From positions 2,995 to 66,994 of the forward strand of contig PLMS01000093.1 in NCBI GenBank assembly GCA_003142575.1: a stretch of DNA of 64,000 bases, in the 5' to 3' direction. This document shows positions 1 to 64,000 of the stretch, piece by piece (position 1 is the stretch's first letter; the number at the start of each line of letters is the position of its first letter). The stretch is from Ignavibacteriota bacterium (lineage in GTDB: Bacteria; Bacteroidota; Ignavibacteria; UBA10030). The position numbers and the translations under genes were made by a program. The notes under the pieces were generated by a model, which saw nothing but the letters and a program-made list of their open reading frames with translations, made no database searches and had not been told where the DNA came from.

Positions 1-360
1 AGCCGGAAGAAGGATTATACCCGTAAGCGTATTATCTGAAAGGTTTGCGTAATAACCCATCTTCGAGGGGTCGAGATTCAAAGCCCAACGGTCAATTGGG
101 TTAATATCATTTCTGTCCAATGTCTGAAAATCTGCATTTGTCAAGGGCGATTTGTGTGTTATCAAAGGTGCCCCAATCAATGTTGCCGGAATTCCCACGA
201 CAAAGATGCCGCCTGTTACCCAGTAATTAACATGGTACGGATGAAATGTAGAATCCCTTTCCTGAGACTGCGAATACATCGGTTTCACCATGCCGATAAC
301 AGCCAACGAAAAGATGATGACCTTAATAAGAATGAATCGATTCTTTGACTTCTTTGTCAA
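1..360 (-). CDS. Partial gene: N-terminal part of a hypothetical secreted protein. Its C-terminus lies beyond the window start. Probable TTG start near 360.
   Basis: A minus-strand ORF runs off the window edge. Its N-terminus is signal-peptide-like (KNRFILIKVIIFSLAVIGMVKPMYSQSQ). It is not in the ORF track because it is incomplete. Confidence 0.35.
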   Translation of the reverse strand, partial: MTKKSKNRFILIKVIIFSLAVIGMVKPMYSQSQERDSTFHPYHVNYWVTGGIFVVGIPATLIGAPLITHKSPLTNADFQTLDRNDINPIDRWALNLDPSKMGYYANLSDNTLTGIILLPA

Positions 361-421
361 GATGATACTTCCTTTCTAAAGAGCAGCCAACCAAATAAGA
401 CAACAAGACCAAAAAAGTAGT

Positions 422-1969
422 TCATTCTTTTTGTTCTTTGAAATTTTCGAAGAGGAATGACAGAAAGACTCTCTGTTCGGTTAATACCTTATGATAATCG
501 CCATAATCACGTGTGTATCGATCACTATAGTACACCTGATGTTCAAATCCAATACTGAGATTGCTGAAAAGTTTGAGTTCAATACGGGGTTTGATAAGAC
601 CGACGTAATGATCCCCTGGAGCTCCCACATACGTATGCATCCAGAAATAATAACCTATAAATACAACGTTTACCCACGATCCAAGCTGAAGAGTGCTTTC
701 AAGTTTTGTTTCCGCTCCTCCTACAAAGTTATAATCCCTGAACTGAGAAGTGTCAGGACCCAATTGTGTACTGTTTGCACCGAATGGTACTACCCCGACA
801 TGGAAATTAGTGTAAAGGTTGGAATTTGAGCTTATCGGCAGTTTAGAGATTATTCCTGGACCAAACGCCATAGTGCCCATTTCGAACGCCCAATTATCGA
901 AGTAGTCCCAATGTTGAAATCCTCCGATGAGCATTTTCAAGCCACCAGACTCGTAATTCTTGCCAAAAAGGATTCCGTATCCTGTGATATAGTCCAATGT
1001 TTTTCTTCCCATTCCTTTCGTAAGATCCATACTCACATTGAAACAATCAAAAGGCTTCCGGGACGTAAATTCAAATGGATTCCCATAATCAAGCATAACG
1101 CTAAGCCATAAGTTTGTAGATCCCGTCAAGAAGCTTAATTCATTATTGACCACCCGCAACCCGCTCGACAACGTTACATTCAGCGGTTCTGTCTGATAGA
1201 CCTCTTCCGAGGTCACTCTGAACAATTTCCCCTCTGTGAACCTGGCCCAGGTTCTCGTGGGAGAAAGAACGGCGGCAGCAAGTTCCCGGCCAAATCGTTC
1301 CCACCCCGTTGTTCGATCATCCAGAACATTCGAGCCCAATCTATAGAATATTTCTCCAAAGAATACTCCGCCAACAGTGGTAGCAAGCAAATCATTACGT
1401 TCAGGTACTCCTGTTTCCCCAAAAATTTTCCACATATAACTGCCAAATAGTACAAATGGAGCCGATTCCCAGAAATTATATCCGTTCGCACGGGCAGCGA
1501 TAAAGAATGTGCCCCCGCCGTAAGGATGCGCGAGGAAGTTCATACCAAACCTGTCGTGATCCCATTCCCAACCTGACCCCCAAGGAAAGCCCGCTTTTAA
1601 ATTACGCCCCCAGGAAGCAAAGCCCACATGAGTAAAATCTTCACCTACGACATAAGTATCAAATAGATTTGTAACAATACAATCTCCAGTAATTGCCACA
1701 ACAGGTCTCCATAAAGTCTGTTTCTGTCTAAATGCAGGGTCGTCATCCCGTAAATCACCGTACGCATTATATAAAGAGGTGTCTCCCACCGAATGTTTTC
1801 CTAGATTCAATCCCAGGTAGGAATAATATCTGGAATCCACCTTGTAGATCTGTTGTTGTTCCCCGATACTTAGATTTGAAATTGATTGTTTATCAACCTT
1901 CGCAAGATACTGTGCTTGAAGTAAGGCTGAACACATTAACGAGATAATCAAGATGTACAGTGTTTTCAT
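422..1969 (-). CDS. Secreted or outer-membrane protein of unknown family. Tandem paralog A.
   Basis: Signal peptide MKTLYILIISLMCSALLQAQ. Shares motifs with the next gene (HPYGGG/HPYTGAG, GYNFWES, PERNDL, GEIFYRLGS/GEVLYRLSS, IKPRIE). Confidence 0.7.
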   Translation of the reverse strand: MKTLYILIISLMCSALLQAQYLAKVDKQSISNLSIGEQQQIYKVDSRYYSYLGLNLGKHSVGDTSLYNAYGDLRDDDPAFRQKQTLWRPVVAITGDCIVTNLFDTYVVGEDFTHVGFASWGRNLKAGFPWGSGWEWDHDRFGMNFLAHPYGGGTFFIAARANGYNFWESAPFVLFGSYMWKIFGETGVPERNDLLATTVGGVFFGEIFYRLGSNVLDDRTTGWERFGRELAAAVLSPTRTWARFTEGKLFRVTSEEVYQTEPLNVTLSSGLRVVNNELSFLTGSTNLWLSVMLDYGNPFEFTSRKPFDCFNVSMDLTKGMGRKTLDYITGYGILFGKNYESGGLKMLIGGFQHWDYFDNWAFEMGTMAFGPGIISKLPISSNSNLYTNFHVGVVPFGANSTQLGPDTSQFRDYNFVGGAETKLESTLQLGSWVNVVFIGYYFWMHTYVGAPGDHYVGLIKPRIELKLFSNLSIGFEHQVYYSDRYTRDYGDYHKVLTEQRVFLSFLFENFKEQKE

Positions 1970-2018
1970 TGTTTTCCGCTTACATTGCCGTGGCTTCATC
2001 GGTCATTTGCCATTGAGT

Positions 2019-3635
2019 TTACTTATTGTGCGCAAAGTCCGCAAAATAAAATGTCAGAAAAAGTCTCTGTTGCGTGTATACCTTGTTCACCCCGGGGAAA
2101 TCACGTAAATATAAGTTTTCGTAAATAATCTCATCTTCAAATCCAATCCCGACATTACTGAAGAGGTGGAATTCAATTCTCGGTTTAATGATACCCATAT
2201 AATTGTTCCCTGAGGGACCGACGTAAGTACTGATCCAATAATAATAGCTCAACAAGGTTGCGCTGAAAATATCGCCAACCTTCAACGTGATATCGCACTT
2301 TGTTTGGGCTCCACCGCTAAAATTATAATCTCTTCCCTCCGATGTATCCGTTATGACCTGGGTTGAGTTGCCCGCAAAAGGTATTACAGCCAAATGAAAA
2401 TCTATAAACAGATTCGTCCCCTTACCGAGCGGCACCATCGTAATGACAACGCCCCCGAACGACATCGTGCTCAGTTCGAAAGCTTTATTATCCCAATACT
2501 CAAAACCTTGAGTTAGTCCGATGAGCATCGGGGCATCCCCCACTTTAACATTTGTACCCGTGAGAATACCGTACCCAACGATATTATCGACCCATTTTCT
2601 GCCTAGTCCGAAATTCATATCGGCCCGAAGTCGAAAGTAGTCGTATGGCTTCCGATCTCTTTCCTCGAACGGTTTTCCATAATCAAAATCAGCGTTCATA
2701 CTAAATCCGACTGGTCCTGTGCCAAATGATTTTACATCATTAACTATGATGCCGCCGGCCGATATAACAACATCAGTCGGTTCTTTTTGGTATACCTCTT
2801 CCGTATTATGCGCGAACATTTTCCCGTTCATGAATCTGGTGAATGCCCTGCCGGGACTCAAAAGAAGGGCCAGGAACTCCCTGCCGTACCTTTCTGCTCC
2901 GACGGTTCTCTCATCGAGAGCAATTGATGAGAGTCTGTACAGAACTTCACCGGCGAACATGCCGCCGAGAGTTGTAGCAATCAGATCATTCCTCTCCGGT
3001 TTTCCATCGGGCCAGCCATTCTCTCCGAAAAGTTTATACGTATATGCTCCTCCAAATACAAATATCGACGATTCCCAAAAGTTATATCCGCTCGCGCGTG
3101 CCGAATTGAAGTAGCCCGCGCCCGTATACGGGTGCAGGAAGAAGTTATTGCCGAATCTATCGTTGTCCCATTTCCATCCATTACCCCATGGGAAACCGGA
3201 TTTAATGGCAGTGCGATTCCAGGAATTGAATCCCACTACCGCCCAATTATAACCAATAACATAATGATCGACCAAGTTGACGAGCGTATTTTGTGCCAAG
3301 ACCTTCATAATCGGCTGCCACAATGGAGCCCTTTTGTTATAGATTGGGTCATCATTGAGCAAACCCCGGTACTCGTTATAAACGTGAGCAGTCGAGTCTT
3401 GAACTAGAATTTTCTTATAGGTCGTATCCGTAGCGACAACATTCGTCTTTACATTGGTTTCCTCAATATGCTGTTTGGTCGCATCCGGAATCGGAGTGTA
3501 TTTCTTAACTTCGTTCGTGTCCTGAAGAGCATCCTTTAACTTGGCCAGCGTATCCAGCTTTACAAGAGACTGTGCCTGAAGTAATCCTGAACACCATAAC
3601 GAGATCATCAAAATGCATAGTATAAAGTTTTTCAT
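2019..3635 (-). CDS. Secreted or outer-membrane protein of unknown family. Tandem paralog B.
   Basis: Signal peptide MKNFILCILMISLWCSGLLQAQS. Collinear motif conservation with 422..1969. Confidence 0.7.
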   Translation of the reverse strand: MKNFILCILMISLWCSGLLQAQSLVKLDTLAKLKDALQDTNEVKKYTPIPDATKQHIEETNVKTNVVATDTTYKKILVQDSTAHVYNEYRGLLNDDPIYNKRAPLWQPIMKVLAQNTLVNLVDHYVIGYNWAVVGFNSWNRTAIKSGFPWGNGWKWDNDRFGNNFFLHPYTGAGYFNSARASGYNFWESSIFVFGGAYTYKLFGENGWPDGKPERNDLIATTLGGMFAGEVLYRLSSIALDERTVGAERYGREFLALLLSPGRAFTRFMNGKMFAHNTEEVYQKEPTDVVISAGGIIVNDVKSFGTGPVGFSMNADFDYGKPFEERDRKPYDYFRLRADMNFGLGRKWVDNIVGYGILTGTNVKVGDAPMLIGLTQGFEYWDNKAFELSTMSFGGVVITMVPLGKGTNLFIDFHLAVIPFAGNSTQVITDTSEGRDYNFSGGAQTKCDITLKVGDIFSATLLSYYYWISTYVGPSGNNYMGIIKPRIEFHLFSNVGIGFEDEIIYENLYLRDFPGVNKVYTQQRLFLTFYFADFAHNK

Positions 3636-3786
3636 TGTATTCCTCTTTGCATCGTCTATACTTCGTCGGCGTAATGCCATATGTCGGTTCACTTTCAGTC
3701 CCCGCATCTTTTATCTAAAATAGTTGACAAGAGAACAACCTGGTATTTGGTCGTTCTCCTGTCGATTAAAAACGTCGTCATCGCTG

Positions 3787-4206
3787 TTAATCGTTATCCG
3801 TAAATAAATCCTTCATTGTTTTTCCGACCGCATCCATATCATGATTGAAGTTCGCCTTAAACTCTTGCCATTTGCTTTCTCCCTCGTCTTTATAATCTTC
3901 TAACTTCTCTTTGAGGGCGTGATTTTTTTCCTTCAACTCCGCTACTGCTTTTTTATAATTCGCTTTAGCCTTGTGACCGGCCTTATCCATCTTTGCCTTG
4001 AATGCATCGATCCTGTCTTCATTCGCCTTGATTTGCGCTTCAGACTCGGTCTTAAATTTTTGCCATTCTGCAACGTAATCGGCTTTCGCCTCCTTCAGCT
4101 CTTGATTGGCTTCCGCAACTTTCTGTTCTGCTTTTTTTTCACAGCCCGCTAAAAATATTCCTGCCATACATCCTATGACAGTGAAGGTGAATATTTTATT
4201 TTTCAT
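3787..4206 (-). CDS. Small coiled-coil lipoprotein.
   Basis: Lipobox LAGC after a signal peptide. Charged, K/E-rich coiled-coil body. Confidence 0.55.
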   Translation of the reverse strand: MKNKIFTFTVIGCMAGIFLAGCEKKAEQKVAEANQELKEAKADYVAEWQKFKTESEAQIKANEDRIDAFKAKMDKAGHKAKANYKKAVAELKEKNHALKEKLEDYKDEGESKWQEFKANFNHDMDAVGKTMKDLFTDND

Positions 4207-4460
4207 AATTCTCCTCTTATTTGATGGGTTCAAGTAATTTGTGATTTACTCGCATATTGTTGCCTTCTTTGCTTCGATGGTGAACGTTCCTTTCTTCTGA
4301 AAAGATGCAGAAAGGTTGTCCAACCCCACCATTCAAGGAGAAATACTTCTCTCCTGAGGGTGAAAGAGCTTATAGATAATTTTGTTAATCGAGAATAGCC
4401 CTAAAGGATGAAAAAGTAATTAATCCTTTTTGGGCGAAGGAAGTAGACTTCACAGAACAT

Positions 4461-4494
4461 AGAAAAACAGTGAATCGTGACATGGTCATTCACT
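4461..4494 (-). terminator. Rho-independent terminator closing the 7-gene operon after ampG.
   Basis: Read on the minus strand, a hairpin agtgaatgaccatgtcacgattcact is followed by gtttttct. Confidence 0.5.
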
Positions 4495-4558
4495 ACAATG
4501 GAAGTCTTAAGGAAATGCTTGTCGAGGAAAACTGCATTCGGCTCTGTGATGATATTCT

Positions 4559-5953
4559 TTAAACTTCTGCTCTTTTCTTCCCGAACTCCGGATCGATCTT
4601 CACCAACGCCGCAACAATAAATCCCGGAATGGTCGAAATCATGACCCAGAGGAAAAAATGCTGGTAGCCGATGAGCTCTTGAATCTTCCCGCTGACCATT
4701 CCCGGCAGCATCATGCCCAGCGCCATAATGCCCGTGCAGATAGCATAATGTGCTGTCTTGTGTTCGCCTTGTGAAACGTAAATCATATACATCGTGTAGG
4801 CCGTGAAACCAAATCCGTAACCAAATTGTTCGAGTGCTACTGCGCTATTAATAAGCAAAATATTTATTGGCTGGGACTGCGAAAGATACACGAACATCAA
4901 ATCCGGTGTGTGCATGATAATGACCATCGGCCAGAGCCACCTGCGGAGACCTTTTTTCGAGATGACATAACCGCCAAGCAATCCTCCGGCTGTTAAGGCC
5001 ATAATGCCGACGGTTCCATAAACGATTCCGACTTCGCTAGTGCTTAAGCCAAGCCCGCCTTTCTCACGCACATCAAGCAGAAACGGTGAAACAAGTTTGA
5101 CCAACTGTGCTTCTGCAAAGCGATAGAAAAGCAAAAATAAAAGAATCACCCAGATATTTTTTCGTTTAAAGAAGAGAACGAACGTTCGAGCAAACTCAGC
5201 GATAATAACATTCGATTGCATTTTGAAGTTGAAAAACGACATTCCCTTTCTCCCCTCCTTAATAAGGAGGGGATATGGGGTGGTCATATTTTTTCCATAG
5301 TTTATTCTGGTATGGATATTTGAAGATTTTGAGATTTGCAGTGTCGATGTGTCCGATGCCGGATATGGCAGCATGAAGCGATGGTACAGAAAGAGAACAA
5401 GAAAGAACGCCGCGATCACATAAAATGTGATCGACCAAGCATGTGGGATGCCGATTTTCGGCTCAAGTGTTCCTGCTACTACAACCAAAGTACCCTGACC
5501 TGTAATCATTGCGATTCGGTAGAACGTGCTGCGTATTCCGATAAACGCAGCTTGATTCGACTCATCAAGACCGAGCAAATAAAATCCATCCGCGGCTATA
5601 TCATGGGTCGCAGAGCTGAAAGCCATCAACCAAAAGACAGCGATGGTGTATTGGAAGAAATTCGGCGCAGGGATGGTGAGAGCAATACCAGCCAATGCCG
5701 CCCCGATGAATAATTGCATCGTCACCGCCCAGAAACGTTTTGTCTTGAAGATATCGACAAAAGGGCTCCAGAGCGGCTTGATCACCCAGGGCAAGTAGAG
5801 CCAGCTTGTATACAGTGCGATATCCGTGTTGGAGATGCCAAATTTCTTATACATAATAACAGAGACCGTCATGACCATCACATACGGAATTCCTTCTGCA
5901 AAATACAGCGATGGTACCCAAGCCCATGGATTTCTGCTGTTTGGTTTATTCAT
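4559..5953 (-). CDS. ampG: AmpG-family muropeptide permease (MFS).
   Basis: WLYLPWVIKPLWSPFVD motif typical of AmpG, with 12+ TM segments. A central loop insertion is present. Confidence 0.8.
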   Translation of the reverse strand: MNKPNSRNPWAWVPSLYFAEGIPYVMVMTVSVIMYKKFGISNTDIALYTSWLYLPWVIKPLWSPFVDIFKTKRFWAVTMQLFIGAALAGIALTIPAPNFFQYTIAVFWLMAFSSATHDIAADGFYLLGLDESNQAAFIGIRSTFYRIAMITGQGTLVVVAGTLEPKIGIPHAWSITFYVIAAFFLVLFLYHRFMLPYPASDTSTLQISKSSNIHTRINYGKNMTTPYPLLIKEGRKGMSFFNFKMQSNVIIAEFARTFVLFFKRKNIWVILLFLLFYRFAEAQLVKLVSPFLLDVREKGGLGLSTSEVGIVYGTVGIMALTAGGLLGGYVISKKGLRRWLWPMVIIMHTPDLMFVYLSQSQPINILLINSAVALEQFGYGFGFTAYTMYMIYVSQGEHKTAHYAICTGIMALGMMLPGMVSGKIQELIGYQHFFLWVMISTIPGFIVAALVKIDPEFGKKRAEV

Positions 5954-5959
5954 TCAGTC

Positions 5960-6358
5960 TCACTTCTCTATGAGATACGGAATATATTTTTTATCGACTG
6001 TCATGATGTGTTTGGTAAACCACGTGGATATAAATAGCAGAAGTTTCAATCTGGCTAAATCATCGGTTCCATCTGCAAGTGTATCGAGTTTTTGGAGTTC
6101 TTTTCGAAATTCTGCATGTTCATGTATATGTGCTCTGGCATCCGGATAATTGATTTTCAGAAACAAGTTCTCTTCTGTCTTAAAATGAGTGACAGCATAT
6201 TCCTGCAATTTCTTTAAATCCGCAGCAATCGTTTTCGATTTTCCATTATTTTCGATCACGCTTTTTAAATTATTATTCAGAAGAGAAAATAATTGCCGAT
6301 GATGATCATCGAGCTCTTTCACCCCAACACTGTATTCTTCTGTCCATGTGAGCGCCAT
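5960..6358 (-). CDS. Bacteriohemerythrin.
   Basis: W..EYSVGV.ELDDHHR ... HF..EE ... HIHEH ... WF.KHI..VDKKY hemerythrin ligand pattern. Confidence 0.85.
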   Translation of the reverse strand: MALTWTEEYSVGVKELDDHHRQLFSLLNNNLKSVIENNGKSKTIAADLKKLQEYAVTHFKTEENLFLKINYPDARAHIHEHAEFRKELQKLDTLADGTDDLARLKLLLFISTWFTKHIMTVDKKYIPYLIEK

Positions 6359-6384
6359 ACAGACCTTCTTATCTTTAAGTTGTG

Positions 6385-7719
6385 TTAATATAGTTTTCTG
6401 AGGTCACTCTTGCGGAAATAATGCTTCACTATTTCTTCCGCTTTACACCCTTTTGCTGCCATGACCGCAGCACCGATCTGACATAATCCGACACCATGCC
6501 CCCATCCGGCGCCAAACAATGTAAACTTCGCCGGTATTCCTTTCGCATCCCGCTCAGTCTTTACGATGAATGCACTCGAGTAGAGGTGCGATCTGGAAAA
6601 CCAGCGGCGGATTTCCAATTCTTTTCCAACGATGATCGTTCGGTTGCTTCCAACCACCTTCAACTTGTATATGCGTCCGGATGGTCCGCGTGAGAGCGGA
6701 ACAATATCCATGAGCATTCCAAAATCAATTTCTGATTTTGTATGAAGAATATGTACGAGCTGTTCTTGTGTATATTCAACCTTCCATCGGAAGAAATCTG
6801 TCGTCTCTTGATCGAATGATGGAAGAACTTGCTTGAGAATTTTTCCATCCGAAGTATTGCAATAAGCATCCGGAGAAGAGAGGATCCAGCGTTCTGCGTC
6901 TGCTTCGTTCAGCAATTGTGGATGAGCTTGAGCAGAATCGGAAACAGATTGGAGATATGGCATCGGCGTGTCTTCCCAAGTGTGTTCGAACAATTCTGTC
7001 CTGCCGCCGCATGCTTTGGAAAAACGTGCATCGCATATTTCATTATTATACATGATACATTGGCCCCGCGTTGCCAAGACCGCTTCTTCGGCCGACTTTG
7101 AAGTCACTTTCGTTATCCCTTGATACCTCTGGCAATGATCACCTGCACACACATCGAAGTGTGCATGATCCTCGCGGTCGTACCATCGCAGTATTTCATC
7201 CTTCGTCCCTTGGGATCGCTGAGAGGGCATACGTATGTTCTTAAACTTCTTTTGCCGTTCCAACATCGCCACTAACCAACTCCTTGATGTAACGGCATGC
7301 GCCTTGAGAAACTCACCAGGTGCTTCTGCACTCATTTCGGAAGAAATGACACTCTGGAGATATTGTTCAACACCAATCTCATTGATTGCTAAGATCGTTC
7401 CATGAGCATTGGCAAGAAAGCACAGATTGCCTTCGAATGTTTGATCTTCTTTTCGCTCCCAGTGAAAGTTCATACCGATGGTAACATTGCACAGTGTGCA
7501 TATCGCTCCGTTCAACGCGAGACAACGAAATTCCGGGCCGCGAATAACTTCCACCCCTTCGCTATCTTTCAATACGAGTGTGCTGCTTTCACCATGTACC
7601 GTGAATCGACCTTGGAGACGCACAAAGTTCGGCAGTTCATAAGAACCATGGAACTCACCGTGAATTTCTTGTGTGCGCTCGATAATTCCCACGGCTATGA
7701 TTGGTTCTGCCGAGATCAC
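6385..7719 (-). CDS. SpoIID/LytB domain protein (lytic transglycosylase / amidase enhancer family).
   Basis: C-terminal FGAGWGHGVGLCQIGAAVMAAKG matches the SpoIID signature. Confidence 0.8.
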   Translation of the reverse strand: MISAEPIIAVGIIERTQEIHGEFHGSYELPNFVRLQGRFTVHGESSTLVLKDSEGVEVIRGPEFRCLALNGAICTLCNVTIGMNFHWERKEDQTFEGNLCFLANAHGTILAINEIGVEQYLQSVISSEMSAEAPGEFLKAHAVTSRSWLVAMLERQKKFKNIRMPSQRSQGTKDEILRWYDREDHAHFDVCAGDHCQRYQGITKVTSKSAEEAVLATRGQCIMYNNEICDARFSKACGGRTELFEHTWEDTPMPYLQSVSDSAQAHPQLLNEADAERWILSSPDAYCNTSDGKILKQVLPSFDQETTDFFRWKVEYTQEQLVHILHTKSEIDFGMLMDIVPLSRGPSGRIYKLKVVGSNRTIIVGKELEIRRWFSRSHLYSSAFIVKTERDAKGIPAKFTLFGAGWGHGVGLCQIGAAVMAAKGCKAEEIVKHYFRKSDLRKLY

Positions 7720-8723
7720 TGCAGCTTCTCTAATATTCGTTCTATAAGTTCCGGCGGTTCGGTTACCTCAGCAAATATACTTTCAATAAGCTTTGCATCC
7801 GCGCGTAAGAAATCTTTCTCTAACGGTGTCACAACAAGACCGCCGATATCGACAGCAGCAGGACTGATAAGAACACGATCATCACCTCCGATAAAATATT
7901 TATCAGGCCGATGCTTGCGCCTCGGTACGATGATCAGTCTCCATAATTCCTCCTGATAGGAACACAGAATATTCATTTTCGGTTCTTCCGCAGAACCGAG
8001 AACCTTTTTCCATATTTCCAAAATGTTTTTCAGGAACTCGAGCAGCCGAAGCTCATCTGTGGATTCCACAACGAGCGCCGTACGACCATAATTCACCAAG
8101 ACACAACCCGCGACATGGTCTTTATAATACAACCGCTTTCGTCGCCGCATATCAACGGCATCGCATTCGATAGGAAGAGCACGCCGCGGGCTCATTTGAA
8201 AATGGAAATGATCCGGCGCCGATGCGCCGCTCTTCGGTCCGTTATAAAACACAGTAAAATCCGGACTTAGGTCTCTCGTCAGATTAAGTAAGACACCAAA
8301 AGAAGATTCCAATTCCTGCGGTATGTGGTGAATACTGGAAAAAGTCAAGTGCCGAGCAAAGATCGGTACCGGATTGCAGAGCAGCAAAAATTTATCTTGA
8401 AAAAGAATTCCTTTCTGCGGTTCAGGAAGATTCTCAAGACAAAGAAAACACTTGCGCTCCTGAATTGCTTTCGGATCGAGGTCTGCTCCTGTGCTGCGGA
8501 TACGTTTTGGATTGAATTGCACGAAGACAGTATAGTTGCTGCAGACAATTTCACGAACCCGAACCGATTCCAACGCCGCATATCCTTCGGTCAACTGCGG
8601 CCAGTGAAGTTTTTGCTGTTCCATAAGGTTCTGGCAGAGCTGTACGAGAGCACCATGAGTACTTGTCGAGTTGAAAACGGCGAAAGTTTTTTGCGCAAGA
8701 AGAGAATTGTTCGAAGAATTCAC
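7716..8723 (-). CDS. HIT-superfamily, GalT/GDP-sugar-phosphorylase-like protein (DUF4922-like).
   Basis: The APDHFHFQMSP motif is an H-phi-H-phi-Q variant of the HIT motif, as in GDP-glucose / GDP-galactose phosphorylases. The gene overlaps the neighbouring SpoIID gene by 4 nt. Confidence 0.5.
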   Translation of the reverse strand: MNSSNNSLLAQKTFAVFNSTSTHGALVQLCQNLMEQQKLHWPQLTEGYAALESVRVREIVCSNYTVFVQFNPKRIRSTGADLDPKAIQERKCFLCLENLPEPQKGILFQDKFLLLCNPVPIFARHLTFSSIHHIPQELESSFGVLLNLTRDLSPDFTVFYNGPKSGASAPDHFHFQMSPRRALPIECDAVDMRRRKRLYYKDHVAGCVLVNYGRTALVVESTDELRLLEFLKNILEIWKKVLGSAEEPKMNILCSYQEELWRLIIVPRRKHRPDKYFIGGDDRVLISPAAVDIGGLVVTPLEKDFLRADAKLIESIFAEVTEPPELIERILEKLQ

Positions 8724-8740
8724 GATTTGCCGCTTGTCGT

Positions 8741-9271
8741 TTAGTATTTCTTTTCACTCAGTTGAAAAATATCAGCGACAGGAACAAAGCCGATATAGTG
8801 TTCCACCGTTGTCTTCCCCAGCGTAAACGGTGTTTTCTCTAGAATCTGATATCCCATATTTTGATACCATAACAATGCCGCTGTATTATCCACCATCACT
8901 CCAAGCCAGACACGATCAAGGTCGTATGTCTTTGCATGGTCAGCTGCGAATGCCATCAGCTGTTTTCCAAGTCCCAATCCTTGATACCGTGGTAGAATGT
9001 ACAGTTGCTGAACATAGAGCCGCTTCTCTTCTCGATTATAGAATGTCTTTTCATATCCAGCTATCGCACCGTCAACTTCAGCAACGAATCCGACAACATT
9101 CTGATCGTCAACGAACGATCGTAATATATCTCCGTTATAATGTTCTTTCAAATAATCCAGGATGTCCTCACGAGGAATGAACTCGGCATACGTATCCAGC
9201 CACGTATCGTGCAGCAATTGACGAATGCTTTCGACATCCTTCAAATCCCAACGACGATAACTGATTCTCAC
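8741..9271 (-). CDS. GNAT family N-acetyltransferase.
   Basis: Acetyl-CoA binding motif QQLYILPRYQGLGLGKQLM. Confidence 0.85.
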   Translation of the reverse strand: MRISYRRWDLKDVESIRQLLHDTWLDTYAEFIPREDILDYLKEHYNGDILRSFVDDQNVVGFVAEVDGAIAGYEKTFYNREEKRLYVQQLYILPRYQGLGLGKQLMAFAADHAKTYDLDRVWLGVMVDNTAALLWYQNMGYQILEKTPFTLGKTTVEHYIGFVPVADIFQLSEKKY

Positions 9272-10743
9272 TTTTTCTTCCCGTTATGGTGACAGCGAGC
9301 GAGAATTTCCATGGTTCGGACCTTGTCCTTGTACTCGTCATGCTGATTCACTTTTTCTATTGATAACGCTGCATCAGAATTGCCATCCCAGCGTCGGCAG
9401 AGATAGAGTGGCTCGTAAATTCTTCCAATTTGGTATTGACGTGATAATCGGAGCACGATATCATAATCTTCGCCATAACTAACATTAGGAAATCCGCCGG
9501 CTTCTCGGAGTAAAGCAGTGTTGAATGCACGCGGAGCACCGAGTCCGTTGATGCGAAGCGCATTGTTTCTACCATTTGCCGGAGTCCACTCCCGGTGATC
9601 GATAATGCCGGGAGGAAGCTCTTCCAATTTCATATTCACTAATTTGTACGAACCGATCACCATCGCATAATTATGACGGTGAAATTCGTCTACAATCTTT
9701 TGAAGTACATGCGGCCCGTTATACATATCATCGGAATCGAGTTGGACTGCATAACGGCCACAGTATTCGGAGAAGATCGCTTCATTCCAGCATCCGCCAA
9801 TGCCGAGATCGGTGCGCTGCGGAATAAGAAGCTTCACCTGCTGATGCCCCTTAGCAAGTTCCCGCAGCAGGTATGTTGTTCCGTCTGTTGAGTAGTTATC
9901 AACTACGATACAGTTGAAGGGAAAATCGGTCTTCTGTTCCAGCACGCTCTTCACTGCATCACCGACTATATTCAAACGATTATAGGCAGGAATAATAACG
10001 CTTGCTTCCATAGGAAACGGGGAATCGACCTTCGGCACTTTCTCAAATTTCGGTTCGAGATACGCATCAATATGTTTGAGATACTTCGTTACTACTTTTT
10101 CCATTTCCTTTTGCACCTGCCGATTACTCGGATCAACGTAATCAAATTGCTTCTCACCGTTCTTACAAGGATCAGAACTGACTTTCGTAGATAGGAACTC
10201 TTGAATATGAAAGAGTCGATGGTCGATTGAAACCTTTAAACGAAGATCATACAATCCGGCATATTCCACGTTCTCAATTCTGCCGTATTTTTTGAGTGCC
10301 TTCTTCACAGCAGCAGTTGAAAAGAGAAGAAGCGGTCCGAAATCAAATCCATCACGAATACTGCCGAGCTGATACTCGTTCACCGGATGTTCATCACGTT
10401 CATCTTTACGAATCTCATAGTAATCAGCGTACACCATCCCTGCTTGAGTTTGTTCCGCAACACCGAGCATTCGTTCCAGTGCATTCTGCCCAAGTTCAAT
10501 TCTTTGTGCTTGAACGACCATCAAGAAATACTTTGTTTTGATTTTTTCGATCAAACGGTTGAGTGTTTCACCGGACGTGAATGAACCGGACTTCATGGTT
10601 TCACATTTCAGATGCGAACCGACATACTCTTTGTCATGAACGATCCACACCTGTTCCACCAGTGACGAATCGATAAAGCGGTTGAGAGTTGTTTCAAACT
10701 GTGAAACCGGCGAATGTGGTAAGATCACTGTCAGGGTATTCAT
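9268..10743 (-). CDS. Family 2 glycosyltransferase with an extra N-terminal, possibly degenerate, GT-like domain.
   Basis: SVIIPAYNRLNIVGDAVKSVLEQ ... CIVVDNYSTDGT is a GT2 signature. The N-terminal 230 aa have a similar beta-alpha pattern. Confidence 0.8.
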   Translation of the reverse strand: MNTLTVILPHSPVSQFETTLNRFIDSSLVEQVWIVHDKEYVGSHLKCETMKSGSFTSGETLNRLIEKIKTKYFLMVVQAQRIELGQNALERMLGVAEQTQAGMVYADYYEIRKDERDEHPVNEYQLGSIRDGFDFGPLLLFSTAAVKKALKKYGRIENVEYAGLYDLRLKVSIDHRLFHIQEFLSTKVSSDPCKNGEKQFDYVDPSNRQVQKEMEKVVTKYLKHIDAYLEPKFEKVPKVDSPFPMEASVIIPAYNRLNIVGDAVKSVLEQKTDFPFNCIVVDNYSTDGTTYLLRELAKGHQQVKLLIPQRTDLGIGGCWNEAIFSEYCGRYAVQLDSDDMYNGPHVLQKIVDEFHRHNYAMVIGSYKLVNMKLEELPPGIIDHREWTPANGRNNALRINGLGAPRAFNTALLREAGGFPNVSYGEDYDIVLRLSRQYQIGRIYEPLYLCRRWDGNSDAALSIEKVNQHDEYKDKVRTMEILARCHHNGKKK

Positions 10744-10786
10744 TATTCTCGATTGGAAAGAAAAACAGATTCTCTTTCGTATTGGT

Positions 10787-11734
10787 TTAAGATTTCAGTA
10801 CATCCATTGCCATAACCGCCGCACCGACCACAGGCGATGATTCAGCTCGACGAACGGAAACCGGCAGCAAATTTTTTCTGATGATCGAAATAACTTTCCG
10901 CGAGTAATACTGTTCGTTCGCCAGCAAACCGCCACTCAATGCCAACGGTCGCTTAGATGGATTCTTGATATTCGTGTTCATTTTCTTCAACGTCATTTCA
11001 ATGATCTCGACCAATTCCAAAGCCGCGTTATCGAGAATTCTCTTTGCAGCTTTGTCTCCTTTCGATGCCGCTTCAATCACTGTCGGCATCACGGAAGCGA
11101 TATCAAAGTTTTCTTTATAGAGAGAATAAATAATCGCTTCCTGAGTATTCAACCCGAATTTTTCTTCAAAGAGCTTTGCCAGTTTTGTCTTCGTGCTTTT
11201 ATCATCGAACGATCTTGCTACAGCGCGGAATGCTTGCTGACCCATGGCATAGCCGCTGCCCTCATCGCCGATCAATCTTCCCCATCCGCCCGCGCGGTAT
11301 ATTTTTCCACGCTCATCTTTTCCAAAGACAATCGATCCAGTTCCAGCGATGACGATCATTCCCGGCTTTCCGCCGAAAGCGCCTTCCAACGCAATGCGTG
11401 CATCGCTTTCGACGACGAGATTATTGATTGTGAGATTTCGCGTATGCGCTAAGTCCATGATTCCATCGCGCATGCTTTGCTGATCACTGGATCGACCGGC
11501 TCCTGCTAAACCCGCCACGATCGCACCGATTTGTGAAATGCTGCATCCAACTGAGTGACAGCAAGTTTCAACGAGATCAAGAATGGTATGTGAAGTTCGT
11601 TCAATACCGATGATTTGGAAGTTTGAGGGAGCACCTTGGGCTTCTGCAAGGATTACACCATCAAGCGCACATAGCACGGAAGTAGTTTTTGTTCCACCAC
11701 CATCGATACCGATAATATAGAGAGGTTTATCCAT
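10787..11734 (-). CDS. BadF/BadG/BcrA/BcrD-type ATPase, N-acetylglucosamine/N-acetylmuramate kinase-like.
   Basis: IIGIDGGGTKTT N-terminal phosphate loop plus an actin-fold ATPase pattern. I use the internal ATG start MDKPLY. Confidence 0.75.
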   Translation of the reverse strand: MDKPLYIIGIDGGGTKTTSVLCALDGVILAEAQGAPSNFQIIGIERTSHTILDLVETCCHSVGCSISQIGAIVAGLAGAGRSSDQQSMRDGIMDLAHTRNLTINNLVVESDARIALEGAFGGKPGMIVIAGTGSIVFGKDERGKIYRAGGWGRLIGDEGSGYAMGQQAFRAVARSFDDKSTKTKLAKLFEEKFGLNTQEAIIYSLYKENFDIASVMPTVIEAASKGDKAAKRILDNAALELVEIIEMTLKKMNTNIKNPSKRPLALSGGLLANEQYYSRKVISIIRKNLLPVSVRRAESSPVVGAAVMAMDVLKS

Positions 11735-11946
11735 AGATGAGAAAAATATTGACGATAATTCAATGAAAAGCAAACGATAAGAGATAATAAACGACAAAAA
11801 CATCAACAATAATCGATTTCCAGTCATGAAATATCAATTCAACCGAATTTTTCCTATTTTCCAGTCAGTAAAAGGGATTAAACCTTTTGGGTCTATGGTT
11901 GGTTAATGATTGGGATTATGAATCAATACCTTAAGAAAGGATTATC

Positions 11947-12435
11947 ATGAAGCGCATGTTGAGTATTTCAGTTGTATTAGCCATATTCCTATTCGCTGCC
12001 TGTACTGCGCAACCAGAAAAAAGGCAAAAAGCTCCAAACTTCTCGCTTCAAACTCAGAACGGAAAAGTGATTGAACTTTCCAAGTTAAAAGGAAAAGTTG
12101 TTCTTGTGAATTTTTGGGCAACGTGGTGTCCGCCATGCCGTGCAGAGATACCCGATTTTATCGAAGTGTACAACACGTACAAATCCAAAGGATTTGAAAT
12201 CATCGGTATTGCACTGGACGAAGAGGGTTGGTCAAAAGTAGCTCCTTACATTGAAAAAGTGAAAATGAATTATCCGGTAGTACTCGGATCAGCAAAAGTG
12301 GTACAACAATATGGTGGTATCGAAGGCATTCCTACAACATTTATCATAGATAAAAATGGATATATTGCAGACAGCCAGGTAGGATTACTGTCAAAAGAAT
12401 TACTCGAAAAGGCGTTGAAATCATTATTAGAGTAA
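11947..12435 (+). CDS. TlpA/ResA-family thiol-disulfide oxidoreductase lipoprotein.
   Basis: FWATWCPPCRAEIP thioredoxin motif. Lipobox LFAAC. Confidence 0.85.
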   Translation: MKRMLSISVVLAIFLFAACTAQPEKRQKAPNFSLQTQNGKVIELSKLKGKVVLVNFWATWCPPCRAEIPDFIEVYNTYKSKGFEIIGIALDEEGWSKVAPYIEKVKMNYPVVLGSAKVVQQYGGIEGIPTTFIIDKNGYIADSQVGLLSKELLEKALKSLLE

Positions 12436-12503
12436 GATGATCTCAACGATATCGAACATCTTCGAGACAGCGATCTACTATTGAAACTCACTGAAGACAT
12501 TCT

Positions 12504-14291
12504 ATGATGATGAGAATTTTTCTTTCCATTCTTCTCGCTGTGAGTTTACTGGGATCGGTCGTCCTTGCTCAATCACTATCAACAGCAAAAAAAGTGAGCG
12601 TGGAGATCAAACTCTCATCGGATAAAATTCAAGTTGGAACCACTGCTCAAGCTGCTGTTCAATTGAGCATCAATGAGAATTGGCATGTCAACTCACATCA
12701 CCCGACTTTCGATTATTTGATCGGCACCGCATTCGATCTTCAAGCCCAAGAGGGAATCATTCTTACCGATGTGCAGTATCCGCAAGGGAAACTCGTTTCA
12801 CTCTCCTTCGCCGAACAACCGATCGATGTATACGAAGGAACGACGACGATCTTTGCTTCCATCAAGTTTTCAGACAAACTTGCAACCGGAAGAGACACGC
12901 TGAAAGCAAGCATCATCGTTCAAGCATGTAACAATCAACTCTGTCTTGCTCCAGCAACCATCGAAGTGAATATACCCGTGCACATCGTGAACACTGGAGA
13001 ACCAATCATCCAGCAGTATCAAAATATTTTTGCGCAATATACGCCATCCGAAATCACAACAGGAAATGTAAAGAATGAACTTGCGATCATGTTTGATCAA
13101 AAAGGATCGCTGCTTACTTTTCTTGCCGTCTTCCTCATCGGTCTTGCTCTCAATCTTACACCGTGTGTTTATCCGATGTTATCCGTGACGATATCGTTAT
13201 TTGGTTCACAGACAGAAACGAATATTGTACGCGTCTTCATCAAGGCCATCATCTATGTTCTCGGCATTGCAACCATGTATAGTGTACTTGGTGTGACAGC
13301 CGCGCTCGGCGGCGGATTGTTTGGAAGCTGGCTGCAAAGTCCATGGGTACTTGGCGCTATTGCTGCCCTGTTGTTTGCATTAGCGCTCAGTTCATTCGGT
13401 TTATATCAAATTCAGATGCCGTATTGGCTCACCAGCAGACTCGGCGGCACAAGCGGCACTGGTTTTATCGCTCTTTATGTTTCCGGTTTGGTTGTTGGTG
13501 TGTTTGCGGCGCCCTGTGTTGGTCCGCCGGTCATTGCACTGCTGACATTCGTTGCGGCAAAAGGAAGCGCCGCATTCGGCTTTTGGACATTCTTTACTCT
13601 CTCACTCGGACTTGGACTGCCTTATCTCATTCTCGGTACATTCTCGGGACTTATTAAAAAAATTCCGCGCTCCGGTTCCTGGCTCGTCTGGGTGGAACAT
13701 ATATTCGGTGTCATACTTACAGGAACGGCGTTGTTCTATCTTTCGCTTGCAGTCGCACCGAAGGAAACCATGTATGTTGTCCCTCTGGGTCTTGTCGTCG
13801 GCGGGATCTACCTCGGTTTTGTTGATAGCTCCGGTAAGGACAAACCGGTGCTAAAGAATATTCAATGGATTTTCGGAATTGTTATGATTCTGCTCGGACT
13901 TTTATACGCCAACAGTATAAGAGACACAGGAATGACATGGGAAGAATATTCCGACTTGGATTTATCGGAGGCAAAAGAAAACGGGATGCCGGTGCTCCTC
14001 GATTTCTCTGCCGACTGGTGTATCCCATGCATGGAGCTTGACCGCAACACATGGACCGATCCGAAAGTGATCGAAGCAACAAAAGACATCAGCCGATTAA
14101 AAGTGGACCTGACATATTTTGATTCACCGGAATCGGAGACATTACGAAAAAAGTTCAATATTTCCGGTGTTCCAACAGTGATATTCATCCGAACGGATGG
14201 TACAGAAGCGACGGAATCACGGATCATCGGTTTTGTTCCCCCGAAGGAATTTTTAGCTAAACTAAAACAGGCAATGCCTACAGACTATTAA
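12504..14291 (+). CDS. dsbD: Thiol:disulfide interchange protein DsbD.
   Basis: N-terminal periplasmic domain, a CcdA-like TM core (LTPCVYPM, APCVGPP) and a C-terminal thioredoxin domain DFSADWCIPCMELD. Confidence 0.85.
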   Translation: MMMRIFLSILLAVSLLGSVVLAQSLSTAKKVSVEIKLSSDKIQVGTTAQAAVQLSINENWHVNSHHPTFDYLIGTAFDLQAQEGIILTDVQYPQGKLVSLSFAEQPIDVYEGTTTIFASIKFSDKLATGRDTLKASIIVQACNNQLCLAPATIEVNIPVHIVNTGEPIIQQYQNIFAQYTPSEITTGNVKNELAIMFDQKGSLLTFLAVFLIGLALNLTPCVYPMLSVTISLFGSQTETNIVRVFIKAIIYVLGIATMYSVLGVTAALGGGLFGSWLQSPWVLGAIAALLFALALSSFGLYQIQMPYWLTSRLGGTSGTGFIALYVSGLVVGVFAAPCVGPPVIALLTFVAAKGSAAFGFWTFFTLSLGLGLPYLILGTFSGLIKKIPRSGSWLVWVEHIFGVILTGTALFYLSLAVAPKETMYVVPLGLVVGGIYLGFVDSSGKDKPVLKNIQWIFGIVMILLGLLYANSIRDTGMTWEEYSDLDLSEAKENGMPVLLDFSADWCIPCMELDRNTWTDPKVIEATKDISRLKVDLTYFDSPESETLRKKFNISGVPTVIFIRTDGTEATESRIIGFVPPKEFLAKLKQAMPTDY

Positions 14292-14315
14292 CCTTTCACA
14301 TTATTGGAGATGAGT

Positions 14316-14747
14316 ATGAAGAAATTATTTGCAGTTATTCTTGTCATGATATTTTCTATTGCCCTTGTTGTCGCACAGGAAAAGATGAAGACGGACGAGA
14401 AACGAACCAAATCCCACTCGATGACCGGCTATTTAGTTGATAAAACATGCGGAATACATATGATTATGGCTGATATCAAGAAATCGAACGATAAAGCCGC
14501 GAGACATACAAAGGGCTGTGCGCTCGAAGAAGCTTGCAGTGCAGAAGGCTACGGTCTTGTTACAGGGGGTAAATTCTATAAGTTTGATGCGGCGGGAGAT
14601 ATAAAAGCAAAACAGTACCTCAAAGCCACAAAAAAGGAAGACAATATCAAGGTCGAAGTTATCGGCACCATGAATGATGAGCAATTAGTCGTAGAATCGA
14701 TCAAAGATTTCGAACTTGTTCCTATGAAACACCCAAAAAAGAAATAA
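14316..14747 (+). CDS. Small secreted 3-Cys protein. Last gene of the tlpA-dsbD operon.
   Basis: Signal peptide MKKLFAVILVMIFSIALVVAQ. Cys at CGIHM and GCALEEAC. Confidence 0.5.
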   Translation: MKKLFAVILVMIFSIALVVAQEKMKTDEKRTKSHSMTGYLVDKTCGIHMIMADIKKSNDKAARHTKGCALEEACSAEGYGLVTGGKFYKFDAAGDIKAKQYLKATKKEDNIKVEVIGTMNDEQLVVESIKDFELVPMKHPKKK

Positions 14748-14771
14748 TATCTTACAATAACTTTTCAGAAG

Positions 14772-14802
14772 CCGTCGTCGTGCAATCGGTGACGGTTTTT
14801 TT
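14772..14802 (+). terminator. Rho-independent terminator of the tlpA-dsbD operon.
   Basis: ccgtcgtcgtgcaatcggtgacgg followed by ttttttt. Confidence 0.6.
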
Positions 14803-14869
14803 GTACTACTTATTTCATTTGCTCTTCCTTTTTGCTTCCGCCGGCTCCTTTCTGTATATTTACTTCATC

Positions 14870-15088
14870 ATGCCTGATAATTTACTTCTTATAGTTTTTG
14901 GAATTCTCTCCTCCATCGGGTTACTTGTTGGCGGCATCGCTATTTATCTTGCAATGCAGAGCGCCAAGAAAAAAGACGGTGAACTTATGATGGCGTTTTG
15001 GGCATTTGTCGCGCTTGCCGGTCTTACCTTCGCAGGTATGAGCTGGGCATATTTTATTATCCCGATACTTTCGAATCGGTTATTTTAA
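14870..15088 (+). CDS. Possible small membrane protein.
   Basis: Two or three hydrophobic helices. The longer ORF start overlaps the terminator, so I use an internal start. Confidence 0.3.
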   Translation: MPDNLLLIVFGILSSIGLLVGGIAIYLAMQSAKKKDGELMMAFWAFVALAGLTFAGMSWAYFIIPILSNRLF

Positions 15089-15204
15089 TATTCTCCCTTA
15101 TCTTTCATTCTAGTTCAATTTACATTATTATTGGCTTGAGAGGAAAAATTTCACCTTCACTCCACCGATGGTTTTTATCACGATACGTACGAAAGGTTCA
15201 CCTC

Positions 15205-15804
15205 ATGATAAATATAATAAGAGTCCTTATAGGCGGTCTTTTTCTTATGGGATCCATACTGGGTATGGAGGCGGTTGGTCAACAACTGCCTTTTAAGATA
15301 CAAAGCCTTACACTGCGATATAAGATCGACAAGATTCTCGGGTATCAATCAGACCCTCAACATGAATCTGATGGCTATGTTCAGTACCAAATTAACGGAC
15401 AGATATTTCCGAATGGTAGCAGCCGTATTATTGCTGCTCCATCCACTAAACGCGCAACTCCATGGGAAACACTAGCAGAACTTTTATCGGCCTATCAGAA
15501 AAAAGACACTCAACTCATAAAAAATTTATTTACGATTCAATCTCAAGCCAAAATTGAACAAATGCTTTCAGACAAACAAAAGAGGGGACGTTTTTTAGAT
15601 GCCATAGGTTCGATTCAGCACATGATTGTATTTGTAGGATTTGAATACAAAGGGGGCTTTGTAGTTCTGATCCAAACACATGAAGGAGAGCCACCATTCC
15701 CGTTTTATCTTGTTCAAGAATCAGGTCAATGGAAAATGTCATCCTTCGAGGACACAGGGATTATGGTTACAAATATTGCCATGTGCCTTTGGAAGAAACT
15801 TTAA
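15205..15804 (+). CDS. Hypothetical secreted protein.
   Basis: Signal peptide MINIIRVLIGGLFLMGSILGMEAVGQ at an internal ATG of the 14998 ORF. Confidence 0.5.
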   Translation: MINIIRVLIGGLFLMGSILGMEAVGQQLPFKIQSLTLRYKIDKILGYQSDPQHESDGYVQYQINGQIFPNGSSRIIAAPSTKRATPWETLAELLSAYQKKDTQLIKNLFTIQSQAKIEQMLSDKQKRGRFLDAIGSIQHMIVFVGFEYKGGFVVLIQTHEGEPPFPFYLVQESGQWKMSSFEDTGIMVTNIAMCLWKKL

Positions 15805-16012
15805 TCGCTTGTTTGAGCTCGCAGGTGTTTGAAAATGAATTGGTACAAGGCGCAATACTTATTAGTGAGTGGACCATTTATAATATTCAGCATAGCATTT
15901 TCACTGCTTAGAATTCTTGCCAACAGGTTGTTTTGATTTTCCTGCTTGCCTTTCATTCAAGTCTGAATTACTTTACTCTTAGATAAAATGAGATCGAACG
16001 ACCGAAGAGCAT

Positions 16013-16645
16013 ATGATAACTCGCTTACAATTTCTTCTTCATAAAAAAGAACTGAAAGTTTTTTCACGACTCACTTCGCCGGTCAAGATACAGAATTTTC
16101 TTGATTCACTTCCCTACAGTGATGAGGAACGGTATCGGTGCCTACGAAGTGTTTTGCTGGATAACAAAGCCCATTGTTACGATGGCGCGGTCTTTGCCGC
16201 TGCCGCTTTGCAGATGATCGGCTTTCCGCCGCTTCTTGTAGAGATGCTGCCGAATGACCGCGATGACGACCACATTCTTGCTGTTTTTCGACAAGGGAAA
16301 TGCTGGGGTGCTGTAGCAAAATCCAATTTTGTCGGACTTCGATATCGTGAACCGGTGTACCGAAGTCTGCGCGAACTGATTATGTCATACTTCGAATCAT
16401 ATTATAACATTGCTGGAGAAAGGACGCTCCTCGGTTACACGGCTCCATTGAACCTCAACCGCTTTGGAAAACTCGACTGGCTCATTCATGACAGCGCTAT
16501 GGATGTTATTGGCGACGCATTGAATGGTATTCGGAAATATCGTATTATGACACCGGCAATGACACGGAAACTTACATGTGTCGATAAACGTTCATATAAG
16601 GCAGGCCTTCTTGGATCAAAACAATCCGGCCTTTTCAAACCATAA
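16013..16645 (+). CDS. Hypothetical protein, possibly a papain/transglutaminase-like Cys-His-Asp fold.
   Basis: HCYDGAVFAAAAL (candidate Cys) followed by DDDHILAVF (His/Asp). Weak evidence. Confidence 0.35.
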   Translation: MITRLQFLLHKKELKVFSRLTSPVKIQNFLDSLPYSDEERYRCLRSVLLDNKAHCYDGAVFAAAALQMIGFPPLLVEMLPNDRDDDHILAVFRQGKCWGAVAKSNFVGLRYREPVYRSLRELIMSYFESYYNIAGERTLLGYTAPLNLNRFGKLDWLIHDSAMDVIGDALNGIRKYRIMTPAMTRKLTCVDKRSYKAGLLGSKQSGLFKP

Positions 16646-16680
16646 CGGCATCGACATTTACATTCATCAACGATATCCGG

Positions 16681-17436
16681 ATGAAGAACGAAAAAAAGCA
16701 GCAATCAAAAATACTTTTAGAAAAACTGAGAGAGAAAGAGCGGCTTCGTACCTGCGGTGAAGAAGCAGCTCAGCGCTATCAAATAATTCACCATAATCGT
16801 TTTCACATGACTCTCGAAATCTGCAAAGAATTAATCCCCAATTCTCAAGCACGTGTGCTCGATGTGGGTCCGTCATACTTTACGACACTTTTGGCACAGG
16901 AATACAAAGATGTCTCCACACTCGGACTTGATATGATAACAGATCATGGAGGTCAGCGTAATGCTTCTACCCTTGCCCTGGCTCTTCCCCATGTGAAGTT
17001 TGAATTAAACAATTCTAGGGACATCAGGAACTGGCCAAAGGTTGTACCACCATTTGATTTGATCGTGTTCGCGGAGACGCTCGAACATTTGTACACTGCT
17101 CCGGAATATTCATTGGCGTTTCTGAGCAGTCTTCTGACCGAGAAGGGAATTCTTCTCGTTACAACACCCAATGCAGCAATGATCATGAAGCGTCTCATTT
17201 TATTGCTCAAGGGAAAAAATCCTTACGAGAAAATTCGATTGATCGGAGAGAACCCCGGACATTACAGGGAATATACGATGAAAGAGTTGGTAGATATTGG
17301 TACACAGTGTCGACTTAATCCCGTCTATGCTGAATACATTAATTTTTATGCTTCTGCCAATTTTATCTATGGGTTTCTGAAATGTTTGAAGTCCACATTC
17401 AAGGATAGTCTTGTGGTTGCATTTCGGAGAATGTAA
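16681..17436 (+). CDS. Class I SAM-dependent methyltransferase.
   Basis: VLDVGPSYFT (motif I) and DLIVFAETLEHL (post-I acidic motif). Confidence 0.75.
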   Translation: MKNEKKQQSKILLEKLREKERLRTCGEEAAQRYQIIHHNRFHMTLEICKELIPNSQARVLDVGPSYFTTLLAQEYKDVSTLGLDMITDHGGQRNASTLALALPHVKFELNNSRDIRNWPKVVPPFDLIVFAETLEHLYTAPEYSLAFLSSLLTEKGILLVTTPNAAMIMKRLILLLKGKNPYEKIRLIGENPGHYREYTMKELVDIGTQCRLNPVYAEYINFYASANFIYGFLKCLKSTFKDSLVVAFRRM

Positions 17437-17455
17437 CTCTCCATGTATTATTTAT

Positions 17456-17944
17456 ATGGAAAGGACTATCTTTATGATAGAACATAAAAATTTTATTGAT
17501 GCTCTTGAACGACTTCCCAACGCTCTGAGCGCCGCTGTACGTGGGTTGTCTGATAAGCAGCTCGATACACCTGTCGGCGAAGGCAAATGGACCATCCGGC
17601 AGATTACGCATCATATTGCCGATGCCAACATGAACGCGTACACTCGGATGAAGCTCATCGTCACCGAAGAAAAGCCCATCCTGAAACCTTATAACCAAGA
17701 TCAATGGGCAATTCTTGCAGATTGCAAGAGCGGTCCGATTGAATCAACCCTGATGCTTATCAAAGGATTACACGAACGATGGGTCCTTTTCTTACGATCG
17801 CTGCCCGAGACAAGTTGGACAAGAGAAGGAATTCATCTGGAAAACGGCAAGGTGGCACTTTTTGATATACTAAAATTATATTCAAGACATGGTGAATCTC
17901 ACATGCAGCAGATCGTCACATTCCGTGAAAAAATGAAATGGTAG
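17456..17944 (+). CDS. DinB/YfiT-like (DinB_2) metal-dependent protein.
   Basis: GKWTIRQITHHIADANMNAY ... H..H pattern. Confidence 0.7.
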   Translation: MERTIFMIEHKNFIDALERLPNALSAAVRGLSDKQLDTPVGEGKWTIRQITHHIADANMNAYTRMKLIVTEEKPILKPYNQDQWAILADCKSGPIESTLMLIKGLHERWVLFLRSLPETSWTREGIHLENGKVALFDILKLYSRHGESHMQQIVTFREKMKW

Positions 17945-17956
17945 ACAGAATCCGCA

Positions 17957-18295
17957 ATGAATCATGAATGGATGAAATCATTCCATGCCGCAATTATTGT
18001 ATGCGATGTCCATGGGATCATTCTTGAAATGAACGATAAGGCAATCGACACCTTCAAAGAAGATGGCGGGAAAAAACTCCTTGGCAAGAACCTCCTTGAA
18101 TGCCATCCTGAACAGGCCCGCTTACAGCTTGTGGAAATGTTGAGAACCAAAAAACCGAATTATTACACCATCGAAAAGCGAGGAGTAAAAAAGTTGATTT
18201 ATCAGGTACCATGGTATCAAGACGGAACGTACGCCGGTTTTGTTGAACTCAGCCTTCCCGTTCCATCCGAAATGCCGCATTTTATTCGGGCGTAA
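17957..18295 (+). CDS. Stand-alone PAS domain protein.
   Basis: About 110 aa with a PAS fold pattern (AIIVCDVHGIILEMNDKA ... LECHPE). Confidence 0.65.
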   Translation: MNHEWMKSFHAAIIVCDVHGIILEMNDKAIDTFKEDGGKKLLGKNLLECHPEQARLQLVEMLRTKKPNYYTIEKRGVKKLIYQVPWYQDGTYAGFVELSLPVPSEMPHFIRA

Positions 18296-18314
18296 GAGAA
18301 AGGGACAGACACGT

Positions 18315-18722
18315 ATGCAATTCCTCGAATGGGAAGATTCATATAACATCGGTGTGAAAGAGATCGACATTCAACATCGTGGATTGTTCGACATCATTAG
18401 CAAACTCTCCGCAACACGTCGATTCGAGACTGAAGGACGATATTTCCTCGCTACACTGGATAAAATTGTGGAGTATGCGAAGATTCACTTCGCTACCGAG
18501 GAACGCTATATGCGGGAAGCCCAATATCCAAAATTAGCTGAACATCAGCAGGAACATAGGTCATTCTTTCCGGAAGTGGAGAAGCTTATGAAAGATCTTG
18601 AAAACAAACAACCGAACATTCATCAAAAGATTCTCGATTTTCTTAAAGACTGGTACATGTCTCATATTTTGGGATCAGATCGCGATTATCAAAAAACGCT
18701 CAAGGATAAAGGATTTACATAA
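18315..18722 (+). CDS. Bacteriohemerythrin.
   Basis: MQFLEWEDSYNIGVKEIDIQHR ... HF.TEE ... H ... WYMSHILGSDRDY. Confidence 0.85.
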   Translation: MQFLEWEDSYNIGVKEIDIQHRGLFDIISKLSATRRFETEGRYFLATLDKIVEYAKIHFATEERYMREAQYPKLAEHQQEHRSFFPEVEKLMKDLENKQPNIHQKILDFLKDWYMSHILGSDRDYQKTLKDKGFT

Positions 18723-18741
18723 AAGCAAGGAGCCGCAGTCA

Positions 18742-19155
18742 ATGAAAACCATAGAATGGCAAGACGAATATACCGTTGGTGTGAAGGAACTTGATGACCA
18801 GCACCGAAGTCTGCTCAACACGATCAACATGTTGCTTGAAGAGCAGAGAGACAAATACGAAGCAGCAAAATTTTCTCCGGCGCTTTCCTCGCTCATTCAT
18901 TATGCCTATACACATTTTGCGACAGAAGAACGGTATCTCTTACAAGTACATTTTCCCGATCTGAAGCAGCATGTATTGGATCACATTGACTTTATTATGA
19001 AAACACTTGGTCTTGCTTTGAGAATAGAAAGCAGCGAGGATGAATCGCGAATAGAACTTCTCCGATATCTGAAAGAGTGGTATTCTTCCCATGTGCTTGG
19101 AACCGACAGACAGTACATTCCATTCCTTGCATCGAAAAAGAACACAGAACCATGA
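18742..19155 (+). CDS. Bacteriohemerythrin, tandem paralog.
   Basis: MKTIEWQDEYTVGVKELDDQHR ... HFATEE ... H..DH ... WYSSHVLGTDRQY. Confidence 0.85.
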   Translation: MKTIEWQDEYTVGVKELDDQHRSLLNTINMLLEEQRDKYEAAKFSPALSSLIHYAYTHFATEERYLLQVHFPDLKQHVLDHIDFIMKTLGLALRIESSEDESRIELLRYLKEWYSSHVLGTDRQYIPFLASKKNTEP

Positions 19156-19204
19156 TAGACGGGATTTCATCATCAATAAACAGGAAGATTTCCAAGGATA
19201 AACT

Positions 19205-19567
19205 ATGTCGACAAAACTTGACGAGTTCCGCAAGTACCGCACAAAGATGAATGACCGCATTGGTCAAATCGATCATCTTGGTATCAAACGTTTTCTTAAT
19301 TTGGATGGTGCTGCCTACAAAGAAGGAACGCTCGATTCCAAGACAAAAGAATTGCTGGGCGTGGTAGCATCGGCCGTTCTCCGGTGCAACGATTGCATAG
19401 ACTATCATCTCATTCAATGTCTCGATGCAGGATGGAAAGACGAGGAATTATATGACGCATTGAACGTGGCGCTTATTGTCGGTGGAAGCATTTTTATTCC
19501 GCATCTGCGCCACGCCGTGGAAACAATCGACACACTTCGTGCCGAACGGAAACCTTTGGAAGTCTGA
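19205..19567 (+). CDS. Carboxymuconolactone decarboxylase / AhpD-like family protein.
   Basis: AVLRCNDCIDYH CxxC..H core of the AhpD-like fold. Confidence 0.7.
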   Translation: MSTKLDEFRKYRTKMNDRIGQIDHLGIKRFLNLDGAAYKEGTLDSKTKELLGVVASAVLRCNDCIDYHLIQCLDAGWKDEELYDALNVALIVGGSIFIPHLRHAVETIDTLRAERKPLEV

Positions 19568-19620
19568 GCCGAACCAGTGAAGCCTTTTTCACATAATGAA
19601 AATATTCCGAGGAGTAATTT

Positions 19621-21714
19621 ATGTCATACCTGTATCGTTTTTCATTCCTTCTTATCTGCATATTATTCTTGACTCTCTCTTTGGAAACACATATGAAAGC
19701 ACAGGTGGTACATCTTCTATGGATGAAAGACTCTCAAACAAAGCTTGAAAATGAACTTATTGCAAAATTTGGCGAATCGCAGAGCGCACGTGTGCAAAAA
19801 GGATTAAAACAAGTCGCCGACTTCTGGCGCACGGAAGACGGTGATGCGGCTGCATTTGAGGATTTCGTCCACACAAACTTCGCCGGTGATCAAGCAACAC
19901 TCGATGTTATGTTCAATCGCTTCGAGAATCTGCTCGAACAACTCAGCGGCCATATGAACGAGATCGGCCTTGCGTTCCGTCAGCAATCAGAGCTTGAGCT
20001 TGGGCCGATCTACCCATTCGATGAAATCTTCGCTGCATATTCTCCGGACGCGCACATCACGGATGATTTTTTTAAGAACAAACTCGCATTCATAGTACTG
20101 CTGAATTTCCCGCTCACGACACTCAACGAACGGTTGACGAACGGTGAACAATGGTCGCGCCGCCAATGGGCAGAAGTGCGGCTGGGACAGCGTTTTTCTA
20201 AACGTATTCCGGCAGAAGTCAATCAGGCTGTTGCGGAAGCCGCTTCTATCACGGATCAATATATTTCTGAATACAACATTTATATGCATCATCTCATCGA
20301 TGCAAAAGGCAACCGTCTTTTCCCTCCAAAGATGCGGCTGCTCTCACATTGGAATCTGCGCGATGAATTGAAAGCCGATTACAATGATACAGAGCATGGA
20401 ATTGCCAAACAGAAAATGATCCAGCAGGTGATGGAACGGATTGTTACACAAACTATTCCCGAAGTTGTTATAAATAATCCGAATGTGGATTGGAATCCTG
20501 TGACGAACGATGTGAAGCTCACGACGGCTCAAGATTTAGACTCACCGCTTAAGACAGAGATCAGGGTGACCAATGGCCCAGAACCTGATACACGGTATGC
20601 AACTTTATTAAAAGCATTCCTTGCTTCAAAGAAAGTGGACCCATACTCTCCCACTGCACCAACATTGATCGCGCGCAAATTCGACGAGGAGCGTGAAATT
20701 CCGGAAGCGAGTGTAAAGGCAATGCTCGAATCTGTGTTGAGTTCGCCGCTCGTGCCGAAAGTAGCAAAGATGATTGAAGAAAGACTAGGCAGATCCCTTG
20801 AACCGTACGACATTTGGTACAATGGTTTCCGTGCAAAGGGAAGATATACCGAAGCACAGCTTGATGAAATAGTAAAGAAGCGATATCCGACACCCGATGC
20901 GTATAAAGCAGACATCCCGAATATGCTTATGAAGCTCGGTTTCAGTAAGGAACGTGCGGAATATCTTGCCGATAATATTTTGGTCGATCCGGCACGCGGC
21001 TCCGGGCATGCTGCTGGTGCGGCTATGCGTTCTGCGAAAGCACATTTACGCACACGTGTCGGCAAGGATGGTATGGATTACAAGGGATTCAACATTGCCG
21101 TCCACGAGATGGGACACAATGTAGAACAGACGCTGTCATTGAACGATATGGATCATTACTTTCTTAATGGTGTCCCCAATGTCGCATTTACCGAAGCCAT
21201 CGCGTTTGTTTTTCAAGCACATGACCTTGATTTACTTGGTCTGTCCACTCCCGATCCGCAAAGTGATGCGCTCAAGACATTGAATGATTTTTGGATGACC
21301 TACGAAATCGCAGGAGTTTCACTTGTGGATATGGGAATCTGGCATTGGATGTATGATCATCCCGACGCAACACCTGCAGAACTAAAAGCCGCTATGCTTC
21401 AGATTGCGAAGGATATATGGAATACTTATTATGCGCCTGTCTTCAAGAAAAAAGATATCGTACTCCTTGCAATCTATTCACACATCATCCATTCATTTCT
21501 CTACATCCCGGACTATGCGATTGGTTATCTAATCTCCCATCAGATTGAAGAGCAGGTGAAGAAGAGTGGCAGCGTGGGCATAGAAGTAGAACGTATGGTC
21601 AAAGCCGGGAGTATCGCTCCGGATTTGTGGATGAAGAACGCGACCGGTTCACCTGTTGGTGCCAAAGCAATGCTTATTGCAACAGAACAAGCATTGAAAG
21701 AGTACAAAAAATAA
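19621..21714 (+). CDS. Secreted gluzincin metallopeptidase, possibly M2 (ACE-like) family.
   Basis: Signal peptide. HEMGH zinc motif, with a downstream FTEAIAFV........LSTP resembling the ACE EAIGD...STP third-ligand region. Confidence 0.5.
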   Translation: MSYLYRFSFLLICILFLTLSLETHMKAQVVHLLWMKDSQTKLENELIAKFGESQSARVQKGLKQVADFWRTEDGDAAAFEDFVHTNFAGDQATLDVMFNRFENLLEQLSGHMNEIGLAFRQQSELELGPIYPFDEIFAAYSPDAHITDDFFKNKLAFIVLLNFPLTTLNERLTNGEQWSRRQWAEVRLGQRFSKRIPAEVNQAVAEAASITDQYISEYNIYMHHLIDAKGNRLFPPKMRLLSHWNLRDELKADYNDTEHGIAKQKMIQQVMERIVTQTIPEVVINNPNVDWNPVTNDVKLTTAQDLDSPLKTEIRVTNGPEPDTRYATLLKAFLASKKVDPYSPTAPTLIARKFDEEREIPEASVKAMLESVLSSPLVPKVAKMIEERLGRSLEPYDIWYNGFRAKGRYTEAQLDEIVKKRYPTPDAYKADIPNMLMKLGFSKERAEYLADNILVDPARGSGHAAGAAMRSAKAHLRTRVGKDGMDYKGFNIAVHEMGHNVEQTLSLNDMDHYFLNGVPNVAFTEAIAFVFQAHDLDLLGLSTPDPQSDALKTLNDFWMTYEIAGVSLVDMGIWHWMYDHPDATPAELKAAMLQIAKDIWNTYYAPVFKKKDIVLLAIYSHIIHSFLYIPDYAIGYLISHQIEEQVKKSGSVGIEVERMVKAGSIAPDLWMKNATGSPVGAKAMLIATEQALKEYKK

Positions 21715-21773
21715 TAACTAATGAATTTTTCGAAAGTCAAAATAGATCCGGTGAAACCTTCGGAAGGTATCTC

Positions 21774-24455
21774 CTATCCACCGATCCAGTAAGTCAGCTT
21801 TATCATAAAAATATTATCAGGTTTTGAACTGACGAGACGGCCGAACGAGCCGTTGAATGCAAATGTCCCGTCTACTACATTATCAGAACGGCTCTGCGTC
21901 CATACTAAGAAGAGTGTAGAACCGGGCATATATTCCCATCGTAACACTGCATTGCCGCGAAGAGACACAAAATTGAAATTCGGGTTTGAAATATTCATTG
22001 TCGGAGCAGGCCCGCTGCCATCCGGATCAAAATCATAACTGCTGATCGAACCATCAGAATTGACATTTTTCATTATTGTAGAACCGTTCTTTCCGAATAC
22101 CAGGAAATCAAATGATCGCGGACGCGCAAGTTCTTTGAAATTAGTAAAATTCCCTGACGAAAGGAGTGGCTGAACAAAGAGTTGGAAGCTCAGTGTCGGT
22201 GTGAGTGTCCAATCAACACGTATTTGAGCGGAGAGTTCCTTGTATACCAAATCTGCAAAAATATATCGCCTGCCGTACGTTGTTGTAGCAAGCGGATCGT
22301 CAAAATTATCAATCCAGTGCCCGCGATCTGAGTTGAATGCAAAAGCAGGACCGAACGAGACTGAAACACTTGAAATAGGACGCATAGTGATGGACAAGTT
22401 TGCATTGTGATAAAATCCATCGCGTCCTTCATACGCGTACCAGTAAGCTCCAAAAACATACTTGTCGCGGCTATCAGAAGAATAATTAAAATTCCACTCG
22501 TAGCAGTCCGGATTGAGCATTTTCGGACCGCCGCGCGTACGGTAATCGTTGAAGGATGCAAATCCATAATCGTAATACAATCCGAAGTAATCGTAGCTCG
22601 GTAATTGGTAATCGATGCCTCCCCAAACGCCTCGCCACATCGCATCCCCGCCGAAATCGAATGTGCTGAAAACCGAAGCATAGATGTTCACATAACGATA
22701 ATATGGCGTCGGGTCGCTCCATTTATATCCTGTACCCACATGATAATTGATCACATCGGTGCGCGATAGAAATCCGAGATCTCCTGATTCAAATCCTGGA
22801 CTGATGAATCCGAACGCAGCGTTAAGTATCATATTGCCTTTTTGTTTGTTAAAGGCAAATCGACCGGCATAACCGCTCAACGATGTTGCAGAACTATCGA
22901 AAGAAATATAGTGCGCATCGGGCCGCTGAAAATAACGGGAAGAACTTTGTTGTAAATTTATCATCCGTTCGCGAGTGCCTTGAACGTTCGAGACTGCTGT
23001 CCAGCCGGAAATCATATATATTTTTTCTGCATCGAATGCCGTCCAGCCATCAAGAGCAGCAACATAGGCATTTTCATTGACATCTGTTTTAATACCAGTG
23101 TCATCGAAAAATCTGTTCACAGATGTAAAAAGAATTCCCACACCCTGACGACCGTCGTTAAAATCCCGTTGAACGCGTGCAACCGTATAGGATGTCATCG
23201 GTTCGACTTCTAACGACCAATGTGATCCAGCGGTATCCAATTGTGCATACTCGCGTTTCGTGAGAGCTTCAATCACTCCGACATTCCATCCATCAATAAC
23301 TTTACCAGTGACTTTTGCCGCACCAAGGATATGCGTGCCAAGCGGAACATCGGCATAATCATAAGTCGGCAGTCCGCGCTGTGGCGTGCGACCGATGCGG
23401 CGGCTGTAAAACAAACTTGGCGACGACCAATTAAAATTCCAATAGTTGTTCACACCTCCCTGCCCAAATGAAAAGATATTCATTCCTTCAAGAAAGAAAG
23501 GGCGTTTCTCAGTGAAGTATGTTTCCACGTCGCTTAAATTTACAACCGCGGGATCAACTTCCACCTGACCGAAATCCGGATTGATCGTCCCTTCGAGTAC
23601 TACGTTGGTGCCTAAACCCCATTTTAAATCCGCTCCGATATCCGGAGCATATTTCGATCCTGTGTTAAACGGATCGCCGGCATCGTGTGGTGCGTACTCA
23701 GCTCGTCCGGTTATGTATGGAGTAACTTCCAACCGGGTTGGAGGTGTAATATGTTCGATGCCAATAAGATCGGGATAACGGGAGACCGATCCGCTTTCGT
23801 TGCGCGGAGTATACACAAGGTAGACTTGTTCTTTTTTCCTCCCTATAATGCGCTCAAAATTGATTCCCCAAACATATTGATCATGTTGTTCAAACCTCAA
23901 TTGGGAAAACGGAATCTTCATCTCAACGCACCATCCATCAGAAGTGATAAGTGGTTTTGCCTCCCATACTCCATCCCAACTTCCATCGCTCCAATCATCA
24001 TTATAGAGAATGCCATCCTGCAACGTGCCAGCTGCTGATACGATGAAGTAAAAACCATTGCGCTTGTCGTGATATGAATCAATACCCACAGCGAATTCAT
24101 CAGAACCAACTTCGTTATCGCGCCGTGCGAGTCGGGCAATAATGGAATCAGGGTGTGTATCATGCATGCGTGCAGCGATGTACAATGCCTCATCGTCATA
24201 CGCAACCCATACTTCCGTCAATTCAGTCACAGGTTCTCCCTGGTTTGGTTCTTGCTGAAAAAAAGCTGTCGTGCCTGGACGCTGCCAAACTGATTCGGAG
24301 AGTACGCCATCAATCTTAATAGGTTCCTTTGTACGAACAGCAGAAATTTGTTTTACAAATTCAGGAGTTTGTGCATTGAGCGATAAGAAACCCACGAAGA
24401 CGATGAATAGAAAGCAACCGACAGGGCGCATAGGAAATCCGTTATTAGAAATCAT
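21774..24455 (-). CDS. DUF5916 / CBM9-like domain outer-membrane-associated protein.
   Basis: Signal peptide. N-terminal IKIDGVLSESVWQ CBM9-like start. A large beta-rich body typical of the DUF5916 family. Confidence 0.55.
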   Translation of the reverse strand: MISNNGFPMRPVGCFLFIVFVGFLSLNAQTPEFVKQISAVRTKEPIKIDGVLSESVWQRPGTTAFFQQEPNQGEPVTELTEVWVAYDDEALYIAARMHDTHPDSIIARLARRDNEVGSDEFAVGIDSYHDKRNGFYFIVSAAGTLQDGILYNDDWSDGSWDGVWEAKPLITSDGWCVEMKIPFSQLRFEQHDQYVWGINFERIIGRKKEQVYLVYTPRNESGSVSRYPDLIGIEHITPPTRLEVTPYITGRAEYAPHDAGDPFNTGSKYAPDIGADLKWGLGTNVVLEGTINPDFGQVEVDPAVVNLSDVETYFTEKRPFFLEGMNIFSFGQGGVNNYWNFNWSSPSLFYSRRIGRTPQRGLPTYDYADVPLGTHILGAAKVTGKVIDGWNVGVIEALTKREYAQLDTAGSHWSLEVEPMTSYTVARVQRDFNDGRQGVGILFTSVNRFFDDTGIKTDVNENAYVAALDGWTAFDAEKIYMISGWTAVSNVQGTRERMINLQQSSSRYFQRPDAHYISFDSSATSLSGYAGRFAFNKQKGNMILNAAFGFISPGFESGDLGFLSRTDVINYHVGTGYKWSDPTPYYRYVNIYASVFSTFDFGGDAMWRGVWGGIDYQLPSYDYFGLYYDYGFASFNDYRTRGGPKMLNPDCYEWNFNYSSDSRDKYVFGAYWYAYEGRDGFYHNANLSITMRPISSVSVSFGPAFAFNSDRGHWIDNFDDPLATTTYGRRYIFADLVYKELSAQIRVDWTLTPTLSFQLFVQPLLSSGNFTNFKELARPRSFDFLVFGKNGSTIMKNVNSDGSISSYDFDPDGSGPAPTMNISNPNFNFVSLRGNAVLRWEYMPGSTLFLVWTQSRSDNVVDGTFAFNGSFGRLVSSKPDNIFMIKLTYWIGG

Positions 24456-24686
24456 CTTTATACATAACCAGAATTAGACTTTTCATAATACTAAAAGGTT
24501 GGGGAAACAAAAATAATTTCGATCTTCTGATGCTTTTTTCAATGAATACGGAAGGTGTGTCTTCGATGTTGCAGTATTGAGCGACTAAAATAATATTTTT
24601 GATGTTTACGCTCCAATGCTGCTTGGAACAATGAAAAATGGTTGAAACTCCAAGAGGATGTTCGTATATTAGGTACAGTTGTACAA

Positions 24687-24770
24687 GCCCGGATGGCGAA
24701 ATTGGCAGACGCGCTAGCTTCAGGAGCTAGTGACCGCAAGGTCTTGGGGGTTCAAGTCCCCCTTCGGGCA
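24687..24770 (+). tRNA. tRNA-Leu (anticodon CAG), type II with a long variable arm. No encoded CCA.
   Basis: Acceptor GCCCGGA/TTCGGGC. Anticodon loop TTCAGGA. T-arm GGGGGTTCAAGTCCCCC. Variable stem GACC/GGTC. Confidence 0.85.
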
Positions 24771-24773
24771 CAG

Positions 24774-24803
24774 AAAGACCTCGCATGCCGAGGTCTTTTT
24801 TTT
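24774..24803 (+). terminator. Rho-independent terminator after the tRNA-Leu gene.
   Basis: agacctcggcatgcgaggtct followed by a run of about 10 T. Confidence 0.6.
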
Positions 24804-24854
24804 TACCTTAAATCCAATTGAAGATTCTAACCATCACAACTCATTGCACAGCAT

Positions 24855-25817
24855 ATGGACGTCTATTTCTACGAAGCGTTTGAAGAAGAGGCATTGTCCC
24901 TTAAATCTCTTCTTGGTAATCGACTCTCATATGAGATGACGGATAAGACGATTCAAGAAACGGATCATCTCAATCCACCGGCTCGGCTGATCAGTATCCG
25001 CACACAATCGATTATTCCGGTGGAATGGGCAGACAAGCTCGATGGTGTACTGAGCCGAAGCACAGGATACGATCATCTGAAGAAATATCTGGGGACGATC
25101 CGCAAACCTCTTCCATGCGGTTATCTGGAAGAATATGCAACACGAGCCGTCGCAGAACATGCAATCTTACTCATAATGGCGCTCATGCGCAGGCTGCCGC
25201 AGCAGATGATACAATTCAAACATTTCAATCGGGATGGCCTCACAGGCGGTGAATGTACAGGGAAAAATCTTTTAGTTGTAGGCGTGGGCCGGATCGGCAA
25301 TGAGATTGTAAAGATCGGTTCAGCACTTGGTATGAATGTCCGCGGTGTGGACATCGTCCAGTGTCACAAGGATGTAGAGTACATCGGGAAAGAAGAAGGA
25401 ATCGCCTGGGCTGATGTCATCATCTGCTCTATGAATTTAACAAACGAAAACCGTGGTTATTTTTCTTACAACCTCTTAAAACATGCCGAGCCCGGTGTTC
25501 TCTTCGTCAATATCGCACGCGGGGAACATACTCCTATTGCCGATATGCTGCGATTAGTGCAGGAACGACATCTGGGCGGACTCGGACTTGATGTCTTTGA
25601 AGACGAGCCAAACGTTGCTGTCGCTCTTCGAAGCAAGCATACGAATACATTTCCAGCGGCGAAAGTAATAAAAGAATTGCTTCAGCATCCGAATGTTCTC
25701 TTCACTCCGCACAACGCATTCAACACCATGGAAGCCGTCCAACGAAAATCTCGATTCAGTGCGGATGAAGTATTGTACTTTCTAGAGAACAAAGATTTCC
25801 GGTGTCGTGCGCGTTAG
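24855..25817 (+). CDS. D-isomer-specific 2-hydroxyacid dehydrogenase family protein.
   Basis: GKNLLVVGVGRIGNEIVKIG NAD-binding Rossmann motif plus a catalytic-domain pattern. Confidence 0.8.
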   Translation: MDVYFYEAFEEEALSLKSLLGNRLSYEMTDKTIQETDHLNPPARLISIRTQSIIPVEWADKLDGVLSRSTGYDHLKKYLGTIRKPLPCGYLEEYATRAVAEHAILLIMALMRRLPQQMIQFKHFNRDGLTGGECTGKNLLVVGVGRIGNEIVKIGSALGMNVRGVDIVQCHKDVEYIGKEEGIAWADVIICSMNLTNENRGYFSYNLLKHAEPGVLFVNIARGEHTPIADMLRLVQERHLGGLGLDVFEDEPNVAVALRSKHTNTFPAAKVIKELLQHPNVLFTPHNAFNTMEAVQRKSRFSADEVLYFLENKDFRCRAR

Positions 25818-25834
25818 ATACGGTGTTGTGGCTC

Positions 25835-27838
25835 TTATGCTGATTTGTTCCTGCGCATCGCAGCCTGTTCGATTGTTTGAAGAAGCGATTCAATGGTAAC
25901 GGGTTGTTCCAGCACGGCATACGGCTTCTTCGTTTCACTTCCCGGTCTTTCAGCCTTTGAATATTTTTCTGCCAGCACAATTATTCGGCATTCAGGTCCA
26001 AGCGATAGAAGATCCTTCATCATGTCTGGAATTTCATCACGCTGGAATCCCTCCACCACCACAACCTGAACTTTCCCGCTGTATTGAAGAAGGGTTTCTC
26101 TGGATTGTAATTCCCCTGCCGCAAGAATCGGTTCATACCCATGATCCTTTAAACCTTCGAAGAGAGCGTGTGTATACTTTTCCTCGGAGCTTGCAATATA
26201 AAGCACACTCCGATGATATGCTTGTTGGGGATCCGCTTCCCCCTTGCCCTTGTTCACTGCGGAAGATACCGGCAGAAATATTTTAAATGTCGTGCCTTTT
26301 CCTTCCACGCTCTCCACCGTCATAAATCCTTTATGTCCCTTCACAATACCGAAACAAATCGAAAGACCAAGCCCTGTACCTTTCCCTATTTCCTTCGTCG
26401 TATAGAACGGCTCAAAGATCTTATGGATTTCGACAGCCGGTATTCCAACGCCTGTATCGCTGATACTAAATACGACGTACTCTCCTTCGACCGCATCAAC
26501 ATATTCTTCCGCCATCTCCTTCGATACCGAAACATTCTCTACAGAAAATATCAATTCACCGCCTTGCGGCATAGAATCGCGCGCGTTGGTGCAAAGGTTG
26601 ATCAACACTTGGTGGAGTTGGGTTCTATCCCCGATCACCGGTGAAACAGTATCGGATATACGAGTACGGACTATAACGCTGTTGGGAACGATATCACCTA
26701 ATAAATCTGTAATGTCCTTCACGATCTTCAAGGGATTGAGTTTCGCATGCTTGCCCTCCACTCCTTTCACAAAGGAAAGAACCTGATAGACCAATTCAGA
26801 GCCATGCTTCGCACTTGACTCGATCGCTTTTAAAAGCCGCTGACTTTGGGTATCTAAAAACTTCCGTTTGAGTACTTCCACACCGACCAGGACCGGCGCC
26901 AGCGTATTGCTCAAGTCATGTGCAATACCGCTAGCAAAAATGCCGATACTTTCCACTCGCTGTGCTCGAAGAAACCGTGTTTCTAATCGTTTCCGTTCTG
27001 TCACATCCGTGCAAACCTGAAGAATGCCGGCAGGTTCGCCGACCGGATTGCGAACGAGAGTCCATCGACAATCTGTGATGATGACCGTTCCATCTCTTTT
27101 TTTTTGATGAAGTTCGCCCGACCATGCCGAATGCTGTACCGTCAACGCGTATGCGCGGTCAAATCCTTCTGTTCCATCCGACCCATAGAGGTACTTCACG
27201 ACATCTCTTCCTACTACTTCTAACGGCTCGTAGCCATACATTCGCTCAGCACCTTTGTTCCAGTATCGTACCGTTTTGTTGAGGTCAAGAACGAGGATGG
27301 CATCCTGCGCCTGATCCAGCAGCAACGCTTGTTCACGAATTTTATCTTCCGCGAGCCGACGTGAGGTGATATCGATAATGACTGCTTCGATAAAACTATC
27401 AAGTGAATGGATAGACGCAGAGAAGGAAATCCAGAATTCCGATCCATCCTTACGGCGCAAAAGCGTTTTATAATCCTCCACAGTCCCGCCTATCGATAAT
27501 CGCTCGACAAGAAATTCCCGGTCTTGAGAAGATATCGAAAAGAGCACTTCCTTCACTTCGTCCAATGTTTGGACAGCAAACATACGAAGGAGCGCGTAAT
27601 TTGCATCGACCACATTCCATTGATCGGTCGTTATACGAACCATACCGGCAGGTGACTTCTCAAAAAGATTACGGTACTTGCGTTCGCTGATCGTCAACTC
27701 TTCCAGTTGACGCTTTTTGGTAACAAGCTCCTTTTGTTTACTTGTCATGACTGCGGCAACCAATCCAACTGTCATTGCCAACAGTGCAATGGTTCCAAGC
27801 GCAACCGTCCACCAAATATCAAATGTTACTCCTTGCAT
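25835..27838 (-). CDS. Multi-PAS sensor histidine kinase with a C-terminal receiver-like domain.
   Basis: One N-terminal TM segment and PAS repeats. H-box HDLSNTLAPV. HATPase GTGLGLSICFGIVKGHKG. The C-terminal block is CheY-like but carries VVVVEGF in place of the usual hhhhD. Confidence 0.8.
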   Translation of the reverse strand: MQGVTFDIWWTVALGTIALLAMTVGLVAAVMTSKQKELVTKKRQLEELTISERKYRNLFEKSPAGMVRITTDQWNVVDANYALLRMFAVQTLDEVKEVLFSISSQDREFLVERLSIGGTVEDYKTLLRRKDGSEFWISFSASIHSLDSFIEAVIIDITSRRLAEDKIREQALLLDQAQDAILVLDLNKTVRYWNKGAERMYGYEPLEVVGRDVVKYLYGSDGTEGFDRAYALTVQHSAWSGELHQKKRDGTVIITDCRWTLVRNPVGEPAGILQVCTDVTERKRLETRFLRAQRVESIGIFASGIAHDLSNTLAPVLVGVEVLKRKFLDTQSQRLLKAIESSAKHGSELVYQVLSFVKGVEGKHAKLNPLKIVKDITDLLGDIVPNSVIVRTRISDTVSPVIGDRTQLHQVLINLCTNARDSMPQGGELIFSVENVSVSKEMAEEYVDAVEGEYVVFSISDTGVGIPAVEIHKIFEPFYTTKEIGKGTGLGLSICFGIVKGHKGFMTVESVEGKGTTFKIFLPVSSAVNKGKGEADPQQAYHRSVLYIASSEEKYTHALFEGLKDHGYEPILAAGELQSRETLLQYSGKVQVVVVEGFQRDEIPDMMKDLLSLGPECRIIVLAEKYSKAERPGSETKKPYAVLEQPVTIESLLQTIEQAAMRRNKSA

Positions 27839-28455
27839 AGAAATGCCCTTGCAAAAAGCAAATTCGTAATGATCATAAGAATCCAATTCACCGACCATAT
27901 TATTTTCAAACGGTCGGGAGATATCTGGAGCATCCTATTGAAGAACGCAAAGAGAAAGAGCGTTCCCGACGCGTAGACAACTATTCCTGTTACAACCCAA
28001 AGGCGCATGTCGTTCATCCAAACAATCTCATTTTCTCTTACGACTTCAACCAACAAAAAAGCTGAAAATGTTATTTGAAGAACCTTAGAAAACATTGCCG
28101 TCCATCCATCATCAATAGAGAAAGGTTCGAATGTAAATTTGCTCACAATCCAAAAAACAAAAAACACGAGGAAGGATACCAACAGAACCGATCGGGTCCG
28201 TTTCTGCTTAATCCACGATGAATACAATAGCACGATGAACATGAGTTCAATCAAAGTATAAAGGTGCGACAGCCAAAGATTATGGACATGAAACAAGGAA
28301 AGCACAAACCCCATCACTACTACGCCAAGAGTGACAACGAGAAACCATTCAAGAATTCGAAGAGGTCGCGGGAGGCTTCGATATCTGAAGCCTCCCAGAA
28401 GCACGACACTACTTTGCACCAGAATGACAACACACATAAAAAGTAAAAATTGCAC
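27826..28455 (-). CDS. Polytopic membrane protein, 5-6 TM. Co-operonic with the downstream kinase.
   Basis: Hydrophobic helices throughout. Its end overlaps the kinase start. Confidence 0.5.
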   Translation of the reverse strand: MQFLLFMCVVILVQSSVVLLGGFRYRSLPRPLRILEWFLVVTLGVVVMGFVLSLFHVHNLWLSHLYTLIELMFIVLLYSSWIKQKRTRSVLLVSFLVFFVFWIVSKFTFEPFSIDDGWTAMFSKVLQITFSAFLLVEVVRENEIVWMNDMRLWVVTGIVVYASGTLFLFAFFNRMLQISPDRLKIIWSVNWILMIITNLLFARAFLCKE

Positions 28456-28463
28456 AGCTACTC

Positions 28464-28892
28464 CTACTTTGCAAGCTCACTCTCAAAACAGAATGGAGGA
28501 CATGGAGATATTTTCTCCATAATGACTCCTGTTTGTATATCCTGTCCCTTGCCATCCACACCGACAAGAACTAAAGTCGGAGTGCCTTCATCTGTCTGCG
28601 CATAATAATAACGTATACCTACAACACCAGACTGTGCAAGAATTTTATCAAATGCACTTCGAGCAAAGAAACCGCCCTTTATGGAAGGAACTTTGAGATT
28701 CGATTTGTAATTATTAATAAATCTAACGGCTGTCACCAAATCAACTTGATGATCTGCGTTGATCTGAGCACTGCTCAAAACCTGTTGATCCTGAGAAGCC
28801 GGTGCGCTCTTCGCGGGGCCATGAAATGCCCAAAGCAATCCAAAGCATAATGCAACAAGAATGCCTAGGATAAGTGTTCGTGTGGTTTTCAT
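28464..28892 (-). CDS. Hypothetical secreted protein.
   Basis: Signal peptide MKTTRTLILGILVALCFGLLWAFHG. First gene of a 3-gene minus-strand unit. Confidence 0.45.
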   Translation of the reverse strand: MKTTRTLILGILVALCFGLLWAFHGPAKSAPASQDQQVLSSAQINADHQVDLVTAVRFINNYKSNLKVPSIKGGFFARSAFDKILAQSGVVGIRYYYAQTDEGTPTLVLVGVDGKGQDIQTGVIMEKISPCPPFCFESELAK

Positions 28893-29130
28893 AAAATTCC
28901 TCCTATGAAAGTAAGAAGTGATTGGTGCTCATTCTCGTGTACTGGCGTTACCGAAGGACACGAAACGATGCGATTTTTGATTAGTTTGGCGTCGCACAAA
29001 TAGAAGATACTGCATTTCTTGAAAAAAACAAACACTTCATAGAAGAACTCTTGAAGCAACCGGAGAAAAGGTTTTCTGCTCGAACACTTTTCCCTATATT
29101 ACGTTGCATTTACAGTTATAGGTAATCAGT

Positions 29131-31077
29131 ATGCTTTCACTCGAACATATTACTCTTGAGTTTGGAGAACGAACGCTCTTCCACGACATCTCAACAACCG
29201 TCGGCCCGCGCGACCGCATCGGACTGGTAGGCTCCAACGGCAGCGGAAAGACAACGCTGCTACGTATCATCTCCGGTGCACCGCAGGGCGAAGAAGGAGC
29301 GGTTAAGAAAGCCCATTATGTAACGGTCGGATATCTCCAGCAGGAAACGATTGCTTTGCACGGCAAAACGCTTTATGAGGAAGCAGAGACAGCTTTTGAA
29401 GATATATTAGATACACAGCAAAAATTGAGCGAAGCACAGGATACTCTGGCTGAACTCGATCCAACAAGTGAAGAGTACGCCGACACACTGGAAGTTTATG
29501 GGGAATTACAGCATAAACTCGAAGAGCTTGACGCGTACCGGATGCGCTCAAAGATCGAACGCGTTTTGAATGGATTGGGTTTTTCGCAAACAGATCTCAA
29601 TCGACTGACAGAAGAATTCAGCGGCGGCTGGCAAATGCGTATTGCCATGGCAAAATTGCTGCTGCAAGAGCCGAGTCTTTTACTTCTTGACGAACCGACG
29701 AATCACCTCGATCTCGAATCGCTCCAATGGTTAGAAGAATATCTTCGCCAATATAACGGCGCTATTATCCTCGTCTCGCACGACCGTGCATTCCTCGATA
29801 ATCTCACGTCACGCACGTTTGCCCTGTCTGCCGGAAGGTTTGAAGAGTACGCCGGCAATTATTCTTTTTATGAAAAAGAGCGTCTCGTTCGGCGCGAACT
29901 TCTTTTGAGTCAACAACGGAATCAGCAAGATCAAATCAAGCATACACAGGAATTTATCGACCGCTTTCGTTACAAAGCCACCAAAGCACGGCAAGTACAG
30001 AGCCGCGTGAAGATGCTGGAGAAAATCGAAATAGTCGAAGTAGAACGTGAAGAAGAAGCGCTTCGGTTCAGGTTTCCACAGCCGGTTTCGAGCGGGCGTG
30101 TGGTTTTAGATTTACAGGGAATACAAAAGAGCTATGATTCGCTGCAAGTCTTCAGTCATCTTGATTTCAAAGTGGAACGCGGTGACCGTATTGCAGTAGT
30201 GGGCGTAAACGGTGCAGGAAAATCAACGCTTGTCCGGATCATTTCCGGAGAAGAATCATTTGAGAAAGGCGAACGGATCGTTGGACATAACGTTCTGCTC
30301 TCTTACTTCGGACAAGATCAGGCAGATGAACTCGACCTTTCCAAAAATGCTCTTCAATCGGTAGAAGAAGTTTCTTCATCCGAGACAAAGACACAACTGC
30401 GCACTCTTCTCGGTTCTTTCCTCTTCCACGGCGACGATGTATTTAAACGAGTATCAGTACTTTCTGGAGGCGAAAAAAGCAGATTAGCCCTCGCACGCAT
30501 GCTTCTACGACCAGCCAACTTTCTCATCATGGACGAACCGACTAATCACCTTGATATGCGTTCGAAGAAAGTACTACAAACCGCACTCGCCGAATACGAA
30601 GGAACGTTCCTCATCGTTTCGCACGACCGTGCCTTTCTCAATCCCATAATCAAGAAGGTACTGGAATTACGTCCCGGCTCGATGCGTCTCTATCTTGGTT
30701 CCATGTCGGAATATTTCGCAAAGAAAAAGCAGGAGAGTCTTTCCCAGCAGACCGCCGCACGCTTGAAACCGCTCGATAATTCGAAGGCAACAGCGCACGC
30801 TGCACGGCAGGAAGAGCAAGACCGCAAAAAAGTAAAAGAGAAAGAAGTGCGCTCCGTCAAGCGGCAATTAGAAGCAGTTGAGGCAGAGATCGCTCATCAC
30901 GAACAGAGGAAAAGTGAGATTGAAAGTCTTCTGGCCGATCCGGAAATGTATAAAAAGGGTGATGAAGCGAAAGCTATTTCCGCAGAATACAAATCGGTTC
31001 AGAAAGAATTAGGCGACGCCTACTGGCGTTGGGGAAAAGTATCGGAACAACTTGAGAAAGCGCAATCAGTTGAATAG
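29131..31077 (+). CDS. ABC-F family ATPase with a C-terminal coiled coil, a translation-factor-type ABC protein.
   Basis: Two Walker A motifs (GSNGSGKTT, GVNGAGKST). Two signature motifs (LSGGWQMR, LSGGEKSR). No TM domain. Confidence 0.9.
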   Translation: MLSLEHITLEFGERTLFHDISTTVGPRDRIGLVGSNGSGKTTLLRIISGAPQGEEGAVKKAHYVTVGYLQQETIALHGKTLYEEAETAFEDILDTQQKLSEAQDTLAELDPTSEEYADTLEVYGELQHKLEELDAYRMRSKIERVLNGLGFSQTDLNRLTEEFSGGWQMRIAMAKLLLQEPSLLLLDEPTNHLDLESLQWLEEYLRQYNGAIILVSHDRAFLDNLTSRTFALSAGRFEEYAGNYSFYEKERLVRRELLLSQQRNQQDQIKHTQEFIDRFRYKATKARQVQSRVKMLEKIEIVEVEREEEALRFRFPQPVSSGRVVLDLQGIQKSYDSLQVFSHLDFKVERGDRIAVVGVNGAGKSTLVRIISGEESFEKGERIVGHNVLLSYFGQDQADELDLSKNALQSVEEVSSSETKTQLRTLLGSFLFHGDDVFKRVSVLSGGEKSRLALARMLLRPANFLIMDEPTNHLDMRSKKVLQTALAEYEGTFLIVSHDRAFLNPIIKKVLELRPGSMRLYLGSMSEYFAKKKQESLSQQTAARLKPLDNSKATAHAARQEEQDRKKVKEKEVRSVKRQLEAVEAEIAHHEQRKSEIESLLADPEMYKKGDEAKAISAEYKSVQKELGDAYWRWGKVSEQLEKAQSVE

Positions 31078-31211
31078 TTGCACTTCTCTGTTAGACAGGG
31101 TAAATCCAGTACTGAATGGATAAAATCAAGTTTTGTATTCCTTCTTTGCTAAATTCAACGTACTATTCTTAAGAGCGGGTTGCATTGGAACTCAATCGAG
31201 AATCTGATTCG

Positions 31212-31610
31212 ATGGATACAGCAGCACCAAAACCCAAAGTACTTATTATCGACGATGACGCTTCGCACCGCCGGCTTGCTCAAGTCATATTCGAACGGAA
31301 CGGGTTTGATGTATCGATTGCCCATGATGGCAGTGAAGGAGTTCGACAGGCGCTCATCAATTCCCCTGCTGTCATCATCCTTGACCTCATGATGGAAGGA
31401 CTGCACGGTTTCGAGGTCTGCAAAATGCTTCGGGCTAATCCAAACTTGCGGCACACAGCAATTATTATCACATCAGGAAAATCATATAAAACCGATGTGG
31501 ACAAGGCGATACAAATGGGCGCTGATGCCTATGTAGTGAAACCATTTTTACCCAAGGAACTTCTTGAAATTGCTACTCTCTACATGAACTTGCGAGCGAG
31601 TCAACCATGA
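31212..31610 (+). CDS. Single-domain response regulator (CheY-like receiver).
   Basis: KVLIIDDD ... IILDLMM ... IIITSGKS receiver motifs. Confidence 0.8.
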   Translation: MDTAAPKPKVLIIDDDASHRRLAQVIFERNGFDVSIAHDGSEGVRQALINSPAVIILDLMMEGLHGFEVCKMLRANPNLRHTAIIITSGKSYKTDVDKAIQMGADAYVVKPFLPKELLEIATLYMNLRASQP

Positions 31611-32494
31611 TGAACATTCGATTTTGGGGAACACGTGGATCCATTCCATCACCGGGAAAATCGACGGTGAAGTACGGCGGCAACACGTCTTGCGTTGAAG
31701 TGCGTGTCAACAAACAAATACTGATCTTCGATGCGGGAACGGGAATACGGGATCTCGGCAATCAGCTGATGAAAGAATTTGCGTCCCAGCCTTTGATGAC
31801 AGTGCATCTCTTTATCAGTCATACACATTGGGATCATATTCAGGGCTTTCCATTCTTTATGCCCGCCTATGCAAAGAATTTCCAGGTGAATGTCTATGGA
31901 CCTCCTGCGCGCGATAAAAGTTTGAAGGATCTTTTAAAGTTTCAAATGGATGCCGAATATTTTCCTGTGCCATTAGGCGACCTGAACGCGCAAATAGTAA
32001 TGCAGGAAGTACGTGAGCCATTCTGGATTGGAGATGCGCAGATAACACCATTCTATATCAATCATCCCGCAATGACACTCGCCTATAAAGTTTCCGAAGG
32101 TGGAAAAACATTTATTTATGCATCGGATAATGAGCCATACCGGTACACACTTCATGCCGCACGAAAAGATCAGCTTGCATCTCAATACGGGGCGGAACTG
32201 GATCAGAAGTTCATTGACTTTCTCACGGGAGCAGACCTCCTTGTCAGCGAAGCGCAATACACATTGGATGAATATCGATCAAAGATCGGCTGGGGACATT
32301 CTCCAATCGAATCGGTTGTGGAATTCGCAATCAAGGCAAATGTGAAACAACTTGCTCTGTTCCATCACGATCCTGCACATGACGACACCACAATCGACGC
32401 GATGGTAAAACATGCGCAGAAATTACTCCAGGTACAGAAATCAACCATCCAATGTTTCGGCGCTGCTGAAGGGATGGAAATAAAGCTGGCGTAG
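31607..32494 (+). CDS. MBL-fold metallo-hydrolase.
   Basis: HLFISHTHWDHIQG metallo-beta-lactamase motif. The gene overlaps the receiver gene by 4 nt. Confidence 0.8.
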   Translation: MMNIRFWGTRGSIPSPGKSTVKYGGNTSCVEVRVNKQILIFDAGTGIRDLGNQLMKEFASQPLMTVHLFISHTHWDHIQGFPFFMPAYAKNFQVNVYGPPARDKSLKDLLKFQMDAEYFPVPLGDLNAQIVMQEVREPFWIGDAQITPFYINHPAMTLAYKVSEGGKTFIYASDNEPYRYTLHAARKDQLASQYGAELDQKFIDFLTGADLLVSEAQYTLDEYRSKIGWGHSPIESVVEFAIKANVKQLALFHHDPAHDDTTIDAMVKHAQKLLQVQKSTIQCFGAAEGMEIKLA

Positions 32495-32549
32495 CAAATA
32501 TGTAGAGCGGAAGACTCAGACCTTCAACTTCCAGTTTCAGATCTGTTAT

Positions 32550-33659
32550 TTATTTACAAATTGAAACAGGTAATTGTTTCGTTACGTATTCCGCGATCTG
32601 CCGTTTGAATTCTTTCCGATCAAACTTCTCGGCGTGTCGGCGAATGGCATACGGATCGAATTGCATTTTTGAAAGAGCTTTCATAGCTTCCACAAGTGCT
32701 TCAACAGTCTGATAGTGAAAGAAAACACCGGTTGGTACGTCGCCGTCTCCGACAACAGTTTCCAGCGCTCCCCCTTTTGCAAACGCAACCACCGGCTTCC
32801 CGCTTGCCATCGCTTCAAGCGGCACGATCCCGAAGTCTTCGACACCCGGGAAAATCAATGCACGGCATCCGGTATACAGCCTCGCAAGACTTTCATCGCT
32901 CTGCCATCCAAGAAATTCTATATTCTTTTTCGCCATCTTCTTCAGCTTTTCCATCTCAGGTCCGGAACCGACAACAAGAAGTTTCTCGCCAAACCGATTG
33001 AACGTCTCAATGGCGAGATCCACTCTTTTATACGGAACAAGTGCGCTGACAATGAGATAGTACCCCTCGTCCTTGTTCGACACAGTAAACAAATCCGTAC
33101 TCACCGGCGGATAAATGACATCCGATGTGCGGTGATAGATCCGCGAGATACGTTCAGCGACATTGTGAGAATTGGCAATAAAATGATGAACACGGTCGCT
33201 CGTGCGGACATCCCACCGCCGAAGATACGGCGCAATCAACGACATGGCCGTACGCGTGACGAATCCTGCGCGATCCTTTCCAAAATATTCTTCGTACTGA
33301 TCCCAAATGTACCGCATAGGCGTATTGCAATAACAAATGTGCATTGCTCCGCTGCGCGGCTTTGCTGCTTTGGCTACAGCGACACTCGTAGAAAGGATGA
33401 AATCATATTCTGAAAAATCGAGTGCATCTATGGCGGCAGGCATCAGCGGTAAATAGTGGCGGTACTTTGTTGCCTTCAGGGGAAGATGCTGAATGAATGA
33501 AGTTTTGATTTTCATTCGCTCAATAGCAGGCGACATCATCCCTTCATTATGGATGGTGGTAAAAATCGTTGCATCAGGGAATAATTCACAAAAGACTTCG
33601 AGAATCTTCTCGCCGCCCCGCATTCCGGTGAGCCAATCATGAACAAGAGCAACTTTCAT
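32550..33659 (-). CDS. Family 4 (group 1) glycosyltransferase.
   Basis: The E-x7-E region GVEDFGIVPLEAMASGKPVV matches the GT4 signature. I use the internal start MKVALVHDW. Confidence 0.85.
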   Translation of the reverse strand: MKVALVHDWLTGMRGGEKILEVFCELFPDATIFTTIHNEGMMSPAIERMKIKTSFIQHLPLKATKYRHYLPLMPAAIDALDFSEYDFILSTSVAVAKAAKPRSGAMHICYCNTPMRYIWDQYEEYFGKDRAGFVTRTAMSLIAPYLRRWDVRTSDRVHHFIANSHNVAERISRIYHRTSDVIYPPVSTDLFTVSNKDEGYYLIVSALVPYKRVDLAIETFNRFGEKLLVVGSGPEMEKLKKMAKKNIEFLGWQSDESLARLYTGCRALIFPGVEDFGIVPLEAMASGKPVVAFAKGGALETVVGDGDVPTGVFFHYQTVEALVEAMKALSKMQFDPYAIRRHAEKFDRKEFKRQIAEYVTKQLPVSICK

Positions 33660-33793
33660 CGTTCTATTTCCCCCACAAAGCATTTCAATCTCATAGTGCA
33701 AGAAAATAGCAAAAAAATAGCCGTCATCAAATGCCGAAGGCATGCCTTTGGCAGATAACGGCTATAGTTAAATCCTTGCAGAAATATTAACGA

Positions 33794-34894
33794 TTATTGA
33801 GCAGACATCTTAAGGATTTCAATGTCGCTGTCCGAAGTCTCAAGTGTAATAGTCGGACCACCGCCATTCAATGTATAGACGGCGTAAATATGGTCATCAT
33901 CTTCTTTGTTCTCGTACTTATCAGCTTTGAAATCGGAACGGATCGTGCATTTCTTGTGATGCCGCCCCCATCCATTCCCCATATTGATAGTTGCCTCAAC
34001 AATAGCTTTTGCGTTCTCAGGTAAGCCGAGTTGGATTTCTCCTCCGCCAGTTCTGATCGTACTCTTTCCAGTGTTCCCCGGAGTCAATTCACATTTAATA
34101 CTTCCTCCTCCTGTCGAGATATCGACCACCCCTGTTATGTCTTCCATCTCCACACTACCGCCGCCAGTTTTAACTTTTGCTCCATACTTCGCTCCACGCA
34201 CATGCACACTGCCGCCTCCAGTCGAAATGTCAATCCATTCCTTTGCATTTTCCACCGTGACACTTCCCCCGCCAGTCGATGCATTCACTTTTCCACCGAT
34301 CTCACGTAATGTAATGCTGCCGCCTCCGGTTTTTGCATTCAATATCCCGGTGATAAGTCCTGTTTCAATGCTCCCTCCGCCGGTTTGCATTGAGACGTCG
34401 CCTTCGACCTTTTCAATCTTAATGCTACCGCCCCCGGTTTCGACATCAACCTTGCCGATAATATGTTCAATCTTGATACTGCCGCCTTTGGTCTCCGCAT
34501 GGAAGTCGCCGGAAAGTACATCATTTTGTTTTACACTTCCGCCGGAAGTTTGAATATTCACATTGTATTTGGATGGGACATGTATGGTGAATATTAGACG
34601 ATCCACATTATGCCGTGAATCCCTGTAATTCACCGTAACATTGTTACCAGATTGACTCATAACCAGACGATCAGGATGCCGTTCATCTATTCCTTCCGCT
34701 TCAACAAAAACTTCGTCTTTAGATGACGACTCAATACGCACTGCTCCCGGTTCAACATCAACCGTAAGCAATCCGCCTTTCTGAACTGTAAATGATTTTG
34801 ATTGATAATCGGATGCATCATCGGAGTGTTTCTGAGCAATCGAGAGAGACGACATCGCCAAACTCATTAAAACGAACACAAATATCTTTTTCAT
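33794..34894 (-). CDS. DUF4097 (putative adhesin / LiaG-like) beta-helical repeat protein, secreted.
   Basis: Signal peptide. At least 10 tandem repeats of about 20 aa built on TGGGSI(K/E). Confidence 0.7.
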   Translation of the reverse strand: MKKIFVFVLMSLAMSSLSIAQKHSDDASDYQSKSFTVQKGGLLTVDVEPGAVRIESSSKDEVFVEAEGIDERHPDRLVMSQSGNNVTVNYRDSRHNVDRLIFTIHVPSKYNVNIQTSGGSVKQNDVLSGDFHAETKGGSIKIEHIIGKVDVETGGGSIKIEKVEGDVSMQTGGGSIETGLITGILNAKTGGGSITLREIGGKVNASTGGGSVTVENAKEWIDISTGGGSVHVRGAKYGAKVKTGGGSVEMEDITGVVDISTGGGSIKCELTPGNTGKSTIRTGGGEIQLGLPENAKAIVEATINMGNGWGRHHKKCTIRSDFKADKYENKEDDDHIYAVYTLNGGGPTITLETSDSDIEILKMSAQ

Positions 34895-35004
34895 TTATAT
34901 CCTCCGTGAATTTGTTGTTGGTTTATTACTTAAATCACTTGATTGTCTTTATCAAAAGCTATTCATTTCCGCTTCATAAATCCTGTTTGCCTTAATTACG
35001 TCTC

Positions 35005-36033
35005 TCATTTCTGTGCGAAGAGGTCAAACACCAAAAGTTTTCTATCCACTAAAGAATTATATGCAAGAAGAAAAGACCGAGGGCCCTTTGAAATTGTTTC
35101 TACCAGCACATTCCTTCCTAACTTTTCGTCTATTATCTTAGACATATAACATCCTATGACATAAAAAGCTCTATCCGTTGAGCCGACTTGCCAAAGAGTA
35201 TCCTTTAATTCTTTTTCTCTCAACGTTAAGGCTTTTTTAAATAGTTCATTCATTTTATTAAGTAATGCATTTACTTCCTCATGGTTTTCAAACAATTTAT
35301 AATCATCCTTTAGCATATCGGTCCGACAACGAGGGAATTCTTTTAACCCTTTGTAACCAACATAGGTTGCCATCCCTTCATTCTGGAGATCGTTATAAAT
35401 CTGAGAAATCACAGAATCCTGGGAACTGCTTTCAATTCTCTTTGGCTTGCATTTGTCGAACCCTTGATGGAACAATTCATGAATTAACAAATTGTCTTTA
35501 TCTGCATTGGCACCATAAATCACAATACTGTTTCCCGATTGAAAACCGGAAGCCATAATAGCAGTTGTAAAATAGATCGTAGTGCTTATATCGGGACAGT
35601 CTTTAGGGAGAAATGAACAAATGTAGGGAATAGCTTTTTCATTAAATTCTTTCCCCTTTTTTAATATAGTTCTTGCAGCGATAAGCTGTGAATTCTTTTC
35701 TCTATCTTCGATGGGAAGATTCTTGAAAGATTGCATCCATTCTTTCCATTGTTCTATCGGAATTGGAAATGAGACCCTTTGATGCCAAAGTTTAACAAGC
35801 TGGTATGCTGAATCACTTGCCCAAAATACATCGGGATTGGCAAGCACTTCTTCCGGATGCAGGATAATTTTCTCGATAGAAGAATCATCGAATCGGATTT
35901 TCGATTGGAGACAAGGACATTTTGACTTTTCTTCCTTCTCTTGTTGATTCCGTTGTTGAGATTTCGATGAAGAAGGAATCAGAATGAAGATTTGAAGATA
36001 GGAAAGAAGGATTATTATCATGTTTCTCGTCAT
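35005..36033 (-). CDS. Hypothetical secreted protein with an HExxH motif (peptidase-MA/DUF5700-like).
   Basis: Signal peptide. HELFHQGFD. Confidence 0.4.
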   Translation of the reverse strand: MTRNMIIILLSYLQIFILIPSSSKSQQRNQQEKEEKSKCPCLQSKIRFDDSSIEKIILHPEEVLANPDVFWASDSAYQLVKLWHQRVSFPIPIEQWKEWMQSFKNLPIEDREKNSQLIAARTILKKGKEFNEKAIPYICSFLPKDCPDISTTIYFTTAIMASGFQSGNSIVIYGANADKDNLLIHELFHQGFDKCKPKRIESSSQDSVISQIYNDLQNEGMATYVGYKGLKEFPRCRTDMLKDDYKLFENHEEVNALLNKMNELFKKALTLREKELKDTLWQVGSTDRAFYVIGCYMSKIIDEKLGRNVLVETISKGPRSFLLAYNSLVDRKLLVFDLFAQK

Positions 36034-36092
36034 TTTGATTCCTTTCCGATAAGTGTAAATGTAAGTTGCCATAGCGATTTTGAAGTCTGTTC

Positions 36093-37571
36093 TCACTTTT
36101 TCTTAAAGCAGAAGTCCAGGAATTCGAGGTTAACAACCTTACCAGAATCATCTGTACCAAAACGAAACATAGGATGTTTCCGCGGATCAACAACAAAACA
36201 AAACTGGTGCAAACCTACAGGCTGGATTGCTGCATTAAATTCAGGCTTCTCCACTAAGGAGAAATACAATGTATCATTTCTGACCTGTACATCCGCTTGA
36301 GCGTAATCACCGGGAACAGCATATCGACCGGAATACTTTTGAAGGTCTACATTTCGAAAATCAAACGCTGTTTCTGTTTTCTTCCTCTCCAGGATTGGGA
36401 CGAATTTCTCATAGATGATTTTTGTAAATTCTTTTTCCGGACCTATATATCCTTGCGGGTAATTGCAATTCGTCATAACCACAACACCGAGTTTGAGGTC
36501 AGGCAATACCGACATTTTTGATCCAAACCCCCAATGCCCGCCGGCATGTCCAAGGACTTGATGACCTTCATAGTCATACATTGCCCATCCTATTCCATAG
36601 GTATCGGTAGTTTGAGGATTGCGCAATGTTTGCGGCGTACGCATAAATCTCAGGCCATCACCGCTCAGGATTTTAGGATCACCATCCATTCCATCGCGAA
36701 ACTGAAAAGAAATAAAACGAGCGATGTCTTCCGGTGTTGAGTAGAGGCCGCCTGAATACTTAAGAACGTCCAGTTCCCAATCGGGAGCACGATAACGTTT
36801 GAAATCCGGCTCAAGGTAAGTATAACCTACTGCAAAGCGAGTTTGTTGTTCATCATTGAGACTGAAATCTGAATTCCTCATATCAAGTGGATCGAGTATG
36901 TTGGATTTGATATATTTCTCAAAGGGTTCATGGGCTGCATTTTCGAGAGCAATACCGAGCAGTTGAAAACCGAAATTCGAATAGTAGGGATACGTATTTG
37001 GCGTTTGCTCTATCTCAATCTTATCCAGCGTTGAGAGCAGATCTTTTTTCGTTACTCCCCACACAATCTTTTCCTTTCCGTTCGATACAACCCATTGGAA
37101 ATTTGAGAAGTAATGCCAGAAGCCCTGTGCTGCATCGACATGCAACCCTGATGTATGTGTGGCAAGCTGACGCAACGTTGTCGGACCGGTGTTTGGTAGA
37201 TATTTCGGTTTGTATGCGGGGATATACTTGACCAGGGGATCGTTGATATCTACCTTCCCTCGTTCAGCAAGCTGCATGAGCATCGTCGCGTTAAACAGTT
37301 TTGTCATGGAAGCAACCCGATAGATCGTCTTTGTCGTCGCCAGTATTTGCTTGTCGACGTCGGCATAACCAAATGCCTGAGAAAAGATGATCTTTTGATC
37401 GAGCACAACGGCTATGGAGAGACTCGGCCAACCGCGCTGCTGCATCAGCGACGTGCAAGTTTCCGGCAATGTTCGCAGCAATGAATCGAGTGAGCTTTGA
37501 GCGAAGATTGGAGTATGTATTGCGATGATAAAAAGAATCGCATGGATTAGAGTTATTGTCCTTTGTCTCAT
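36093..37571 (-). CDS. Serine hydrolase of the beta-lactamase / PBP4*-family.
   Basis: S-x-x-K active site YRVASMTKLF. Signal peptide. C-terminal extra domain. Confidence 0.8.
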   Translation of the reverse strand: MRQRTITLIHAILFIIAIHTPIFAQSSLDSLLRTLPETCTSLMQQRGWPSLSIAVVLDQKIIFSQAFGYADVDKQILATTKTIYRVASMTKLFNATMLMQLAERGKVDINDPLVKYIPAYKPKYLPNTGPTTLRQLATHTSGLHVDAAQGFWHYFSNFQWVVSNGKEKIVWGVTKKDLLSTLDKIEIEQTPNTYPYYSNFGFQLLGIALENAAHEPFEKYIKSNILDPLDMRNSDFSLNDEQQTRFAVGYTYLEPDFKRYRAPDWELDVLKYSGGLYSTPEDIARFISFQFRDGMDGDPKILSGDGLRFMRTPQTLRNPQTTDTYGIGWAMYDYEGHQVLGHAGGHWGFGSKMSVLPDLKLGVVVMTNCNYPQGYIGPEKEFTKIIYEKFVPILERKKTETAFDFRNVDLQKYSGRYAVPGDYAQADVQVRNDTLYFSLVEKPEFNAAIQPVGLHQFCFVVDPRKHPMFRFGTDDSGKVVNLEFLDFCFKKK

Positions 37572-37633
37572 ATAACCTCTCTTTTTTAATTTTGATTGGA
37601 AACAATGCGACATCGCAATGACACAAACCAATA

Positions 37634-38782
37634 TCAGCGACGTAATTTATGAATCTCAATATTGGAATTTGAGGTGCTCAGTTCAACCAACTCACCGCCG
37701 CCGTTGAGTTTATAGACAGCACGAATTTCGTCAGCTTCTTCATCGGTTTCATATGATTCTTTTGGGAATTCCGACTTCACAACATATCGGCTTTTTCGTG
37801 AACCCCATCCATCGAGACGAATGATCGCTTCAATCGTTGCCTTAGAATTTTCATCGATATACAGCCGCACATCTCCGCCCGATGATGAAAGTTTACTGCC
37901 GCCCTTCCCGCTGGGAATCAATTCTGCTTCTACTTCACCACCGGAAGTTTTTGCATTAATCGAACCGGTAATATTCTGCAGCTTGACATCTCCGCCGGAA
38001 GTTTTTGCGCTAACATTGCCGCTCGCTCCTTTTAATTCGATATCACCGCCTGCCGTGTTGAGTGTTGCCTTGCCAGAAACCTTGCCTACCTTGATATCGC
38101 CGCCGGACGTCGAGACATGCGCTTCTCCGCCAACATTACCAATGATGATATTGCCGCCGGCCGTTTTCGCATCAAGAGATTTTGTGATTGTCTCCACCTG
38201 GATATTCCCGCCGGAAGTGTTGACAGAGAGCGAGCCATTCACACTCCCAACCTGGATATCTCCGCCGGCGGTCTTCAGACTTCCGTCGCCTTCAATCTTT
38301 CCTGTACTAATATCGCCCCCAGACGTTGTCACTTCTACCGGACCGCCAAAAACATTTCCTAATTTGATATCACCCCCCGAGGTCGATCCATCGATCTTCC
38401 CCGTTAGTTCCCCTTTTACTTCCAAGTCACCGCCGGATGTGTTCATGTCCAAATTAAATTGTGACGGCACAGAGATAGCAAAGCGAACATGTCCTGAACC
38501 ATCATCCCACCGTGATCGATATGATACACGCACGATATTCCCGTTTTGAGTCATCTTTACTTTGTCAAAGTCTTCATCGTCTAACCCTTCTATCACGACA
38601 GAGACTTCATTTTTATCCCATGGAGAAATATTAATATCTCCCCTGCTTGTGGAGACTTCTATCGTCCCTCCTTTGCTGACGCTAAACGATTTCGACCTGT
38701 TTCCATCTTCTCTTGCCGATGCAAGTGTCATTGCGAGTAATGCCGCGAGTGTGGCAATGAGTATTCGCGTATACGTTTTCAT
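37634..38782 (-). CDS. DUF4097 (LiaG-like) repeat protein, secreted. Paralog of 33794..34894.
   Basis: Repeated TSGGDI(K/E) blocks. Overlaps the anti-sigma gene by 4 nt. Confidence 0.7.
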   Translation of the reverse strand: MKTYTRILIATLAALLAMTLASAREDGNRSKSFSVSKGGTIEVSTSRGDINISPWDKNEVSVVIEGLDDEDFDKVKMTQNGNIVRVSYRSRWDDGSGHVRFAISVPSQFNLDMNTSGGDLEVKGELTGKIDGSTSGGDIKLGNVFGGPVEVTTSGGDISTGKIEGDGSLKTAGGDIQVGSVNGSLSVNTSGGNIQVETITKSLDAKTAGGNIIIGNVGGEAHVSTSGGDIKVGKVSGKATLNTAGGDIELKGASGNVSAKTSGGDVKLQNITGSINAKTSGGEVEAELIPSGKGGSKLSSSGGDVRLYIDENSKATIEAIIRLDGWGSRKSRYVVKSEFPKESYETDEEADEIRAVYKLNGGGELVELSTSNSNIEIHKLRR

Positions 38783-39777
38783 TGTTGTATCTCCTGCAAA
38801 GCTGTTTTTGCTCTGATTCTGATATAGTTATTATCATCCGATTGAGCCTTATTCTTGAACATCTCAAGAATTTCCCTGTTCACCGGTTGGTTTTCATATT
38901 GAGACAAATCTAACGAGTTAATTGCTGCAATCTTCAAGCCTGTATTCTTCTCGTTTGCTAAGACTTGAAGAAATGCACGGACAATGACCGGATCCGGCAA
39001 ATAATTTCTGAGTACACTCAGTGCTTCTTTCCGTACACCAAGATTTCGATCATGCAAAAGCGCCGAAACGAGAGCAGATTTTACTTCTGCATCAAATCCA
39101 GGAACATGGTTCTGTTTTTGTCCGGTTTGTGTGCCAATCATATTCACAGCACGAAGTCGCGTGCCGGCATTTTGATCGCTCACGAGTGTTCGTGCAAGTA
39201 CTTTTTGCACATGCTCATCATTTACATTGCCGCGTATGTGCACCGGCGTGATTGTTTCAAATGTAAACTCCACATCTCCTGTTTGTGCATCGCGATCAAG
39301 GAAACGGATATTCGTAATTTGAGACTCTCCTGCTTCCATCGCCGCTGTCTGTTTCATTGCTAAGGATTTTTCCGAGGGTGCTTTGAAGACGAAATATCCA
39401 ACAAGAATTCCAATTGCGATCATCGCGACTCCGCCCAATGTCGCTTGAACAGGCGGAGCAAGAATTCTATCGAGTACATCTTTCACTTTGCTCCATAGTG
39501 ATTTCTGTGCTGCTCCAGCAAGAATTCGTAATCGTAGATTTCTTCGGGCATCCTGAAGCAATGACTCTTGTACTGCAACCGATTGACGATGTGCCAACGT
39601 ACCATGGAGTTTTTTTAGCTCATCGAGATTACAACGACATTGCTCACATGCTGTAAGATGGTTATCCAATAAAACTCGTTCCTGTTCGCTTAATTCATGA
39701 TACAAGGAAAGCTGGAGCCATTCCTCAAACTGTTTGTGTTTCATAGACCGTTCCTCGCTTTTTTTTTCAACTTGCAA
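38779..39777 (-). CDS. Anti-sigma factor with an N-terminal zinc-finger, one TM helix and a C-terminal HEAT-repeat domain.
   Basis: HLTACEQCRCNLDELKKLHG is a zinc-finger anti-sigma (zf-HC2-like) motif. A TM segment runs ~LGGVAMIAIGILVGYFVF. The C-terminus is repetitive (LHDRNLGVRKEA, LANEKNTGLKIAA). Confidence 0.6.
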   Translation of the reverse strand: MQVEKKSEERSMKHKQFEEWLQLSLYHELSEQERVLLDNHLTACEQCRCNLDELKKLHGTLAHRQSVAVQESLLQDARRNLRLRILAGAAQKSLWSKVKDVLDRILAPPVQATLGGVAMIAIGILVGYFVFKAPSEKSLAMKQTAAMEAGESQITNIRFLDRDAQTGDVEFTFETITPVHIRGNVNDEHVQKVLARTLVSDQNAGTRLRAVNMIGTQTGQKQNHVPGFDAEVKSALVSALLHDRNLGVRKEALSVLRNYLPDPVIVRAFLQVLANEKNTGLKIAAINSLDLSQYENQPVNREILEMFKNKAQSDDNNYIRIRAKTALQEIQQ

Positions 39778-40345
39778 AATCTTTCAGCTTCTTTCGCAAA
39801 CGTGCCGTTGCTTCAAAGAGATACTTCTTCACAGTTCCTTCATTGCATTTTAGCATTTCTGCAATCTCTCTTAACTTATATCCCTCATAATGCTTCATTG
39901 TAAAAACCATCCGCTGACGCGGTGAGAGCGTTTTCAGTGCTTGTTCCACGCGCAGTGCTATCTCCGCATCATATGTCGGCTGATCAGCGGCAGCAGTATC
40001 AGAGAGCGTATCTTTCAATGCATGCGGTTGACCGTCTTCATCATTTATACTCTGATCGAGCGATGTATGCGAATTTCTGTTCCTGCGTGATCGATGACTC
40101 AAACAAACATTTGTTGTTATCCGGTAAATCCAAGTCGAGAATTCACTTTTATATTGAAACTTCGAGAGGCCCTTATACACCCGGAGGAATACTTCCTGAT
40201 AGATGTCTTTTGCATCGTCGGCGCTGTGTACATACCCCGCCGCGATTGTGAGAACTCGTTTATCATGCAGTTGAACAAGCTGTTCAAATGCGTTCATATT
40301 CCCTTGCTGGGCTTGCATAATCAACTCGGTTTCACTGCCGGTCAT
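39767..40345 (-). CDS. ECF-subfamily RNA polymerase sigma-70 factor.
   Basis: Region 2 is YQEVFLRVYKGLSKF and STWIYRITTN. Region 4 is LSPRQRMVFTMKHYEGYKLREIAEML. Confidence 0.85.
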   Translation of the reverse strand: MTGSETELIMQAQQGNMNAFEQLVQLHDKRVLTIAAGYVHSADDAKDIYQEVFLRVYKGLSKFQYKSEFSTWIYRITTNVCLSHRSRRNRNSHTSLDQSINDEDGQPHALKDTLSDTAAADQPTYDAEIALRVEQALKTLSPRQRMVFTMKHYEGYKLREIAEMLKCNEGTVKKYLFEATARLRKKLKDFAS

Positions 40346-40554
40346 ACTTTCAGAATTCCTTTGTTCGTCAGACACAAAATTAGACCTTTGATCTATAGAA
40401 AAGGTTGGGGCTTTGCTTAAAGATAATGACTCCTCAGACTTCATTCAAGGACCCACCGCTTCATCACATAACTTGCATCCATCAATCTGCCTTGATATAT
40501 TGATACAGTTTAATAATTTTGATCATTTCAGGAACGTATCACGATAGATTTTCC

Positions 40555-41463
40555 ATGGAAATCTTTCTCAACCTGCTTATTATCTCAGTGCTTTTTCTCA
40601 TTCAGGCAGCGTTTGTGCTGCTTGTCGCAGGTCCGTTGATTCTACTCAAACCGGTCCGACGGAAGAAGGAATGGTACGCTCAATTTACCCCTCTTCTTGA
40701 ACCAAAGGATGCCGGACTTCCACAAGAAAATGTAACTCTTGAGACGTTTGACGGATGGAAGTTGAGCTGCTGGTTCATCCCGCAAAAGAAAAAAACTCGT
40801 GGTACAATAATTTTTTTGCACGGGGTTGGTGATTGTAAAATTGCCGGTATAGGATTCGCGCGATCTCTCTATGACGAGGGATTCAATATTTTTCTCTACG
40901 ATTCACGCCAGCATGGTGAAAGCGAAGGTTTGTATTGCACCTACGGGTTTTATGAGAAGTATGATGTTTCGGCAGTTACCAGATATCTCCGGTCACGAAA
41001 AGAGAGAGAAATTGGAAAGATCGGTCTCTTCGGCACATCGATGGGCGGAGCTGTTGCGATTCAAGCAGCTGCAATTGATTCTCGTATATCTGCCGTCGTT
41101 TCCGAATGCAGCTATACCTCGTTGCGCATTGTCTTCGTGGATTACCAAAAACGTATTATCAAATTGCCCTGGCATTTTTTAAGGAATATCGCGCTCGTCC
41201 AATCCCAGAAAATAGCAAACTTCAAAGCGAGACTTGTCTCACCATTGGAAGACATCAAACGCGTACACGTCCCTATCCTCATTGTTCATGGGAAGAATGA
41301 CTCATTTATCAAATCTGAATACTCCAAGTTGCTTTATGATGCCGCCAATAAACCTAAGCGTCTTCTCCTTATCGACAATGCAGACCACAATGATGTATGG
41401 GAAGTTGGCGGTGCCGCATATAAAGATTCCGTGGCTTCATTTTTTAAAGAACATTTAGCTTGA
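40555..41463 (+). CDS. Alpha/beta hydrolase (esterase-like) with an N-terminal TM anchor.
   Basis: IIFLHGVGD. Nucleophile elbow GTSMGG. The His lies in DNADHND. Confidence 0.8.
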   Translation: MEIFLNLLIISVLFLIQAAFVLLVAGPLILLKPVRRKKEWYAQFTPLLEPKDAGLPQENVTLETFDGWKLSCWFIPQKKKTRGTIIFLHGVGDCKIAGIGFARSLYDEGFNIFLYDSRQHGESEGLYCTYGFYEKYDVSAVTRYLRSRKEREIGKIGLFGTSMGGAVAIQAAAIDSRISAVVSECSYTSLRIVFVDYQKRIIKLPWHFLRNIALVQSQKIANFKARLVSPLEDIKRVHVPILIVHGKNDSFIKSEYSKLLYDAANKPKRLLLIDNADHNDVWEVGGAAYKDSVASFFKEHLA

Positions 41464-41577
41464 GAGAGATATATTTCCATGAAGCGCTTCCTCCTCTTCT
41501 TCATCACTCTCCCTTCATTGAGTTATGCACAAACACGATTTTCACGCCGGAGAGATACAATAATTGAGAGTGCACCG

Positions 41578-43044
41578 CTATTTTGATTCCGGCACATTTA
41601 TTTTTGTTTGAAGCAGCGCAACGTTTTCAATATGAAACGTATGGGGAAACATATCCACCGGCTGAAGCTTCATAAGCTGATACTTCTCCGCACAAAGTAA
41701 CTTGACATCACGCGCCTGCGTTGCCGGATTACAGCTCACATAGACGATTCGTTCCGGTGCTATCGCTACTATTTCTTCAACAACTTTCGGATGCATGCCG
41801 TTACGCGGCGGATCTATGATAAGTACATCGGGTTTTGGATGAGATGACATCCATTCTGTATCTTTCGTCAATCGTTCTTTCAAATCACCAAGTAAAAACC
41901 GGCAATTGGTGATACCATTCTCCCGTGCATTCTTTTCCGCATCACGGATTGCACTTTCCACAGATTCAATCCCGATTACTTCCTTGACTGCATCCGAAAT
42001 GGAAATAGCAATGGAACCGGTGCCGGAATAAAGATCATACACAGTATCGGTAGATTTAAACTCGCCAAATTCTTTCGTCACACCGTAGAGCTTTTCCGCC
42101 TGCGCCACATTCGTCTGGAAAAATGAACTCGCAGAAATCGAGAAGTGATGGCTCCCCAGTAGTTCATGAATCCATCCGTTGCCGAGATACACTATTTCTG
42201 TTTCGCCGAATGCAATTTGTGCTTTCTTGGCGTTAATCGTATTCACCACTGTCGTCACTTCACCTACATTCGCTTTCAACTCTGCCGCATAGTGCTTCAT
42301 CACATCAGGACGGTCTTCAAATGTCACAAGATTCACCATGAGTTCTTTTTTCTTCTTACTCTCGCGGATAACGAGGAAACGGAGATACCCAGTATTGCGG
42401 TCAGAGTCATAGACGTTCAAATGATTCCGACGGGCAAAATCTCTCGTAAAGTTTAATATCTGATTTGAGCAATGAGATTGAAGATGACACTCATCAAGAT
42501 CCAGAACCTTATCGTACCGCTGAGGAACATGCAAACCAAGAAATATCGGGGATTGTTGATGTTCTAAGGATACATCCTGAGAGATCATTCCTTCTTCCGA
42601 TTTTTGCGGCGGAGAAGATAACCATTGTTTTTCGGCAAACGAATATTCCATCTTTCCGCGATAAAAATAAATCTCGTCTGCTCCGATAATCGATGAAACC
42701 TGAATATTCGAGAAACCGCCGATTCGTTCGAATGCGTCTACAACTTGCTGCTGTTTGAAGCGAAGCTGCGCTTGATAAGCAACATGCTGCCATTTACAGC
42801 CGCCGCACACACCAAAATATTTGCAGCGTGGTTCGACGCGCAAAGGCGACGGGCGTTCCACACGCACGAGTTTTGCTTCAGCAAAACTTTTTTTGATCTT
42901 GGACAGTTTCGCAACAACGAGATCGCCGGGCACAGCGTTTTCAACAAACACGACCAGCCCTTCATGGCGAGCGACGGCTTTTCCTTCAAAAGCTGCATCG
43001 GTGATTTCAAGCTGGAGTTCATCACCGCGTTTTAATTCATTCAT
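41578..43044 (-). CDS. rlmD: 23S rRNA (uracil-C5)-methyltransferase RlmD/RumA family.
   Basis: N-terminal TRAM domain. Fe-S cysteines CKYFGVCGGCKWQH. MTase motifs DLYSGTGSIA and VYVSCNPAT. Confidence 0.85.
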   Translation of the reverse strand: MNELKRGDELQLEITDAAFEGKAVARHEGLVVFVENAVPGDLVVAKLSKIKKSFAEAKLVRVERPSPLRVEPRCKYFGVCGGCKWQHVAYQAQLRFKQQQVVDAFERIGGFSNIQVSSIIGADEIYFYRGKMEYSFAEKQWLSSPPQKSEEGMISQDVSLEHQQSPIFLGLHVPQRYDKVLDLDECHLQSHCSNQILNFTRDFARRNHLNVYDSDRNTGYLRFLVIRESKKKKELMVNLVTFEDRPDVMKHYAAELKANVGEVTTVVNTINAKKAQIAFGETEIVYLGNGWIHELLGSHHFSISASSFFQTNVAQAEKLYGVTKEFGEFKSTDTVYDLYSGTGSIAISISDAVKEVIGIESVESAIRDAEKNARENGITNCRFLLGDLKERLTKDTEWMSSHPKPDVLIIDPPRNGMHPKVVEEIVAIAPERIVYVSCNPATQARDVKLLCAEKYQLMKLQPVDMFPHTFHIENVALLQTKINVPESK

Positions 43045-43092
43045 TGTAACTACTCAAAGTGTTTTTCGATAGTGCCATTCTTTACCATGGTT

Positions 43093-43182
43093 TCCTCTCC
43101 TCTTAGGGGAGGACTAAGGTGGGGTCAGTTTATCCTTTTATTCTTTAACCTCACCCTAACCCCCTCCTGTGAAGAGAGGGAA
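43093..43182. repeat. Imperfect inverted repeat of about 35 bp arms that could form a long stem-loop, in the rlmD-mutase intergenic region.
   Basis: tttcctctcctcttaggggaggactaaggtgggg pairs approximately with cctcaccctaaccccctcctgtgaagagaggga. Confidence 0.4.
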
Positions 43183-43251
43183 TTATTTTTCTATTTACAA
43201 AAAAATGCTGAGTAGTTACCTTTCATTTAGGTATCCAATTTATACAAGAAT

Positions 43252-43287
43252 AAAAAAACCTCCGGCATATAGGGTCGGAGGTTTTTT
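43252..43287 (-). terminator. Bidirectional rho-independent terminator just 3' of the mutase gene.
   Basis: aaaaaaa-cctccg-gcatatagggt-cggagg-tttttt. Confidence 0.65.
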
Positions 43288-43309
43288 ATATGTTGCATGG
43301 AATTGCTTG

Positions 43310-44707
43310 TTAGACTTCTCGGGCTGCTTTCAGCAATGTTTCAACTTTCTCCGGTGTCTCTGCTTCAGCATAAAATCGGATCAACGGCTCTGTGCCTGAC
43401 GCACGGACGAGCACCCACCCATTTTCCACAAAAAGTTTGAAACCGTCTTTGGTTTCAATACGTTGAATAGAAAATCCGGCAATCTGCTTCGGTCCTTTCT
43501 TATAAATAGCAAGAATACGCTGTTTCTCTTTTTCGGTCAGATGTGCATCGTATCGATTGAAATAATGCCATCCGAACTCGCTCATTAATTCATTCACAAG
43601 TTCACTGAGTTTCTTTTTCCGAGTTGCCATAATTTCGGATAGCAGTAATCCGATGTACGTCCCATCGCGCTCTGGCAAATGTCCTTTCACACCAACTCCG
43701 CCGCTTTCTTCTGCCGCAATCAAAATGTCGCGCTCGACCATCAATCGGCAGAGATATTTAAATCCAACCGGTGTCTCGTGCAATACCAAGCCGTACTTCT
43801 TGCACATCTTGTCGATAATTTGACTGACAGAAAACGATTTCGCCACTTCGCCGGTCATCTTCTTTTCTTCGATAAAATATTTCAGAAGAATTGCAAAGAT
43901 CCGGTGTGAATCGACGAAGTTGCCATTCTCATCAAACGCACCAATGCGGTCTGCATCTCCATCCGTGGCAATGCCGATGTCGCATCCATTTTTCACAATT
44001 GCCTCAATCAATCCAGGAGTATTTTGTGGCAATGGTTCGGGATGACTCCCGCCAAATGACGGGTTGAAATCACCGCGTATCGATACCTTCAGCGGAAGAA
44101 TCTGATCCATCACTCCTTGACCTGCACCGTGCATCGCATCGTAAGCAATTTTAATTCCGGACGACTTGATAAGATCAATATTTATTTTACTCTTAATATC
44201 TTTAATGTATATCGAGGTGAAATCAATTTTTTTTATGAGCCCTTTTTCAACCAACTCCTCAAACGACTTTTTGCTTACTACTTTTGACTTTATAACTTTC
44301 TTCAGTTCCTTCTCCACTTTCTCGATTGACTCTGGAAAAGCTGGACCACCAAAGTTTCCCTTGATTTTGAAGCCATTGTACTTCGCTGGGTTGTGGCTGG
44401 CAGTAATGATGATGCCTGCGGCGGCATCGAACTTTTTCGTCAATAAAGAGACCATCGGCGTAGAAGAAATCTTATCTGAGAGAATAACCTTCATTCCGCG
44501 ATTGCCAAGAACTTCCGATACCTTTTCTGCAAACTCCATTGATAGAAAACGCGAATCGTACCCAACAACAATGCCGTTTTTTATTTTTTTGTCTCGCTTG
44601 TAGAAGTTCGCTGTCGCAAGTGCAACCTTCGCGATGTTTTCAAAAGTGAAATCATCGGCAATCACTCCGCGCCATCCGTCTGTACCAAATTTTATGTGTG
44701 GAGTCAT
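43310..44707 (-). CDS. Phosphoglucomutase/phosphomannomutase family protein (phosphohexose mutase).
   Basis: Active-site Ser loop IIITASHNPAKYNGFKI. A four-domain alpha/beta/alpha pattern. Confidence 0.85.
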   Translation of the reverse strand: MTPHIKFGTDGWRGVIADDFTFENIAKVALATANFYKRDKKIKNGIVVGYDSRFLSMEFAEKVSEVLGNRGMKVILSDKISSTPMVSLLTKKFDAAAGIIITASHNPAKYNGFKIKGNFGGPAFPESIEKVEKELKKVIKSKVVSKKSFEELVEKGLIKKIDFTSIYIKDIKSKINIDLIKSSGIKIAYDAMHGAGQGVMDQILPLKVSIRGDFNPSFGGSHPEPLPQNTPGLIEAIVKNGCDIGIATDGDADRIGAFDENGNFVDSHRIFAILLKYFIEEKKMTGEVAKSFSVSQIIDKMCKKYGLVLHETPVGFKYLCRLMVERDILIAAEESGGVGVKGHLPERDGTYIGLLLSEIMATRKKKLSELVNELMSEFGWHYFNRYDAHLTEKEKQRILAIYKKGPKQIAGFSIQRIETKDGFKLFVENGWVLVRASGTEPLIRFYAEAETPEKVETLLKAAREV

Positions 44708-47184
44708 TATAATTTTTCCTTAACTGTAAATAGATTATATTCAGCCAATGATTCGTTGACTGACGTAACTTTCACTTTTTCATTGATCAATTTATCGATA
44801 AGTATCTTACCAGTTTTCAATTTGTTATAATTCGATCTAATTGTATCGAAAAACAAAATTTTCCAACTATCAAGTTCGAATCGTTCCGCAAACATCGGTG
44901 ATTTCATCTTACGCTGAAGCTGTTCTTCCCGCTCCTGAGGTATGATCATATACTTTGGTACATCCTGTGAAAGATTCGATCCGCGAACCAATCCGCTTGT
45001 CATTGTTGTTGTTGATTCTACTTCGAATGCTGCAACAACTTTGTTCCCTTTGATCCAGAGTAAATCGATCATCTCGACGGTTTTCAGGTCTTCAATACCG
45101 CTCACCTTGGAAAGGTCGGCATCAACATAGTTTTGAAGAAGCTTCTTTGCCCCTATAATTCCAGCAGCAAAATCAGTTTGTTCCTTTTTTCCAATCCAGA
45201 TTTTATAACCTAGAGCTTGTCCGACTTCTGCCAACACCGCAATGATTTCGCTGTGCTGACTTATTCGCTCGCGCACTTGTGGCTTTAGCAACCAGAATCC
45301 ACCGGTCACAGGTCGTGCATATTGTTCCAGTGCCTCTTTAATACTCGTGCTATCCGATGTCAGCGAGTTAGGAAATTGAATACTCACAGCTTCCCACGCA
45401 TCTGTGAATGTTACTCTTCCTTTTCCTTGAAGAAGACGCAAAACAGTCTGCTCTACTCGCTCGGTAAGCGGAATTTCTTTCAATCGCGCCACTTGATTCG
45501 GATCCTTGAACCACCACAACTGTCCTTTTGCACCTCCAAGACGTTCTTCTACTAACTTAAACTCTTGGCCGATGTGGTTTTTCAACACCATTTTGACATC
45601 TAGTCCTGTATGCAGATTGGAGAAGTATCCTTGCTTTGCCAAAATAGGATCGATAAAATTGATAACAATGGTATATGGAGTTGGTTCTGCTCTTTCCGCC
45701 AGCAATTGGATTGTGGTATCAACAACAATCTTTTCAAAACGCTTCTCATCAATTTCTTCCGGTACTTCAATGCGAGATGCTTCCGATTGTGGTTTGTGAA
45801 AACGAAGATAAAAATCACCCTGGGCAGAACCAAATGGTTGCAGAAGTGATTTTCCTGATTTTTGTGCAGTAGGTTGATGATGAATTTTTTCAAGCTCAAA
45901 TCCAGCATACGTTCCCGCGCGAATTGTTGCATTTCGCACTTGAAACGTGGGATTATGAAATGTGACAGTCATGTAGCGCCCAAGTTTCAGCGCTGCATGC
46001 ATTCCCTCAAAACTGCTTTTCAATAAACCGTGATAAACATCGAAATCTTTATGTTGCCGTTCATTGCGAACAACTTCTTTAGCAGAAATTGTATCAGTGT
46101 AACCCGTATCCTTTTTCAACCAGGCAGCCCACATATATGAAAGCTCGCCGTATTGGATCGAAGCATCGTATGGAGGATCAGTAAAGATATAATCCACTGA
46201 GCGTGAGGTAAGTTTTGCAAAGACATCCAGACAATCGCCAGTGATTATGCAGATGTCTGCTTTCCCTTCAAGGACTTGCTTGGGGTTCGTGGTTATCTTC
46301 ACATCCTTAAAAAATTTGTTGGATTCCACCTTCGCTTTAAGAAGTCCCTGATGACCAAGTATTGAACTTTCAAATTTATTCCAGACATTTTGTTCCATGA
46401 ATTCAGGCGCAAACCAAAAGCTATGTTGTGTCCACACAGAACTGAATGCGGTTTGATGATTAGTTGGCGCCGGGCTGAGAGCGGGTACCATCGTTGAACA
46501 CAAATGCACCATTGAGGAGAATGCAATTTTCAAGAAAGCTTTTAACTTCTCATCTTCCTCTTTCTCAATGGATTTCATCAGCAAAGCAAGTGCATAGAGA
46601 TTTCGTGGAGTAAATAGTTCATCGATGGATTCATACCGTTCCTTCTTCATAAACGGTGTTCCATCTGAATAATAAAGCGGATTCTTTGGATACCAAATTT
46701 TTTTCTTGTTGAATTCTTCTTCGATCTCTTTTATTCTTTTGAGATCTTTCCTGGTTGGTTTTCCGCCTTTTTCAACAACTTTACCACAGTTTGTGCATTT
46801 GTAACGAAGTTCTTTGAGAGTCAGATTTTTCTTTTCATCCCGATTCCAAATTGAACACTCAACCGGAATATCTTCACCACATTTCCGACATTCCGTTACG
46901 TACAAACCATCGATCTGCGACTTTACATCTTGTTCAACACGGACAAATGCTTCCCGCAAGCGAAGTGGTTCTATATATTCAACAGTAAGCCGTAATATTT
47001 CTGTCGCAATAGGATTGAGATCAACGGCAATCACTTTCCTTCCAAGCTTCAATGCTTCTAGTGCAGTGACGCCACTGCCGGAGAATGGATCCATCACTAT
47101 ACCACCCTTCGGGCAATACGTTTCGATAAATTGCGATATAACATTCCAGGTTTTTCTTCCCCAGAATTTGTGCCAATTGTACAT
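44707..47184 (-). CDS. Circularly permuted N6/N4 DNA methyltransferase with a zinc ribbon (COG1743-like) and an uncharacterised C-terminal domain of about 400 aa.
   Basis: Motif I MDPFSGSGVTALEALKLGRKVIAVDLNP is near the N-terminus. A C4 zinc ribbon follows (CRKCGED...CTNCGK). Motif IV VDYIFTDPPYDASIQYG lies about 300 aa later. The stop overlaps the mutase start codon by 1 nt. GC looks lower than neighbours by eye. I use the internal ATG start (MYNWHKFW), although the track ORF starts at a TTG. Confidence 0.75.
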   Translation of the reverse strand: MYNWHKFWGRKTWNVISQFIETYCPKGGIVMDPFSGSGVTALEALKLGRKVIAVDLNPIATEILRLTVEYIEPLRLREAFVRVEQDVKSQIDGLYVTECRKCGEDIPVECSIWNRDEKKNLTLKELRYKCTNCGKVVEKGGKPTRKDLKRIKEIEEEFNKKKIWYPKNPLYYSDGTPFMKKERYESIDELFTPRNLYALALLMKSIEKEEDEKLKAFLKIAFSSMVHLCSTMVPALSPAPTNHQTAFSSVWTQHSFWFAPEFMEQNVWNKFESSILGHQGLLKAKVESNKFFKDVKITTNPKQVLEGKADICIITGDCLDVFAKLTSRSVDYIFTDPPYDASIQYGELSYMWAAWLKKDTGYTDTISAKEVVRNERQHKDFDVYHGLLKSSFEGMHAALKLGRYMTVTFHNPTFQVRNATIRAGTYAGFELEKIHHQPTAQKSGKSLLQPFGSAQGDFYLRFHKPQSEASRIEVPEEIDEKRFEKIVVDTTIQLLAERAEPTPYTIVINFIDPILAKQGYFSNLHTGLDVKMVLKNHIGQEFKLVEERLGGAKGQLWWFKDPNQVARLKEIPLTERVEQTVLRLLQGKGRVTFTDAWEAVSIQFPNSLTSDSTSIKEALEQYARPVTGGFWLLKPQVRERISQHSEIIAVLAEVGQALGYKIWIGKKEQTDFAAGIIGAKKLLQNYVDADLSKVSGIEDLKTVEMIDLLWIKGNKVVAAFEVESTTTMTSGLVRGSNLSQDVPKYMIIPQEREEQLQRKMKSPMFAERFELDSWKILFFDTIRSNYNKLKTGKILIDKLINEKVKVTSVNESLAEYNLFTVKEKL

Positions 47185-47243
47185 TGGCGTATGGGCTTGG
47201 GGCGGTATTTGGTGGTTAAGATGGATCAATGTTTGAAAAAGAA

Positions 47244-47462
47244 AGGCTGGTGAGAAGTTGGAACTCCTTCCCAGCCATATTTACGTCCTTCACAGTTTAC
47301 AACTTCGCATTCACTGCTGATTTACCGGCGTAGATCGAGTTTGTTCCGAGTTCTTCCTCAATGTGGAGTAATTGATTCTACTTCGAATGCTGCAACAACT
47401 TTGTTCCCTTTGATTCAAAGTGAATCGATCATCTCGACGGTTTTCAGGTCTTCAATACTGCT
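47244..47462. repeat. Chimeric diverged duplicate: enolase 3' end plus 3'UTR hairpin (~48742..48874) fused by microhomology to an internal MTase fragment (~45012..45102).
   Basis: Hand alignment gives about 80 bp matching the last ~23 enolase codons plus the stop, then about 88 bp matching the MTase interior. The junction lies at attgattNtacttcg, which is shared by both sources. There are about 9 substitutions and all are transitions. Confidence 0.7.
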
Positions 47463-47484
47463 ATAGAAATTTCCTCATCGCGTT

Positions 47485-48627
47485 TTAATTAATATTAAGA
47501 ACAAGCGGTATTGTCACTCGGAATGTCGTTCCTTCTTCTTGCGATGTAGTAAACGAAACTTTTCCATGGAGATACCGCTCACTTAGTAGTTTCATACTGT
47601 ATGTGCCAAGTCCACGGTTCGAACCATTTGTAGAAAATGATCGTTGGAACATTTGCAACTGAACATTTCTTGGAATAAACGATGTATTGTGCACCCAAAA
47701 TTCAACAGATTCGTTGTGATGAGCACAGCCTACTGTAACTATTCCTTTTTCTGGAGATGCTTCGAGTGCATTCTTAATCATATTGCCAAGAACACGTCCC
47801 AATAAAGTTGAGTCGGATACAAACATAATTCGCATTGCATGAAGATCAACGCTGATTGTACGATTTTCCGCAACAATGTGGTGGCGATAGAATTCGCAAA
47901 CTTCTTGTATGCAATCAATTGAATTAATCTCTTTTGGGTTTGCTGCTAATTCATTGCTTTCTGCTGCCGCAAGTTCAACTTGTGCTTTAATTTCATCAAT
48001 AAGTTTTCTCAAAAGATGTTTGATTGTACTCAGACATTCTTTCTGAATTTGCGGATCTTCTTCTTCCATCATCTCAAAGTACCCAGTGAGTCCTCCTGTC
48101 GTGTTTAATACATCATGGAAAAATATTCGTTCTAACGCACGACGGCGTTTTTCGTGACTAATATCGCTAATCGTAAAAATCGTGAATGTTCCATGATAGG
48201 TATTCAGAGGTGTTGCGGTAACTCTCAATTCCAATGGGTCTAAATTTCCTTCTCGCGATATTAAATATTCCTGAACACTTGCATTTCCTTTCTGGCTGAC
48301 AAGGATGGCACGCACAGCACCGCATGTACGGCAATATTCTGTTGTACCGCATCCACCTTCGCTTTCTATTGCATGTATACATCGCAACACTTCGCCATGT
48401 CTTTTCCCATGTGAAGAATGTTCTCCAGATAATTTCATGAATTTGTCCATTGCATGATTGGCAAAAACAATTTGCCTGTGTTCATTCAAAATTACAACTA
48501 TGATAGGTACAGCATTCAGTACTTCACTCTGTAAAGAGTTTTTTATAAAAAAATTAATTTGTTGATTCAAATCTTCTGTGGTTGCACGTTCTGCTGGCGC
48601 ATATTGTGTCGGTAATGATGTAATCAA
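47485..48627 (-). CDS. Cytoplasmic sensor histidine kinase with an N-terminal 4-Cys (C-x10-C-x6-C-x2-C) PAS-like sensor domain.
   Basis: H-box FFHDVLNTTGGL. HATPase GNMIKNALEASPEKG ... GLGTYSMKLL. Cys cluster CIHAIESEGGCGTTEYCRTCG. No TM segment. Confidence 0.75.
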   Translation of the reverse strand: MITSLPTQYAPAERATTEDLNQQINFFIKNSLQSEVLNAVPIIVVILNEHRQIVFANHAMDKFMKLSGEHSSHGKRHGEVLRCIHAIESEGGCGTTEYCRTCGAVRAILVSQKGNASVQEYLISREGNLDPLELRVTATPLNTYHGTFTIFTISDISHEKRRRALERIFFHDVLNTTGGLTGYFEMMEEEDPQIQKECLSTIKHLLRKLIDEIKAQVELAAAESNELAANPKEINSIDCIQEVCEFYRHHIVAENRTISVDLHAMRIMFVSDSTLLGRVLGNMIKNALEASPEKGIVTVGCAHHNESVEFWVHNTSFIPRNVQLQMFQRSFSTNGSNRGLGTYSMKLLSERYLHGKVSFTTSQEEGTTFRVTIPLVLNIN

Positions 48628-48793
48628 GACAATCTTCCTTTATTTTGTAAACTTTTGTCAGCAAATTCTAAGCAATTAAAAAATAATATCAAAACGCGAG
48701 AGAATATTTCCACACAACGAAGCAGTGAAGAGTGCGCCATGTGGCTGGGAGTGTACCTCCCTCCCAGTTTCTTCGTGTTCTTCATCGATATCT

Positions 48794-50185
<1,392 letters not shown>

Positions 50186-50314
50186 TTATGCACTTAAATA
50201 AAGCCAAAAATTGCTGGAAATGCAATGGAAGCTGCGTGACCTTCCGAAGGGAATGAGACAGTATTCTGCTACGCGGAAGTCAATGTTAATGCTTCCTGCT
50301 CTTCGGAAGGTTTT

Positions 50315-50524
50315 TCAATTCGAAATCTTCCCACCCATTACACCTTGGGCAAACGTGCGGAAACTCCGGTCGTATGTCTGTTCAACACTGTCCGGGAAAC
50401 AGCAAGCGGACAATTCTTGCATGCGCAAATGATACTGTATACATTCACAACACGTTCCCTTGCGTGAACAAGGTTCATAACTGCAATTACATTTCTTCAA
50501 GTTTTTTGGCTTATTGCATTCCAT
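50315..50524 (-). CDS. Small cysteine-rich protein (69 aa) of unknown function.
   Basis: MECNKPKNLKKCNCSYEPCSRKGTCCECIQYH ... ACCFP carries 9 Cys in 69 aa. Starts at the internal ATG of the 117-aa ORF. Confidence 0.5.
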   Translation of the reverse strand: MECNKPKNLKKCNCSYEPCSRKGTCCECIQYHLRMQELSACCFPDSVEQTYDRSFRTFAQGVMGGKISN

Positions 50525-50581
50525 ATTGTGTCCTCGTTTACTATTTCCTCTATGCGTAACCTTCGGAGGTCGCCACAGTAA

Positions 50582-50627
50582 CCTTGTCAAAATTTTCTTG
50601 GTTAAGTTATTGGCAGCTTTGACAAGG
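50582..50627 (-). promoter_or_regulatory. Inverted repeat CCTTGTCAAA-N26-TTTGACAAGG, with a downstream direct repeat AAGGTTAC x2, in the 5' leader of the Cys-rich gene.
   Basis: Perfect 10-bp arms. Position suits an operator or a leader stem. Confidence 0.35.
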
Positions 50628-50630
50628 CTC

Positions 50631-52886
50631 TCAGACGCCTTCTGAAGGTGGCTTTGATTCAAACTCACATCGTTCTATCCATTCTTTTATTTCAATTTTT
50701 AACGAAATAGTCGGAGCAACCGGCAAGGCTTTCTCAAATAATGTTCCTGCTTTCTTCCATTCTTGCATTGAGAAGTACACTCGCCCAAGCCGCTGAAGAT
50801 AAAAGAACTCAAGTGATTTTAAGTTCGAAGAACTCATATGTTCAAAAATACTGCAAGCTTCACTGTATTTCTCTTTGCCTGCGAGTTCACGTGCGAGCAA
50901 GTATCGGGCAAGCGGAGAAGATAATTTTGAAAGTCGATCCATTCGAACCGTATCTTCCATGGAATAAGTGAAATAGACTCGCAGCTCGCTGCGGTCTTGT
51001 TCATTCTTCAATGATTCTAACCGAAGCACACATGCTTCTTCATACCAGGCATTCAGATGAGAACGTGCCATCATTTCATATTCTTGTTTCGCACGAACGA
51101 GTGAATCCATCGCCCAATACGCATCACCGAGCCGGAGATGGATCGGGAGAAGAGCGGAACCGAAGCTCGTGTCGCGCAATTGAGTTTCAACAAAGTCTGC
51201 AGCATCTTTGAATCTCCGCAATTCGAACAATGTTGTAGCTTTTTGGAAAACAGCTTCAGGTGTTTTGCTTAACCTCAGCGATCGCTCTGTCGATGCAAGT
51301 GCTTTTTCAAATTCATGACGAGCTAGAAGTTCTCTTGTTTCCGAGTTGAGATTAGCAATCACTCGTGCACATTCTTTTCCGAAGATCGATAAACGGCGAA
51401 AGAAATATTGAGCTTTGATGCTGTCGTTTGCCGTGAATTGTTGGCGGTGAACGATCGTTCGCCATTCCGTGAGAAGCGAAGGAAGAGTGCGGTTGTATGT
51501 GAGAACAAAATCTCCGGAGAGATAAAGCTTCTTGAACTGATCAATCCCGAACGAATCAATAAGGAATTTGCAGAACGATCCTGCAAGTGCGTAACTCACT
51601 CCTGCATTCACTTTCGCAAATCCAGAGAACGAGAATAATGATTCCATGTCCGGATTGACACCGGCGGCAAAGACTAAAGCAGCGGCGCGGTCGAGCGGTT
51701 CATCGTACAACACATCGTCTCCAACTGCCACCGCGATTCCTTCCACAAGCCCCGAGTTGTGTGAAATCTTGAGAGGCGACCAGCCAAATTCTCCAGCAAG
51801 GATGTGCGCCATTTCATGCTTCAAACCTGCATCCACATCTGTGAGATTAATATGAATCTGCCGCAGCCATGGTTTGGCGATATCCGTATGCCCTGCCCCG
51901 ATAAGCTTTCCTTTCTCCTCGGGTGAGGAATACAAGAAAGAAACAATACGCTCCTGGGTCTGGACATTCAGAGCGTGTGAAAGCTTACTGTAATAGTACT
52001 CGTGCAAGCGTCCCAGTTGCTCGATTTGTTCACGCTGCACAGAACCGGCAGGATAAATGATTTCGAAATGTGTAGTCTGATAATTCCCAACAAGCTTCTG
52101 TTGGATATAGTGTTGAGACGATGAGAATCCGAGCCGATCGCTGAACAACATCATCACAAGAACAATTGGAAGCAGCAATGCAAGTAGTACGATTTCTATG
52201 AAGGGAAAAGATTGATAAGAAGCATCTGTACGTTCTTTCCTGTGAAAACGAATGTGCCAAATCCATACTGCAGAGGTAACGAGACATCCGGATGCGGCAC
52301 ATGTCGCTAATCGGTAAATCAGCAAGCGTTGGGTCACTTGCAGTGTTTCGTCATATGTAAATCCAGGGAAAAAGCCAAGAATTGGATTAAAAGCAAATAT
52401 TTGCGGGCGGAAAAATGTAACAAGCGGAATCTGCAGAAGAACAAGAATGTACAATACTGTAAATATTGTCTTTCGCCATTTTTCGAATACTATTCCGACA
52501 ACCATTGCTAAAGCAACCGAGAAGAGTACACCGGGAACAACAGTAAGAACATAGAGCACCATTCCATCCCCAATAGAACAGTTCTTCACGAAGAGAACAT
52601 TCGCCAGTGAAATAAGAAACGGAATAACAAGAAGGATAAATTGAACGAACGCGATTTCACCGACAAACTGCCAGACATCTGCTTTACATTCGCAGTCGGT
52701 TTGTTTCCAGAGTGAAAGTGTGAGAAGTCCGCCAACAAACCCGGCAAGAACCACGGTGAGCGCAGAGAATTCAAAGCCAAGATAGTTGAAAAGCGGAACG
52801 CGTGTACAAGCAATGGTAAAAAGAATAAAAATAAGTACAGAAATTTGAAATGCACGTGTTTGAATGAATCTTTGGATTCCTATCAT
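50631..52886 (-). CDS. Polytopic membrane protein with a peptidase-MA-like HExxH domain and C-terminal TPR repeats.
   Basis: About 8 N-terminal TM helices. LKHEMAHILAGEFGW ... LVEGIAVAVG resembles Peptidase_MA_2. A TPR-like helical C-terminus. Confidence 0.6.
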   Translation of the reverse strand: MIGIQRFIQTRAFQISVLIFILFTIACTRVPLFNYLGFEFSALTVVLAGFVGGLLTLSLWKQTDCECKADVWQFVGEIAFVQFILLVIPFLISLANVLFVKNCSIGDGMVLYVLTVVPGVLFSVALAMVVGIVFEKWRKTIFTVLYILVLLQIPLVTFFRPQIFAFNPILGFFPGFTYDETLQVTQRLLIYRLATCAASGCLVTSAVWIWHIRFHRKERTDASYQSFPFIEIVLLALLLPIVLVMMLFSDRLGFSSSQHYIQQKLVGNYQTTHFEIIYPAGSVQREQIEQLGRLHEYYYSKLSHALNVQTQERIVSFLYSSPEEKGKLIGAGHTDIAKPWLRQIHINLTDVDAGLKHEMAHILAGEFGWSPLKISHNSGLVEGIAVAVGDDVLYDEPLDRAAALVFAAGVNPDMESLFSFSGFAKVNAGVSYALAGSFCKFLIDSFGIDQFKKLYLSGDFVLTYNRTLPSLLTEWRTIVHRQQFTANDSIKAQYFFRRLSIFGKECARVIANLNSETRELLARHEFEKALASTERSLRLSKTPEAVFQKATTLFELRRFKDAADFVETQLRDTSFGSALLPIHLRLGDAYWAMDSLVRAKQEYEMMARSHLNAWYEEACVLRLESLKNEQDRSELRVYFTYSMEDTVRMDRLSKLSSPLARYLLARELAGKEKYSEACSIFEHMSSSNLKSLEFFYLQRLGRVYFSMQEWKKAGTLFEKALPVAPTISLKIEIKEWIERCEFESKPPSEGV

Positions 52887-52933
52887 TGGAGATATCTCGG
52901 CAAAGGCGAGATACCCTCGCCCTTATGAATAAA

Positions 52934-54205
52934 TTAAAATTCCTCTCCCTTTTCACGAAGGATATCCGCGCCGAGCGCTTGAAGTTTTTTTTCAACAGAT
53001 TCGTATCCGCGGTCGATGTGGTACACACGCAGAACTTCCGTTGTTCCTTCTGCTACAAGACCGGCGAGAATGAGCGACGCGCTTGCGCGCAGATCGGTGG
53101 ACATTACTTTTGCACCTGTCAATTTTTTCACACCTATGACGGTGGCAACATTTTCTTTCAACGTAATATTCGCGCCAAGGCGAATCAATTCCGGCACGTG
53201 TGTAAAACGGTCGAAATAGACTGTATCCTTTACGATACTTGTCCCTTGTGCCAACGACATCAGTGCAATCCATTGCGCCTGCATGTCGGTCGGGAAACCT
53301 GGATAGATTGCTGTCGTCGCATTGACTGCATAGATTTTCTCGGGCGGTGTAAGTTCTATCCAATCGGCACCCGTTCTGATCTTCGCACCGATATCTTCCA
53401 ACTTCACTATAAGCGCACCCATATGGTGCTGATTACATTTCTCCAGACGAATCATTCCTCCTTTTTTTCCTGCCATTGCTCCGGCAATGAGGAATGTACC
53501 GGCTTCGATTCGATCCGAAATAGTTGTAACATCTGCCGGATGCAATTCATCCACACCTTCTATTTCCAAACGGCCTGTACCGATCCCGTGAATCTTCGCT
53601 CCCATCTTCACGAGAAACTCTGACAATTGGACCATCTCCGGTTCCTGCGCTGCATTTTCGATGAGAGTAGTTCCCTTTGCCAGTACAGCTGCCATCATCA
53701 CGTTGCCTGTTGCACCGACACTCGAGACATCAAAAAGAATTCGCGTACCACTGAGACGCTTCGCCTTTGCGATGATATAGCCGGCATCAAGCTCAATCTC
53801 AGCTCCAAGTTTTCGGATACCTTCGATATGCAAGTTCACCGGACGCGGTCCCCACGCACAGCCTCCGGGAAGTGAAACCTTCGCCTGACCAAATCTTGCC
53901 ACTAACGGACCTAATACATAAATAGAAGCCCGCATTTGTTTTACGTGTTCATACGGTGCTTCGTAGCTGTTCATCGTCTTCGTATCAATCGTTAATGTTT
54001 GGTCGACTAATGATACACCTACCCCCATCGTTTCAAGCAAACGTCCCATCGTAAGTATGTCGCGCAAATCCGGAGTATTATGAAGATGATATATTCCATT
54101 CGCCAGAATCGTCGCCGGCATCAGTGCGAGACTTGCATTCTTCGCACCGCCGATCATGACTGTGCCACTGAGGGGCTTTCCGCCATTGATAACGAACTTA
54201 TCCAC
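52934..54205 (-). CDS. murA: UDP-N-acetylglucosamine 1-carboxyvinyltransferase.
   Basis: MDKFVINGGKPLSGTVMIGGAKNASLALM N-terminus, full-length MurA pattern. Confidence 0.95.
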   Translation of the reverse strand: MDKFVINGGKPLSGTVMIGGAKNASLALMPATILANGIYHLHNTPDLRDILTMGRLLETMGVGVSLVDQTLTIDTKTMNSYEAPYEHVKQMRASIYVLGPLVARFGQAKVSLPGGCAWGPRPVNLHIEGIRKLGAEIELDAGYIIAKAKRLSGTRILFDVSSVGATGNVMMAAVLAKGTTLIENAAQEPEMVQLSEFLVKMGAKIHGIGTGRLEIEGVDELHPADVTTISDRIEAGTFLIAGAMAGKKGGMIRLEKCNQHHMGALIVKLEDIGAKIRTGADWIELTPPEKIYAVNATTAIYPGFPTDMQAQWIALMSLAQGTSIVKDTVYFDRFTHVPELIRLGANITLKENVATVIGVKKLTGAKVMSTDLRASASLILAGLVAEGTTEVLRVYHIDRGYESVEKKLQALGADILREKGEEF

Positions 54206-54310
54206 CGCTTGCTCCTTTGTTCATATTTCGGTAGGATTGTATGTATTAACGGAGGCAATATAGTCCATTATGCGAATAAAGGCAAAAACTTATTGAAGTA
54301 TGAGGTGACG

Positions 54311-54844
54311 ATGAACCAACAGACTATATCTAATACACTTACTGTCATTCACAATCGCAAAAGTGTGCGGAATTTTACGGGCGAATCGGTAACTCAAGAC
54401 CAATTAGAAATTCTTTTGAAGGCTGCTATGGCAGCTCCAAGTGCAGTTAATTGTCAGCCGTGGGAATTTATCGTTGTTACCGATAGAAAGACTCTTGATA
54501 CTCTTGCTGATGCACTGCCCTTTGCTAAAATGCTTTTCAAGTCAGGCGCAGCAATTATCGTCTGCGGTATTCCGGCAAAAGCACATAAACAAATGGCCGA
54601 ATACGCTGTCATTGATTCTACATTGGCAAGTGAAAACATACTTCTTGCGGCTGAAGCTTTAGGCCTTGGCGCCATTTGGACTGCGGCATATCCCTATCCC
54701 GACAGAATGGAATCTGTAAGATCAATTTTGAATATTCCGTCAGATGTCATCCCTCTTAATGTCGTCCCCGTCGGTCATCCAACAGGTGAAGATAAACCAA
54801 AGAAAAAATTTGATCCAAAAAAGATTCACTCGGAGACATGGTAG
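54311..54844 (+). CDS. Nitroreductase family protein.
   Basis: HNRKSVRNFTGESVTQDQLEILLKAAMAAPSAVNCQPWEF is an FMN-nitroreductase signature. Internal start with a GAGGTGA ribosome-binding site. Confidence 0.8.
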   Translation: MNQQTISNTLTVIHNRKSVRNFTGESVTQDQLEILLKAAMAAPSAVNCQPWEFIVVTDRKTLDTLADALPFAKMLFKSGAAIIVCGIPAKAHKQMAEYAVIDSTLASENILLAAEALGLGAIWTAAYPYPDRMESVRSILNIPSDVIPLNVVPVGHPTGEDKPKKKFDPKKIHSETW

Positions 54845-54935
54845 AGTTTTGTGTTGTACTTGTCTTTCGTGCGAAAAATAGCTAAATAGTTTTGCAGCAT
54901 GAGTTTTCAGTTCTTTAAAACGAACATAAAATTAA

Positions 54936-56261
<1,326 letters not shown>

Positions 56262-56267
56262 CTGTAT

Positions 56268-57512
56268 TTGTTCGATATGAAAACAGCATCGCTTATCAAA
56301 TCTGCTGCGACCGGTTCTATTCCTCTCTCCGGCAGATTGAAAATTTTCCTGCTGGTGCTCGCCTTTGCAATCATCGCCGCGACATTGTGGTACACCCATG
56401 ACCTTGTGGATGCGCTCAGCAAGAAAGAAAAAGAAGTTGCCGATCTCTATGCCAAGTCGTACGAATATGTTGCTGACGGCAAAACAGGCGATGGTGATTA
56501 CAATTTCCTCTTTTCTGAGATCATCAATACCATTGACTTTCCCGTCGTGATGACAGATCGAAACAACGAACCGGCATATCCTTACAGCGCCAGTATTAAG
56601 AACATCTCTCTGGATTCAACGCGATCACGGGAAGAACAACACCAATTCCTTAAAGACCTCATTGCCGAGATGGACCATTCTCGCCCGCCCATCAAAGTTG
56701 CATATCAAGATACGATCGTTCTCAGTTATCTCCATTATGGCGAGTCGACACTCATTGTTCAGCTCCGTCGGCTTCCCTATATTGAACTTGCTGTTGCGGC
56801 GCTCTTCGTTCTCATCGGCTATATCAGTTTCAGCTATGTCAAACGAAGCGAGCAATCCAACATCTGGGTCGGTATGGCGCGCGAGACGGCACATCAACTC
56901 GGAACACCAATTTCAAGCATGCTCGGCTGGGTGGAATTGTTGAAAGACCAATCGACCGGAGATGCAAAAGCAATGGAGACGCTGCTCGACATGGAGACCG
57001 ATCTCTACCGTCTCCAAAAAATCGCTGATCGGTTTTCGAAGATCGGCTCCAAACCGGATTTACATGAAGAGAATCTTACCGAAGTCATTACTAAAGTGAC
57101 AGAGTATTTCCGACGGCGAATCCCCCAGCTCGGTAAGAAAGTTCATCTTGTTATCGAATCGCCGGGACCGATGTACGCACGCATGAACCGCGAGTTATTT
57201 GAATGGGTCATTGAGAATCTAACGAAGAACGCGCTCGATGCCATTGAGAACGGCGAGGGAACGATCGCCTACTCCATTTCCCAACACAGAAACTACAGCT
57301 TCATCGATATTTCCGATACCGGCAAAGGCATTGACCTCAAACATCGCAATGACGTATTTCGTCCCGGCTTCTCGACGAAGAAACGCGGTTGGGGTTTAGG
57401 CTTAAGTTTATCAAAACGCATCGTCGAGTCGCATCACGGCGGTAAGTTGTTTCTCAAAGAGAGCAAATCCGGATTCAAAACGACATTTCGCATACGGTTG
57501 AATAATACATGA
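56268..57512 (+). CDS. Membrane sensor histidine kinase.
   Basis: Two TM helices. H-box ETAHQLGTPISSMLGW. HATPase ISDTGKGI ... GWGLGLSLSKRIV. Confidence 0.8.
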   Translation: MFDMKTASLIKSAATGSIPLSGRLKIFLLVLAFAIIAATLWYTHDLVDALSKKEKEVADLYAKSYEYVADGKTGDGDYNFLFSEIINTIDFPVVMTDRNNEPAYPYSASIKNISLDSTRSREEQHQFLKDLIAEMDHSRPPIKVAYQDTIVLSYLHYGESTLIVQLRRLPYIELAVAALFVLIGYISFSYVKRSEQSNIWVGMARETAHQLGTPISSMLGWVELLKDQSTGDAKAMETLLDMETDLYRLQKIADRFSKIGSKPDLHEENLTEVITKVTEYFRRRIPQLGKKVHLVIESPGPMYARMNRELFEWVIENLTKNALDAIENGEGTIAYSISQHRNYSFIDISDTGKGIDLKHRNDVFRPGFSTKKRGWGLGLSLSKRIVESHHGGKLFLKESKSGFKTTFRIRLNNT

Positions 57513-57519
57513 GGGATTT

Positions 57520-58404
57520 ATGAAACGTTCTTATCTTTTTATCTTTGTTGTCTTACTCGCATCTTCGCTCTCATTGGCTCAGGTGCAGATCGAAGACGAG
57601 CTGTATTCATCTGTCGTAGGCATTGAAGGCAAAACACATCAAGGACGCTGTGAGTTCATCAAAAATCAATTACATGCTCTCGGTGTTGGGTACGTCGCTG
57701 CGCCGTTTAATCATATTGTCGTCAATAAAAAAGATACAACGATGACCAAAGGTGAAAATATTATCGTTCGGGTCGGAGCAGGGACAAAGCGAATCGTTGT
57801 CGGAGCGCACTACGATGCATTTGGCGAGTCCCCAGGCGCCAATGATAACGGCAGCGGCGTTGCTGTTTTGCTTTCGCTCATTAAACAACTTCAAGATACG
57901 GTGTGGAATTACAGTGTGGATTTTTGTTTCTTCGATCTGGAAGAGGCAGGGCTCCTCGGATCAGATTATTATATCACACAGTTTGTCATCCCTCAGCGTC
58001 ATATTGCGATGATCAATCTCGATATTGAAGGCACAGGTGAGGAAGTGTATGTGGGACCGGTCGGCAGCAATAGTCAAAATATTATGCGTTATGTTCATGA
58101 AGCAGCGAAACAAACAGGGTTCCCGTTCTTTGAGAGCGCGGAGTTCCCCGCTTCGGATCAAGTGTCGTTTGAAAAATCCAATTTGCAAGATATCGCCGTT
58201 TCGATCGTTCCGAAAGGTGACGCCGAGCGTTTAAGTAAGTATGTGCGCAACGGCTACAAAGCCGATTCCATCGATACACCGAAAGTTCTTGGTGTCATGC
58301 ATACATTTGAAGATCGTTCGAGACTTGTCTCTCCTGCATCGCTGAAGATGTCGTATGAATTCACCAAAACTTTGCTGATGCTCCTGAACGAGTCTGGAAG
58401 GTAG
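57520..58404 (+). CDS. M28 family peptidase (aminopeptidase-like), secreted.
   Basis: VGAHYDAFGESPGANDNGSGVAVLLSL is the M28 zinc-ligand motif. Signal peptide. Confidence 0.8.
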   Translation: MKRSYLFIFVVLLASSLSLAQVQIEDELYSSVVGIEGKTHQGRCEFIKNQLHALGVGYVAAPFNHIVVNKKDTTMTKGENIIVRVGAGTKRIVVGAHYDAFGESPGANDNGSGVAVLLSLIKQLQDTVWNYSVDFCFFDLEEAGLLGSDYYITQFVIPQRHIAMINLDIEGTGEEVYVGPVGSNSQNIMRYVHEAAKQTGFPFFESAEFPASDQVSFEKSNLQDIAVSIVPKGDAERLSKYVRNGYKADSIDTPKVLGVMHTFEDRSRLVSPASLKMSYEFTKTLLMLLNESGR

Positions 58405-58952
58405 TTCTGCACGTTGATGAGACTCTCAGCGTAGACTGTGTGACACCTACCGGACAACAACAAGCATCGTCAGGTTTGAATGCACTCATGAAAACATTCG
58501 GGAATGATAAATTTATTTTGTTAAGCGCTGTTCCTACCGTGCGTAACGTCAGTTTGTAAGTCGGACAATTGAAGATATTTATCCTATCATGTATTGATGT
58601 ATGCCAACAAAAATAGAAATTGCCCGTTGCTGCCTCCTTTGATCCATCGAAAACTTTTTACTTAAGATAATTTTGGATCACTTTTTGGGAGACAGGTCAA
58701 TGTTGTTCCAGTCCCAATGTGATCCACCTCTCTTTTTTTGACCAAATATTTCCAAGCCGCGAGGAACAACTCTTGCAGTTGCTATCCGTTTATGAGGCGC
58801 AAAATATGCAGTATGGTGCATTACTTGCACGAGTGAAGAAAGAAGATTCTTCATTTCAAACAGATTTCCTGATTTTCTATGCGGCATATAGATTGCAGTG
58901 TTATTTGTGAAGTAATCCATTTTCATCATAGAACATTATAAATGAGAGAGAA

Positions 58953-59080
58953 ATGAAAAATAAATTCTGTTTTTTTTTCAGCAACCGTATTAACCATCGC
59001 ACTGATTTTCATTCATTCCCTTCTATCGCAAACTGCACCAATACCAGAGTGCACCAAAGAGTACATCGGAATTCTCTGAA
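58953..59080 (+). pseudogene. Remnant N-terminus of a secreted protein, interrupted by a T9 homopolymer.
   Basis: The ATG is followed by a run of 9 T. One T fewer would give MKNKFCFFSATVLTIALIFIHSLLSQTAPIPECTKEYIGIL then a stop. Confidence 0.3.
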
Positions 59081-59275
59081 ATCGAGTAATGGGCATAACG
59101 GTAAATCTCCGTACACAATAAACAAATCCGACGGTAGTTCAGTGAAACTGATGAATCGATTATTAAATAATTTATAAATCGTTATTAAAACATTAGAATT
59201 CCCGGAAATTATTCCTCACCCTATTTTAGATTCTCGAAGTTTCTCACTACTGGCGACAGGAAAACTTAGGGAATC

Positions 59276-59393
59276 TTGTCATGCATACATTGGAAGACCG
59301 TTCGAGACTTATCTCTCCGGCATCGCTGAAGATATCATTTGAATTCACCAAAACTTTGCTGATGCTCCTGAATGAGTCTGGAAGATAGTTCCA
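59276..59393 (+). repeat. Diverged duplicate of the M28 peptidase 3' end (last ~35 codons plus stop), about 880 bp downstream of the intact gene.
   Basis: Hand alignment to ~58291..58408 gives about 9 substitutions, 5 synonymous and 4 conservative (F/L, V/I, M/I, Y/F). Frame and stop are preserved. Confidence 0.7.
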
Positions 59394-59439
59394 TTGATAT
59401 CTGTAACCCTCACCACTTTAAATAGTAGTAATGTTTTAA

Positions 59440-59459
59440 ATCTGGACAAGCCGAGCTTG
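59440..59459 (+). repeat. 20-bp direct repeat DR1, copy a (atctggacaagccgagcttg). Copy b lies at ~61043..61062.
   Basis: Exact 20-mer occurring twice about 1.6 kb apart in the same orientation. Confidence 0.6.
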
Positions 59460-59515
59460 CCTGCCCTGAATTCTTTTTCCGGGGAGCGCTTGGTTAGCCC
59501 GCGGCCTCACAAGAA

Positions 59516-59980
59516 TCACCGTTGCACGAATGCAGACTCCAACGTTTCGAGAACCCTCTCGCGTGTCGGGAATGTCATTATTCCCACCAAGATTAATAAA
59601 ACGGCAGATGCTGCATTCAGCCAATACATCGGATAAAATTCTATTGTCCCGTTCTGAACCCCAATCATACAAATCACGGCTCCGAAGAAGGAAGCTCCTT
59701 CAATTGGCGCCATGAGTAATAGTGAGCTTGCCCGGTATAATCCCACGGCATAAAGAGCTGCCTCTTCCGGTGTTTGAATGTCAGACTGCTCGGTGAGACG
59801 TTCGGGACGCAGCTGAAGGCTTGAGAGATAGAACGCTATTGTGGCCGCTACCAGCGTGAACACAGCATGTGCTACGGAAAGCACATTCATCAACGACATA
59901 TCTTGTTTGCTAAAGCTGTCAGGATTGAACATGGAATATAATAGAAGAACTACGAAGTAGTAGAACGAGATTCCAAGCAT
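59516..59980 (-). CDS. Small 4-TM membrane protein of unknown function.
   Basis: Hydrophobic helices, internal start at MLGISFYYF. Lies in an AT-rich region. Confidence 0.45.
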   Translation of the reverse strand: MLGISFYYFVVLLLYSMFNPDSFSKQDMSLMNVLSVAHAVFTLVAATIAFYLSSLQLRPERLTEQSDIQTPEEAALYAVGLYRASSLLLMAPIEGASFFGAVICMIGVQNGTIEFYPMYWLNAASAVLLILVGIMTFPTRERVLETLESAFVQR

Positions 59981-60105
59981 CAGGGCAATTCTGATGATCA
60001 CAATTACTCGCAATTGTTTCGCTGTCAAGGCTTGTTCAAGATGTATTCGACTGAAATTAATTGAAAAAGTCACAATAATATTCTCTGATATTTTGTTGGA
60101 TAAAT

Positions 60106-60122
60106 GCCGCCGCGCCCTAACG
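60106..60122 (+). repeat. Direct repeat DR2, copy a (cctaacggacggg then ctcc). Copy b lies at ~60815..60834.
   Basis: 13-bp exact core plus flanking similarity. Nested inside the DR1 pair. Confidence 0.5.
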
Positions 60123-60279
60123 GACGGGCTCCCGATAAATCGGGATGCGGTACTGATAATTTTCAATATGTAAATAACGAACCAAGTTCATTGTACCAAC
60201 TTTCAAATTATCTTAAAAGTTTTGGGGCACCATAATGAAAAAGGGCGGTCATCTCTTTATCTCTGAGTGAGACTATTTG

Positions 60280-60768
60280 TTAATGCAATCTGAGAGCGAT
60301 CATCAAGCCGACCAAGGAGGCAATCAATCCAGCAAAAGAGGCGGCAAAGGAAAACATCGCAATAAGAAAATTGAGTTGAGAAGCATAACTATTATACACC
60401 CGTTGGTAATTGACTATCATCGAATCGAATGCATACTTTCCATAGAGCCTGACATCACGGAGGACATCCATATAATGAAAAAAGCTTGTATTAGCATCTA
60501 CCTCTTCTGGGAAATTAAGATTAGGATGAATAGTAAAAACAGAAACCTCCTTATCCCAAAGGAGAAAACGCCCATGAAGTTCTTTGACCTGTTTGCCAAG
60601 TAAGCCAATTTTCTTTCTTTGGCCATATAAAAATAACTCAGGAATATGATAGTCCACAATAAGACGATTAATGCGATCATGCTCAGCCATAATTAAGTTG
60701 TGTTCAGCAAGAAGAGAAAAGTATATCGGATTCTTTTTTCTTTCTATTGCAATGGTGTTTATTTTCAT
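60280..60768 (-). CDS. Hypothetical tail-anchored protein (162 aa, C-terminal TM helix).
   Basis: Soluble N-terminal domain of about 130 aa. C-terminal helix FLIAMFSFAASFAGLIASLVGLMIAL. Confidence 0.45.
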   Translation of the reverse strand: MKINTIAIERKKNPIYFSLLAEHNLIMAEHDRINRLIVDYHIPELFLYGQRKKIGLLGKQVKELHGRFLLWDKEVSVFTIHPNLNFPEEVDANTSFFHYMDVLRDVRLYGKYAFDSMIVNYQRVYNSYASQLNFLIAMFSFAASFAGLIASLVGLMIALRLH

Positions 60769-61185
60769 ATTGAGAATGCCCTAAAATTATTTAGAAATAT
60801 TTTATGCTATGTGGCCTAACGGACGGGTGCTCCGCCAACCAGCCCGCTGCGCGTTCTGGCGGGAAAGACGGCGGACAAGTAAGTTTATCCCCAAATGTTT
60901 TTGTTGGGGACTGCCACACACCATACTTCCAAAATATACTAAACCGTTACCAGCCATGCTTAACGTACCCATTTATCCGCCATGCTTTATCTTTGGGCGG
61001 GCGCTTATTGAGATTAAGTATCGCGCTTTGCGCGATTCAATTATCTGGACAAGCCGAGCTTGTTGAGCGTTGTTTGCACGTTTTTCAGTGTCCCGTTCTT
61101 TCATCAACGGGGAGAAATCCCGCTGTTTCGCGTTGTGTGCGTCCCAATGTTTTATATCGGGATGGCGGGGGTTATGTTGCAATTG

Positions 61186-63279
61186 CTATCTCAACAATAC
61201 AAGTTTTCTTGTTTCTGAAAATGCACCTGCCCTCAAGCGATAAAAATATATTCCGCTTGACATATTTGCCGCATTCCATTGCTGAAGATGATTTCCAGCA
61301 GATAACTCTTCATTGACAAGAGTTGCAATCTCTCTGCCCATAATATCAAATACTTTCAGCGTGACAAAAGATTCTGATGGGAGACTAAATGAGATAGCTG
61401 TACTTGGGTTGAATGGATTGGGATAGTTCTGTTGAAGGTTATAAATCTTTGGCAGCTGAGAAGATGCTTGTCCGACAGATGCAGAGGTAATCATTTCAGA
61501 GAGAGATCGTTTCCAAACAACTCCACTACCAGCTCCAGCAAATAGATTTTCACCAATCACTCTGAGAGCGTATACCGGAGCATTTGGCAATCCGGTATTT
61601 ACAGAAGCCCAACTCGTTCCATTATTAGTAGAAAGAAAAATACCTCCGAGCCAGGTTCCGGCAAATATATTTTTGCCGCTGGCAGCGAGATCAAAAATAT
61701 TGATATCGGTCAAGCCGTTATTAACTGCAGTCCAACTAACACCGTTGTTTGTTGATAGAAAAATACCCCCGCCCAAAGTTCCAACAAAGATATTTGTATC
61801 ACAAATTAAAATTGTACGCACTTGATACTTCGACGACACAACACCAAGGGATGTCCAGCTTGAACCATTATTACTCGAAACAAAAACACCACCGCTGTCA
61901 GTCCCCGCATAAATAGTATTATTGTCTACCGTCAGGTCAAATACATCCATATTTGTCAATCCGATATTGGCAGCATTCCAATTTGCGCCATTGTCTGAGG
62001 AAAGGAATATACCATTACCATACGTTCCTGCAAAAAGATATGAACCAGAGATAGCAAGAGTTTGAATATTATTATTAGTCAGTCCTGTATTGCTAGTTGA
62101 CCATGTAGTACCATTGTCGGTGGAAATAAAGAAACCGTCGACTTCAGTTCCGACAAAGATATTTGAATTACTTACTACAAGCGATGAAATATTGTATATA
62201 TTCCTTTCAGTATTGAGACGCGTCCAATTCAATCCATCATTTGTGGAAACAAATACTCCGCTCGACCAAGTAGCGGCATAAATATTTGAACCTTTTGTAT
62301 TAAACGCATGGACTTCAGTTGCCGATAGACCGGAGTCGCATTCATTCCAATTTGCACCGTCATTGTTGGTGATAAAAACACCGACTTCCGTACCGGCAAA
62401 GAGGCTTGTTCCATACTCCATTAAAGCAAATACAGACATAGCTGCTAATCCAGTATTTACTCTGGACCAACTTGTTCCATTATTTGTAGATAGAAAAACA
62501 CCATACCCATTTGTACCTGCAAAGAGCATGGTATCACCTATGCCATTTGAACGAACTGCAAAAGCAGTAATATTATTAGAATATGGATTAATCAAGTTTG
62601 TGGTATTCCAATTTGCACCATTATTTGTGGAAATATAAATATCTCCATAACTGGTTCCGGCAAAGAGATCCGAACCGCTTGCAATCAGAGCAGTAATGCC
62701 AGTATGCGTTAATCCTGTATTGACTTCAGTCCAACTCGTACCATTATTTGTAGTACGAAAGACACCCCCATCTGTGCCCACAAAAAGATTTGTATCCTTT
62801 ATAGCAAAAGAACTAACACGTAAATTTGTTAATCCCGTATTGACCGCAGTCCAACTTGTCCCATTATTAGTAGACAAGAAAACTCCTTCGTCAAAAGTCC
62901 CGGCAAAAAGGTTTTTATCGCTCGCTATAAGTGCCTGAATTCCAGTTGTTGTTAATCCTGTATTAATGGAATTCCAGCTTTTTCCGTTATCCTCAGAAAG
63001 AAACATACCACCCCATGTACCGGCAAAAAGATTTGTTCCAATAACTGCAAGTGCATGAATAGTAGTATTAATCAATCCTGAATTTGCAGGCACCCAATTT
63101 GTCCCGCCATCCGTAGAAAGGAAAACACCGGCTCCGTATGTTCCAGTAAAAATATTCGTGCCACTGCATGCGAAAGATGTAATATATCCTCCTCCCGGCA
63201 CGCTGGTTTGAACCCATTGAGAGAAAGATTCCGTTGACAAAAGCATTAAACTCGTAACAACAAATAAAATCTTTTTCAT
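61186..63279 (-). CDS. BNR/Ycf48-like beta-propeller repeat protein with a Por/T9SS C-terminal sorting domain.
   Basis: About 14 tandem repeats of roughly 26 aa (GTxGGGVFLSTNNGTSWT). The C-terminal tail is NYPNPFNPSTAISFSLP ... SGIYFYRL ... KLVLLR. Signal peptide. Confidence 0.8.
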   Translation of the reverse strand: MKKILFVVTSLMLLSTESFSQWVQTSVPGGGYITSFACSGTNIFTGTYGAGVFLSTDGGTNWVPANSGLINTTIHALAVIGTNLFAGTWGGMFLSEDNGKSWNSINTGLTTTGIQALIASDKNLFAGTFDEGVFLSTNNGTSWTAVNTGLTNLRVSSFAIKDTNLFVGTDGGVFRTTNNGTSWTEVNTGLTHTGITALIASGSDLFAGTSYGDIYISTNNGANWNTTNLINPYSNNITAFAVRSNGIGDTMLFAGTNGYGVFLSTNNGTSWSRVNTGLAAMSVFALMEYGTSLFAGTEVGVFITNNDGANWNECDSGLSATEVHAFNTKGSNIYAATWSSGVFVSTNDGLNWTRLNTERNIYNISSLVVSNSNIFVGTEVDGFFISTDNGTTWSTSNTGLTNNNIQTLAISGSYLFAGTYGNGIFLSSDNGANWNAANIGLTNMDVFDLTVDNNTIYAGTDSGGVFVSSNNGSSWTSLGVVSSKYQVRTILICDTNIFVGTLGGGIFLSTNNGVSWTAVNNGLTDINIFDLAASGKNIFAGTWLGGIFLSTNNGTSWASVNTGLPNAPVYALRVIGENLFAGAGSGVVWKRSLSEMITSASVGQASSQLPKIYNLQQNYPNPFNPSTAISFSLPSESFVTLKVFDIMGREIATLVNEELSAGNHLQQWNAANMSSGIYFYRLRAGAFSETRKLVLLR

Positions 63280-63488
63280 AAGGCATCCTTTGTTTTTTAT
63301 TGACTATAAAAAATCAATTGCGCCTGAGGCGCATGAACCTCTGGCTCACAAATTAAAACAAAACCTCTGCTCGCCCCGCCTGCGTGCCATAGGCACTCTG
63401 GCAGGCAGGCATGAATTTTGCAGTGTGCCTGCCCCGCTGGTTAGCTGGTTCCAATAAAAGCACCATCCTCTGCTACAAAATCAATGGT

Positions 63489-63983
63489 CTATTGTTTGAC
63501 GAACTCCACCCGACGGTTCTTCGCCTTACCTCCATCCGTGTCATTTGAGGCTACCGGCGAGTATGGACCAACTCCAGCAGACTTCAGGCGTGACGCTGCT
63601 ACGCCTCGCGCGGTAATCGCCTTGACCACGGAAGCGGCGCGGTCAGAAGAGAGTTTAAGGTTTGATTCGAGGCTGCCGACGTTGTCCGTATGACCGACGA
63701 CGTAGACCTTGAGTGTGGGAGAGCCGTTGAACAACTTCACCATCTCGACCAGGGCTGGCTCCGACTCAGGTTTGATTGTGGACGAACCGGTGTCGAAATA
63801 GATGCCTTGGATTATTGTCTTGCCTGTTTCGGCGAGGTCATTCCGCATCGCCGTGGCGTCTGCAACGACCTCCTGCTGCATCGTCTGCGACTCGACGATC
63901 GTCAGATTGTAATTCCTGCCGTCGTTGTGCGCTTCTATATAGACCCCGGTCAAGGTACCTTCTTTTCTGATCTCGGCTGCCAT
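63489..63983 (-). CDS. OmpA/MotB C-terminal domain protein. Its N-terminus may extend beyond the window end.
   Basis: TGSSTIKPESEPAL ... VVGHTDNVGSLESNLKLSSDRAASV ... NRRVEF is an OmpA_C peptidoglycan-binding signature. Confidence 0.8.
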   Translation of the reverse strand: MAAEIRKEGTLTGVYIEAHNDGRNYNLTIVESQTMQQEVVADATAMRNDLAETGKTIIQGIYFDTGSSTIKPESEPALVEMVKLFNGSPTLKVYVVGHTDNVGSLESNLKLSSDRAASVVKAITARGVAASRLKSAGVGPYSPVASNDTDGGKAKNRRVEFVKQ

Positions 63984-64000
63984 CCGCCTTTCATCGCCGG

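Follow-up and report, generated by a model that had tools for sequence, protein, structure and literature searches.

A methyltransferase, winged-helix and nuclease-fold fusion inserted between enolase and a sugar mutase in Ignavibacteriota: a predicted single-polypeptide restriction-modification-type enzyme

The locus described here raises the question of what a protein with DNA-methyltransferase motifs does between enolase and a sugar mutase in the genome of an Ignavibacteriota bacterium: does it act as a solitary methylase in the service of its host, or does its long C-terminal part give it another function? In the window (the whole stretch of 64,000 nucleotides that was analysed), the complete gene occupies 44707..47229 on the minus strand and codes for an 840-aa fusion of methyltransferase, winged-helix and nuclease-fold domains. 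The open reading frame extends from a TTG codon at 47229 to a TAA codon at 44709-44707 and full-length homologues reach 92% identity; it is a genuine gene for one long protein. The first-pass annotation had begun the protein at the ATG at 47184, but the start codon lies exactly 15 codons further upstream in 13 of 13 clade members, and the extra codons specify a conserved peptide, xHLNxQIPPxAHTx. In the window protein this N-terminal extension reads (M)IHLNHQIPPQAHTP (47185..47229, minus strand) and stands immediately before MYNWH; it was lost from the earlier start coordinate. Residue numbers given below are counted from ATG 47184 and not from TTG 47229. The GC content, judged low by eye, is indeed below the window mean (41.1% against 43.9%, with a GC3 of 0.376), but the dip is marginal.

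The N-terminal part is a permuted Zn-ribbon DNA amino-methyltransferase, as had been proposed from the order motif I, C4 ribbon, DPPY. All of its domains are read on the minus strand. The N-lobe (aa 1-94; 46903..47184), recognized by Pfam N6_N4_Mtase and an RsrI alignment, contains motif I, DPFSGSG (aa 32-38; 47071-47091), and an invariant D55. It is followed by a C4 zinc ribbon (aa 95-140; 46765..46902) with CRKC at aa 99-102 (46879-46890), CTNC at aa 130-133 (46786-46797) and modelled beta strands at 96-129, by a mainly helical insert (aa 141-300; 46285..46764) that matches PADLOC PglXI and is among the least conserved domains, and by the C-lobe (aa 301-465; 45790..46284), defined by RsrI and CcrM alignments, where the catalytic motif IV, DPPY (aa 336-339; 46168-46179), is found 304 aa beyond motif I. 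C99, C102, C130, C133, motif I and DPPY are all invariant in 31 homologues. The N6_N4_Mtase profile (PF01555) scores 54 bits, above its gathering threshold of 26.7, and both of its hallmarks, the SAM-binding motif I (FxGxG) and motif IV (D/N/S-PP-Y/F), are present and invariant. The N-terminus of the protein aligns with the end of this profile (positions 169-214 of 221) and DPPY falls on its start in the RsrI alignments; the permuted order is thus real, and the beta-class order, with motif IV ahead of motif I, is absent (motif I at aa 32, DPPY at aa 336). PDB-based matches are to RsrI, CcrM and MboIIA, together with Type II MTase models. Judging from the DPPY motif, methylation would most likely be at N6-adenine. 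The zinc ribbon and helical insert probably constitute a target-recognition insert following core strand 2, the position at which the same insert has been described in BrxXI/DUF1156 methylases (PMC12839542).

The earlier likening of this methylase to COG1743 holds as kinship and fails as membership. A relationship with the BREX type-3/DUF1156 clade is supported at the profile level by PADLOC PglXI (125 bits, E 6.9e-37, aa 142-450). However, the fusion protein is not a DUF1156/COG1743 member: Pfam returned no PF06634 (DUF1156) match at E<=0.01, the NCBIfam model DUF1156_antiphage NF042963 reached 46.5 bits, its cut-off being 1000, and covered the motif I region only (aa 29-61), and PADLOC DUF1156_MTase gave 38 bits (aa 30-63).

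The C-terminal ~400 aa had been regarded as without a recognizable family. Instead, 360 aa of it are predicted to consist of two winged-helix domains and a PD-(D/E)xK-type nuclease fold, the content that the suggested structure prediction returned. The first winged-helix-like domain (aa 466-571; 45472..45789, minus strand) is a low-confidence assignment, with the element order H-H-H-beta-beta in a model of pLDDT <50. The second (aa 572-634; 45283..45471, minus strand) lies in the C-terminal model of pLDDT 87 and matches cullin WHB and forkhead domains in Foldseek; the Pfam Stork_head winged helix is found in 15 of 31 family members. The nuclease-fold domain (aa 635-800; 44785..45282, minus strand) is assigned from the model, its invariant residues, a FokI match and PF27126 on homologues. 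Its elements in the AF2 model of pLDDT 87 are a helix (635-657), strands at 661-664, 708-712 and 715-722, a second helix (728-735) and a strand at 744-748, with D707 where strand 2 begins and E721/E723 where strand 3 ends. H644, D707 (45064-45066), E721 and E723 (E721-V-E723, 45016-45024) and R734 are invariant among representatives just 30-57% identical; the acidic residues all fall within VEMIDLLWIKGNKVVAAFEVEST (aa 703-725). The position of the canonical lysine is occupied by glutamate, giving a BamHI-like D...ExE. FokI is the top PDB match of the C-terminal model (Foldseek, E 3.7e-3, 302 columns), and the cleavage domain of FokI showed no similarity at the sequence-profile level. Every homologue listed carries PF27126 (NmeDI_C), among them a 100%-identical fragment (P0038); these are precomputed Pfam records on the homologues and not a score on the window protein. 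The stretch VEMIDLLW...FEVEST, suspected at first of hiding a degenerate nuclease-like core, is indeed nuclease-like but not degenerate, its triad being invariant down to 30% identity and the dN/dS of the domain being 0.11. A poorly conserved tail (44710..44784, minus strand; identity 10-30%) completes the protein. The description of the methylase as an orphan therefore does not hold in a functional sense, because a candidate nuclease is fused to it on the same polypeptide.

Based on these sequence comparisons and structural models, we consider it somewhat better than an even bet (roughly 55%) that the protein is a single-polypeptide restriction-modification-type enzyme. The "single-polypeptide defence enzyme" that was offered originally as an alternative is thus the reading we favour, with methylase and nuclease-fold domain on one chain; methylation, cleavage and any role in defence are what we infer from this architecture. 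An N-terminal amino-methyltransferase with its Zn-ribbon and helical insert is followed by the winged-helix pair and the C-terminal nuclease fold; the methylase would mark a fixed target sequence wherever it occurs in the host, DNA without the mark would be cut by the nuclease, and the fusion would ensure a 1:1 supply of both activities. Normally the family travels as a cassette of two genes, the other gene encoding a small RadC-N-type helix-hairpin-helix protein, and one Ignavibacteriota clade carries a partner-less copy in an enolase-mutase intergenic hot spot, where it is repeatedly lost or rearranged. Counting against this reading are the glutamate in place of the canonical lysine, the lack of a hypervariable domain, the missing helix-hairpin-helix partner, easy loss and the lack of a consistent association with defence islands.

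The fusion protein is a member of a large, uncharacterised, strongly conserved and horizontally scattered family; no published activity for any member was found in the literature searched. The C-terminal module is matched by 1063 clusters at 50% identity, mostly proteins of 800-860 aa with the module in the same position, and the full architecture occurs in 160 GTDB species genomes, spread over more than 12 phyla and none below 52% identity. Relative to the closest relative, dN/dS is 0.07 overall and 0.02 in the winged-helix domains. Mean pairwise identity is 25-27% in the insert and 37-41% in the catalytic lobes, and the per-domain identities reveal no hypervariable domain. Most restriction families differ in this respect, their recognition domains being diversified. 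Outside the clade of the window, a small RadC-N-type helix-hairpin-helix gene lies directly upstream in 58 of 65 loci; it is the only conserved neighbour in otherwise varied contexts, and family loci are not consistently found within defence islands. This partner gene is absent in the clade of the window, and the partner-less protein might thus work differently.

In the Ignavibacteriota lineage the gene is a dispensable insertion between enolase and mutase. Twelve clade genomes carry it at this same site, with identities (70-91%) that track those of enolase (71-93%). An intact copy is found in none of the 67 metagenomic relatives in which enolase and mutase are both visible (adjacent in 41 of them), and it is also missing where the mutase is 96% identical; the comparison of relatives called for by the first-pass annotation thus shows that the gene is not universal at this junction. 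In relative L137 only codons 695-825 are left, in L090 a lipoprotein ORF takes the place of the gene, and the junction also takes up unrelated cargo, e.g. a porin, a TonB receptor, a lipoprotein or a kinase. Such easy loss argues against strong post-segregational killing. Just upstream of the gene is a loss and recombination scar, made up of a stop-interrupted 91-nt copy (96%) of methylase codons ~694-724 (45012-45102) at 47372..47462 and a 90-nt copy (93%) of the enolase 3' end (48793-48882) at 47296..47385, both on the minus strand and joined via a 14-nt microhomology, TTGATTCTACTTCG; the second part is colinear with the junction between enolase and methylase in relative L008. At the other end, base 44707 is indeed common to the TAA of the gene and the ATG of the mutase (44707-44705), as had been noticed. 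The final ~22-27 nt of the ORF are homologous to the ancestral mutase leader, the homology picking up at 44731 with the empty-site relative L091 and at 44736 with L090; the stop/start overlap is thus a by-product of insertion, the reading frame continuing into the former leader of the mutase.

The surrounding genes are housekeeping or regulatory. Downstream, the phosphoglucomutase/phosphomannomutase-family gene (43310..44707, minus strand; Pfam PGM_PMM I-IV) is followed by a hairpin with a GC stem, flanked by runs of A and T (inverted repeat I2, 43242..43298), likely the end of the transcription unit. Upstream, enolase (48794..50179, minus strand; Pfam Enolase_N and Enolase_C) anchors the insertion hot spot, and between it and the methylase lies a low-GC histidine-kinase gene (47485..48627, minus strand; HATPase_c and PnpS/PhoR-like matches; GC 38.4%, GC3 0.28), which is otherwise confined to the closest relatives, L090 and L137, and is an insertion outside the methylase system. 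The other neighbours encode an ECF sigma and anti-sigma factor, a DUF4097 protein, a hydrolase, a TRAM/U5 RNA methylase, a DUF6485 protein, a TPR protein and EPSP synthase. The reported lack of partner genes was borne out: no gene for a helicase, a restriction enzyme or a defence-type ATPase is found within about 10 kb, the same distance to either side holds no DUF499 ATPase or other DUF1156-type partner, and PglZ, BrxC and BrxHII genes were not found at the locus.

These observations bear directly on the reading preferred in the first-pass annotation, namely a solitary epigenetic or regulatory methyltransferase, domesticated in an enolase-mutase operon, whose nuclease-like and winged-helix parts would serve as DNA-binding or targeting modules. 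The missing separate restriction gene, the tight packing with the mutase, the shared site and enolase-like divergence in the clade, the strong purifying selection and the lack of a hypervariable recognition domain would all suit such a role. We nevertheless judge it unlikely: an acidic triad that stays invariant at identities as low as 30% is difficult to account for unless it is catalytic, the mutase overlap is accounted for by the insertion junction, the gene is lost or truncated in two close relatives, and the family is scattered horizontally. A Dam/CcrM-type methylase would be lineage-wide at a fixed locus without a cognate nuclease, whereas this gene is absent in 67 of 67 relatives and carries a fused, triad-bearing nuclease fold; regulatory domestication does not follow from the coupling.

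A compact unit of one or two genes, without an integrase, amid housekeeping genes in unrelated phyla could also be a selfish mobile cassette, in which the nuclease would serve its own spread or retention (homing-like cutting of empty sites, or addiction) over host defence. Its very high conservation across phyla, the constant use of one junction in a clade where the site is empty in most relatives, and the microhomology-mediated recombination at the scar are consistent with this. Yet insertion sites differ outside the clade with no evident conserved homing site, the junction may be just a permissive hot spot since it also collects unrelated cargo, and repeated loss speaks against effective addiction, so that we regard this explanation as distinctly unlikely. 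Even less probable is a methylation-sensing or repair enzyme, in which the winged helices would read the marks of the N-terminal domain, as in DpnI-type winged helices, and the nuclease would nick hemi- or un-methylated DNA to allow strand discrimination or repair, like a fused Dam/MutH. According to one report (PMC11037411), prokaryotic winged helices fused to PD-(D/E)xK nucleases are known as 6mA sensors; two such domains immediately precede the nuclease here, and the uniform conservation suggests a fixed target. However, the patchy, dispensable distribution is unlike that of a repair pathway, a scan of ~10 kb to each side revealed no MutS/MutL-type partner, and a methyl-dependent cutter on the same chain as its methylase would turn against the host. 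Finally, the RNA methyltransferase implied by the JGI label '16S rRNA G966 N2-methylase RsmD' is highly improbable: its motif I region matches are weak (Pfam Cons_hypoth95, 34.8 bits) or far under the cut-off (RsmD TIGR00095, 16 bits against 117.5), the top whole-model Foldseek matches, including Bud23 and Trm11, have the generic Rossmann fold in common, and against it stand best profiles that are all DNA methylases (N6_N4_Mtase, RsrI, CcrM, MboIIA, PglXI, Type II MTase), the joined winged-helix and nuclease-fold domains and a distribution that is not universal, as that of an rRNA methylase would be.

The favoured restriction-modification-type enzyme can be placed among known systems. Type IIG/IIC enzymes (MmeI, BpuSI, Eco57I) start with the nuclease, have a methylase of the gamma class and end in a TRD that differs with specificity. 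Like them, the fusion protein would combine a predicted SAM-dependent amino-methyltransferase and a PD-(D/E)xK nuclease in one polypeptide, with no separate R gene; unlike them, it has an N6_N4-type methylase (motif I before IV, TRD inside the fold) followed by two winged helices and a C-terminal nuclease, and no hypervariable domain. The catalytic site of BamHI consists of D94, E111 and E113, and the D...ExE found here, where D...(D/E)xK is usual, resembles it as a motif only; neither the sequence nor the fold of the fusion protein gave a match to BamHI. FokI (Type IIS) and R.NmeDI also place winged-helix-type DNA-binding domains before a separate C-terminal cleavage domain, but neither contains a methylase, which is encoded by a separate gene in each case, and FokI has D...DxK where D...ExE is found here. 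NmeDI is a characterised restriction endonuclease (PMC2095814) whose cuts fall some distance away on either side of its recognition site; the likeness to it consists of the Pfam name NmeDI_C and the layout. The N6_N4-like core with an insert after core strand 2 is shared with BrxXI/PglXI and the DUF1156 'BR' anti-phage methylases (PMC12839542), which are without a fused nuclease, whereas our protein lacks the DUF1156 N-terminal domain and its locus the BREX, DUF499 or helicase partners. Stand-alone homologues of the methylase module (aa 1 to ~500), 25-29% identical and of the same permuted order, also occur on plasmids, where they adjoin AAA ATPase and DUF2357 genes in a McrBC/LlaJI-type arrangement; there the effector is the separate AAA ATPase and DUF2357 protein, whereas here its place would be taken by the fused winged-helix and nuclease-fold part.

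The minus-strand gene at 44707..47229 encodes an 840-aa fusion of a methylase bearing a zinc ribbon and a helical insert, two winged-helix (wH) domains and a C-terminal nuclease-like domain, and we predict, with a probability of roughly 0.55, that the product is a single-chain restriction-modification-type enzyme. The first-pass annotation had begun the gene at ATG 47184, from which residues are numbered here; the start is moved to TTG 47229, because ATG, GTG or TTG occurs exactly 15 codons upstream of MYNWH in 13 of 13 members of the window clade (the Ignavibacteriota carriers close to the window) and because these codons encode a peptide (xHLNxQIPPxAHTx) conserved in the clade and in other phyla. 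The motif order originally read from the sequence is confirmed: DPFSGSG (motif I, aa 32-38) is followed by the zinc-ribbon pairs CRKC (aa 99-102) and CTNC (aa 130-133) and then by DPPY (motif IV, aa 336-339), none of which varies in an alignment of 31 homologues. The permutation relative to the beta class is real, since the protein N-terminus aligns to the end of the Pfam N6_N4_Mtase profile (169-214 of 221; 54 bits against a cut-off of 26.7) and, in PDB profile matches to RsrI, DPPY falls at RsrI residues 45-72 and motif I at 227-287. The top PADLOC model is PglXI, the BREX type-3 methylase (125 bits, aa 142-450), and several PADLOC Type II methylase models span aa 5-411. The methylase module (aa 1 to ~500) has stand-alone homologues (25-29% identity) on plasmids (L170 and L171; NZ_CP035808.1 and NZ_CP147848.1) beside AAA ATPase and DUF2357 genes, an arrangement resembling McrBC/LlaJI, and one of the two also has a C5 methylase and a PDDEXK nuclease. 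Thus, the methylase lineage is generally associated with restriction-type systems.

A full-length AlphaFold model (pLDDT 71.6) resolved the methylase well, unlike aa 473-571, and its Foldseek matches were Rossmann methylases only; aa 566-825 were therefore modelled separately with 30 divergent homologues (29-51% identity), which gave a pLDDT of 87 and a pTM of 0.80. In this model a winged helix occupies aa 572-634, D707 stands at the start of strand 2 and E721-V-E723 at the end of strand 3. All four of these residues are invariant among 43 representatives (30-57% identity), together with P572, L585, W631, H644, R734, P749 and W774. A Foldseek search of the PDB with the C-terminal model placed FokI first (E 3.7e-3, 302 columns), followed by many winged-helix domains. 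The region had been described as belonging to no recognisable family. When the C-terminal segments of 31 family members were scanned at E<=5 against a Pfam library lacking PF27126, only the Stork_head winged helix was found, in 15 of the 31, and no nuclease family. PF27126 'NmeDI_C', on which a literature search found nothing, appears in the precomputed Pfam annotation of all homologues, including a 100%-identical fragment (P0038). A BFVD viral fold search returned winged-helix matches only, a PDB sequence search with the C-terminal profile returned coiled-coil artefacts only, and hhalign gave no match between this profile and an approximate sequence of the FokI cleavage domain. Overall, the fold support for the nuclease is no more than moderate.

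The family is sparsely but very widely distributed, and its conservation is unusually high. A word-indexed protein search gave 1395 matches, of which the best 120 are nearly all 790-860 aa long, are 58-93% identical over their full length and come from Ignavibacteriales, Thermodesulfobacteriota and CPR bacteria. Queried exhaustively with HMMER, aa 470-825 matched 1063 clusters at 50% identity, most of them proteins of 780-870 aa with the match in the same relative position and the rest fragments. Homologues of ~330-360 aa were ruled out as stand-alone nucleases, being contig-end or frameshift fragments. When one genome per GTDB species was scanned, the gene was found in 160 species, and all loci in the best 80 of these are at least 52% identical. 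The carriers are scattered horizontally across more than 12 phyla, their taxa including Ignavibacteriota, Bacteroidota, Thermodesulfobacteriota, Nitrospirota, Nitrospinota, Planctomycetota, Verrucomicrobiota, Elusimicrobia, Rokubacteria, Saccharibacteria and Paceibacterota. Mean pairwise identity is 25-27% in the zinc ribbon and insert, 37-41% in the catalytic lobes and 30% in the nuclease, and by this measure no domain is hypervariable. Purifying selection is evident from comparison with the closest relative (dN/dS 0.07 overall, 0.11 in the nuclease and 0.02 in the wH domains).

Outside the window clade, a small gene lies directly upstream on the same strand and abuts the methylase start in 58 of 65 loci, for instance at L004:9671-10000, L006:9254-9999 and L172:7664-7999. 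Its product of ~90-110 aa matches Pfam UPF0758_N, the RadC N-terminal helix-hairpin-helix (HhH), at E 1e-16 to 1e-18, and it is the only conserved neighbour, the others varying. The partner gene is present in two tandem copies in L006. Within the window clade it occurs in 0 of 11 listed loci (at least 70% identity), the gene calls at L001 do not include it, and a partner HMM run against all frames of the 64-kb window gave nothing at E<=10. Tentatively, the family may constitute a distinct two-component restriction-like system, in which a RadC-N-type HhH protein accompanies the methylase-wH-wH-nuclease fusion and target specificity is nearly fixed across more than 12 phyla; the window clade would then be a natural partner-less derivative, whose large protein persists alone under purifying selection and possibly behaves, at the enolase-mutase junction, like a homing or addiction element. 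What the partner contributes could be tested directly in such a clade.

At this junction the gene is an accessory insertion at a hot spot and not a lineage-wide housekeeping gene. In 12 clade genomes it lies between enolase and the mutase (48794..50179 and 43310..44707 in the window), and identities to the window run parallel there (gene 70-91%, enolase 71-93%, mutase 36-89%). Among 80 related metagenomic loci fetched with the mutase, enolase and mutase are both visible in 67, and the accessory status follows since none of these 67 has an intact methylase and the site is empty even in L091, a locus whose mutase is 96% identical. The enolase-mutase gap is shorter than 200 nt in 41 of the 67 loci and holds other inserts of 0.2-5.8 kb in 26. 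Unrelated inserts are seen, for instance, in L002/L010, L090 (5117-5920), L092, L105, L109, L111, L120 and L136, among others; in L002 a phosphate-selective porin and a TonB-dependent receptor flank the methylase. The TAA stop does overlap the mutase ATG, base 44707 being common to both, and this coupling had been taken as a hint of domestication. Compared with an empty-site allele, homology starts again 22 nt before the mutase ATG, in the poorly conserved methylase tail; the TAATG overlap thus exists because the methylase ORF runs into the ancestral mutase leader. Sharing a stop/start base with a housekeeping gene therefore does not show that a gene has been domesticated. The lower GC content noted by eye is real (41.1% against 43.9% for the window), but the dip is slight. 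A sigma-70 promoter scan was uninformative (20 matches against 15.4 +/- 4 expected), and the lineage probably uses promoters of another type. The enolase-to-mutase transcription unit probably ends at a hairpin with a GC-rich stem (43242-43298), which immediately follows the mutase stop and has A and T runs on its flanks. Within the methylase coding region, close to either end, stand the arms of an 18-nt inverted repeat (44788-44805 / 47116-47133; CAATTTATCGATAAGTAT / ATACGTTTCGATAAATTG; 89% complementary), with a chance expectation roughly estimated at below 1.

Enolase and the methylase are separated by a low-GC gene (47485-48627; 38.4%, GC3 0.28) encoding a soluble histidine kinase, the N-terminal region of which is rich in Cys. 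The same kinase is seen only in the closest relatives of the window (L090:3688-4830; L137:2-868) and is missing from the 12 enolase-methylase-mutase genomes and from the empty-site relatives. The 255-nt stretch between the kinase gene and the methylase holds a two-part scar: a 90-nt copy (47296-47385, 93%) of the enolase 3' end is joined through a 14-nt microhomology to a 91-nt pseudogene copy (47372-47462, 96%) of methylase codons ~694-724. The arrangement of enolase fragment, spacer and methylase is colinear with that at the enolase-methylase junction of a gene-positive relative, L008 (MFD01476.bin.1.150). The metagenomic locus L137 has the order kinase, methylase codons 695-825, mutase. The simplest account is that a kinase-bearing allele with a truncated methylase recombined with an intact allele, homology anchoring one side and microhomology joining the other; the scar has the look of illegitimate recombination, facilitated by homology, between two alleles at this locus. 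Tandem duplication with kinase insertion ranks below two-allele recombination, because the intergenic sequences that follow the two enolase 3' copies diverge immediately. An equally plausible origin for L137 is a window-like allele whose 91-nt direct repeats (47372-47462 / 45012-45102) recombined, an event that could delete the first 693 methylase codons. In the metagenomic locus L090, 91% identical to the window in DNA and bearing the same scar, a 267-aa lipoprotein ORF replaces the methylase, of which the last ~27 nt remain before the mutase. Whichever origin holds for L137, close relatives account for at least two losses of the gene, and the junction is a documented hot spot in this lineage, whose alleles record gain, loss and microhomology-mediated recombination.

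In the single-chain restriction-modification reading, the methylase would mark a fixed site with adenine methylation and the nuclease would cut unmarked DNA, in a restriction or selfish-element role. The main doubts include the lack of diversification in the recognition domain, the missing partner in the window clade and the only moderate support for the nuclease fold. The catalytic-type residues are invariant in both halves of the protein. A regulatory methylase whose nuclease-like domain is inert is considered unlikely, and a selfish or homing cassette rather improbable. For a methyl-sensing or repair enzyme we put the chances lower again. An RNA methylase is highly improbable: the JGI name of most family members, '16S rRNA G966 N2-methylase RsmD' (NCBI: 'DNA adenine methylase' or 'hypothetical protein'), is probably wrong, resting on a sub-threshold motif I match. 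Labels such as "DNA methyltransferase" or "RsmD" on ~840-aa proteins conceal a probable nuclease.

The components are of known kinds, and their combination and order (a BrxXI-like methylase, two wH domains and a C-terminal D...ExE nuclease, usually with an HhH partner) are, to our knowledge, shared by no characterised single-chain restriction-modification type; literature searches on this architecture returned nothing specific. BamHI has a D...ExE triad instead of D...ExK, and D707, E721 and E723 of the window protein follow this pattern. The domain order is reversed relative to characterised Type IIG enzymes; the Haloferax HVO_A0006 paper deals with ordinary Type IIG proteins, which have N-terminal nucleases. 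In type-3 BrxXI and DUF1156 'BR' methylases the recognition insert follows core strand 2 (PMC12839542), which agrees with the position of the zinc ribbon and helical insert here. The DUF1156 domain is missing from the window protein, contrary to the COG1743/DUF1156-like assignment made initially, and no BREX or DUF499 partner genes occur at the window locus. R.NmeDI, after which PF27126 is named, is a Type II enzyme of established activity: it cleaves on either side of RCCGGY and thereby releases a fragment (PMC2095814). If the prediction is true, the family would be an abundant class of single-chain restriction-modification enzyme that has so far gone unstudied, distinguished by a BamHI-like catalytic site, an unusual HhH partner and very high cross-phylum conservation, and, with a fixed specificity and a layout resembling FokI and NmeDI, it could prove useful as a new reagent.

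Follow-up and report, generated by a model that had tools for sequence, protein, structure and literature searches.

Dead gene tails at two cassette hot spots in an uncultivated peat bacterium are most likely scars of homologous recombination closed by an illegitimate join

Introduction

Gene ends duplicated around small inserts in the absence of a recombinase have several described precedents. At T6SS, Rhs and CDI loci an incoming module arrives via upstream homology and the old 3′ end is orphaned together with its downstream genes, no recombinase being involved (Kirchberger et al. 2017, PMC5361080). For the sequential displacement at T6SS and Rhs loci the same authors report homology-facilitated illegitimate recombination (HFIR) as the proposed route, summarised as one end anchored by homology and the other joined illegitimately; clean replacement on both sides is more common there, displacement being the rarer scar (PMC5361080). 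A second class, also recombinase-free, is the insertion with long target duplication (Furuta, Abe & Kobayashi 2010, PMC2853133; see also Nobusato et al. 2000, as referred to in PMC3874152), for which a role of double-strand breaks has been suggested. Here small blocks lie between direct repeats of ~45 bp to ~420 bp in the tabulated cases, a relative with an empty site has one copy to which the repeats align, mobility genes are absent, and several of the reported repeats overlap gene 3′ ends (PMC2853133). In the minimal mobile elements of Neisseria (Saunders & Snyder 2002, as outlined in PMC3787668) and in the core defence hot spots without mobile elements outlined in PMC10250203, close relatives have varied whole-gene cassettes between the same conserved flanks, likewise lacking mobility genes, and exchange them by homologous recombination in those flanks. 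Finally, transformation can produce duplications that keep both alleles (merodiploidy), an attempted replacement ending with the incoming and resident versions in tandem (Johnston et al. 2013, PMC3784515).

In an uncultivated peat bacterium two conserved genes, eno and an M28 peptidase gene, each have a dead ~100-base copy of their tail past a small inserted block, both within one 64-kb stretch of DNA (the window). A previous sequence-only reading had raised an undescribed mobilisation or repair route for this layout; 'undescribed' overstates the case because the architecture has the published precedents above. A new mobile-element mechanism as the source of the dead tails is not supported by our analysis, and they are most likely scars of recombination.

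Results and Discussion

The tail repeats at both loci were recovered by self-BLAST of the window and by a repeat search (Table 1). The two eno copies (E1 and E2) are 93.3% identical over 90 nt (E = 3e-32) and enclose 1407 nt with one gene, for a 380-aa histidine kinase (HK); the two M28 copies (P1 and P2) are 92.2% identical over 115 nt (E = 2e-41) and enclose 869 nt with two doubtful small ORFs. The claim that two gene ends are duplicated around inserts of 0.9–1.4 kb therefore holds. In both pairs similarity ends 1–6 nt past the stop codon, and each contains one perfectly identical 33-nt stretch. Of the changes between tail copies 9 are synonymous and 5 non-synonymous (synonymous sites 23%, binomial P = 0.0013) and neither dead tail, E2 or P2, carries a frameshift or an internal stop, which bears out their description as selection-shaped. 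A Pfam search of every called gene in the window returned no recombinase, and integrase, transposase and resolvase domains were found neither in the 64 kb nor in 10 kb of flanking sequence on related contigs. The sole tRNA in the window lies at 24687, the repeat search found no terminal inverted repeats around the inserts as a transposon or IS would have (the repeats are 90–115 nt gene pieces), and neither IntI nor competence genes are encoded in the window. The earlier remark that no integrase, transposase, tRNA target or IS end accompanies the inserts is thus supported.

Table 1. Coordinates of the features at the eno and M28 loci in the window
Feature	Position	Strand	Remarks
PGM/PMM-family phosphomutase (PGM)	43310..44707	-	Pfam; conserved gene bounding the eno hot spot on the right
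Methyltransferase (MTase) fused to NmeDI_C-like C-terminal domain	44707..47229	-	825-840 aa; N6_N4_Mtase; holds M (45012-45102)
E2, dead eno tail of the 'methyltransferase allele'	47296..47385	-	Native eno terminator hairpin follows (47245-47276)
Microhomology joint M'->E2	47372..47385	-	CGAAGTAGAATCAA, 13/14 match to eno CGAAGTATAATCAA
M', putative templated filler	47372..47462	-	91-nt dead copy of internal MTase-gene piece; 95.6% to 45012-45102
Kinase-to-PGM spacer, 22 nt	47463..47484	-	GAGGAAA ribosome-binding motif
Putative imported block	47485..48792	-	165-nt spacer + 380-aa soluble HK (47485-48627; HATPase_c)
E1, live eno tail of the 'kinase allele'	48793..48882	-	Repeat search, self-BLAST
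eno (enolase)	48794..50089	-	431 aa; mosaic, recombination breakpoint near 49034; Pfam Enolase_N/C
M28 peptidase gene	57520..58404	+	294 aa; Pfam; tail P1 = 58293-58407
D-type spacer after live tail P1	58405..58510	+	Native downstream of M28 in L104, where there is no duplication
669-nt fragment (in insert A)	58613..59281		ORFs 58678-58929 (-) and 58953-59177 (+)
P2, dead M28 tail	59277..59391	+	Native N-type spacer next, to 59440
R1	59440..59459	+	One copy of an intergenic hairpin module that is repeated; bounds third insertion on the left
Insert B	59460..61042		Two small membrane-protein ORFs, both (-): 59516-60073/60166, 60280-60768
R2	61043..61062	+	Second R-module copy; adjoins 3' end of BNR/T9SS gene (61186-63279, -)

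Read from its sequence, the eno locus is two alternative alleles in tandem, each still with its own eno tail in front. In the first, E1 is contiguous with the spacer and the kinase in the window and in two related species (L026 and L116), and the spacer alignment reveals a degenerate hairpin resembling the eno terminator in the 165 nt between eno and the kinase. This allele ends at the exact position where the PGM start codon would fall: on the P0127 contig, which carries a native kinase allele without duplication (eno-125 nt-HK-22 nt-PGM), the HK-PGM gap is likewise 22 nt. L024 has a collinear eno-terminator-MTase-PGM arrangement as the counterpart of the second allele (E2-terminator-MTase-PGM); the terminator hairpin is kept in relatives, and the methyltransferase gene matches Type II MTase models (PADLOC) and the precomputed family PF27126 (NmeDI_C). 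Between the two alleles lies M′, half of a further repeat that the sequence-only reading had not spelled out (E = 2e-35 over 91 nt, self-BLAST and repeat search), the source of which, M, is situated 2.36 kb away within the 840-aa methyltransferase ORF. Relative to this source M′ has acquired a W->stop change and 3 non-synonymous changes versus 1 synonymous, and has decayed neutrally. The HK/M′ joint, with ~1 nt shared, is common to the window, L026 and L116.

The eno gene, which probably starts at 50089 (431 aa) instead of 50179 and whose exact protein was found on 20 contigs, is divided by a sharp breakpoint. Window and L026 differ by 16.4% on the upstream side of position 49034 and by 4.5% on its downstream side (chi2 111), the low value extending over the final 240 nt of eno and the cassette and the high one over the rest of the gene. 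Together with block identities to relatives that range from 77% to 98%, this shows eno as a whole to be a mosaic.

At the M28 locus, where the exact peptidase was found on 23 contigs, the first ~80 nt of the D-type spacer are common to the window, to L026 and to a strain variant (L017) with other cargo behind the same M28 tail. The 669-nt fragment, whose two ORFs gave no family matches, is 87.7% identical to a segment between EI24-like and rhodanese genes in another genome; its joint to P2, for which one parent sequence is known, shows patchy microhomology at most (GAnA, CAATGT). An empty-site relative (L025) runs from M28 through the N-type spacer and R to the BNR gene uninterrupted. In strain L101, 21 of the 36 differences over 8.6 kb fall at 58185–58449, which marks 265 nt spanning the M28 tail as an import tract. 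The duplications of the window and of L026 could go back to one shared event followed by cargo turnover, and 'recurrent', as the layout had been called, is not proven at M28.

In most relatives the eno-PGM gap is empty, the genes being adjacent with 17–125 nt between them, and eno stands directly beside PGM in L021, L022, L025 and ~40 further relatives. Overall the gap ranges from 2 to 2602 nt, with inserts in ~27 of 68 relatives drawn from at least 8 cargo families; four relatives (L024, L087, L088 and L094) hold the same methyltransferase gene at the same site (eno-terminator-MTase-PGM). The majority of these inserts have no tail duplicate, and where there is one its length differs by event (eno, 90 and 104 nt; M28, 115 and 149 nt). 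The eno site thus displays varied genes between fixed flanks with no mobility genes, the mark of a flank-homology hot spot, and at least 5 downstream states were seen at M28. The relatives thus show both sites to be long-standing cassette hot spots between conserved genes.

We consider it probable that the dead tails are scars of ordinary homologous recombination combined with a microhomology or illegitimate join (HFIR or template switching) at such hot spots. Related lineages would hold alternative alleles, each consisting of the conserved gene's tail and whatever is downstream, and would exchange them by homologous recombination of the RecA type, with the conserved genes as anchors. In the common case both crossovers would fall in homologous sequence and leave no scar. 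In the recorded events homology would have been used at the upstream end alone, the other end being closed by an illegitimate short-microhomology join, either through HFIR or through microhomology-primed template switching in break repair. The incoming allele would then have been placed ahead of the resident one with no replacement, and the resident tail would have come to lie downstream, a dead copy. At eno the outcome would be E1-spacer-HK-22 nt, the 91-nt MTase-gene filler and E2-terminator-MTase-PGM; at M28 it would be a D-type allele (P1, D spacer and the 669-nt scrap) followed by an N-type allele (P2, N spacer, R and onwards).

What sequence comparison contributes to this model for both loci is their anatomy, the empty sites and pure alleles in relatives, the eno breakpoint, the microhomology and the allele-like divergence of the copies, while the enzymology and the order of events are what we infer. 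Short diverged repeats may persist as poor deletion substrates, and retention of an addictive methyltransferase-nuclease (or of the L026 toxin-antitoxin pair) may have favoured addition over replacement. In 2001 Handa and colleagues reportedly observed that a chromosomal R-M complex resists replacement, with the incoming and the resident version both kept in tandem.

Two features expected of HFIR are seen: a homology-anchored end, in the eno breakpoint at 49034 with its low-divergence block through the cassette and in the import tract of L101, and another end at a short microhomology with trapped non-homologous DNA, in the M′/E2 joint. The recipient DNA between anchor and joint was not lost, the resident tail being kept and duplicated. 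In experimental HFIR events the usual outcome is replacement or deletion of recipient DNA and not duplication of a gene tail, so the duplication here would need a break-repair/template-switch variant or two successive events. HFIR with DNA of a close relative, one of the routes suggested earlier, is accordingly the one favoured by the eno breakpoint, the 13/14-nt joint, the allele-like differences and the pure alleles.

The resemblance to the described systems is partial in each case. At T6SS and Rhs loci the cargo consists of toxin tips with immunity genes, whereas here the displaced ends are those of housekeeping genes (enolase, M28 peptidase), the tails are near-same in both alleles with nothing diversified, and the cargo consists of a kinase, a methyltransferase-nuclease, toxin-antitoxin pairs and scraps; moreover, one joint is readable base by base with both parent sequences known. 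As in insertions with long target duplication, direct repeats of >30 bp are found as a single copy in empty sites (L025 for M28; L021, L022, L025 and L024 for eno) and there are no mobility genes in or beside the insert. That class, however, was defined for R-M cargo and mostly near-identical repeats, while here no R-M genes lie between the repeats, which enclose either a histidine kinase gene or small ORFs of unknown kind, the MTase-nuclease lies outside E1/E2, the repeats show 7–8% allele-like divergence, and a templated filler and microhomology are seen at the joint. Minimal mobile elements and core hot spots undergo clean replacement, and duplicated tails and tandem alleles fall outside their definition as outlined in PMC3787668 and PMC10250203. 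Merodiploidy by transformation involves duplications of 100–900 kb between long repeats (PMC3784515), compared with a duplicated segment of ~100 nt and a microhomology joint at our loci.

An origin of the copies in situ, through local tandem duplication or through a long target-site duplication made by filling in staggered breaks, is unlikely. Copies so made would be identical at birth and diverge later, and the layout does fit the operational definition of an insertion with long target duplication (PMC2853133), with the filler M′ deriving from the same chromosome region. The synonymous enrichment between the copies (P = 0.0013) is unexpected if one of them decayed neutrally, as M′ does; what directly follows a live tail is in both cases foreign sequence at the site but native to that gene in other lineages, and the block of low interspecies divergence stops within eno, not at the repeat. 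The two eno tails of one relative, L096, share 99% identity, which is more readily accommodated by duplication in situ or by a very close donor than by a merger of diverged alleles.

Somewhat more doubtful still, in our view, are small integrative cassettes (decayed islands or cis-mobilisable elements) that would have the dead tails as their attR-like sites, with an att site mimicking the target 3′ end and a site-specific recombinase encoded elsewhere in the genome to move them. The identical 33-nt stretch in both tail repeat pairs, the R hairpin module at cassette boundaries and the toxin-antitoxin and reverse-transcriptase/primase cargo of relatives, typical of mobile islands, would all suit such cassettes, as would an ~80-nt left end common to three different M28 cargos, yet this 'left end' is the native M28 downstream spacer of L104. 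A 21-nt left-end probe matched outside the M28 loci once in the metagenome, on the unrelated contig L107, which we judge to be chance; neither a cognate recombinase nor the reused ends of a site-specific integrative element or CIME were found in the 64 kb and the metagenome probe scan, and the search for integrase, transposase and resolvase domains described above was equally negative. In addition, E2 is illegitimately joined at its left edge to a fragment of a nearby gene and not to an element end, repeat lengths vary by event, most eno inserts have no repeats, and eno and M28 repeats share no motif. What adjoins the dead tails are scraps derived from other loci, which lack the defined ends of an element, so a recombinase acting in trans, or an undescribed route, is neither needed nor supported.

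An assembly artefact, with two co-existing strains of different downstream content stitched at a shared gene tail as the sequence-only reading had feared, is highly improbable and is refuted as far as assemblies show: although the 7–8% copy divergence approximates a strain- or species-level distance, strain variation is present at both loci (L017, L101) and one JGI assembly breaks nearby within PGM, the 6.3-kb eno and 4-kb M28 regions are 99.9–100% identical, junctions included, in >20 contigs from at least 13 samples and different assemblers, one 1.66-kb contig covers insert A and both junctions, orthologous, diverged forms of the junctions recur in one species at ~91% (L026/L109) and another at ~85% (L116) identity, with the M′/E2 and HK/M′ joints among them in L026 and L116, and a 14-nt imperfect overlap is, by our reasoning, too short to mislead k-mer assemblers.

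A third insertion, insert B, lies beyond the dead M28 tail and is absent from L025. It is bounded by a perfect 20-nt repeat (R1 and R2; 0 expected by chance) belonging to the R module, a repeated hairpin located at cassette boundaries, and its end towards R2 is a GC-rich, hairpin-rich stretch (60800–61042).

Duplicated gene ends at two housekeeping loci

The window belongs to an Ignavibacteriota bacterium that is uncultivated and comes from fen and peat metagenomes (nearest species representative: MAG fen_1287). Its self-comparison gave three strong short direct repeats, leaving aside protein-internal ones. Two of these are gene ends, as the tails of eno and of the M28 peptidase gene are each present as a live copy (E1, P1) and a dead copy (E2, P2), with similarity stopping no more than a few bases from the stop codon. 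The third is a 91-nt dead copy (M') of a methyltransferase gene segment (M). Repeats near the start of the window are due to two neighbouring DUF3943 genes, which are diverged tandem paralogues.

Features of the window and corresponding sites in related contigs
Feature	Position	Identity	Description
E1 / E2	48793-48882 / 47296-47385	93%	last 86 nt of eno and stop codon
P1 / P2	58293-58407 / 59277-59391	92%	last 112 nt of M28 peptidase gene and stop codon
M / M'	45012-45102 / 47372-47462	96%	M lies within the 840-aa methyltransferase ORF
R1 / R2	59440-59459 / 61043-61062	perfect	20-mer repeat
TCTGGACAAGCCGAGCTTG	59441-59459 / 61044-61062		part of R hairpin module
TCTGGACAAGCCGAGCTTG in relatives	L104: 7414, 10260; L109: 1178, 2208; L102: 3394; L025: 1671
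eno	48794-50089		recombination mosaic
Drop in divergence from L026	49034		~240 nt before eno stop codon
669-nt segment	58613-59281	87.7%	matches DNA of another genome, between an EI24-like and a rhodanese gene
Insert B	59460-61042		between R1 and R2
GC-rich stretch	60800-61042		many hairpins
170-aa ORF	60804-61316		called by some pipelines
BNR/sortilin-like gene	61186-63279		697-aa protein
DUF3943 genes	422-3707		tandem paralogues
DUF3943 repeats	536-1981 / 2130-3647	70-76%
tRNA-Leu	24687		only tRNA
eno tails in L096	11180-11958	99%	104 nt, bracketing toxin-antitoxin pair
MerR-like tails in L034	2040-3590	86%	131 nt, around PALP/TrpB-like gene (PALP family)
glnA tails in L100	12734-16665	84%	68 nt, around reverse-transcriptase and BT4734/PriCT primase-like genes

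The sequence-only reading had described duplicated gene tails around small inserts at both loci and had left open that mixed-strain assembly produced them. The layout is real: it stands out in the self-comparison and the same junctions are found in many contigs. The exact eno protein lies on 20 contigs and the exact M28 protein on 23, and all junctions fall within regions of 6.3 kb (eno) and 4 kb (M28) that are 99.9-100% identical across contigs that come from 13 or more samples and bear names in the styles of several assemblers; one 1.66-kb contig covers the insert between P1 and P2 (insert A) and both its junctions. More tellingly than this count, the joints are conserved across species. In L026, a contig of a different species from SPRUCE peat (~91% identity), eno, a 380-aa histidine kinase gene (HK), M' and E2 are collinear with the window, and L116, from a third lineage (~85% identity), retains the HK|M' joint. 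An assembly artefact is thus excluded as far as assemblies allow, and the contig is trustworthy at both loci and can therefore be used in downstream analyses.

Elsewhere, the JGI 3300037225 assembly breaks the window sequence into two contigs at ~44100-44220, within a phosphomutase-family gene (PGM), and another sample carries SNPs at 44119 and 44135 in this gene, which suggests that strain variation breaks assemblies there. Contig L018 (ERZ28656106) has a run of N at 59192-59196 and a 26-nt deletion (window 60294-60319) close to the 3' end of insert B's 162-aa ORF; it is otherwise 99.9% identical to the window.

The eno-PGM gap is a cassette hot spot

Of 80 related genomes, most have a conserved terminator hairpin and then PGM downstream of eno. 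This gap is occupied by some insert in ~27 of 68 relatives, with at least 8 unrelated cargo families that include a methyltransferase-nuclease gene (L024, L087, L088 and L094), a kinase, a 267-aa lipoprotein family, an M48-like peptidase, and toxin-antitoxin pairs of the PIN and DUF4258/MqsA-like types. Two alleles are found in pure form, the methyltransferase allele in L024 (eno-terminator-methyltransferase-PGM) and the kinase allele, by gene map, in the contig of P0127 from JGI 3300075153 (eno-125 nt-HK-22 nt-PGM). The window carries both in tandem: E1, spacer, HK and 22 nt, then M' as filler, then E2, which still has its native terminator and is followed by the methyltransferase gene and PGM. 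The 22-nt gap after HK matches that of the kinase allele and ends at the expected position of the PGM start codon.

L116 lacks E2, so that HK, the 22 nt and 75 nt of M' run directly into the 5' region of the methyltransferase gene, and in L026 the order HK-M'-E2 is followed by a gene of the lipoprotein family (gene X) in place of the methyltransferase, the switch lying exactly at the E2 stop codon. By these layouts several lineages share an old HK|M' joint, and the eno region has been repeatedly re-cut. The native eno-X spacers of the relatives with gene X, which are too distant, do not align with the L026 sequence 3' of E2.

Homologous exchange and an illegitimate joint

Divergence between the window and L026 falls from 16.4% to 4.5% inside eno (chi2 111) and stays low over the spacer, the kinase gene, M' and E2, which is direct evidence of homologous exchange. 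The eno gene is itself a mosaic, as nucleotides 700-1055 (a 355-nt block) are 98% identical to L021 and 77-78% identical to the contigs L025 and L026, and L026 is the closest relative for its last 241 nt. M' and E2 share an overlap of 14 nt, which reads as the methyltransferase sequence CGAAGTAGAATCAA and agrees with CGAAGTATAATCAA of eno at 13 of 14 positions.

The differences within E1/E2 and P1/P2 are 9 synonymous and 5 non-synonymous, when 23% synonymous would be expected (P=0.0013), and therefore the tails gathered most of their differences while each still ended a working gene, as alleles of different lineages. M' displays the opposite pattern, with a stop codon and two further amino-acid changes against 1 synonymous change, and decayed once copied.

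Swapping of alternative alleles by flank-anchored homologous exchange is the simplest account. In the present events the second crossover probably failed and an illegitimate microhomology join, with templated filler in the case of eno, took its place; because of this replacement the incoming allele would have been added upstream of the resident one. Homology-facilitated illegitimate recombination (HFIR), one of the routes previously suggested, is supported by the breakpoint in eno, the microhomology joint, the allele-like divergence and the pure alleles. Both alleles were perhaps kept since the resident one encodes an addictive methyltransferase-nuclease, and the short diverged repeats may persist because they are poor at recombining. 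A case of Handa et al. 2001 reportedly parallels the retention of both alleles.

There is a small chance that the dead tails act as portable homology arms rather than inert scars, such that a cassette between two conserved-gene tails could enter any related genome by RecA alone, whatever lies downstream. After the HK-M'-E2 composite come two different downstream alleles, as the window continues with terminator-methyltransferase and L026 with gene X, and the L026 E2 resembles a live eno tail (98.9% identity to E1 of the window); both observations hint at such arms. If true, they would constitute a recombinase-free mobile unit, especially favourable for addictive cargo.

The proposal that an undescribed mobilisation route is at work is not needed, and the scars are of a known kind. 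Orphan arrays at T6SS and Rhs loci have been explained by the same HFIR logic (PMC5361080, as a proposal), there is operational overlap both with 'insertion with long target duplication' (PMC2853133) and with hot-spot/minimal-mobile-element exchange (PMC3787668), and merodiploids that keep both alleles (PMC3784515) parallel the retention suggested at eno. The two loci are a well-documented further instance of an already known type of scar. What they add is a pair of cassette hot spots that work with no recombinase, in an uncultivated phylum (Ignavibacteriota from peat and fen), with nearly all intermediate states kept in relatives. They also offer one illegitimate joint that is readable to the base and for which both parent sequences are available, a rarity among natural events. 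The idea that small accessory-gene islands are shaped by homologous exchange that now and then closes illegitimately, not by dedicated mobile elements, gains natural-history support from these loci, which also caution that dead gene tails beside housekeeping genes are not automatically att sites.

Recombinase genes and recurrence of tail duplication

Consistent with the initial reading that integrase, transposase, tRNA target and IS ends are missing, no integrase, transposase or resolvase is among the Pfam assignments of the window's called genes, all of which were covered, no inverted repeats were found bracketing the inserts, and the one tRNA-Leu is the only Rfam match. A scan for further duplicated gene 3' ends, covering ~1.4 Mb of related loci, did find other cases in L096, L034 and L100 and a weak eno-tail trace beside a PIN-type pair in L082. 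The L096 pair (571 nt; DUF4258 toxin and YgiT/MqsA-like antitoxin) directly follows eno with almost no non-coding DNA. Because most inserts at the eno hot spot lack a duplication, tail duplication is an occasional by-product and not the signature of an insertion route.

Varying cargo at the M28 locus

The empty site is represented by L025, where M28 is followed by the N spacer, one R module and the 3' end of a BNR/T9SS gene. In the window the N spacer sits after P2, and the D spacer, not N, sits after P1; in L104, where there is no duplication, D natively follows M28. Some 100 nt of no assigned origin separate the D spacer from the 669-nt segment, and this segment meets P2 with patchy microhomology only. 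In L026 and L109, HigB/HigA lies between the D spacer and a longer, 149-nt dead tail. The M28 duplications of the window and L026 may stem from a single event, after which the cargo was exchanged, or equally from two. In L017, a strain of the window's species, M28 is identical and the cargo differs from ~80 nt past the stop codon, and another strain (L101) has 36 differences over 8.6 kb, 21 of them in 58185-58449 (gapped comparison). Scanning metagenome DNA for the D-spacer motif gave only 3 contigs, two of already-known types and one chance match, and therefore no new cargo variants and no convincing use of the motif at other loci.

The 83-aa and 74-aa ORF pair of insert A recurs between EI24-like and rhodanese genes in L110-L115 (JGI 2124908028 and related samples), with 77% protein identity for the 83-aa ORF and sometimes a tandem second 83-aa ORF and 95-nt local repeats. 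Inserts A and B hold four small ORFs, none of which has a match in Pfam, NCBIfam, PHROGs or PADLOC.

A third insertion bounded by the R module

R1 and R2 bracket 1583 nt without counterpart in L025. R is no target duplication but part of an intergenic hairpin module repeated in several relatives, with one or two copies per locus and two kinds of right flank; TCTGGACAAGCCGAGCTTG belongs to this module and lies on the 3' side of minus-strand genes. Since relatives' sequences diverge exactly at its edge, the module behaves like a boundary between cassettes or a point of recombination. Beside R2 a GTTRRRY-like motif raised the possibility of an integron-type core, which was dropped as a probable coincidence because the motif is confined to one homologous flank type.

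No RNA family turned up in 58400-61300 when Rfam was searched at the gathering threshold or at a permissive one, and folding of the ~80-nt shared spacer, the N spacer and the GC-rich stretch did not beat shuffled controls. Beyond R2, the BNR/sortilin-like protein carries ~41-aa (123-nt) repeats and a T9SS C-terminal sorting domain, and its gene contains a small cluster of differences in L101 (62409-62486). The GC-rich stretch (0.49 versus 0.35-0.40 nearby; no Rfam match) is crossed by the 170-aa ORF, and L021 and L104 contain parts of the stretch in rearranged form.

Follow-up and report, generated by a model that had tools for sequence, protein, structure and literature searches.

A probable scar of illegitimate recombination between alternative alleles of the variable eno–PGM locus in peat-soil Ignavibacteriota

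Between a sensor histidine-kinase-like gene and a DNA methyltransferase (MTase) gene of an Ignavibacteriota bacterium lies a non-coding block of about 220 nt (positions 47244–47462) which appears to repeat, out of place, parts of two of its neighbours. It was noticed in a stretch of 64 000 nt of genomic DNA (hereafter the window, to which all coordinates refer unless a locus is named) by a reader working from the letters and their open reading frames alone. That sequence-only reading described the block as the 3′ end of the enolase gene (eno) fused to an internal piece of the MTase, and offered several accounts of it, from a recombination scar through a regulatory element to an error of assembly. 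Which of these accounts is right, and by what route could the ends of two genes have come to be joined at this place? We approached the question by aligning the block to its putative parents and by comparing the locus across related genomes and metagenome contigs.

All features of the locus lie on the minus strand, in the order eno, hairpin A, kinase, block, MTase and phosphoglucomutase-family gene (PGM), and are as follows.

48794–50089, minus strand: working enolase gene (eno), 431 aa (Pfam Enolase_N and Enolase_C)
48793–48882, minus strand: repeat copy A, the final 29 codons of eno with the stop (local alignment, repeat finder)
48869–48882, minus strand: the microhomology within copy A, TTGATTATACTTCG (motif search)
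48742–48770, minus strand: hairpin A, the kinase-allele form of the eno terminator stem, without a U-run
47485–48627, minus strand: soluble sensor histidine-kinase-like gene, 380 aa (HATPase_c and a 4-Cys N-terminal domain)
47463–47484, minus strand: 22-nt spacer after the kinase stop, containing GAGGAA and stopping at the left junction
47386–47462, minus strand: MTase-derived fragment, a copy of 45026–45102 (alignment)
47372–47385, minus strand: the 14-nt microhomology at the junction, TTGATTCTACTTCG (alignment, motif search)
47296–47371, minus strand: repeat copy B, a putatively displaced eno 3′ end of 24 codons and a stop (frame open)
47233–47275, minus strand: hairpin B with its U-run, the ancestral intrinsic terminator of eno (alignment; −21.8 kcal/mol, z −3.2)
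44707–47184, minus strand: DNA MTase gene, 825 aa (N6_N4_Mtase and NmeDI_C)
45012–45102, minus strand: source segment within the MTase, aa 695–725, with the MID...FEVES motif
43310–44707, minus strand: phosphoglucomutase-family gene (PGM), the conserved right flank of the hotspot

The start of eno was set at 50089 from relatives and gene calls, while the frame in the list of open reading frames runs to 50179. In the MTase, the AdoMet motif is N-terminal (aa ~45), DPPY stands at aa ~335 with a Cys-rich CRKCG...CTNCG stretch between the two, and NmeDI_C is C-terminal; the MTase stop overlaps the PGM start by one base, and no separate restriction gene is adjacent to the MTase. Upstream of eno there is a 25-nt imperfect inverted repeat (50239–50311; 76% complementary, with a 23-nt loop), whose second arm was also scored as a plus-strand terminator-like site (50292–50309).

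Local alignment and a repeat finder bore out the mosaic. The eno-type piece (47296–47385) matches 48793–48882, that is the stop and final 29 codons of eno, over 90 nt with 6 mismatches (BLAST E-value 6e-32), and the MTase-type piece (47372–47462) matches 45012–45102, in the gene interior that encodes aa 695–725, over 91 nt with 4 mismatches (7e-36). Both pieces are in sense orientation relative to their parent genes. They share a 14-nt microhomology, TTGATT[C/A]TACTTCG, and it is inside this stretch that the junction falls, as had been claimed. The version in the block, TTGATTCTACTTCG, agrees with the MTase interior at 14 of 14 positions and with eno at 13 of 14. With up to one mismatch allowed, the motif occurs at three sites only in the 64-kb window, against an expectation of 0.06. 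Copies A and B of the 90-nt eno repeat are 1497 nt apart and 93% identical. The further claim that the 3′ UTR hairpin of eno had been copied along with the stop codon held for the stop but not for the hairpin, which does not continue the copy: past the eno stop, the spacers of the two eno ends do not align, and the likeness between them is confined to the hairpin stems.

The differences between the mosaic and its parents are also as first described. Read in the eno frame, which is open to a TAA at 47297–47299, copy B differs from eno by four synonymous changes and one conservative replacement (R to H), while in the MTase frame the fragment carries G to S, L to S, W to stop and one synonymous change. 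All nine differences outside the microhomology are transitions, of mixed kind (T/C and G/A, in both directions). In a comparison of the window with the homologous contig L017 (see below), transitions make up a fraction of 0.62–0.69 over eno, spacer and kinase, against which nine of nine has a nominal P of 0.01–0.04; this excess falls outside what the model proposed below explains. The predominance of synonymous changes had been taken as the mark of a sequence that evolved as a working enolase in another lineage. Such an origin is plausible, and would agree with our model, but the substitutions themselves argue for it only weakly: 36% of random transitions in the codons of copy B are synonymous, giving P = 0.06 for four or more of five. 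Among 81 loci there was no working eno end that equals copy B; that of L017 came nearest, with three differences.

L017 is a contig of an NCBI MAG from SPRUCE peat which, together with the JGI contig L097, represents another species and carries an orthologous mosaic with substitutions of its own. There the MTase fragment remains open in frame, with 98.9% identity to the MTase of the window, which supports the pseudogene decay that the sequence-only reading had seen in the window's piece. The decay took place in the window lineage, as the piece in L017 lacks the stop codon of the window piece.

We compared about 90 related loci, 80 of which came from an enolase scan of species-representative genomes. 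These 80 are all Ignavibacteriota or Bacteroidota MAGs, mainly from fen and peat, and the nearest relative among them is fen_1287, with an enolase 99% identical in amino acid sequence. In most of the 80 genomes eno is followed after ~70 nt by PGM, and the spacer of these relatives contains a hairpin, GGCTGGGAAG...CTCCCAGCC, followed by a T-run. The window hairpin at 47244–47275 (the stem of hairpin B) and its T-run align with this eno terminator, as is seen with the terminators after eno in L012, L013, L015, L016 and L018. The ancestral arrangement is eno–terminator–PGM.

Across Ignavibacteriota, the spacer between eno and PGM is a cargo hotspot, being found empty, with the MTase only, with the kinase only, with a 267-aa ORF (ORF267) or with combinations of these. 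The MTase-only allele is present in L015, with an MTase 91% identical in amino acid sequence to that of the window, and in the distant lineages L078, L079 and L085, where the MTase is 70–72% identical. ORF267 follows eno (with the kinase module between) in L017, and relatives of it at 29–39% amino acid identity follow eno in eight distant genomes. In the kinase-only allele, known from a 19,977-bp P0005 contig (JGI 3300075153) through its gene spacing, 22 nt separate the kinase stop from the PGM start. As to the wider range of the cargo, the MTase also occurs in lineages whose enolase is only 77% identical, and many loci have larger inserts, of 0.4–2 kb, in the eno–PGM spacer.

Two of these comparisons bear directly on the origin of the block. 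First, related genomes do contain eno, terminator, MTase and PGM in a row without the kinase. In the window, the whole run from copy B through hairpin B and the MTase to PGM forms a single 4074-nt alignment with such a locus, L015, and this alignment begins inside the working eno 3′ end of L015. Because of this collinearity, copy B would be the former working end of an MTase-type allele. Second, all alleles with the kinase (L017, L092, L101) show conservation of hairpin A and of the eno–kinase spacer, which are the form that the eno 3′ region takes in kinase alleles. The kinase gene is the cargo of the inserted module.

The kinase also has relatives at 65% identity (L098–L100), which occupy another conserved locus, in the order DUF5700, kinase, spermine synthase-like gene and radical SAM. 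Because these relatives sit at a different conserved locus, the eno-linked kinase clade (79–100% amino acid identity) is a relocated or paralogous copy. For the same reason they were uninformative as evidence on the junctions, and we set them aside.

Alleles that carry the kinase together with MTase sequence were found with three kinds of junction. The left junction, at which the kinase and its 22-nt spacer meet MTase position 45102, is identical in all three, and the right junction differs. In type (a), seen in L101 (a contig of 40 kb), L102 and L094, obtained from members of the kinase cluster, the kinase stop and the same 22-nt spacer lead into MTase codons 695–825; this remnant, which begins with the segment that corresponds to 45012–45102, runs through the microhomology to the natural MTase stop overlapping PGM, and there is no right junction. 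In type (b) (L092, L103 and L104), 75 nt of the fragment are joined at 45028 to the region upstream of the MTase, with neither the eno copy nor the terminator. In type (c), comprising the window, its strain variant L093 and L017, the fragment is joined at the microhomology to eno. The type (a) parent had been predicted from the topology of the junction before it was discovered: because an order in which the MTase interior is followed by the eno 3′ end is the junction of an unequal exchange or of a circle, and not of a deletion, a parent leading from the kinase into the MTase 3′ end was to be expected. As for the relation between the types, the fragment has derived states AGT and CTT in common between the window and L092, and TTT in common between L017 and L092; the sharing of such states by types (b) and (c) fits a single origin of the left junction. 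A scan of metagenome DNA with the spacer pattern AATTAAANCGNAATGAAGNAATTT yielded, apart from one chance match, only the contig of L017 type and that of L092, and no further type (a).

The MTase 3′ remnant of type (a) has some features of its own. Its 131-codon frame is intact to the natural stop (L101 3139–3534; L102 1528–1923), and a 122-aa gene is called within it. Compared with the window MTase it has a pN/pS of 0.17, and four of its private amino acid changes, including a D to N in MID...FEVES, cluster in the first 31 codons; either the remnant is young or its C-terminal domain is still under selection. In addition, the base after the microhomology in type (a) contigs (L094 ~1414, L101 ~3230) is a T, so that GAATCAAT is followed by AACA, much as AATCAAT is followed by TACT in eno, while intact MTases have a C at the first base past the microhomology (window 45011 / 47371). 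This T could be due to chance, to a parental microhomology of 15 nt or to an exchange with a type (c) allele that left its footprint.

We consider it probable that the block is a non-functional scar, left by illegitimate recombination between alternative alleles of the variable eno–PGM locus in peat-soil Ignavibacteriota. Its history would have had two steps. In the first, a kinase allele (eno, hairpin A, kinase, 22 nt, PGM) would have been joined illegitimately with an MTase allele (eno, terminator, MTase, PGM), and the product, in which eno, hairpin A, the kinase and its 22 nt run into the MTase 3′ remnant and PGM, would be the type (a) seen in L101, L102 and L094. In the second, type (a) DNA would have recombined with an intact MTase allele. 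On the left side this exchange would have been homologous, within eno; on the right it would have been an illegitimate joint, with CGAAGTAGAATCAA of the remnant pairing with the 13/14-identical CGAAGTATAATCAA, which is situated 76 nt ahead of the recipient's eno stop. The first part of the resulting allele would then be a complete eno with a donor 3′ end, followed by hairpin A, the kinase and 91 nt of the MTase remnant, and the second part the eno 3′ end of the recipient, displaced together with its original terminator, followed by the intact MTase and PGM.

The net effect of these steps would be an insertion of 1497 bp with a target duplication of 90 nt, through which the donor eno end would have become the working one and the resident end would have been displaced along with its terminator. 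Later the scar would have drifted, with the MTase piece gaining its stop codon. The two pairs of direct repeats would remain as substrates for deletions, leading back to an MTase-only allele or to type (a), and may also allow the kinase module to enter other alleles via short eno homology, which is how we read L017. The comparative loci thus support the original suggestion of a recombination or integration scar that places a kinase-bearing segment of ~1.5 kb between two eno 3′ ends.

The direction of these events is itself a matter of inference. An order from (a) to (c) is more parsimonious, yet type (a) could instead be a product of the window type, if the two 91-nt MTase repeats recombined with each other, and type (b) could derive by a 166-nt deletion. 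The physical process may have been transformation with homology on one side only, an unequal exchange in which two co-resident copies took part, or the integration of a circle. What the locus offers is a series of alleles (the empty site, the two alleles with a single cargo, the intermediate that had been predicted, and two end products) that lets such a two-step history be read base by base, and it suggests that cargo genes can be stacked at a hotspot by microhomology joining, with no need of the machinery of a mobile element.

Several known systems produce comparable structures, of which homology-facilitated illegitimate recombination is the closest (de Vries and Wackernagel, 2002; Prudhomme et al., 2002; Meier and Wackernagel, 2003; as cited in PMC5361080; see also PMC3240628). 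It has been proposed, too, for orphan immunity-gene arrays (Vibrio T6SS) and for Rhs orphaned 3′ ends. Here likewise there is a microhomology joint on one side, eno would serve as the homologous anchor on the other, foreign DNA is gained and the resident gene is kept, and both a plausible donor (L101, L102, L094) and a plausible recipient (L015) are at hand. In contrast to that process as described, the microhomology here is long (14 nt, 13/14 matching), and the event would have to be reconstructed from natural alleles of uncultivated bacteria (MAGs). An unequal exchange between two resident copies would yield the same product.

The structure also recalls insertions with long target duplications (Nobusato et al., 2000; Furuta, Abe and Kobayashi, 2010; PMC2853133). 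As in those, the flanking direct repeat is longer than 30 bp (here 90 nt) and single-copy at the empty site (L012, L013, L015 and L016), it overlaps a gene's 3′ end, the site is an MTase locus, and the insert is under 20 kb and free of mobility genes, the kinase being the only gene inside it. It departs from them in its cargo: the insert carries the kinase rather than R and M genes, the MTase being a resident neighbour outside the repeats, and it includes a fragment of that neighbouring MTase, the feature that reveals the two-step history. A likeness exists as well to integrative elements that target the 3′ ends of tRNA or protein genes, in that a working gene ends in element-borne sequence and its original end is displaced as a pseudo-copy. 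Unlike the repeats of such elements, however, ours is 93% identical and not exact, and what it is joined to, at a chance microhomology, is an unrelated gene. No integrase or recombinase was found in or near the 1.5-kb insert, the genes of the neighbourhood encoding a TPR protein, DUF6485, enolase, the kinase, the MTase, PGM and a TRAM methyltransferase. We also considered the template and variable repeats of a diversity-generating retroelement (DGR), which likewise lie at gene 3′ ends, and rejected them: the mismatches here are not adenine-specific and there is no flanking reverse transcriptase. In sum, this would be a known kind of event and a new example of it, with seemingly no earlier description from this phylum; our literature search found no paper that combines Ignavibacteria with illegitimate recombination.

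L017 raises the question of whether the module, once formed, continued to move. In nucleotide identity between the window and L017, the eno body stands at 85%, the last ~230 nt of eno at about 96%, the eno–kinase spacer at 94.6%, the kinase at 96.1% and the mosaic pieces at 91–94%, and past the copy B stop the DNA is unrelated. Because the module and the eno end are 91–96% identical, against 85% for the eno body and nothing recognizable downstream, the module has moved between lineages by recombination that used eno homology. The step from 85% to ~96%, near nt 1065 of eno, records a later exchange and not the founding event. In addition, copy B of L017 equals copy A of the window at all of the 75 compared positions bar the stop codon, and two sites (CTT/CTC and GCG/GCA) are swapped between copies A and B of the two loci. 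Such swaps weakly suggest a crossover or conversion between the copies, or re-insertion by a single crossover; the two-step model needs extra conversion or crossover events to accommodate them.

These patterns invite a more adventurous reading, to which we give limited credence, that the kinase module between its 90-nt eno 3′ copies is a recombinase-free 'hitch-hiking cassette' that acquired portable homology arms from the founding event. If it were so, the cassette could loop out and re-insert, or be copied by a short-arm double crossover, behind any related eno, and this would explain both the swapped polymorphisms and the presence of one module before two unrelated alleles, namely that with the MTase in the window and that with ORF267 in L017. 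A variant of the idea is that combinations with an intact MTase may have been selected because the MTase, a protein with a nuclease domain, would resist allelic replacement. Restriction–modification complexes have reportedly been shown by experiment to resist allelic replacement (Handa et al., 2001).

In the specific form of this reading, the eno 3′ end, hairpin A, kinase and MTase fragment would together, as a unit of 1497 bp, be a small mobilisable cassette that leaves as a circle, looped out via the 90-nt eno repeats, and re-inserts by a single crossover where other alleles or lineages have their conserved eno 3′ end. It is true that the L017 module ends exactly at the copy B stop and is followed by ORF267, a different, ancient allele with relatives behind eno in eight distant genomes, that the stop codons and the two polymorphic sites are divided between the two copies in the way predicted by a crossover close to the 3′ limit of the homology, and that the module is closer to the window (91–96%) than the eno body is (85%). 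On the other hand, the tract of high identity starts ~230 nt before the eno stop, some 140 nt upstream of the repeat, and not at the repeat edge, a start that an ordinary double-crossover replacement fits equally well; no recombinase gene or evidence of a circle was seen, only two sites are informative and only two host alleles are known. We thus regard this form as unlikely, and a pure single-crossover circle model for L017, which does fit the stops and the two sites, was dropped as unneeded given where the tract begins.

Could the mosaic instead have formed in place, within one genome? A microhomology-mediated tandem duplication running from the eno 3′ end to the MTase interior, with the first, truncated MTase copy later swapped for the kinase, would yield exactly the observed order of MTase interior followed by eno 3′ end, which is that of a tandem-duplication or circle junction, and the copies in L017 (98.9%) are almost identical to the window parent genes. 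Such a history, however, requires an additional and precise replacement of 2.1 kb by hairpin A and the kinase. It also leaves unaccounted for why hairpin A and its spacer are of the kinase-allele type and hairpin B of the MTase-allele type, why the kinase spacing in front of PGM in the kinase-only allele matches the 22-nt spacing, and why the junction of the kinase and its 22 nt with MTase position 45102 is also present in types (a) and (b), which have no eno copy B. We judge it to be quite improbable.

The two-step scar is preferred also over any reading in which the block has a function. The sequence-only reading had raised the possibility that the MTase-sense fragment acts in cis or in trans on MTase expression, and one may imagine more generally an RNA derived from the kinase 3′ UTR, or a cis element that tunes the MTase or eno via the sense copies. 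Its place between the kinase stop and a strong terminator means that the mosaic is probably transcribed, and it has been kept in two species. Yet sense copies cannot pair with either parent mRNA. Of 189 positions in the mosaic, 14 (7.4%) differ between the window and L017, the corresponding figures being 6.0% for third codon positions of the kinase and 5.4% for the eno–kinase spacer; the mosaic folds no better than shuffled sequences (z −0.67), the terminator hairpin (−21.8 kcal/mol, z −3.2) being the only part of the block with a stable fold; and no Rfam family matches at E ≤ 1 in 44500–50500. A structured or known RNA was rejected on the last two results. Moreover, L017 keeps its mosaic though no MTase follows it, type (b) does without the eno part, and in the kinase-only allele a mosaic would not fit. 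Because divergence is near neutral, the fold unremarkable, Rfam silent and the mosaic present in L017 ahead of no MTase, a regulatory role is unsupported. The scar shows no sign of function and a divergence close to neutral, and we hold a functional element to be very unlikely.

Finally, the suspicion that the block is an assembly chimera, with strains mixed in a de Bruijn graph, draws on the fact that such repeats do branch assembly graphs (the MTase fragment is where contig L005 breaks off, and L011 begins within the eno repeat), but is scarcely credible and can be dismissed, as a 100% identical mosaic recurs in at least 10 independent assemblies, which stem from different samples and from the JGI and ENA pipelines, each of them spanning at least one junction, the 99.5% strain variant L093 has the same mosaic, the orthologue in L017 and L097 was assembled twice independently with its own substitutions, and junction types (a) and (b) were each found three times. 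The exact window enolase protein was encoded on 20 contigs, and the exact MTase on nine, from different JGI and ENA samples. Metagenome assemblies can therefore faithfully recover 90-nt repeat structures such as this mosaic. With the 3′ ends of eno and the MTase present twice, though, read mapping and variant calling become ambiguous here, which calls for caution on the part of annotators.

Among the closest contigs, strain variation is concentrated in the kinase. Twelve of the 18 mismatches of L093 fall within 47629–48300, as do all four of L005 (47815–47852), and neither has any in the mosaic or in the 5′ half of the MTase. Elsewhere in the window there are repeats of other kinds. Eight 102-nt units (62–74% identity), spaced at multiples of ~123 nt, occupy 61582–63168 inside a 697-aa ORF (61186–63279, minus strand), presumably a repeat-domain protein. 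A direct repeat of 115 nt, 92% identical, has its copies at 58293–58407 and 59277–59391, at a distance of 984 nt; a 294-aa ORF (57520–58404) ends within the first copy, which is possibly another duplicated gene end.

Follow-up and report, generated by a model that had tools for sequence, protein, structure and literature searches.

A duplicated 3′ end of an M28 peptidase gene in an uncultured Ignavibacteriota lineage as a probable recombination scar

Integrative elements can target the 3′ ends of genes and restore them, with att sites in tRNA or protein genes and with integrase-less CIME derivatives. Displaced gene ends also occur in Rhs/CdiA loci and T6SS arrays (PMC5361080 and references therein), in which a new end and its linked DNA stand behind a conserved 5′ part and the earlier 3′ end remains further downstream as a relic that is not translated; the 3′ ends there are different toxins with their immunity genes, and their diversity is selected. 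Homology-facilitated illegitimate recombination (HFIR) was proposed for the displaced ends in T6SS and Rhs loci (PMC5361080), and the same paper cites its occurrence in Acinetobacter, S. pneumoniae and P. stutzeri. Of 60 candidate HFIR clones obtained in E. coli, 56 had arisen by a single crossover of a recircularised molecule, and the duplicated anchor measured 109–950 bp in the 14 sequenced clones (PMC3240628). Integron arrays, and CALIN as attC clusters without an integrase (PMC9024848), resemble only the neighbourhood of the locus described here, in which small co-oriented ORFs lie between repeats.

The window, that is, the whole stretch of 64,000 nucleotides that was analysed, comes from an uncultured Ignavibacteriota lineage of peat and fen. 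It contains an intact gene for an M28 family peptidase (Table 1), a housekeeping-type enzyme whose C-terminus in the window corresponds to the consensus of working orthologues. A first-pass annotation, made from the letters alone, had claimed that the 3′ end of this gene recurs downstream and had named exact alignment as a test that could refute it. The recurrence is real, since repeat search and alignment matched positions 58293–58407 with 59277–59391 over 115 nt without gaps at 92% identity, and a BLASTN E = 1e-43 places it far beyond chance. The two copies, called A and B, are spaced 984 nt start to start with 866 bp between them, and their identity extends through the stop codon and TAGTTC up to 58410 and 59394, respectively, which gives copies of 118 nt. 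Exactly as had been described, copy B keeps its reading frame and stop (ORF 59281..59388, 35 aa), and its nine differences from copy A are five synonymous changes plus F/L, V/I, M/I and Y/F. Both copies encode the same 35 residues with four substitutions, and no immunity-like partner is present at M28.

Table 1. Features of the M28 locus, with positions counted from the first letter of the window
Feature	Position	Strand	Basis
M28 family peptidase gene, intact, 294 aa	57520..58404	+	ORF list; Pfam PF04389 (Peptidase_M28), E = 1e-29
Copy A: last 36 codons of the working gene, stop and TAGTTC; linked to alpha	58293..58410	+	alignment
Alpha segment: alternative sequence 3′ of the M28 stop	58411..58515	+	comparison with L012, L031 and L036
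About 100 bp between alpha and the L037-like piece	58516..58613		no match in any locus
Chromosomal spacer piece (ORF68 homologue, 74-aa ORF, terminal hairpin)	58614..59276	+	L037 alignment
49-nt imperfect palindrome AGATTCTCGAAGTTT...AAACTTAGGGAATCT, with the illegitimate joint to copy B at its 3′ foot	59228..59276		DNA fold
Copy B: displaced M28 3′ end, an untranslated relic that remains attached to beta	59277..59394	+	alignment
Beta element: directly 3′ of single-copy M28 in relatives; ends in GGTTAGCC	59395..59499	+	locus comparison
Part of the variable cassette-like region next to M28, with two small ORFs (59516..60073/60166; 60280..60768)	59460..61062	-	locus comparison

The M28 protein of the window was found, in exactly this form, on 23 contigs. 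Ten of these places, which differ in sample and assembler (ENA, JGI, Logan), were read: the junction of copy A with the insert was identical in all ten, and that of the insert with copy B was present in all eight that extend far enough. Further window-type cases are L026, L028 and L062–L067. With identical junctions in at least ten independent assemblies, the duplication is genuine and has become fixed in the population. The first-pass annotation had allowed for two co-assembled strains. Here these would be an alpha-type and a beta-type strain chained into one contig, and both parental types do occur together in like peat and fen samples. However, the joint between the hairpin and copy B exists in neither parent and yet recurs base for base in at least 10 samples and with several assemblers, and the structure of the sister species L012 is likewise reproduced in L027, so that the artefact is rejected and its probability is practically negligible. 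Variation among strains was confined to small changes: L007 has a deletion of 53 nt, and in L028 a tract of copy A has been exchanged, an allelic replacement by homologous recombination at the M28 locus. A hypermutated insert, considered for L007 on account of its 92.9% identity, was rejected, as the difference is that single 53-nt deletion.

The insert (58411–59276, 866 bp) has 35–39% GC, compared with about 46% in the flanks, and is composite. Its alpha segment is 89% identical to L012 6894–6963 and 83% identical to L031 4919–5014. An internal breakpoint lies near 58613, and from 58614 onwards the right-hand 663 bp are 87% identical over 673 nt to L037 315–979. In L037 this piece stops about 10 nt before the stop of a gene for an EI24-like membrane protein and does not adjoin M28, and in the most distant relatives the EI24-like gene is the convergent neighbour of M28 at a distance of 80–120 nt, being its ancestral neighbour. 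Since the insert is homologous to L037 and the two genes converge, it plausibly derives from the M28-to-EI24 spacer of a relative, not from an element. The single protein-database match of the insert also led to L037, a non-mobile context.

The first-pass annotation had described the insert as devoid of an integrase and had suggested sensitive translated searches of it. These were run and agree: no frame of the insert, including three of its ORFs that were checked first, matched Pfam or PHROGs, six-frame pieces of 58405–59290 gave no recombinase or integrase remnant against Pfam (E <= 1) or PHROGs (E <= 0.1), and ten further ORFs of the window scanned against Pfam included no integrase. The claim of a signal-peptide ORF broken at a T9 tract was not supported. 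The 74-aa ORF in question (58953..59177) is intact in the window, and L037, 87% identical overall, has the same T9 together with an intact ORF. The ORF of the insert that is actually broken is the ORF68 homologue at 58700–58910, which is frameshifted in its 5′ part by a 4-nt insertion relative to L037. A look-up of the exact 74-aa ORF for a second genomic copy returned only window-type M28 loci, a scan of 58200–59700 for promoters and terminators gave nothing above shuffle expectation, and an Rfam search of 58000–61400 gave no credible RNA family.

Comparison with related genomes, also proposed beforehand as a way of finding the empty site, revealed it: single-copy M28 followed by beta alone is present in L011, L013, L014, L029/L030 and L032. 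Alpha alone stands behind M28 in L031 and, shortened, in L036, with no second M28 end within 5 kb (L031) or about 3 kb (L036). In the window, alpha and beta are in tandem, each 3′ of its own M28 end (copy A before alpha, copy B before beta). Except for its right junction, which is another one, this layout recurs in the sister species L012/L027, and the L012 insert carries between the copies only an intact HigB/HigA toxin-antitoxin pair. The two inserts have only their first ~72 nt in common: beyond the first 80 nt, global alignment of the window and L012 inserts scored no better than shuffles, and tblastn detected no HigBA remnants in the window insert. As a 22-mer of alpha matched only one window-type and one L012-type contig in one metagenome scan, no other context of alpha was seen there. 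Among the donor candidates, L031 matches only the first 100 nt of the insert and L037 is without M28; no alpha-type contig with exactly the insert of the window beside M28 was recovered.

On the right of the insert, sequence identity ends abruptly at non-homologous joints both in the window and in L012/L027. The spacer piece closes with the 49-nt hairpin (DNA fold, -8.7 kcal/mol, z = -4.5), which is also found in L017 and L037. With a slash at the joint, the sequences read GGGACTCT/TCTCA in L037, GGGAATCT/TGTCA in the window and GTTCTTGG/TGTCA in M28 (CTTGG/TGTCA), giving a microhomology of 4/5 nt (T.TCA) between L037 and M28, which is short and could be due to chance. Copy B begins at TGTCATGC in the window and 38 nt further upstream in L012/L027, where the right junction has 1–2 nt of microhomology and the repeat copies measure 152 nt, versus 118 nt in the window. 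Both right junctions are illegitimate joins with no fixed att core.

Sequence comparison of the two scars points in both directions as to their history. The copies B of the window and L012 have a derived T>G (F->L) in common, which argues for common ancestry, while at three other sites A and B match each other within each genome but not across the two genomes, a point in favour of independent events or of gene conversion. The L012 scar may come from a further event at this hot spot, or both scars may go back to a single ancestral event, after which the insert turned over.

It had also been proposed that copy B was once the working 3′ end of an orthologous gene, on the grounds that its substitutions were all synonymous or conservative. 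The proposal stands in part. Directly 3′ of copy B lies beta, the same sequence that follows single-copy M28 in L011, L013, L014, L029 and L032, which makes copy B the displaced original gene end; its origin is evident from synteny, not from the pattern of substitution, an argument that proved weak. Random substitution with an unchanged transition/transversion mix gives P = 0.07 for five synonymous changes out of nine. When polarised against relatives, two synonymous changes fall on the working copy, and three synonymous and four non-synonymous ones fall on copy B; that is, seven of the nine differences are derived on copy B, five of them G>A or C>T. Copy A is 94–97% identical to the 3′ ends of L011, L012 (copy A), L031 and L032, with copy B about 4 points further from them, and the F->L and M->I of copy B are absent from the 30 working orthologues read. 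Given the weak synonymous signal, the changes derived on copy B and the absence of F->L and M->I from the orthologues, copy B looks like a decaying relic. Synonymous-looking substitutions in a relic of 35 codons are no proof of past selection.

The duplicated end is probably (an estimated probability of about 0.6) a recombination scar at which two variants of the chromosome region behind M28 were joined. In the beta-type lineage, as observed in the relatives, M28 is followed by the beta repeat element and then by small cassette-like genes. In the alpha-type lineage the order M28-alpha is observed, and a spacer with small ORFs and the hairpin, followed by the convergent EI24-like gene, would come next; no single alpha-type contig containing the spacer piece was recovered. 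DNA of an alpha-type relative would have entered a beta-type cell, bringing no less than the terminal 118 bp of M28 and, as far as the hairpin, the complete spacer. The M28 part of the donor would have recombined with the recipient gene by homology, and its far end, with no homologue nearby, would have been attached by an illegitimate join over a few bases of microhomology. This end may have been joined directly to the recipient M28 at codon 259, which would be HFIR with a backward join, or the fragment may have circularised first and then entered by one Campbell-type crossover in the 118-bp homology. The linear and circular routes alike would yield M28 body, copy A, alpha, spacer and hairpin and, across the joint, copy B and beta. 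The recombinant would be viable because the working M28 gene stays intact; copy B would afterwards no longer be translated and would decay, and no integrase would be involved. Of the two explanations named in the first-pass annotation, homology-anchored gene-end capture is the one that fits.

The scar is most likely a natural example of a known process, and a new mobile element is not indicated. As in HFIR and single-crossover events, there is one homologous anchor, the other end is illegitimate, no dedicated recombinase is required, and part of the anchor is directly duplicated, over 118–152 bp here within the range given above for E. coli. The differences are that the event was natural and became fixed in an uncultured population, and that the donor would be a homeologous chromosome region instead of a plasmid. 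In classical HFIR, furthermore, recipient DNA is usually deleted, whereas here it is duplicated. The layout is also that of the Rhs/CdiA and T6SS arrays, but the M28 ends are orthologous and 92% identical, with no toxin/immunity logic.

Three other explanations were weighed. The insert could be what is left of a site-specific integrative element (genomic island, ICE or CIME-like) whose attP carried the M28 3′ end, so that the copies would represent attL and attR, with the integrase and most of the cargo deleted. The order of restored end, insert and displaced end, in which the first-pass annotation had seen the classic footprint of such elements, is shared with them, as are the empty sites in relatives; the lower GC of the insert and the toxin-antitoxin module of L012, a common island cargo, also agree with it. 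However, this reading is opposed by the lack of any integrase or remnant in the frames and ORFs searched, by the 38-nt shift of the right repeat boundary between the window and L012 in place of a constant att boundary, by alpha standing behind M28 in L031 and L036 with no second copy, by the homology of the insert to ordinary spacer DNA beside the EI24-like gene, and by the restriction of the alpha motif to the M28 locus in the one metagenome scan. Nor did cargo specific to an element travel as a unit, as the window and L012 inserts share so little. Integrase-mediated integration at M28 is not supported, and the remnant is highly improbable. A tandem duplication in situ in an alpha-type ancestor, from M28 codon 259 to the hairpin, followed by beta-type homologous replacement downstream of the second copy, would lead to the same final structure as the preferred model. 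The joint of the hairpin with TGTCATGC has the head-to-tail form of such duplications, palindromes promote them, the junction at eno is also of the tandem-duplication type, and homologous allelic replacement is seen at the locus in L028. Nevertheless, two events are needed where one suffices in the preferred model, and no trace of a second alpha/spacer copy lies behind copy B, so that this sequence of events is considered unlikely.

The modular repeats downstream of M28 might also be the substrate of a site-specific recombinase, integron-like or of another kind, that carried the M28 end along in an aberrant excision and re-insertion. The first repeat element lies about 12 nt from the M28 stop, direct repeats of its core bound cassette-sized indels between relatives, each minus-strand ORF is followed by GCCTAACCAGGCGCTC..., integrons are known in Ignavibacteriae (PMC9024848), and the window and L031 share one cassette ORF at 97% identity, with M28 at 89.5%. 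Some repeat ends near M28 resemble the RYYYAAC/GTTRRRY of integron arrays and CALIN. Unlike the sites of those arrays, the repeats here have a long, modular build, do not form a single attC-like hairpin, long and imperfect, on folding (z about 0), and show an apparent crossover in the 19-nt core in the middle of the element; the strict search for R″ (RYYYAAC) and R′ (GTTRRRY) gave one candidate only, and neither IntI nor any other integrase was found among the window ORFs checked. Moreover, neither junction of the M28 duplication falls in a repeat core, both lying outside the repeats, and the right junctions of the window and L012 differ. This possibility is therefore rated as very unlikely.

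Under the preferred reading of a recombination scar, one-sided homologous recombination has left a clean record of itself in nature at the M28 locus: public metagenomes allow not only the scar to be recovered but also the two parental arrangements and the setting to which the captured DNA is native. A conserved gene 3′ end would be able to anchor the entry of accessory DNA without mobile-element machinery and without inactivation of the gene, and in the sister species the DNA brought in this way includes a toxin-antitoxin module. For annotation, a restored end, an insert and a displaced end are no proof of an integrase-borne element. Beyond this record and this caution, no general picture is changed.

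As regards the neighbouring repeats, the beta element contains the 19-nt core TCTGGACAAGCCGAGCTTG at 59441–59459, and a second copy in direct repeat at 61044–61062 bounds the two minus-strand ORFs, which are absent from L011. The repeats have GCCTAAC/GTTAGGC-like ends, with GCCTAAC...GTTAGCC/GGC in some elements (L012 8951–9041, L011 12512–12668). Their DNA folds into several small local hairpins (z from 0.05 to -1.5) and no single R″-R′ hairpin; strict R-box search and folding did not support classical attC sites, and an attC interpretation of these repeats is kept only as a side possibility. The 19-nt core had 0 matches in viral contigs, and a 16-mer of the repeat end had 19, judged compatible with chance for a 16-mer. 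It is speculative, and improbable, that DNA addition behind conserved gene 3′ ends with regeneration of the ends is in this clade a recurrent, possibly dedicated route of gene gain, maybe linked to the 19-nt core. If it were true, an uncharacterised site-specific or integron-like recombination system would be at work, with gene-end duplications among its aberrant products. For the eno locus, an exact look-up of the 840-aa methyltransferase ORF, aimed at an empty site, returned no record of the protein. The likeness to eno pointed out in the first-pass annotation was borne out, with a comparable layout in the same window and a 13/14-nt microhomology junction. At M28 the gene-end pattern occurs in two species, and eno adds a further case within the same 64 kb.

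A repeat search of the window returned the 3' end of the M28 peptidase gene as a direct repeat of 115 nt (58293-58407 and 59277-59391), 92% identical, with a spacing of 984 nt. In the alignment, identity sets in suddenly at TGTCATGCATAC and extends past the stop codon and TAGTTC to 58410 and 59394 (copy A against copy B, BLASTN E = 1e-43). The gene-end duplication reported in the first-pass annotation is thus real, and its tally of the differences matches the recount: copy B retained the frame and the stop, and the nine differences are five synonymous ones plus F/L, V/I, M/I and Y/F.

Features of the repeated gene ends and their surroundings (window positions unless a related locus is named; a slash marks the joint)
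Feature	Position or sequence	Strand	Remark
M28 peptidase ORF	57520..58404		294 aa, ending in copy A; PF04389, E = 1e-29
Copy A	58293-58410		3' end of the working M28 gene
Insert	58411-59276		866 bp
Junction hairpin	59228-59276		z = -4.5 on folding
Copy B	59277-59394		displaced second copy
Joint, L037	GGGACTCT / TCTCACATTG
Joint, window	GGGAATCT / TGTCATGCAT
Joint, intact M28 gene	GTTCTTGG / TGTCATGCAT
19-nt core TCTGGACAAGCCGAGCTTG, window	59441-59459 and 61044-61062
19-nt core TCTGGACAAGCCGAGCTTG, relatives	L012 7953, 8983, 10825; L014 6938, 7718, 8601; L011 6937
eno 3' end	48793-48882
Repeat of eno 3' end	47296-47385		93%
GHKL histidine-kinase-like gene between the eno copies	47485..48627	minus

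The source lineage is an uncultured Ignavibacteriota from peat and fen metagenomes, and its exact M28 protein is carried by 23 contigs. The junction of copy A with the insert was the same in all ten places read, from different samples and assemblers, as was the junction of the insert with copy B in the eight of these long enough to reach it. Since the same junctions recur across samples and assemblers, the duplication is no assembly artefact but a fixed structure, and an origin of the two copies from co-assembled strains, raised earlier as a possible refutation, is contradicted. Window-type loci were also found in L026, L028 and L062-L067 (L-numbers denote loci read from other contigs), and variation among populations is minor. 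L007 has a 53-nt deletion in the insert (window equivalent 58841-58893) next to a 6 kb upstream flank that is 100% identical, consistent with an insert without strong constraint. In L028, a variant of the window strain (ENA ERZ19982237), about 200 bp around copy A (L028 ~3040-3230) are swapped for a divergent allele encoding SIITP...VIHTFEERS: identity to the window is 99.1% in the M28 body, 99.5% in the insert and 100% in copy B, but only 91.5% in the copy A region, a short tract brought in by recombination from a divergent allele of the alpha type described below.

Among relatives, the M28 stop is followed by one of two alternative sequences. Beta (CATTTATATCTGTAACCC...TCTGGACAAGCCGAGCTTG...GGTTAGGC) stands behind a single-copy M28 in L011, L013, L014, L029/L030 and L032, and alpha (TGCA[CA]GTTGATGAGACTCTCAG...) in L031, with a shorter form in L036. 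The window has the two one after the other, arranged as M28 body, copy A, alpha ... copy B, beta. The same order was found in L012, from a sister species, and borne out by the independent 68-kb JGI contig L027. A comparison across the 6.8 kb that precede copy A, made up of the M28 body and 6 kb upstream, groups the window with L011 and L012 at 92-93% nucleotide identity without resolving the order among the three, and places L013 and L014 outside this group. In L012, copy B begins 38 nt farther upstream than in the window, and the two inserts have only the first ~72 nt (alpha) in common; the remainder of the L012 insert is an intact HigB/HigA toxin-antitoxin pair (L012 6993-7669; also in L027). 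This module recurs at another chromosomal place in L038-L042 (L038 3949-4668), adjoining an IS1-like transposase, with 79% nucleotide identity to L012 over 722 nt, palindromic promoter region included.

Copy B did once serve as a working gene end, as claimed; this rests on its linkage to beta rather than on the substitution pattern first offered as proof: under random substitution, five synonymous changes of nine have P = 0.07, and 82% of substitution sets create no stop. Identity to working orthologues is consistently some 4 points higher for copy A than for copy B. When the nine differences were polarised with seven relatives, two derived changes fell on copy A (both synonymous) and seven on copy B (three synonymous, four non-synonymous), five of the latter seven being G>A or C>T. 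Of the amino-acid changes in copy B, V->I and Y->F are also seen in working orthologues; none of the 30 read has F->L or M->I.

The insert has 35-39% GC against ~46% in its surroundings. A check for recombinase remnants had been proposed; six-frame searches matched neither a recombinase nor any other family. A protein search with its best ORF gave a single match, on contig L037, which is 87% identical to window 58614-59281 and carries this chromosomal piece away from M28; ~100 bp of the insert (58516-58613) matched no locus compared. The ORF with the T9 tract, described earlier as broken, is an intact 74-aa frame in both the window and L037, with the same T9 and 25 nucleotide differences (10 synonymous, 15 non-synonymous); it is another insert ORF that is frameshifted in the window relative to L037, through a 4-nt insertion. 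In L037, the piece ends in a 49-nt hairpin, and no more than ~10 nt beyond it a minus-strand gene for an EI24-like membrane protein has its 3' end. In the relatives that are most distant (L018, L019, L022, L023) this gene comes 80-120 nt after M28, in others 0.7-3.4 kb after it, and at the window's own locus it lies beyond the window. This identifies the convergent M28/EI24 spacer as the ancestral site, enlarged in this clade, and the 'debris' of the window insert plausibly derives from the M28/EI24 spacer of a relative.

Copy B begins exactly at the 3' foot of the junction hairpin, which is significant on folding and also present in L017 and L037. Microhomology at the window joint amounts to T.TCA (4/5 nt), and at the L012 joint, where ...AATGATG meets AAGCCGATTCC, to 1-2 nt; both joints are illegitimate, with no conserved att core. 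The likeness to eno drawn in the first-pass annotation was borne out, since that locus also has a repeated 3' end with a gene between the copies. There, the displaced end is fused to a 91-nt piece (47372-47462, equal to 45012-45102 at 96%) from the interior of the downstream 840-aa DNA methyltransferase ORF, and the fusion passes through a 13/14-nt microhomology, CGAAGTA(G/T)AATCAA. The two loci follow the same logic, with the illegitimate joint clearer at eno.

The reading we favour, with a probability of roughly 0.6, is that alpha-type and beta-type arrangements, both found as parental alleles, were joined by recombination with one homologous and one illegitimate joint. The crossover within M28 would be homologous and the opposite joint illegitimate. 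By a linear route, homology-facilitated illegitimate recombination (HFIR) would join the incoming DNA back into the recipient's M28; by a circular route, a donor fragment would close at the hairpin/codon-259 joint and then integrate through a single Campbell-type crossover within the 118-bp homology. Both routes yield an identical product; which type was the donor (the direction), what physical form the intermediate took and how the DNA entered are matters that we infer. The circular route has a direct experimental precedent in E. coli, where 56 of the 60 candidate HFIR clones had arisen by a single crossover of a recircularised molecule, with a duplicated anchor of 109-950 bp in the 14 clones sequenced (PMC3240628). 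HFIR has also been invoked for displaced 3' ends at T6SS and Rhs loci (PMC5361080). As to the number of events, a derived T>G common to the copy Bs of the window and L012 favours a single ancestral one; three sites at which copies A and B agree inside each of these genomes and differ between them favour separate events or gene conversion. The feature is a well-explained recombination scar of a known kind rather than a new mobile element.

Past M28, small minus-strand ORFs are separated by modular repeats, in which the 19-nt core precedes one or more small hairpins, with ...GAGCGCCTGGTTAGGC after them. Compared with L011, the window carries an additional 1.6 kb that contains two minus-strand ORFs and is bounded by direct copies of the core, and this region resembles a cassette array that has a recombination core. 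Ignavibacteriae are known to carry integrons (PMC9024848), and the repeat ends (GCCTAAC/GTTAGGC-like) resemble integron R boxes; folding gave no single attC-like hairpin for these repeats, the window ORFs checked included no integrase, and the M28 duplication junctions lie outside the repeats, which help to explain the variability of the locus. One of the two extra ORFs, the 185/216-aa minus-strand ORF past copy B (window 59480-60129, L031 7500-8146), is 97% identical between the two loci, whereas M28 is only 89.5%, which suggests recent exchange of this cassette between lineages. L033, L035 and L034 share the same M28 protein and the same beta, yet have different genes downstream: L034 has an rve-family transposase there, L033 and L035 have small ORFs together with EI24-like/DUF2085 genes. 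The region past M28 varies even inside one species.

Elsewhere in the window, a 102-123-nt unit recurs in eight to ten diverged copies (61582-63168) inside a 697-aa minus-strand ORF with BNR/Sortilin repeats and a T9SS C-terminal sorting domain; this is ordinary repeat-domain structure. In addition, two adjacent minus-strand ORFs (422-1999 and 2019-3707; 525 and 562 aa) contain segments ~71% identical at a 1594-nt offset and look like tandem paralogues.
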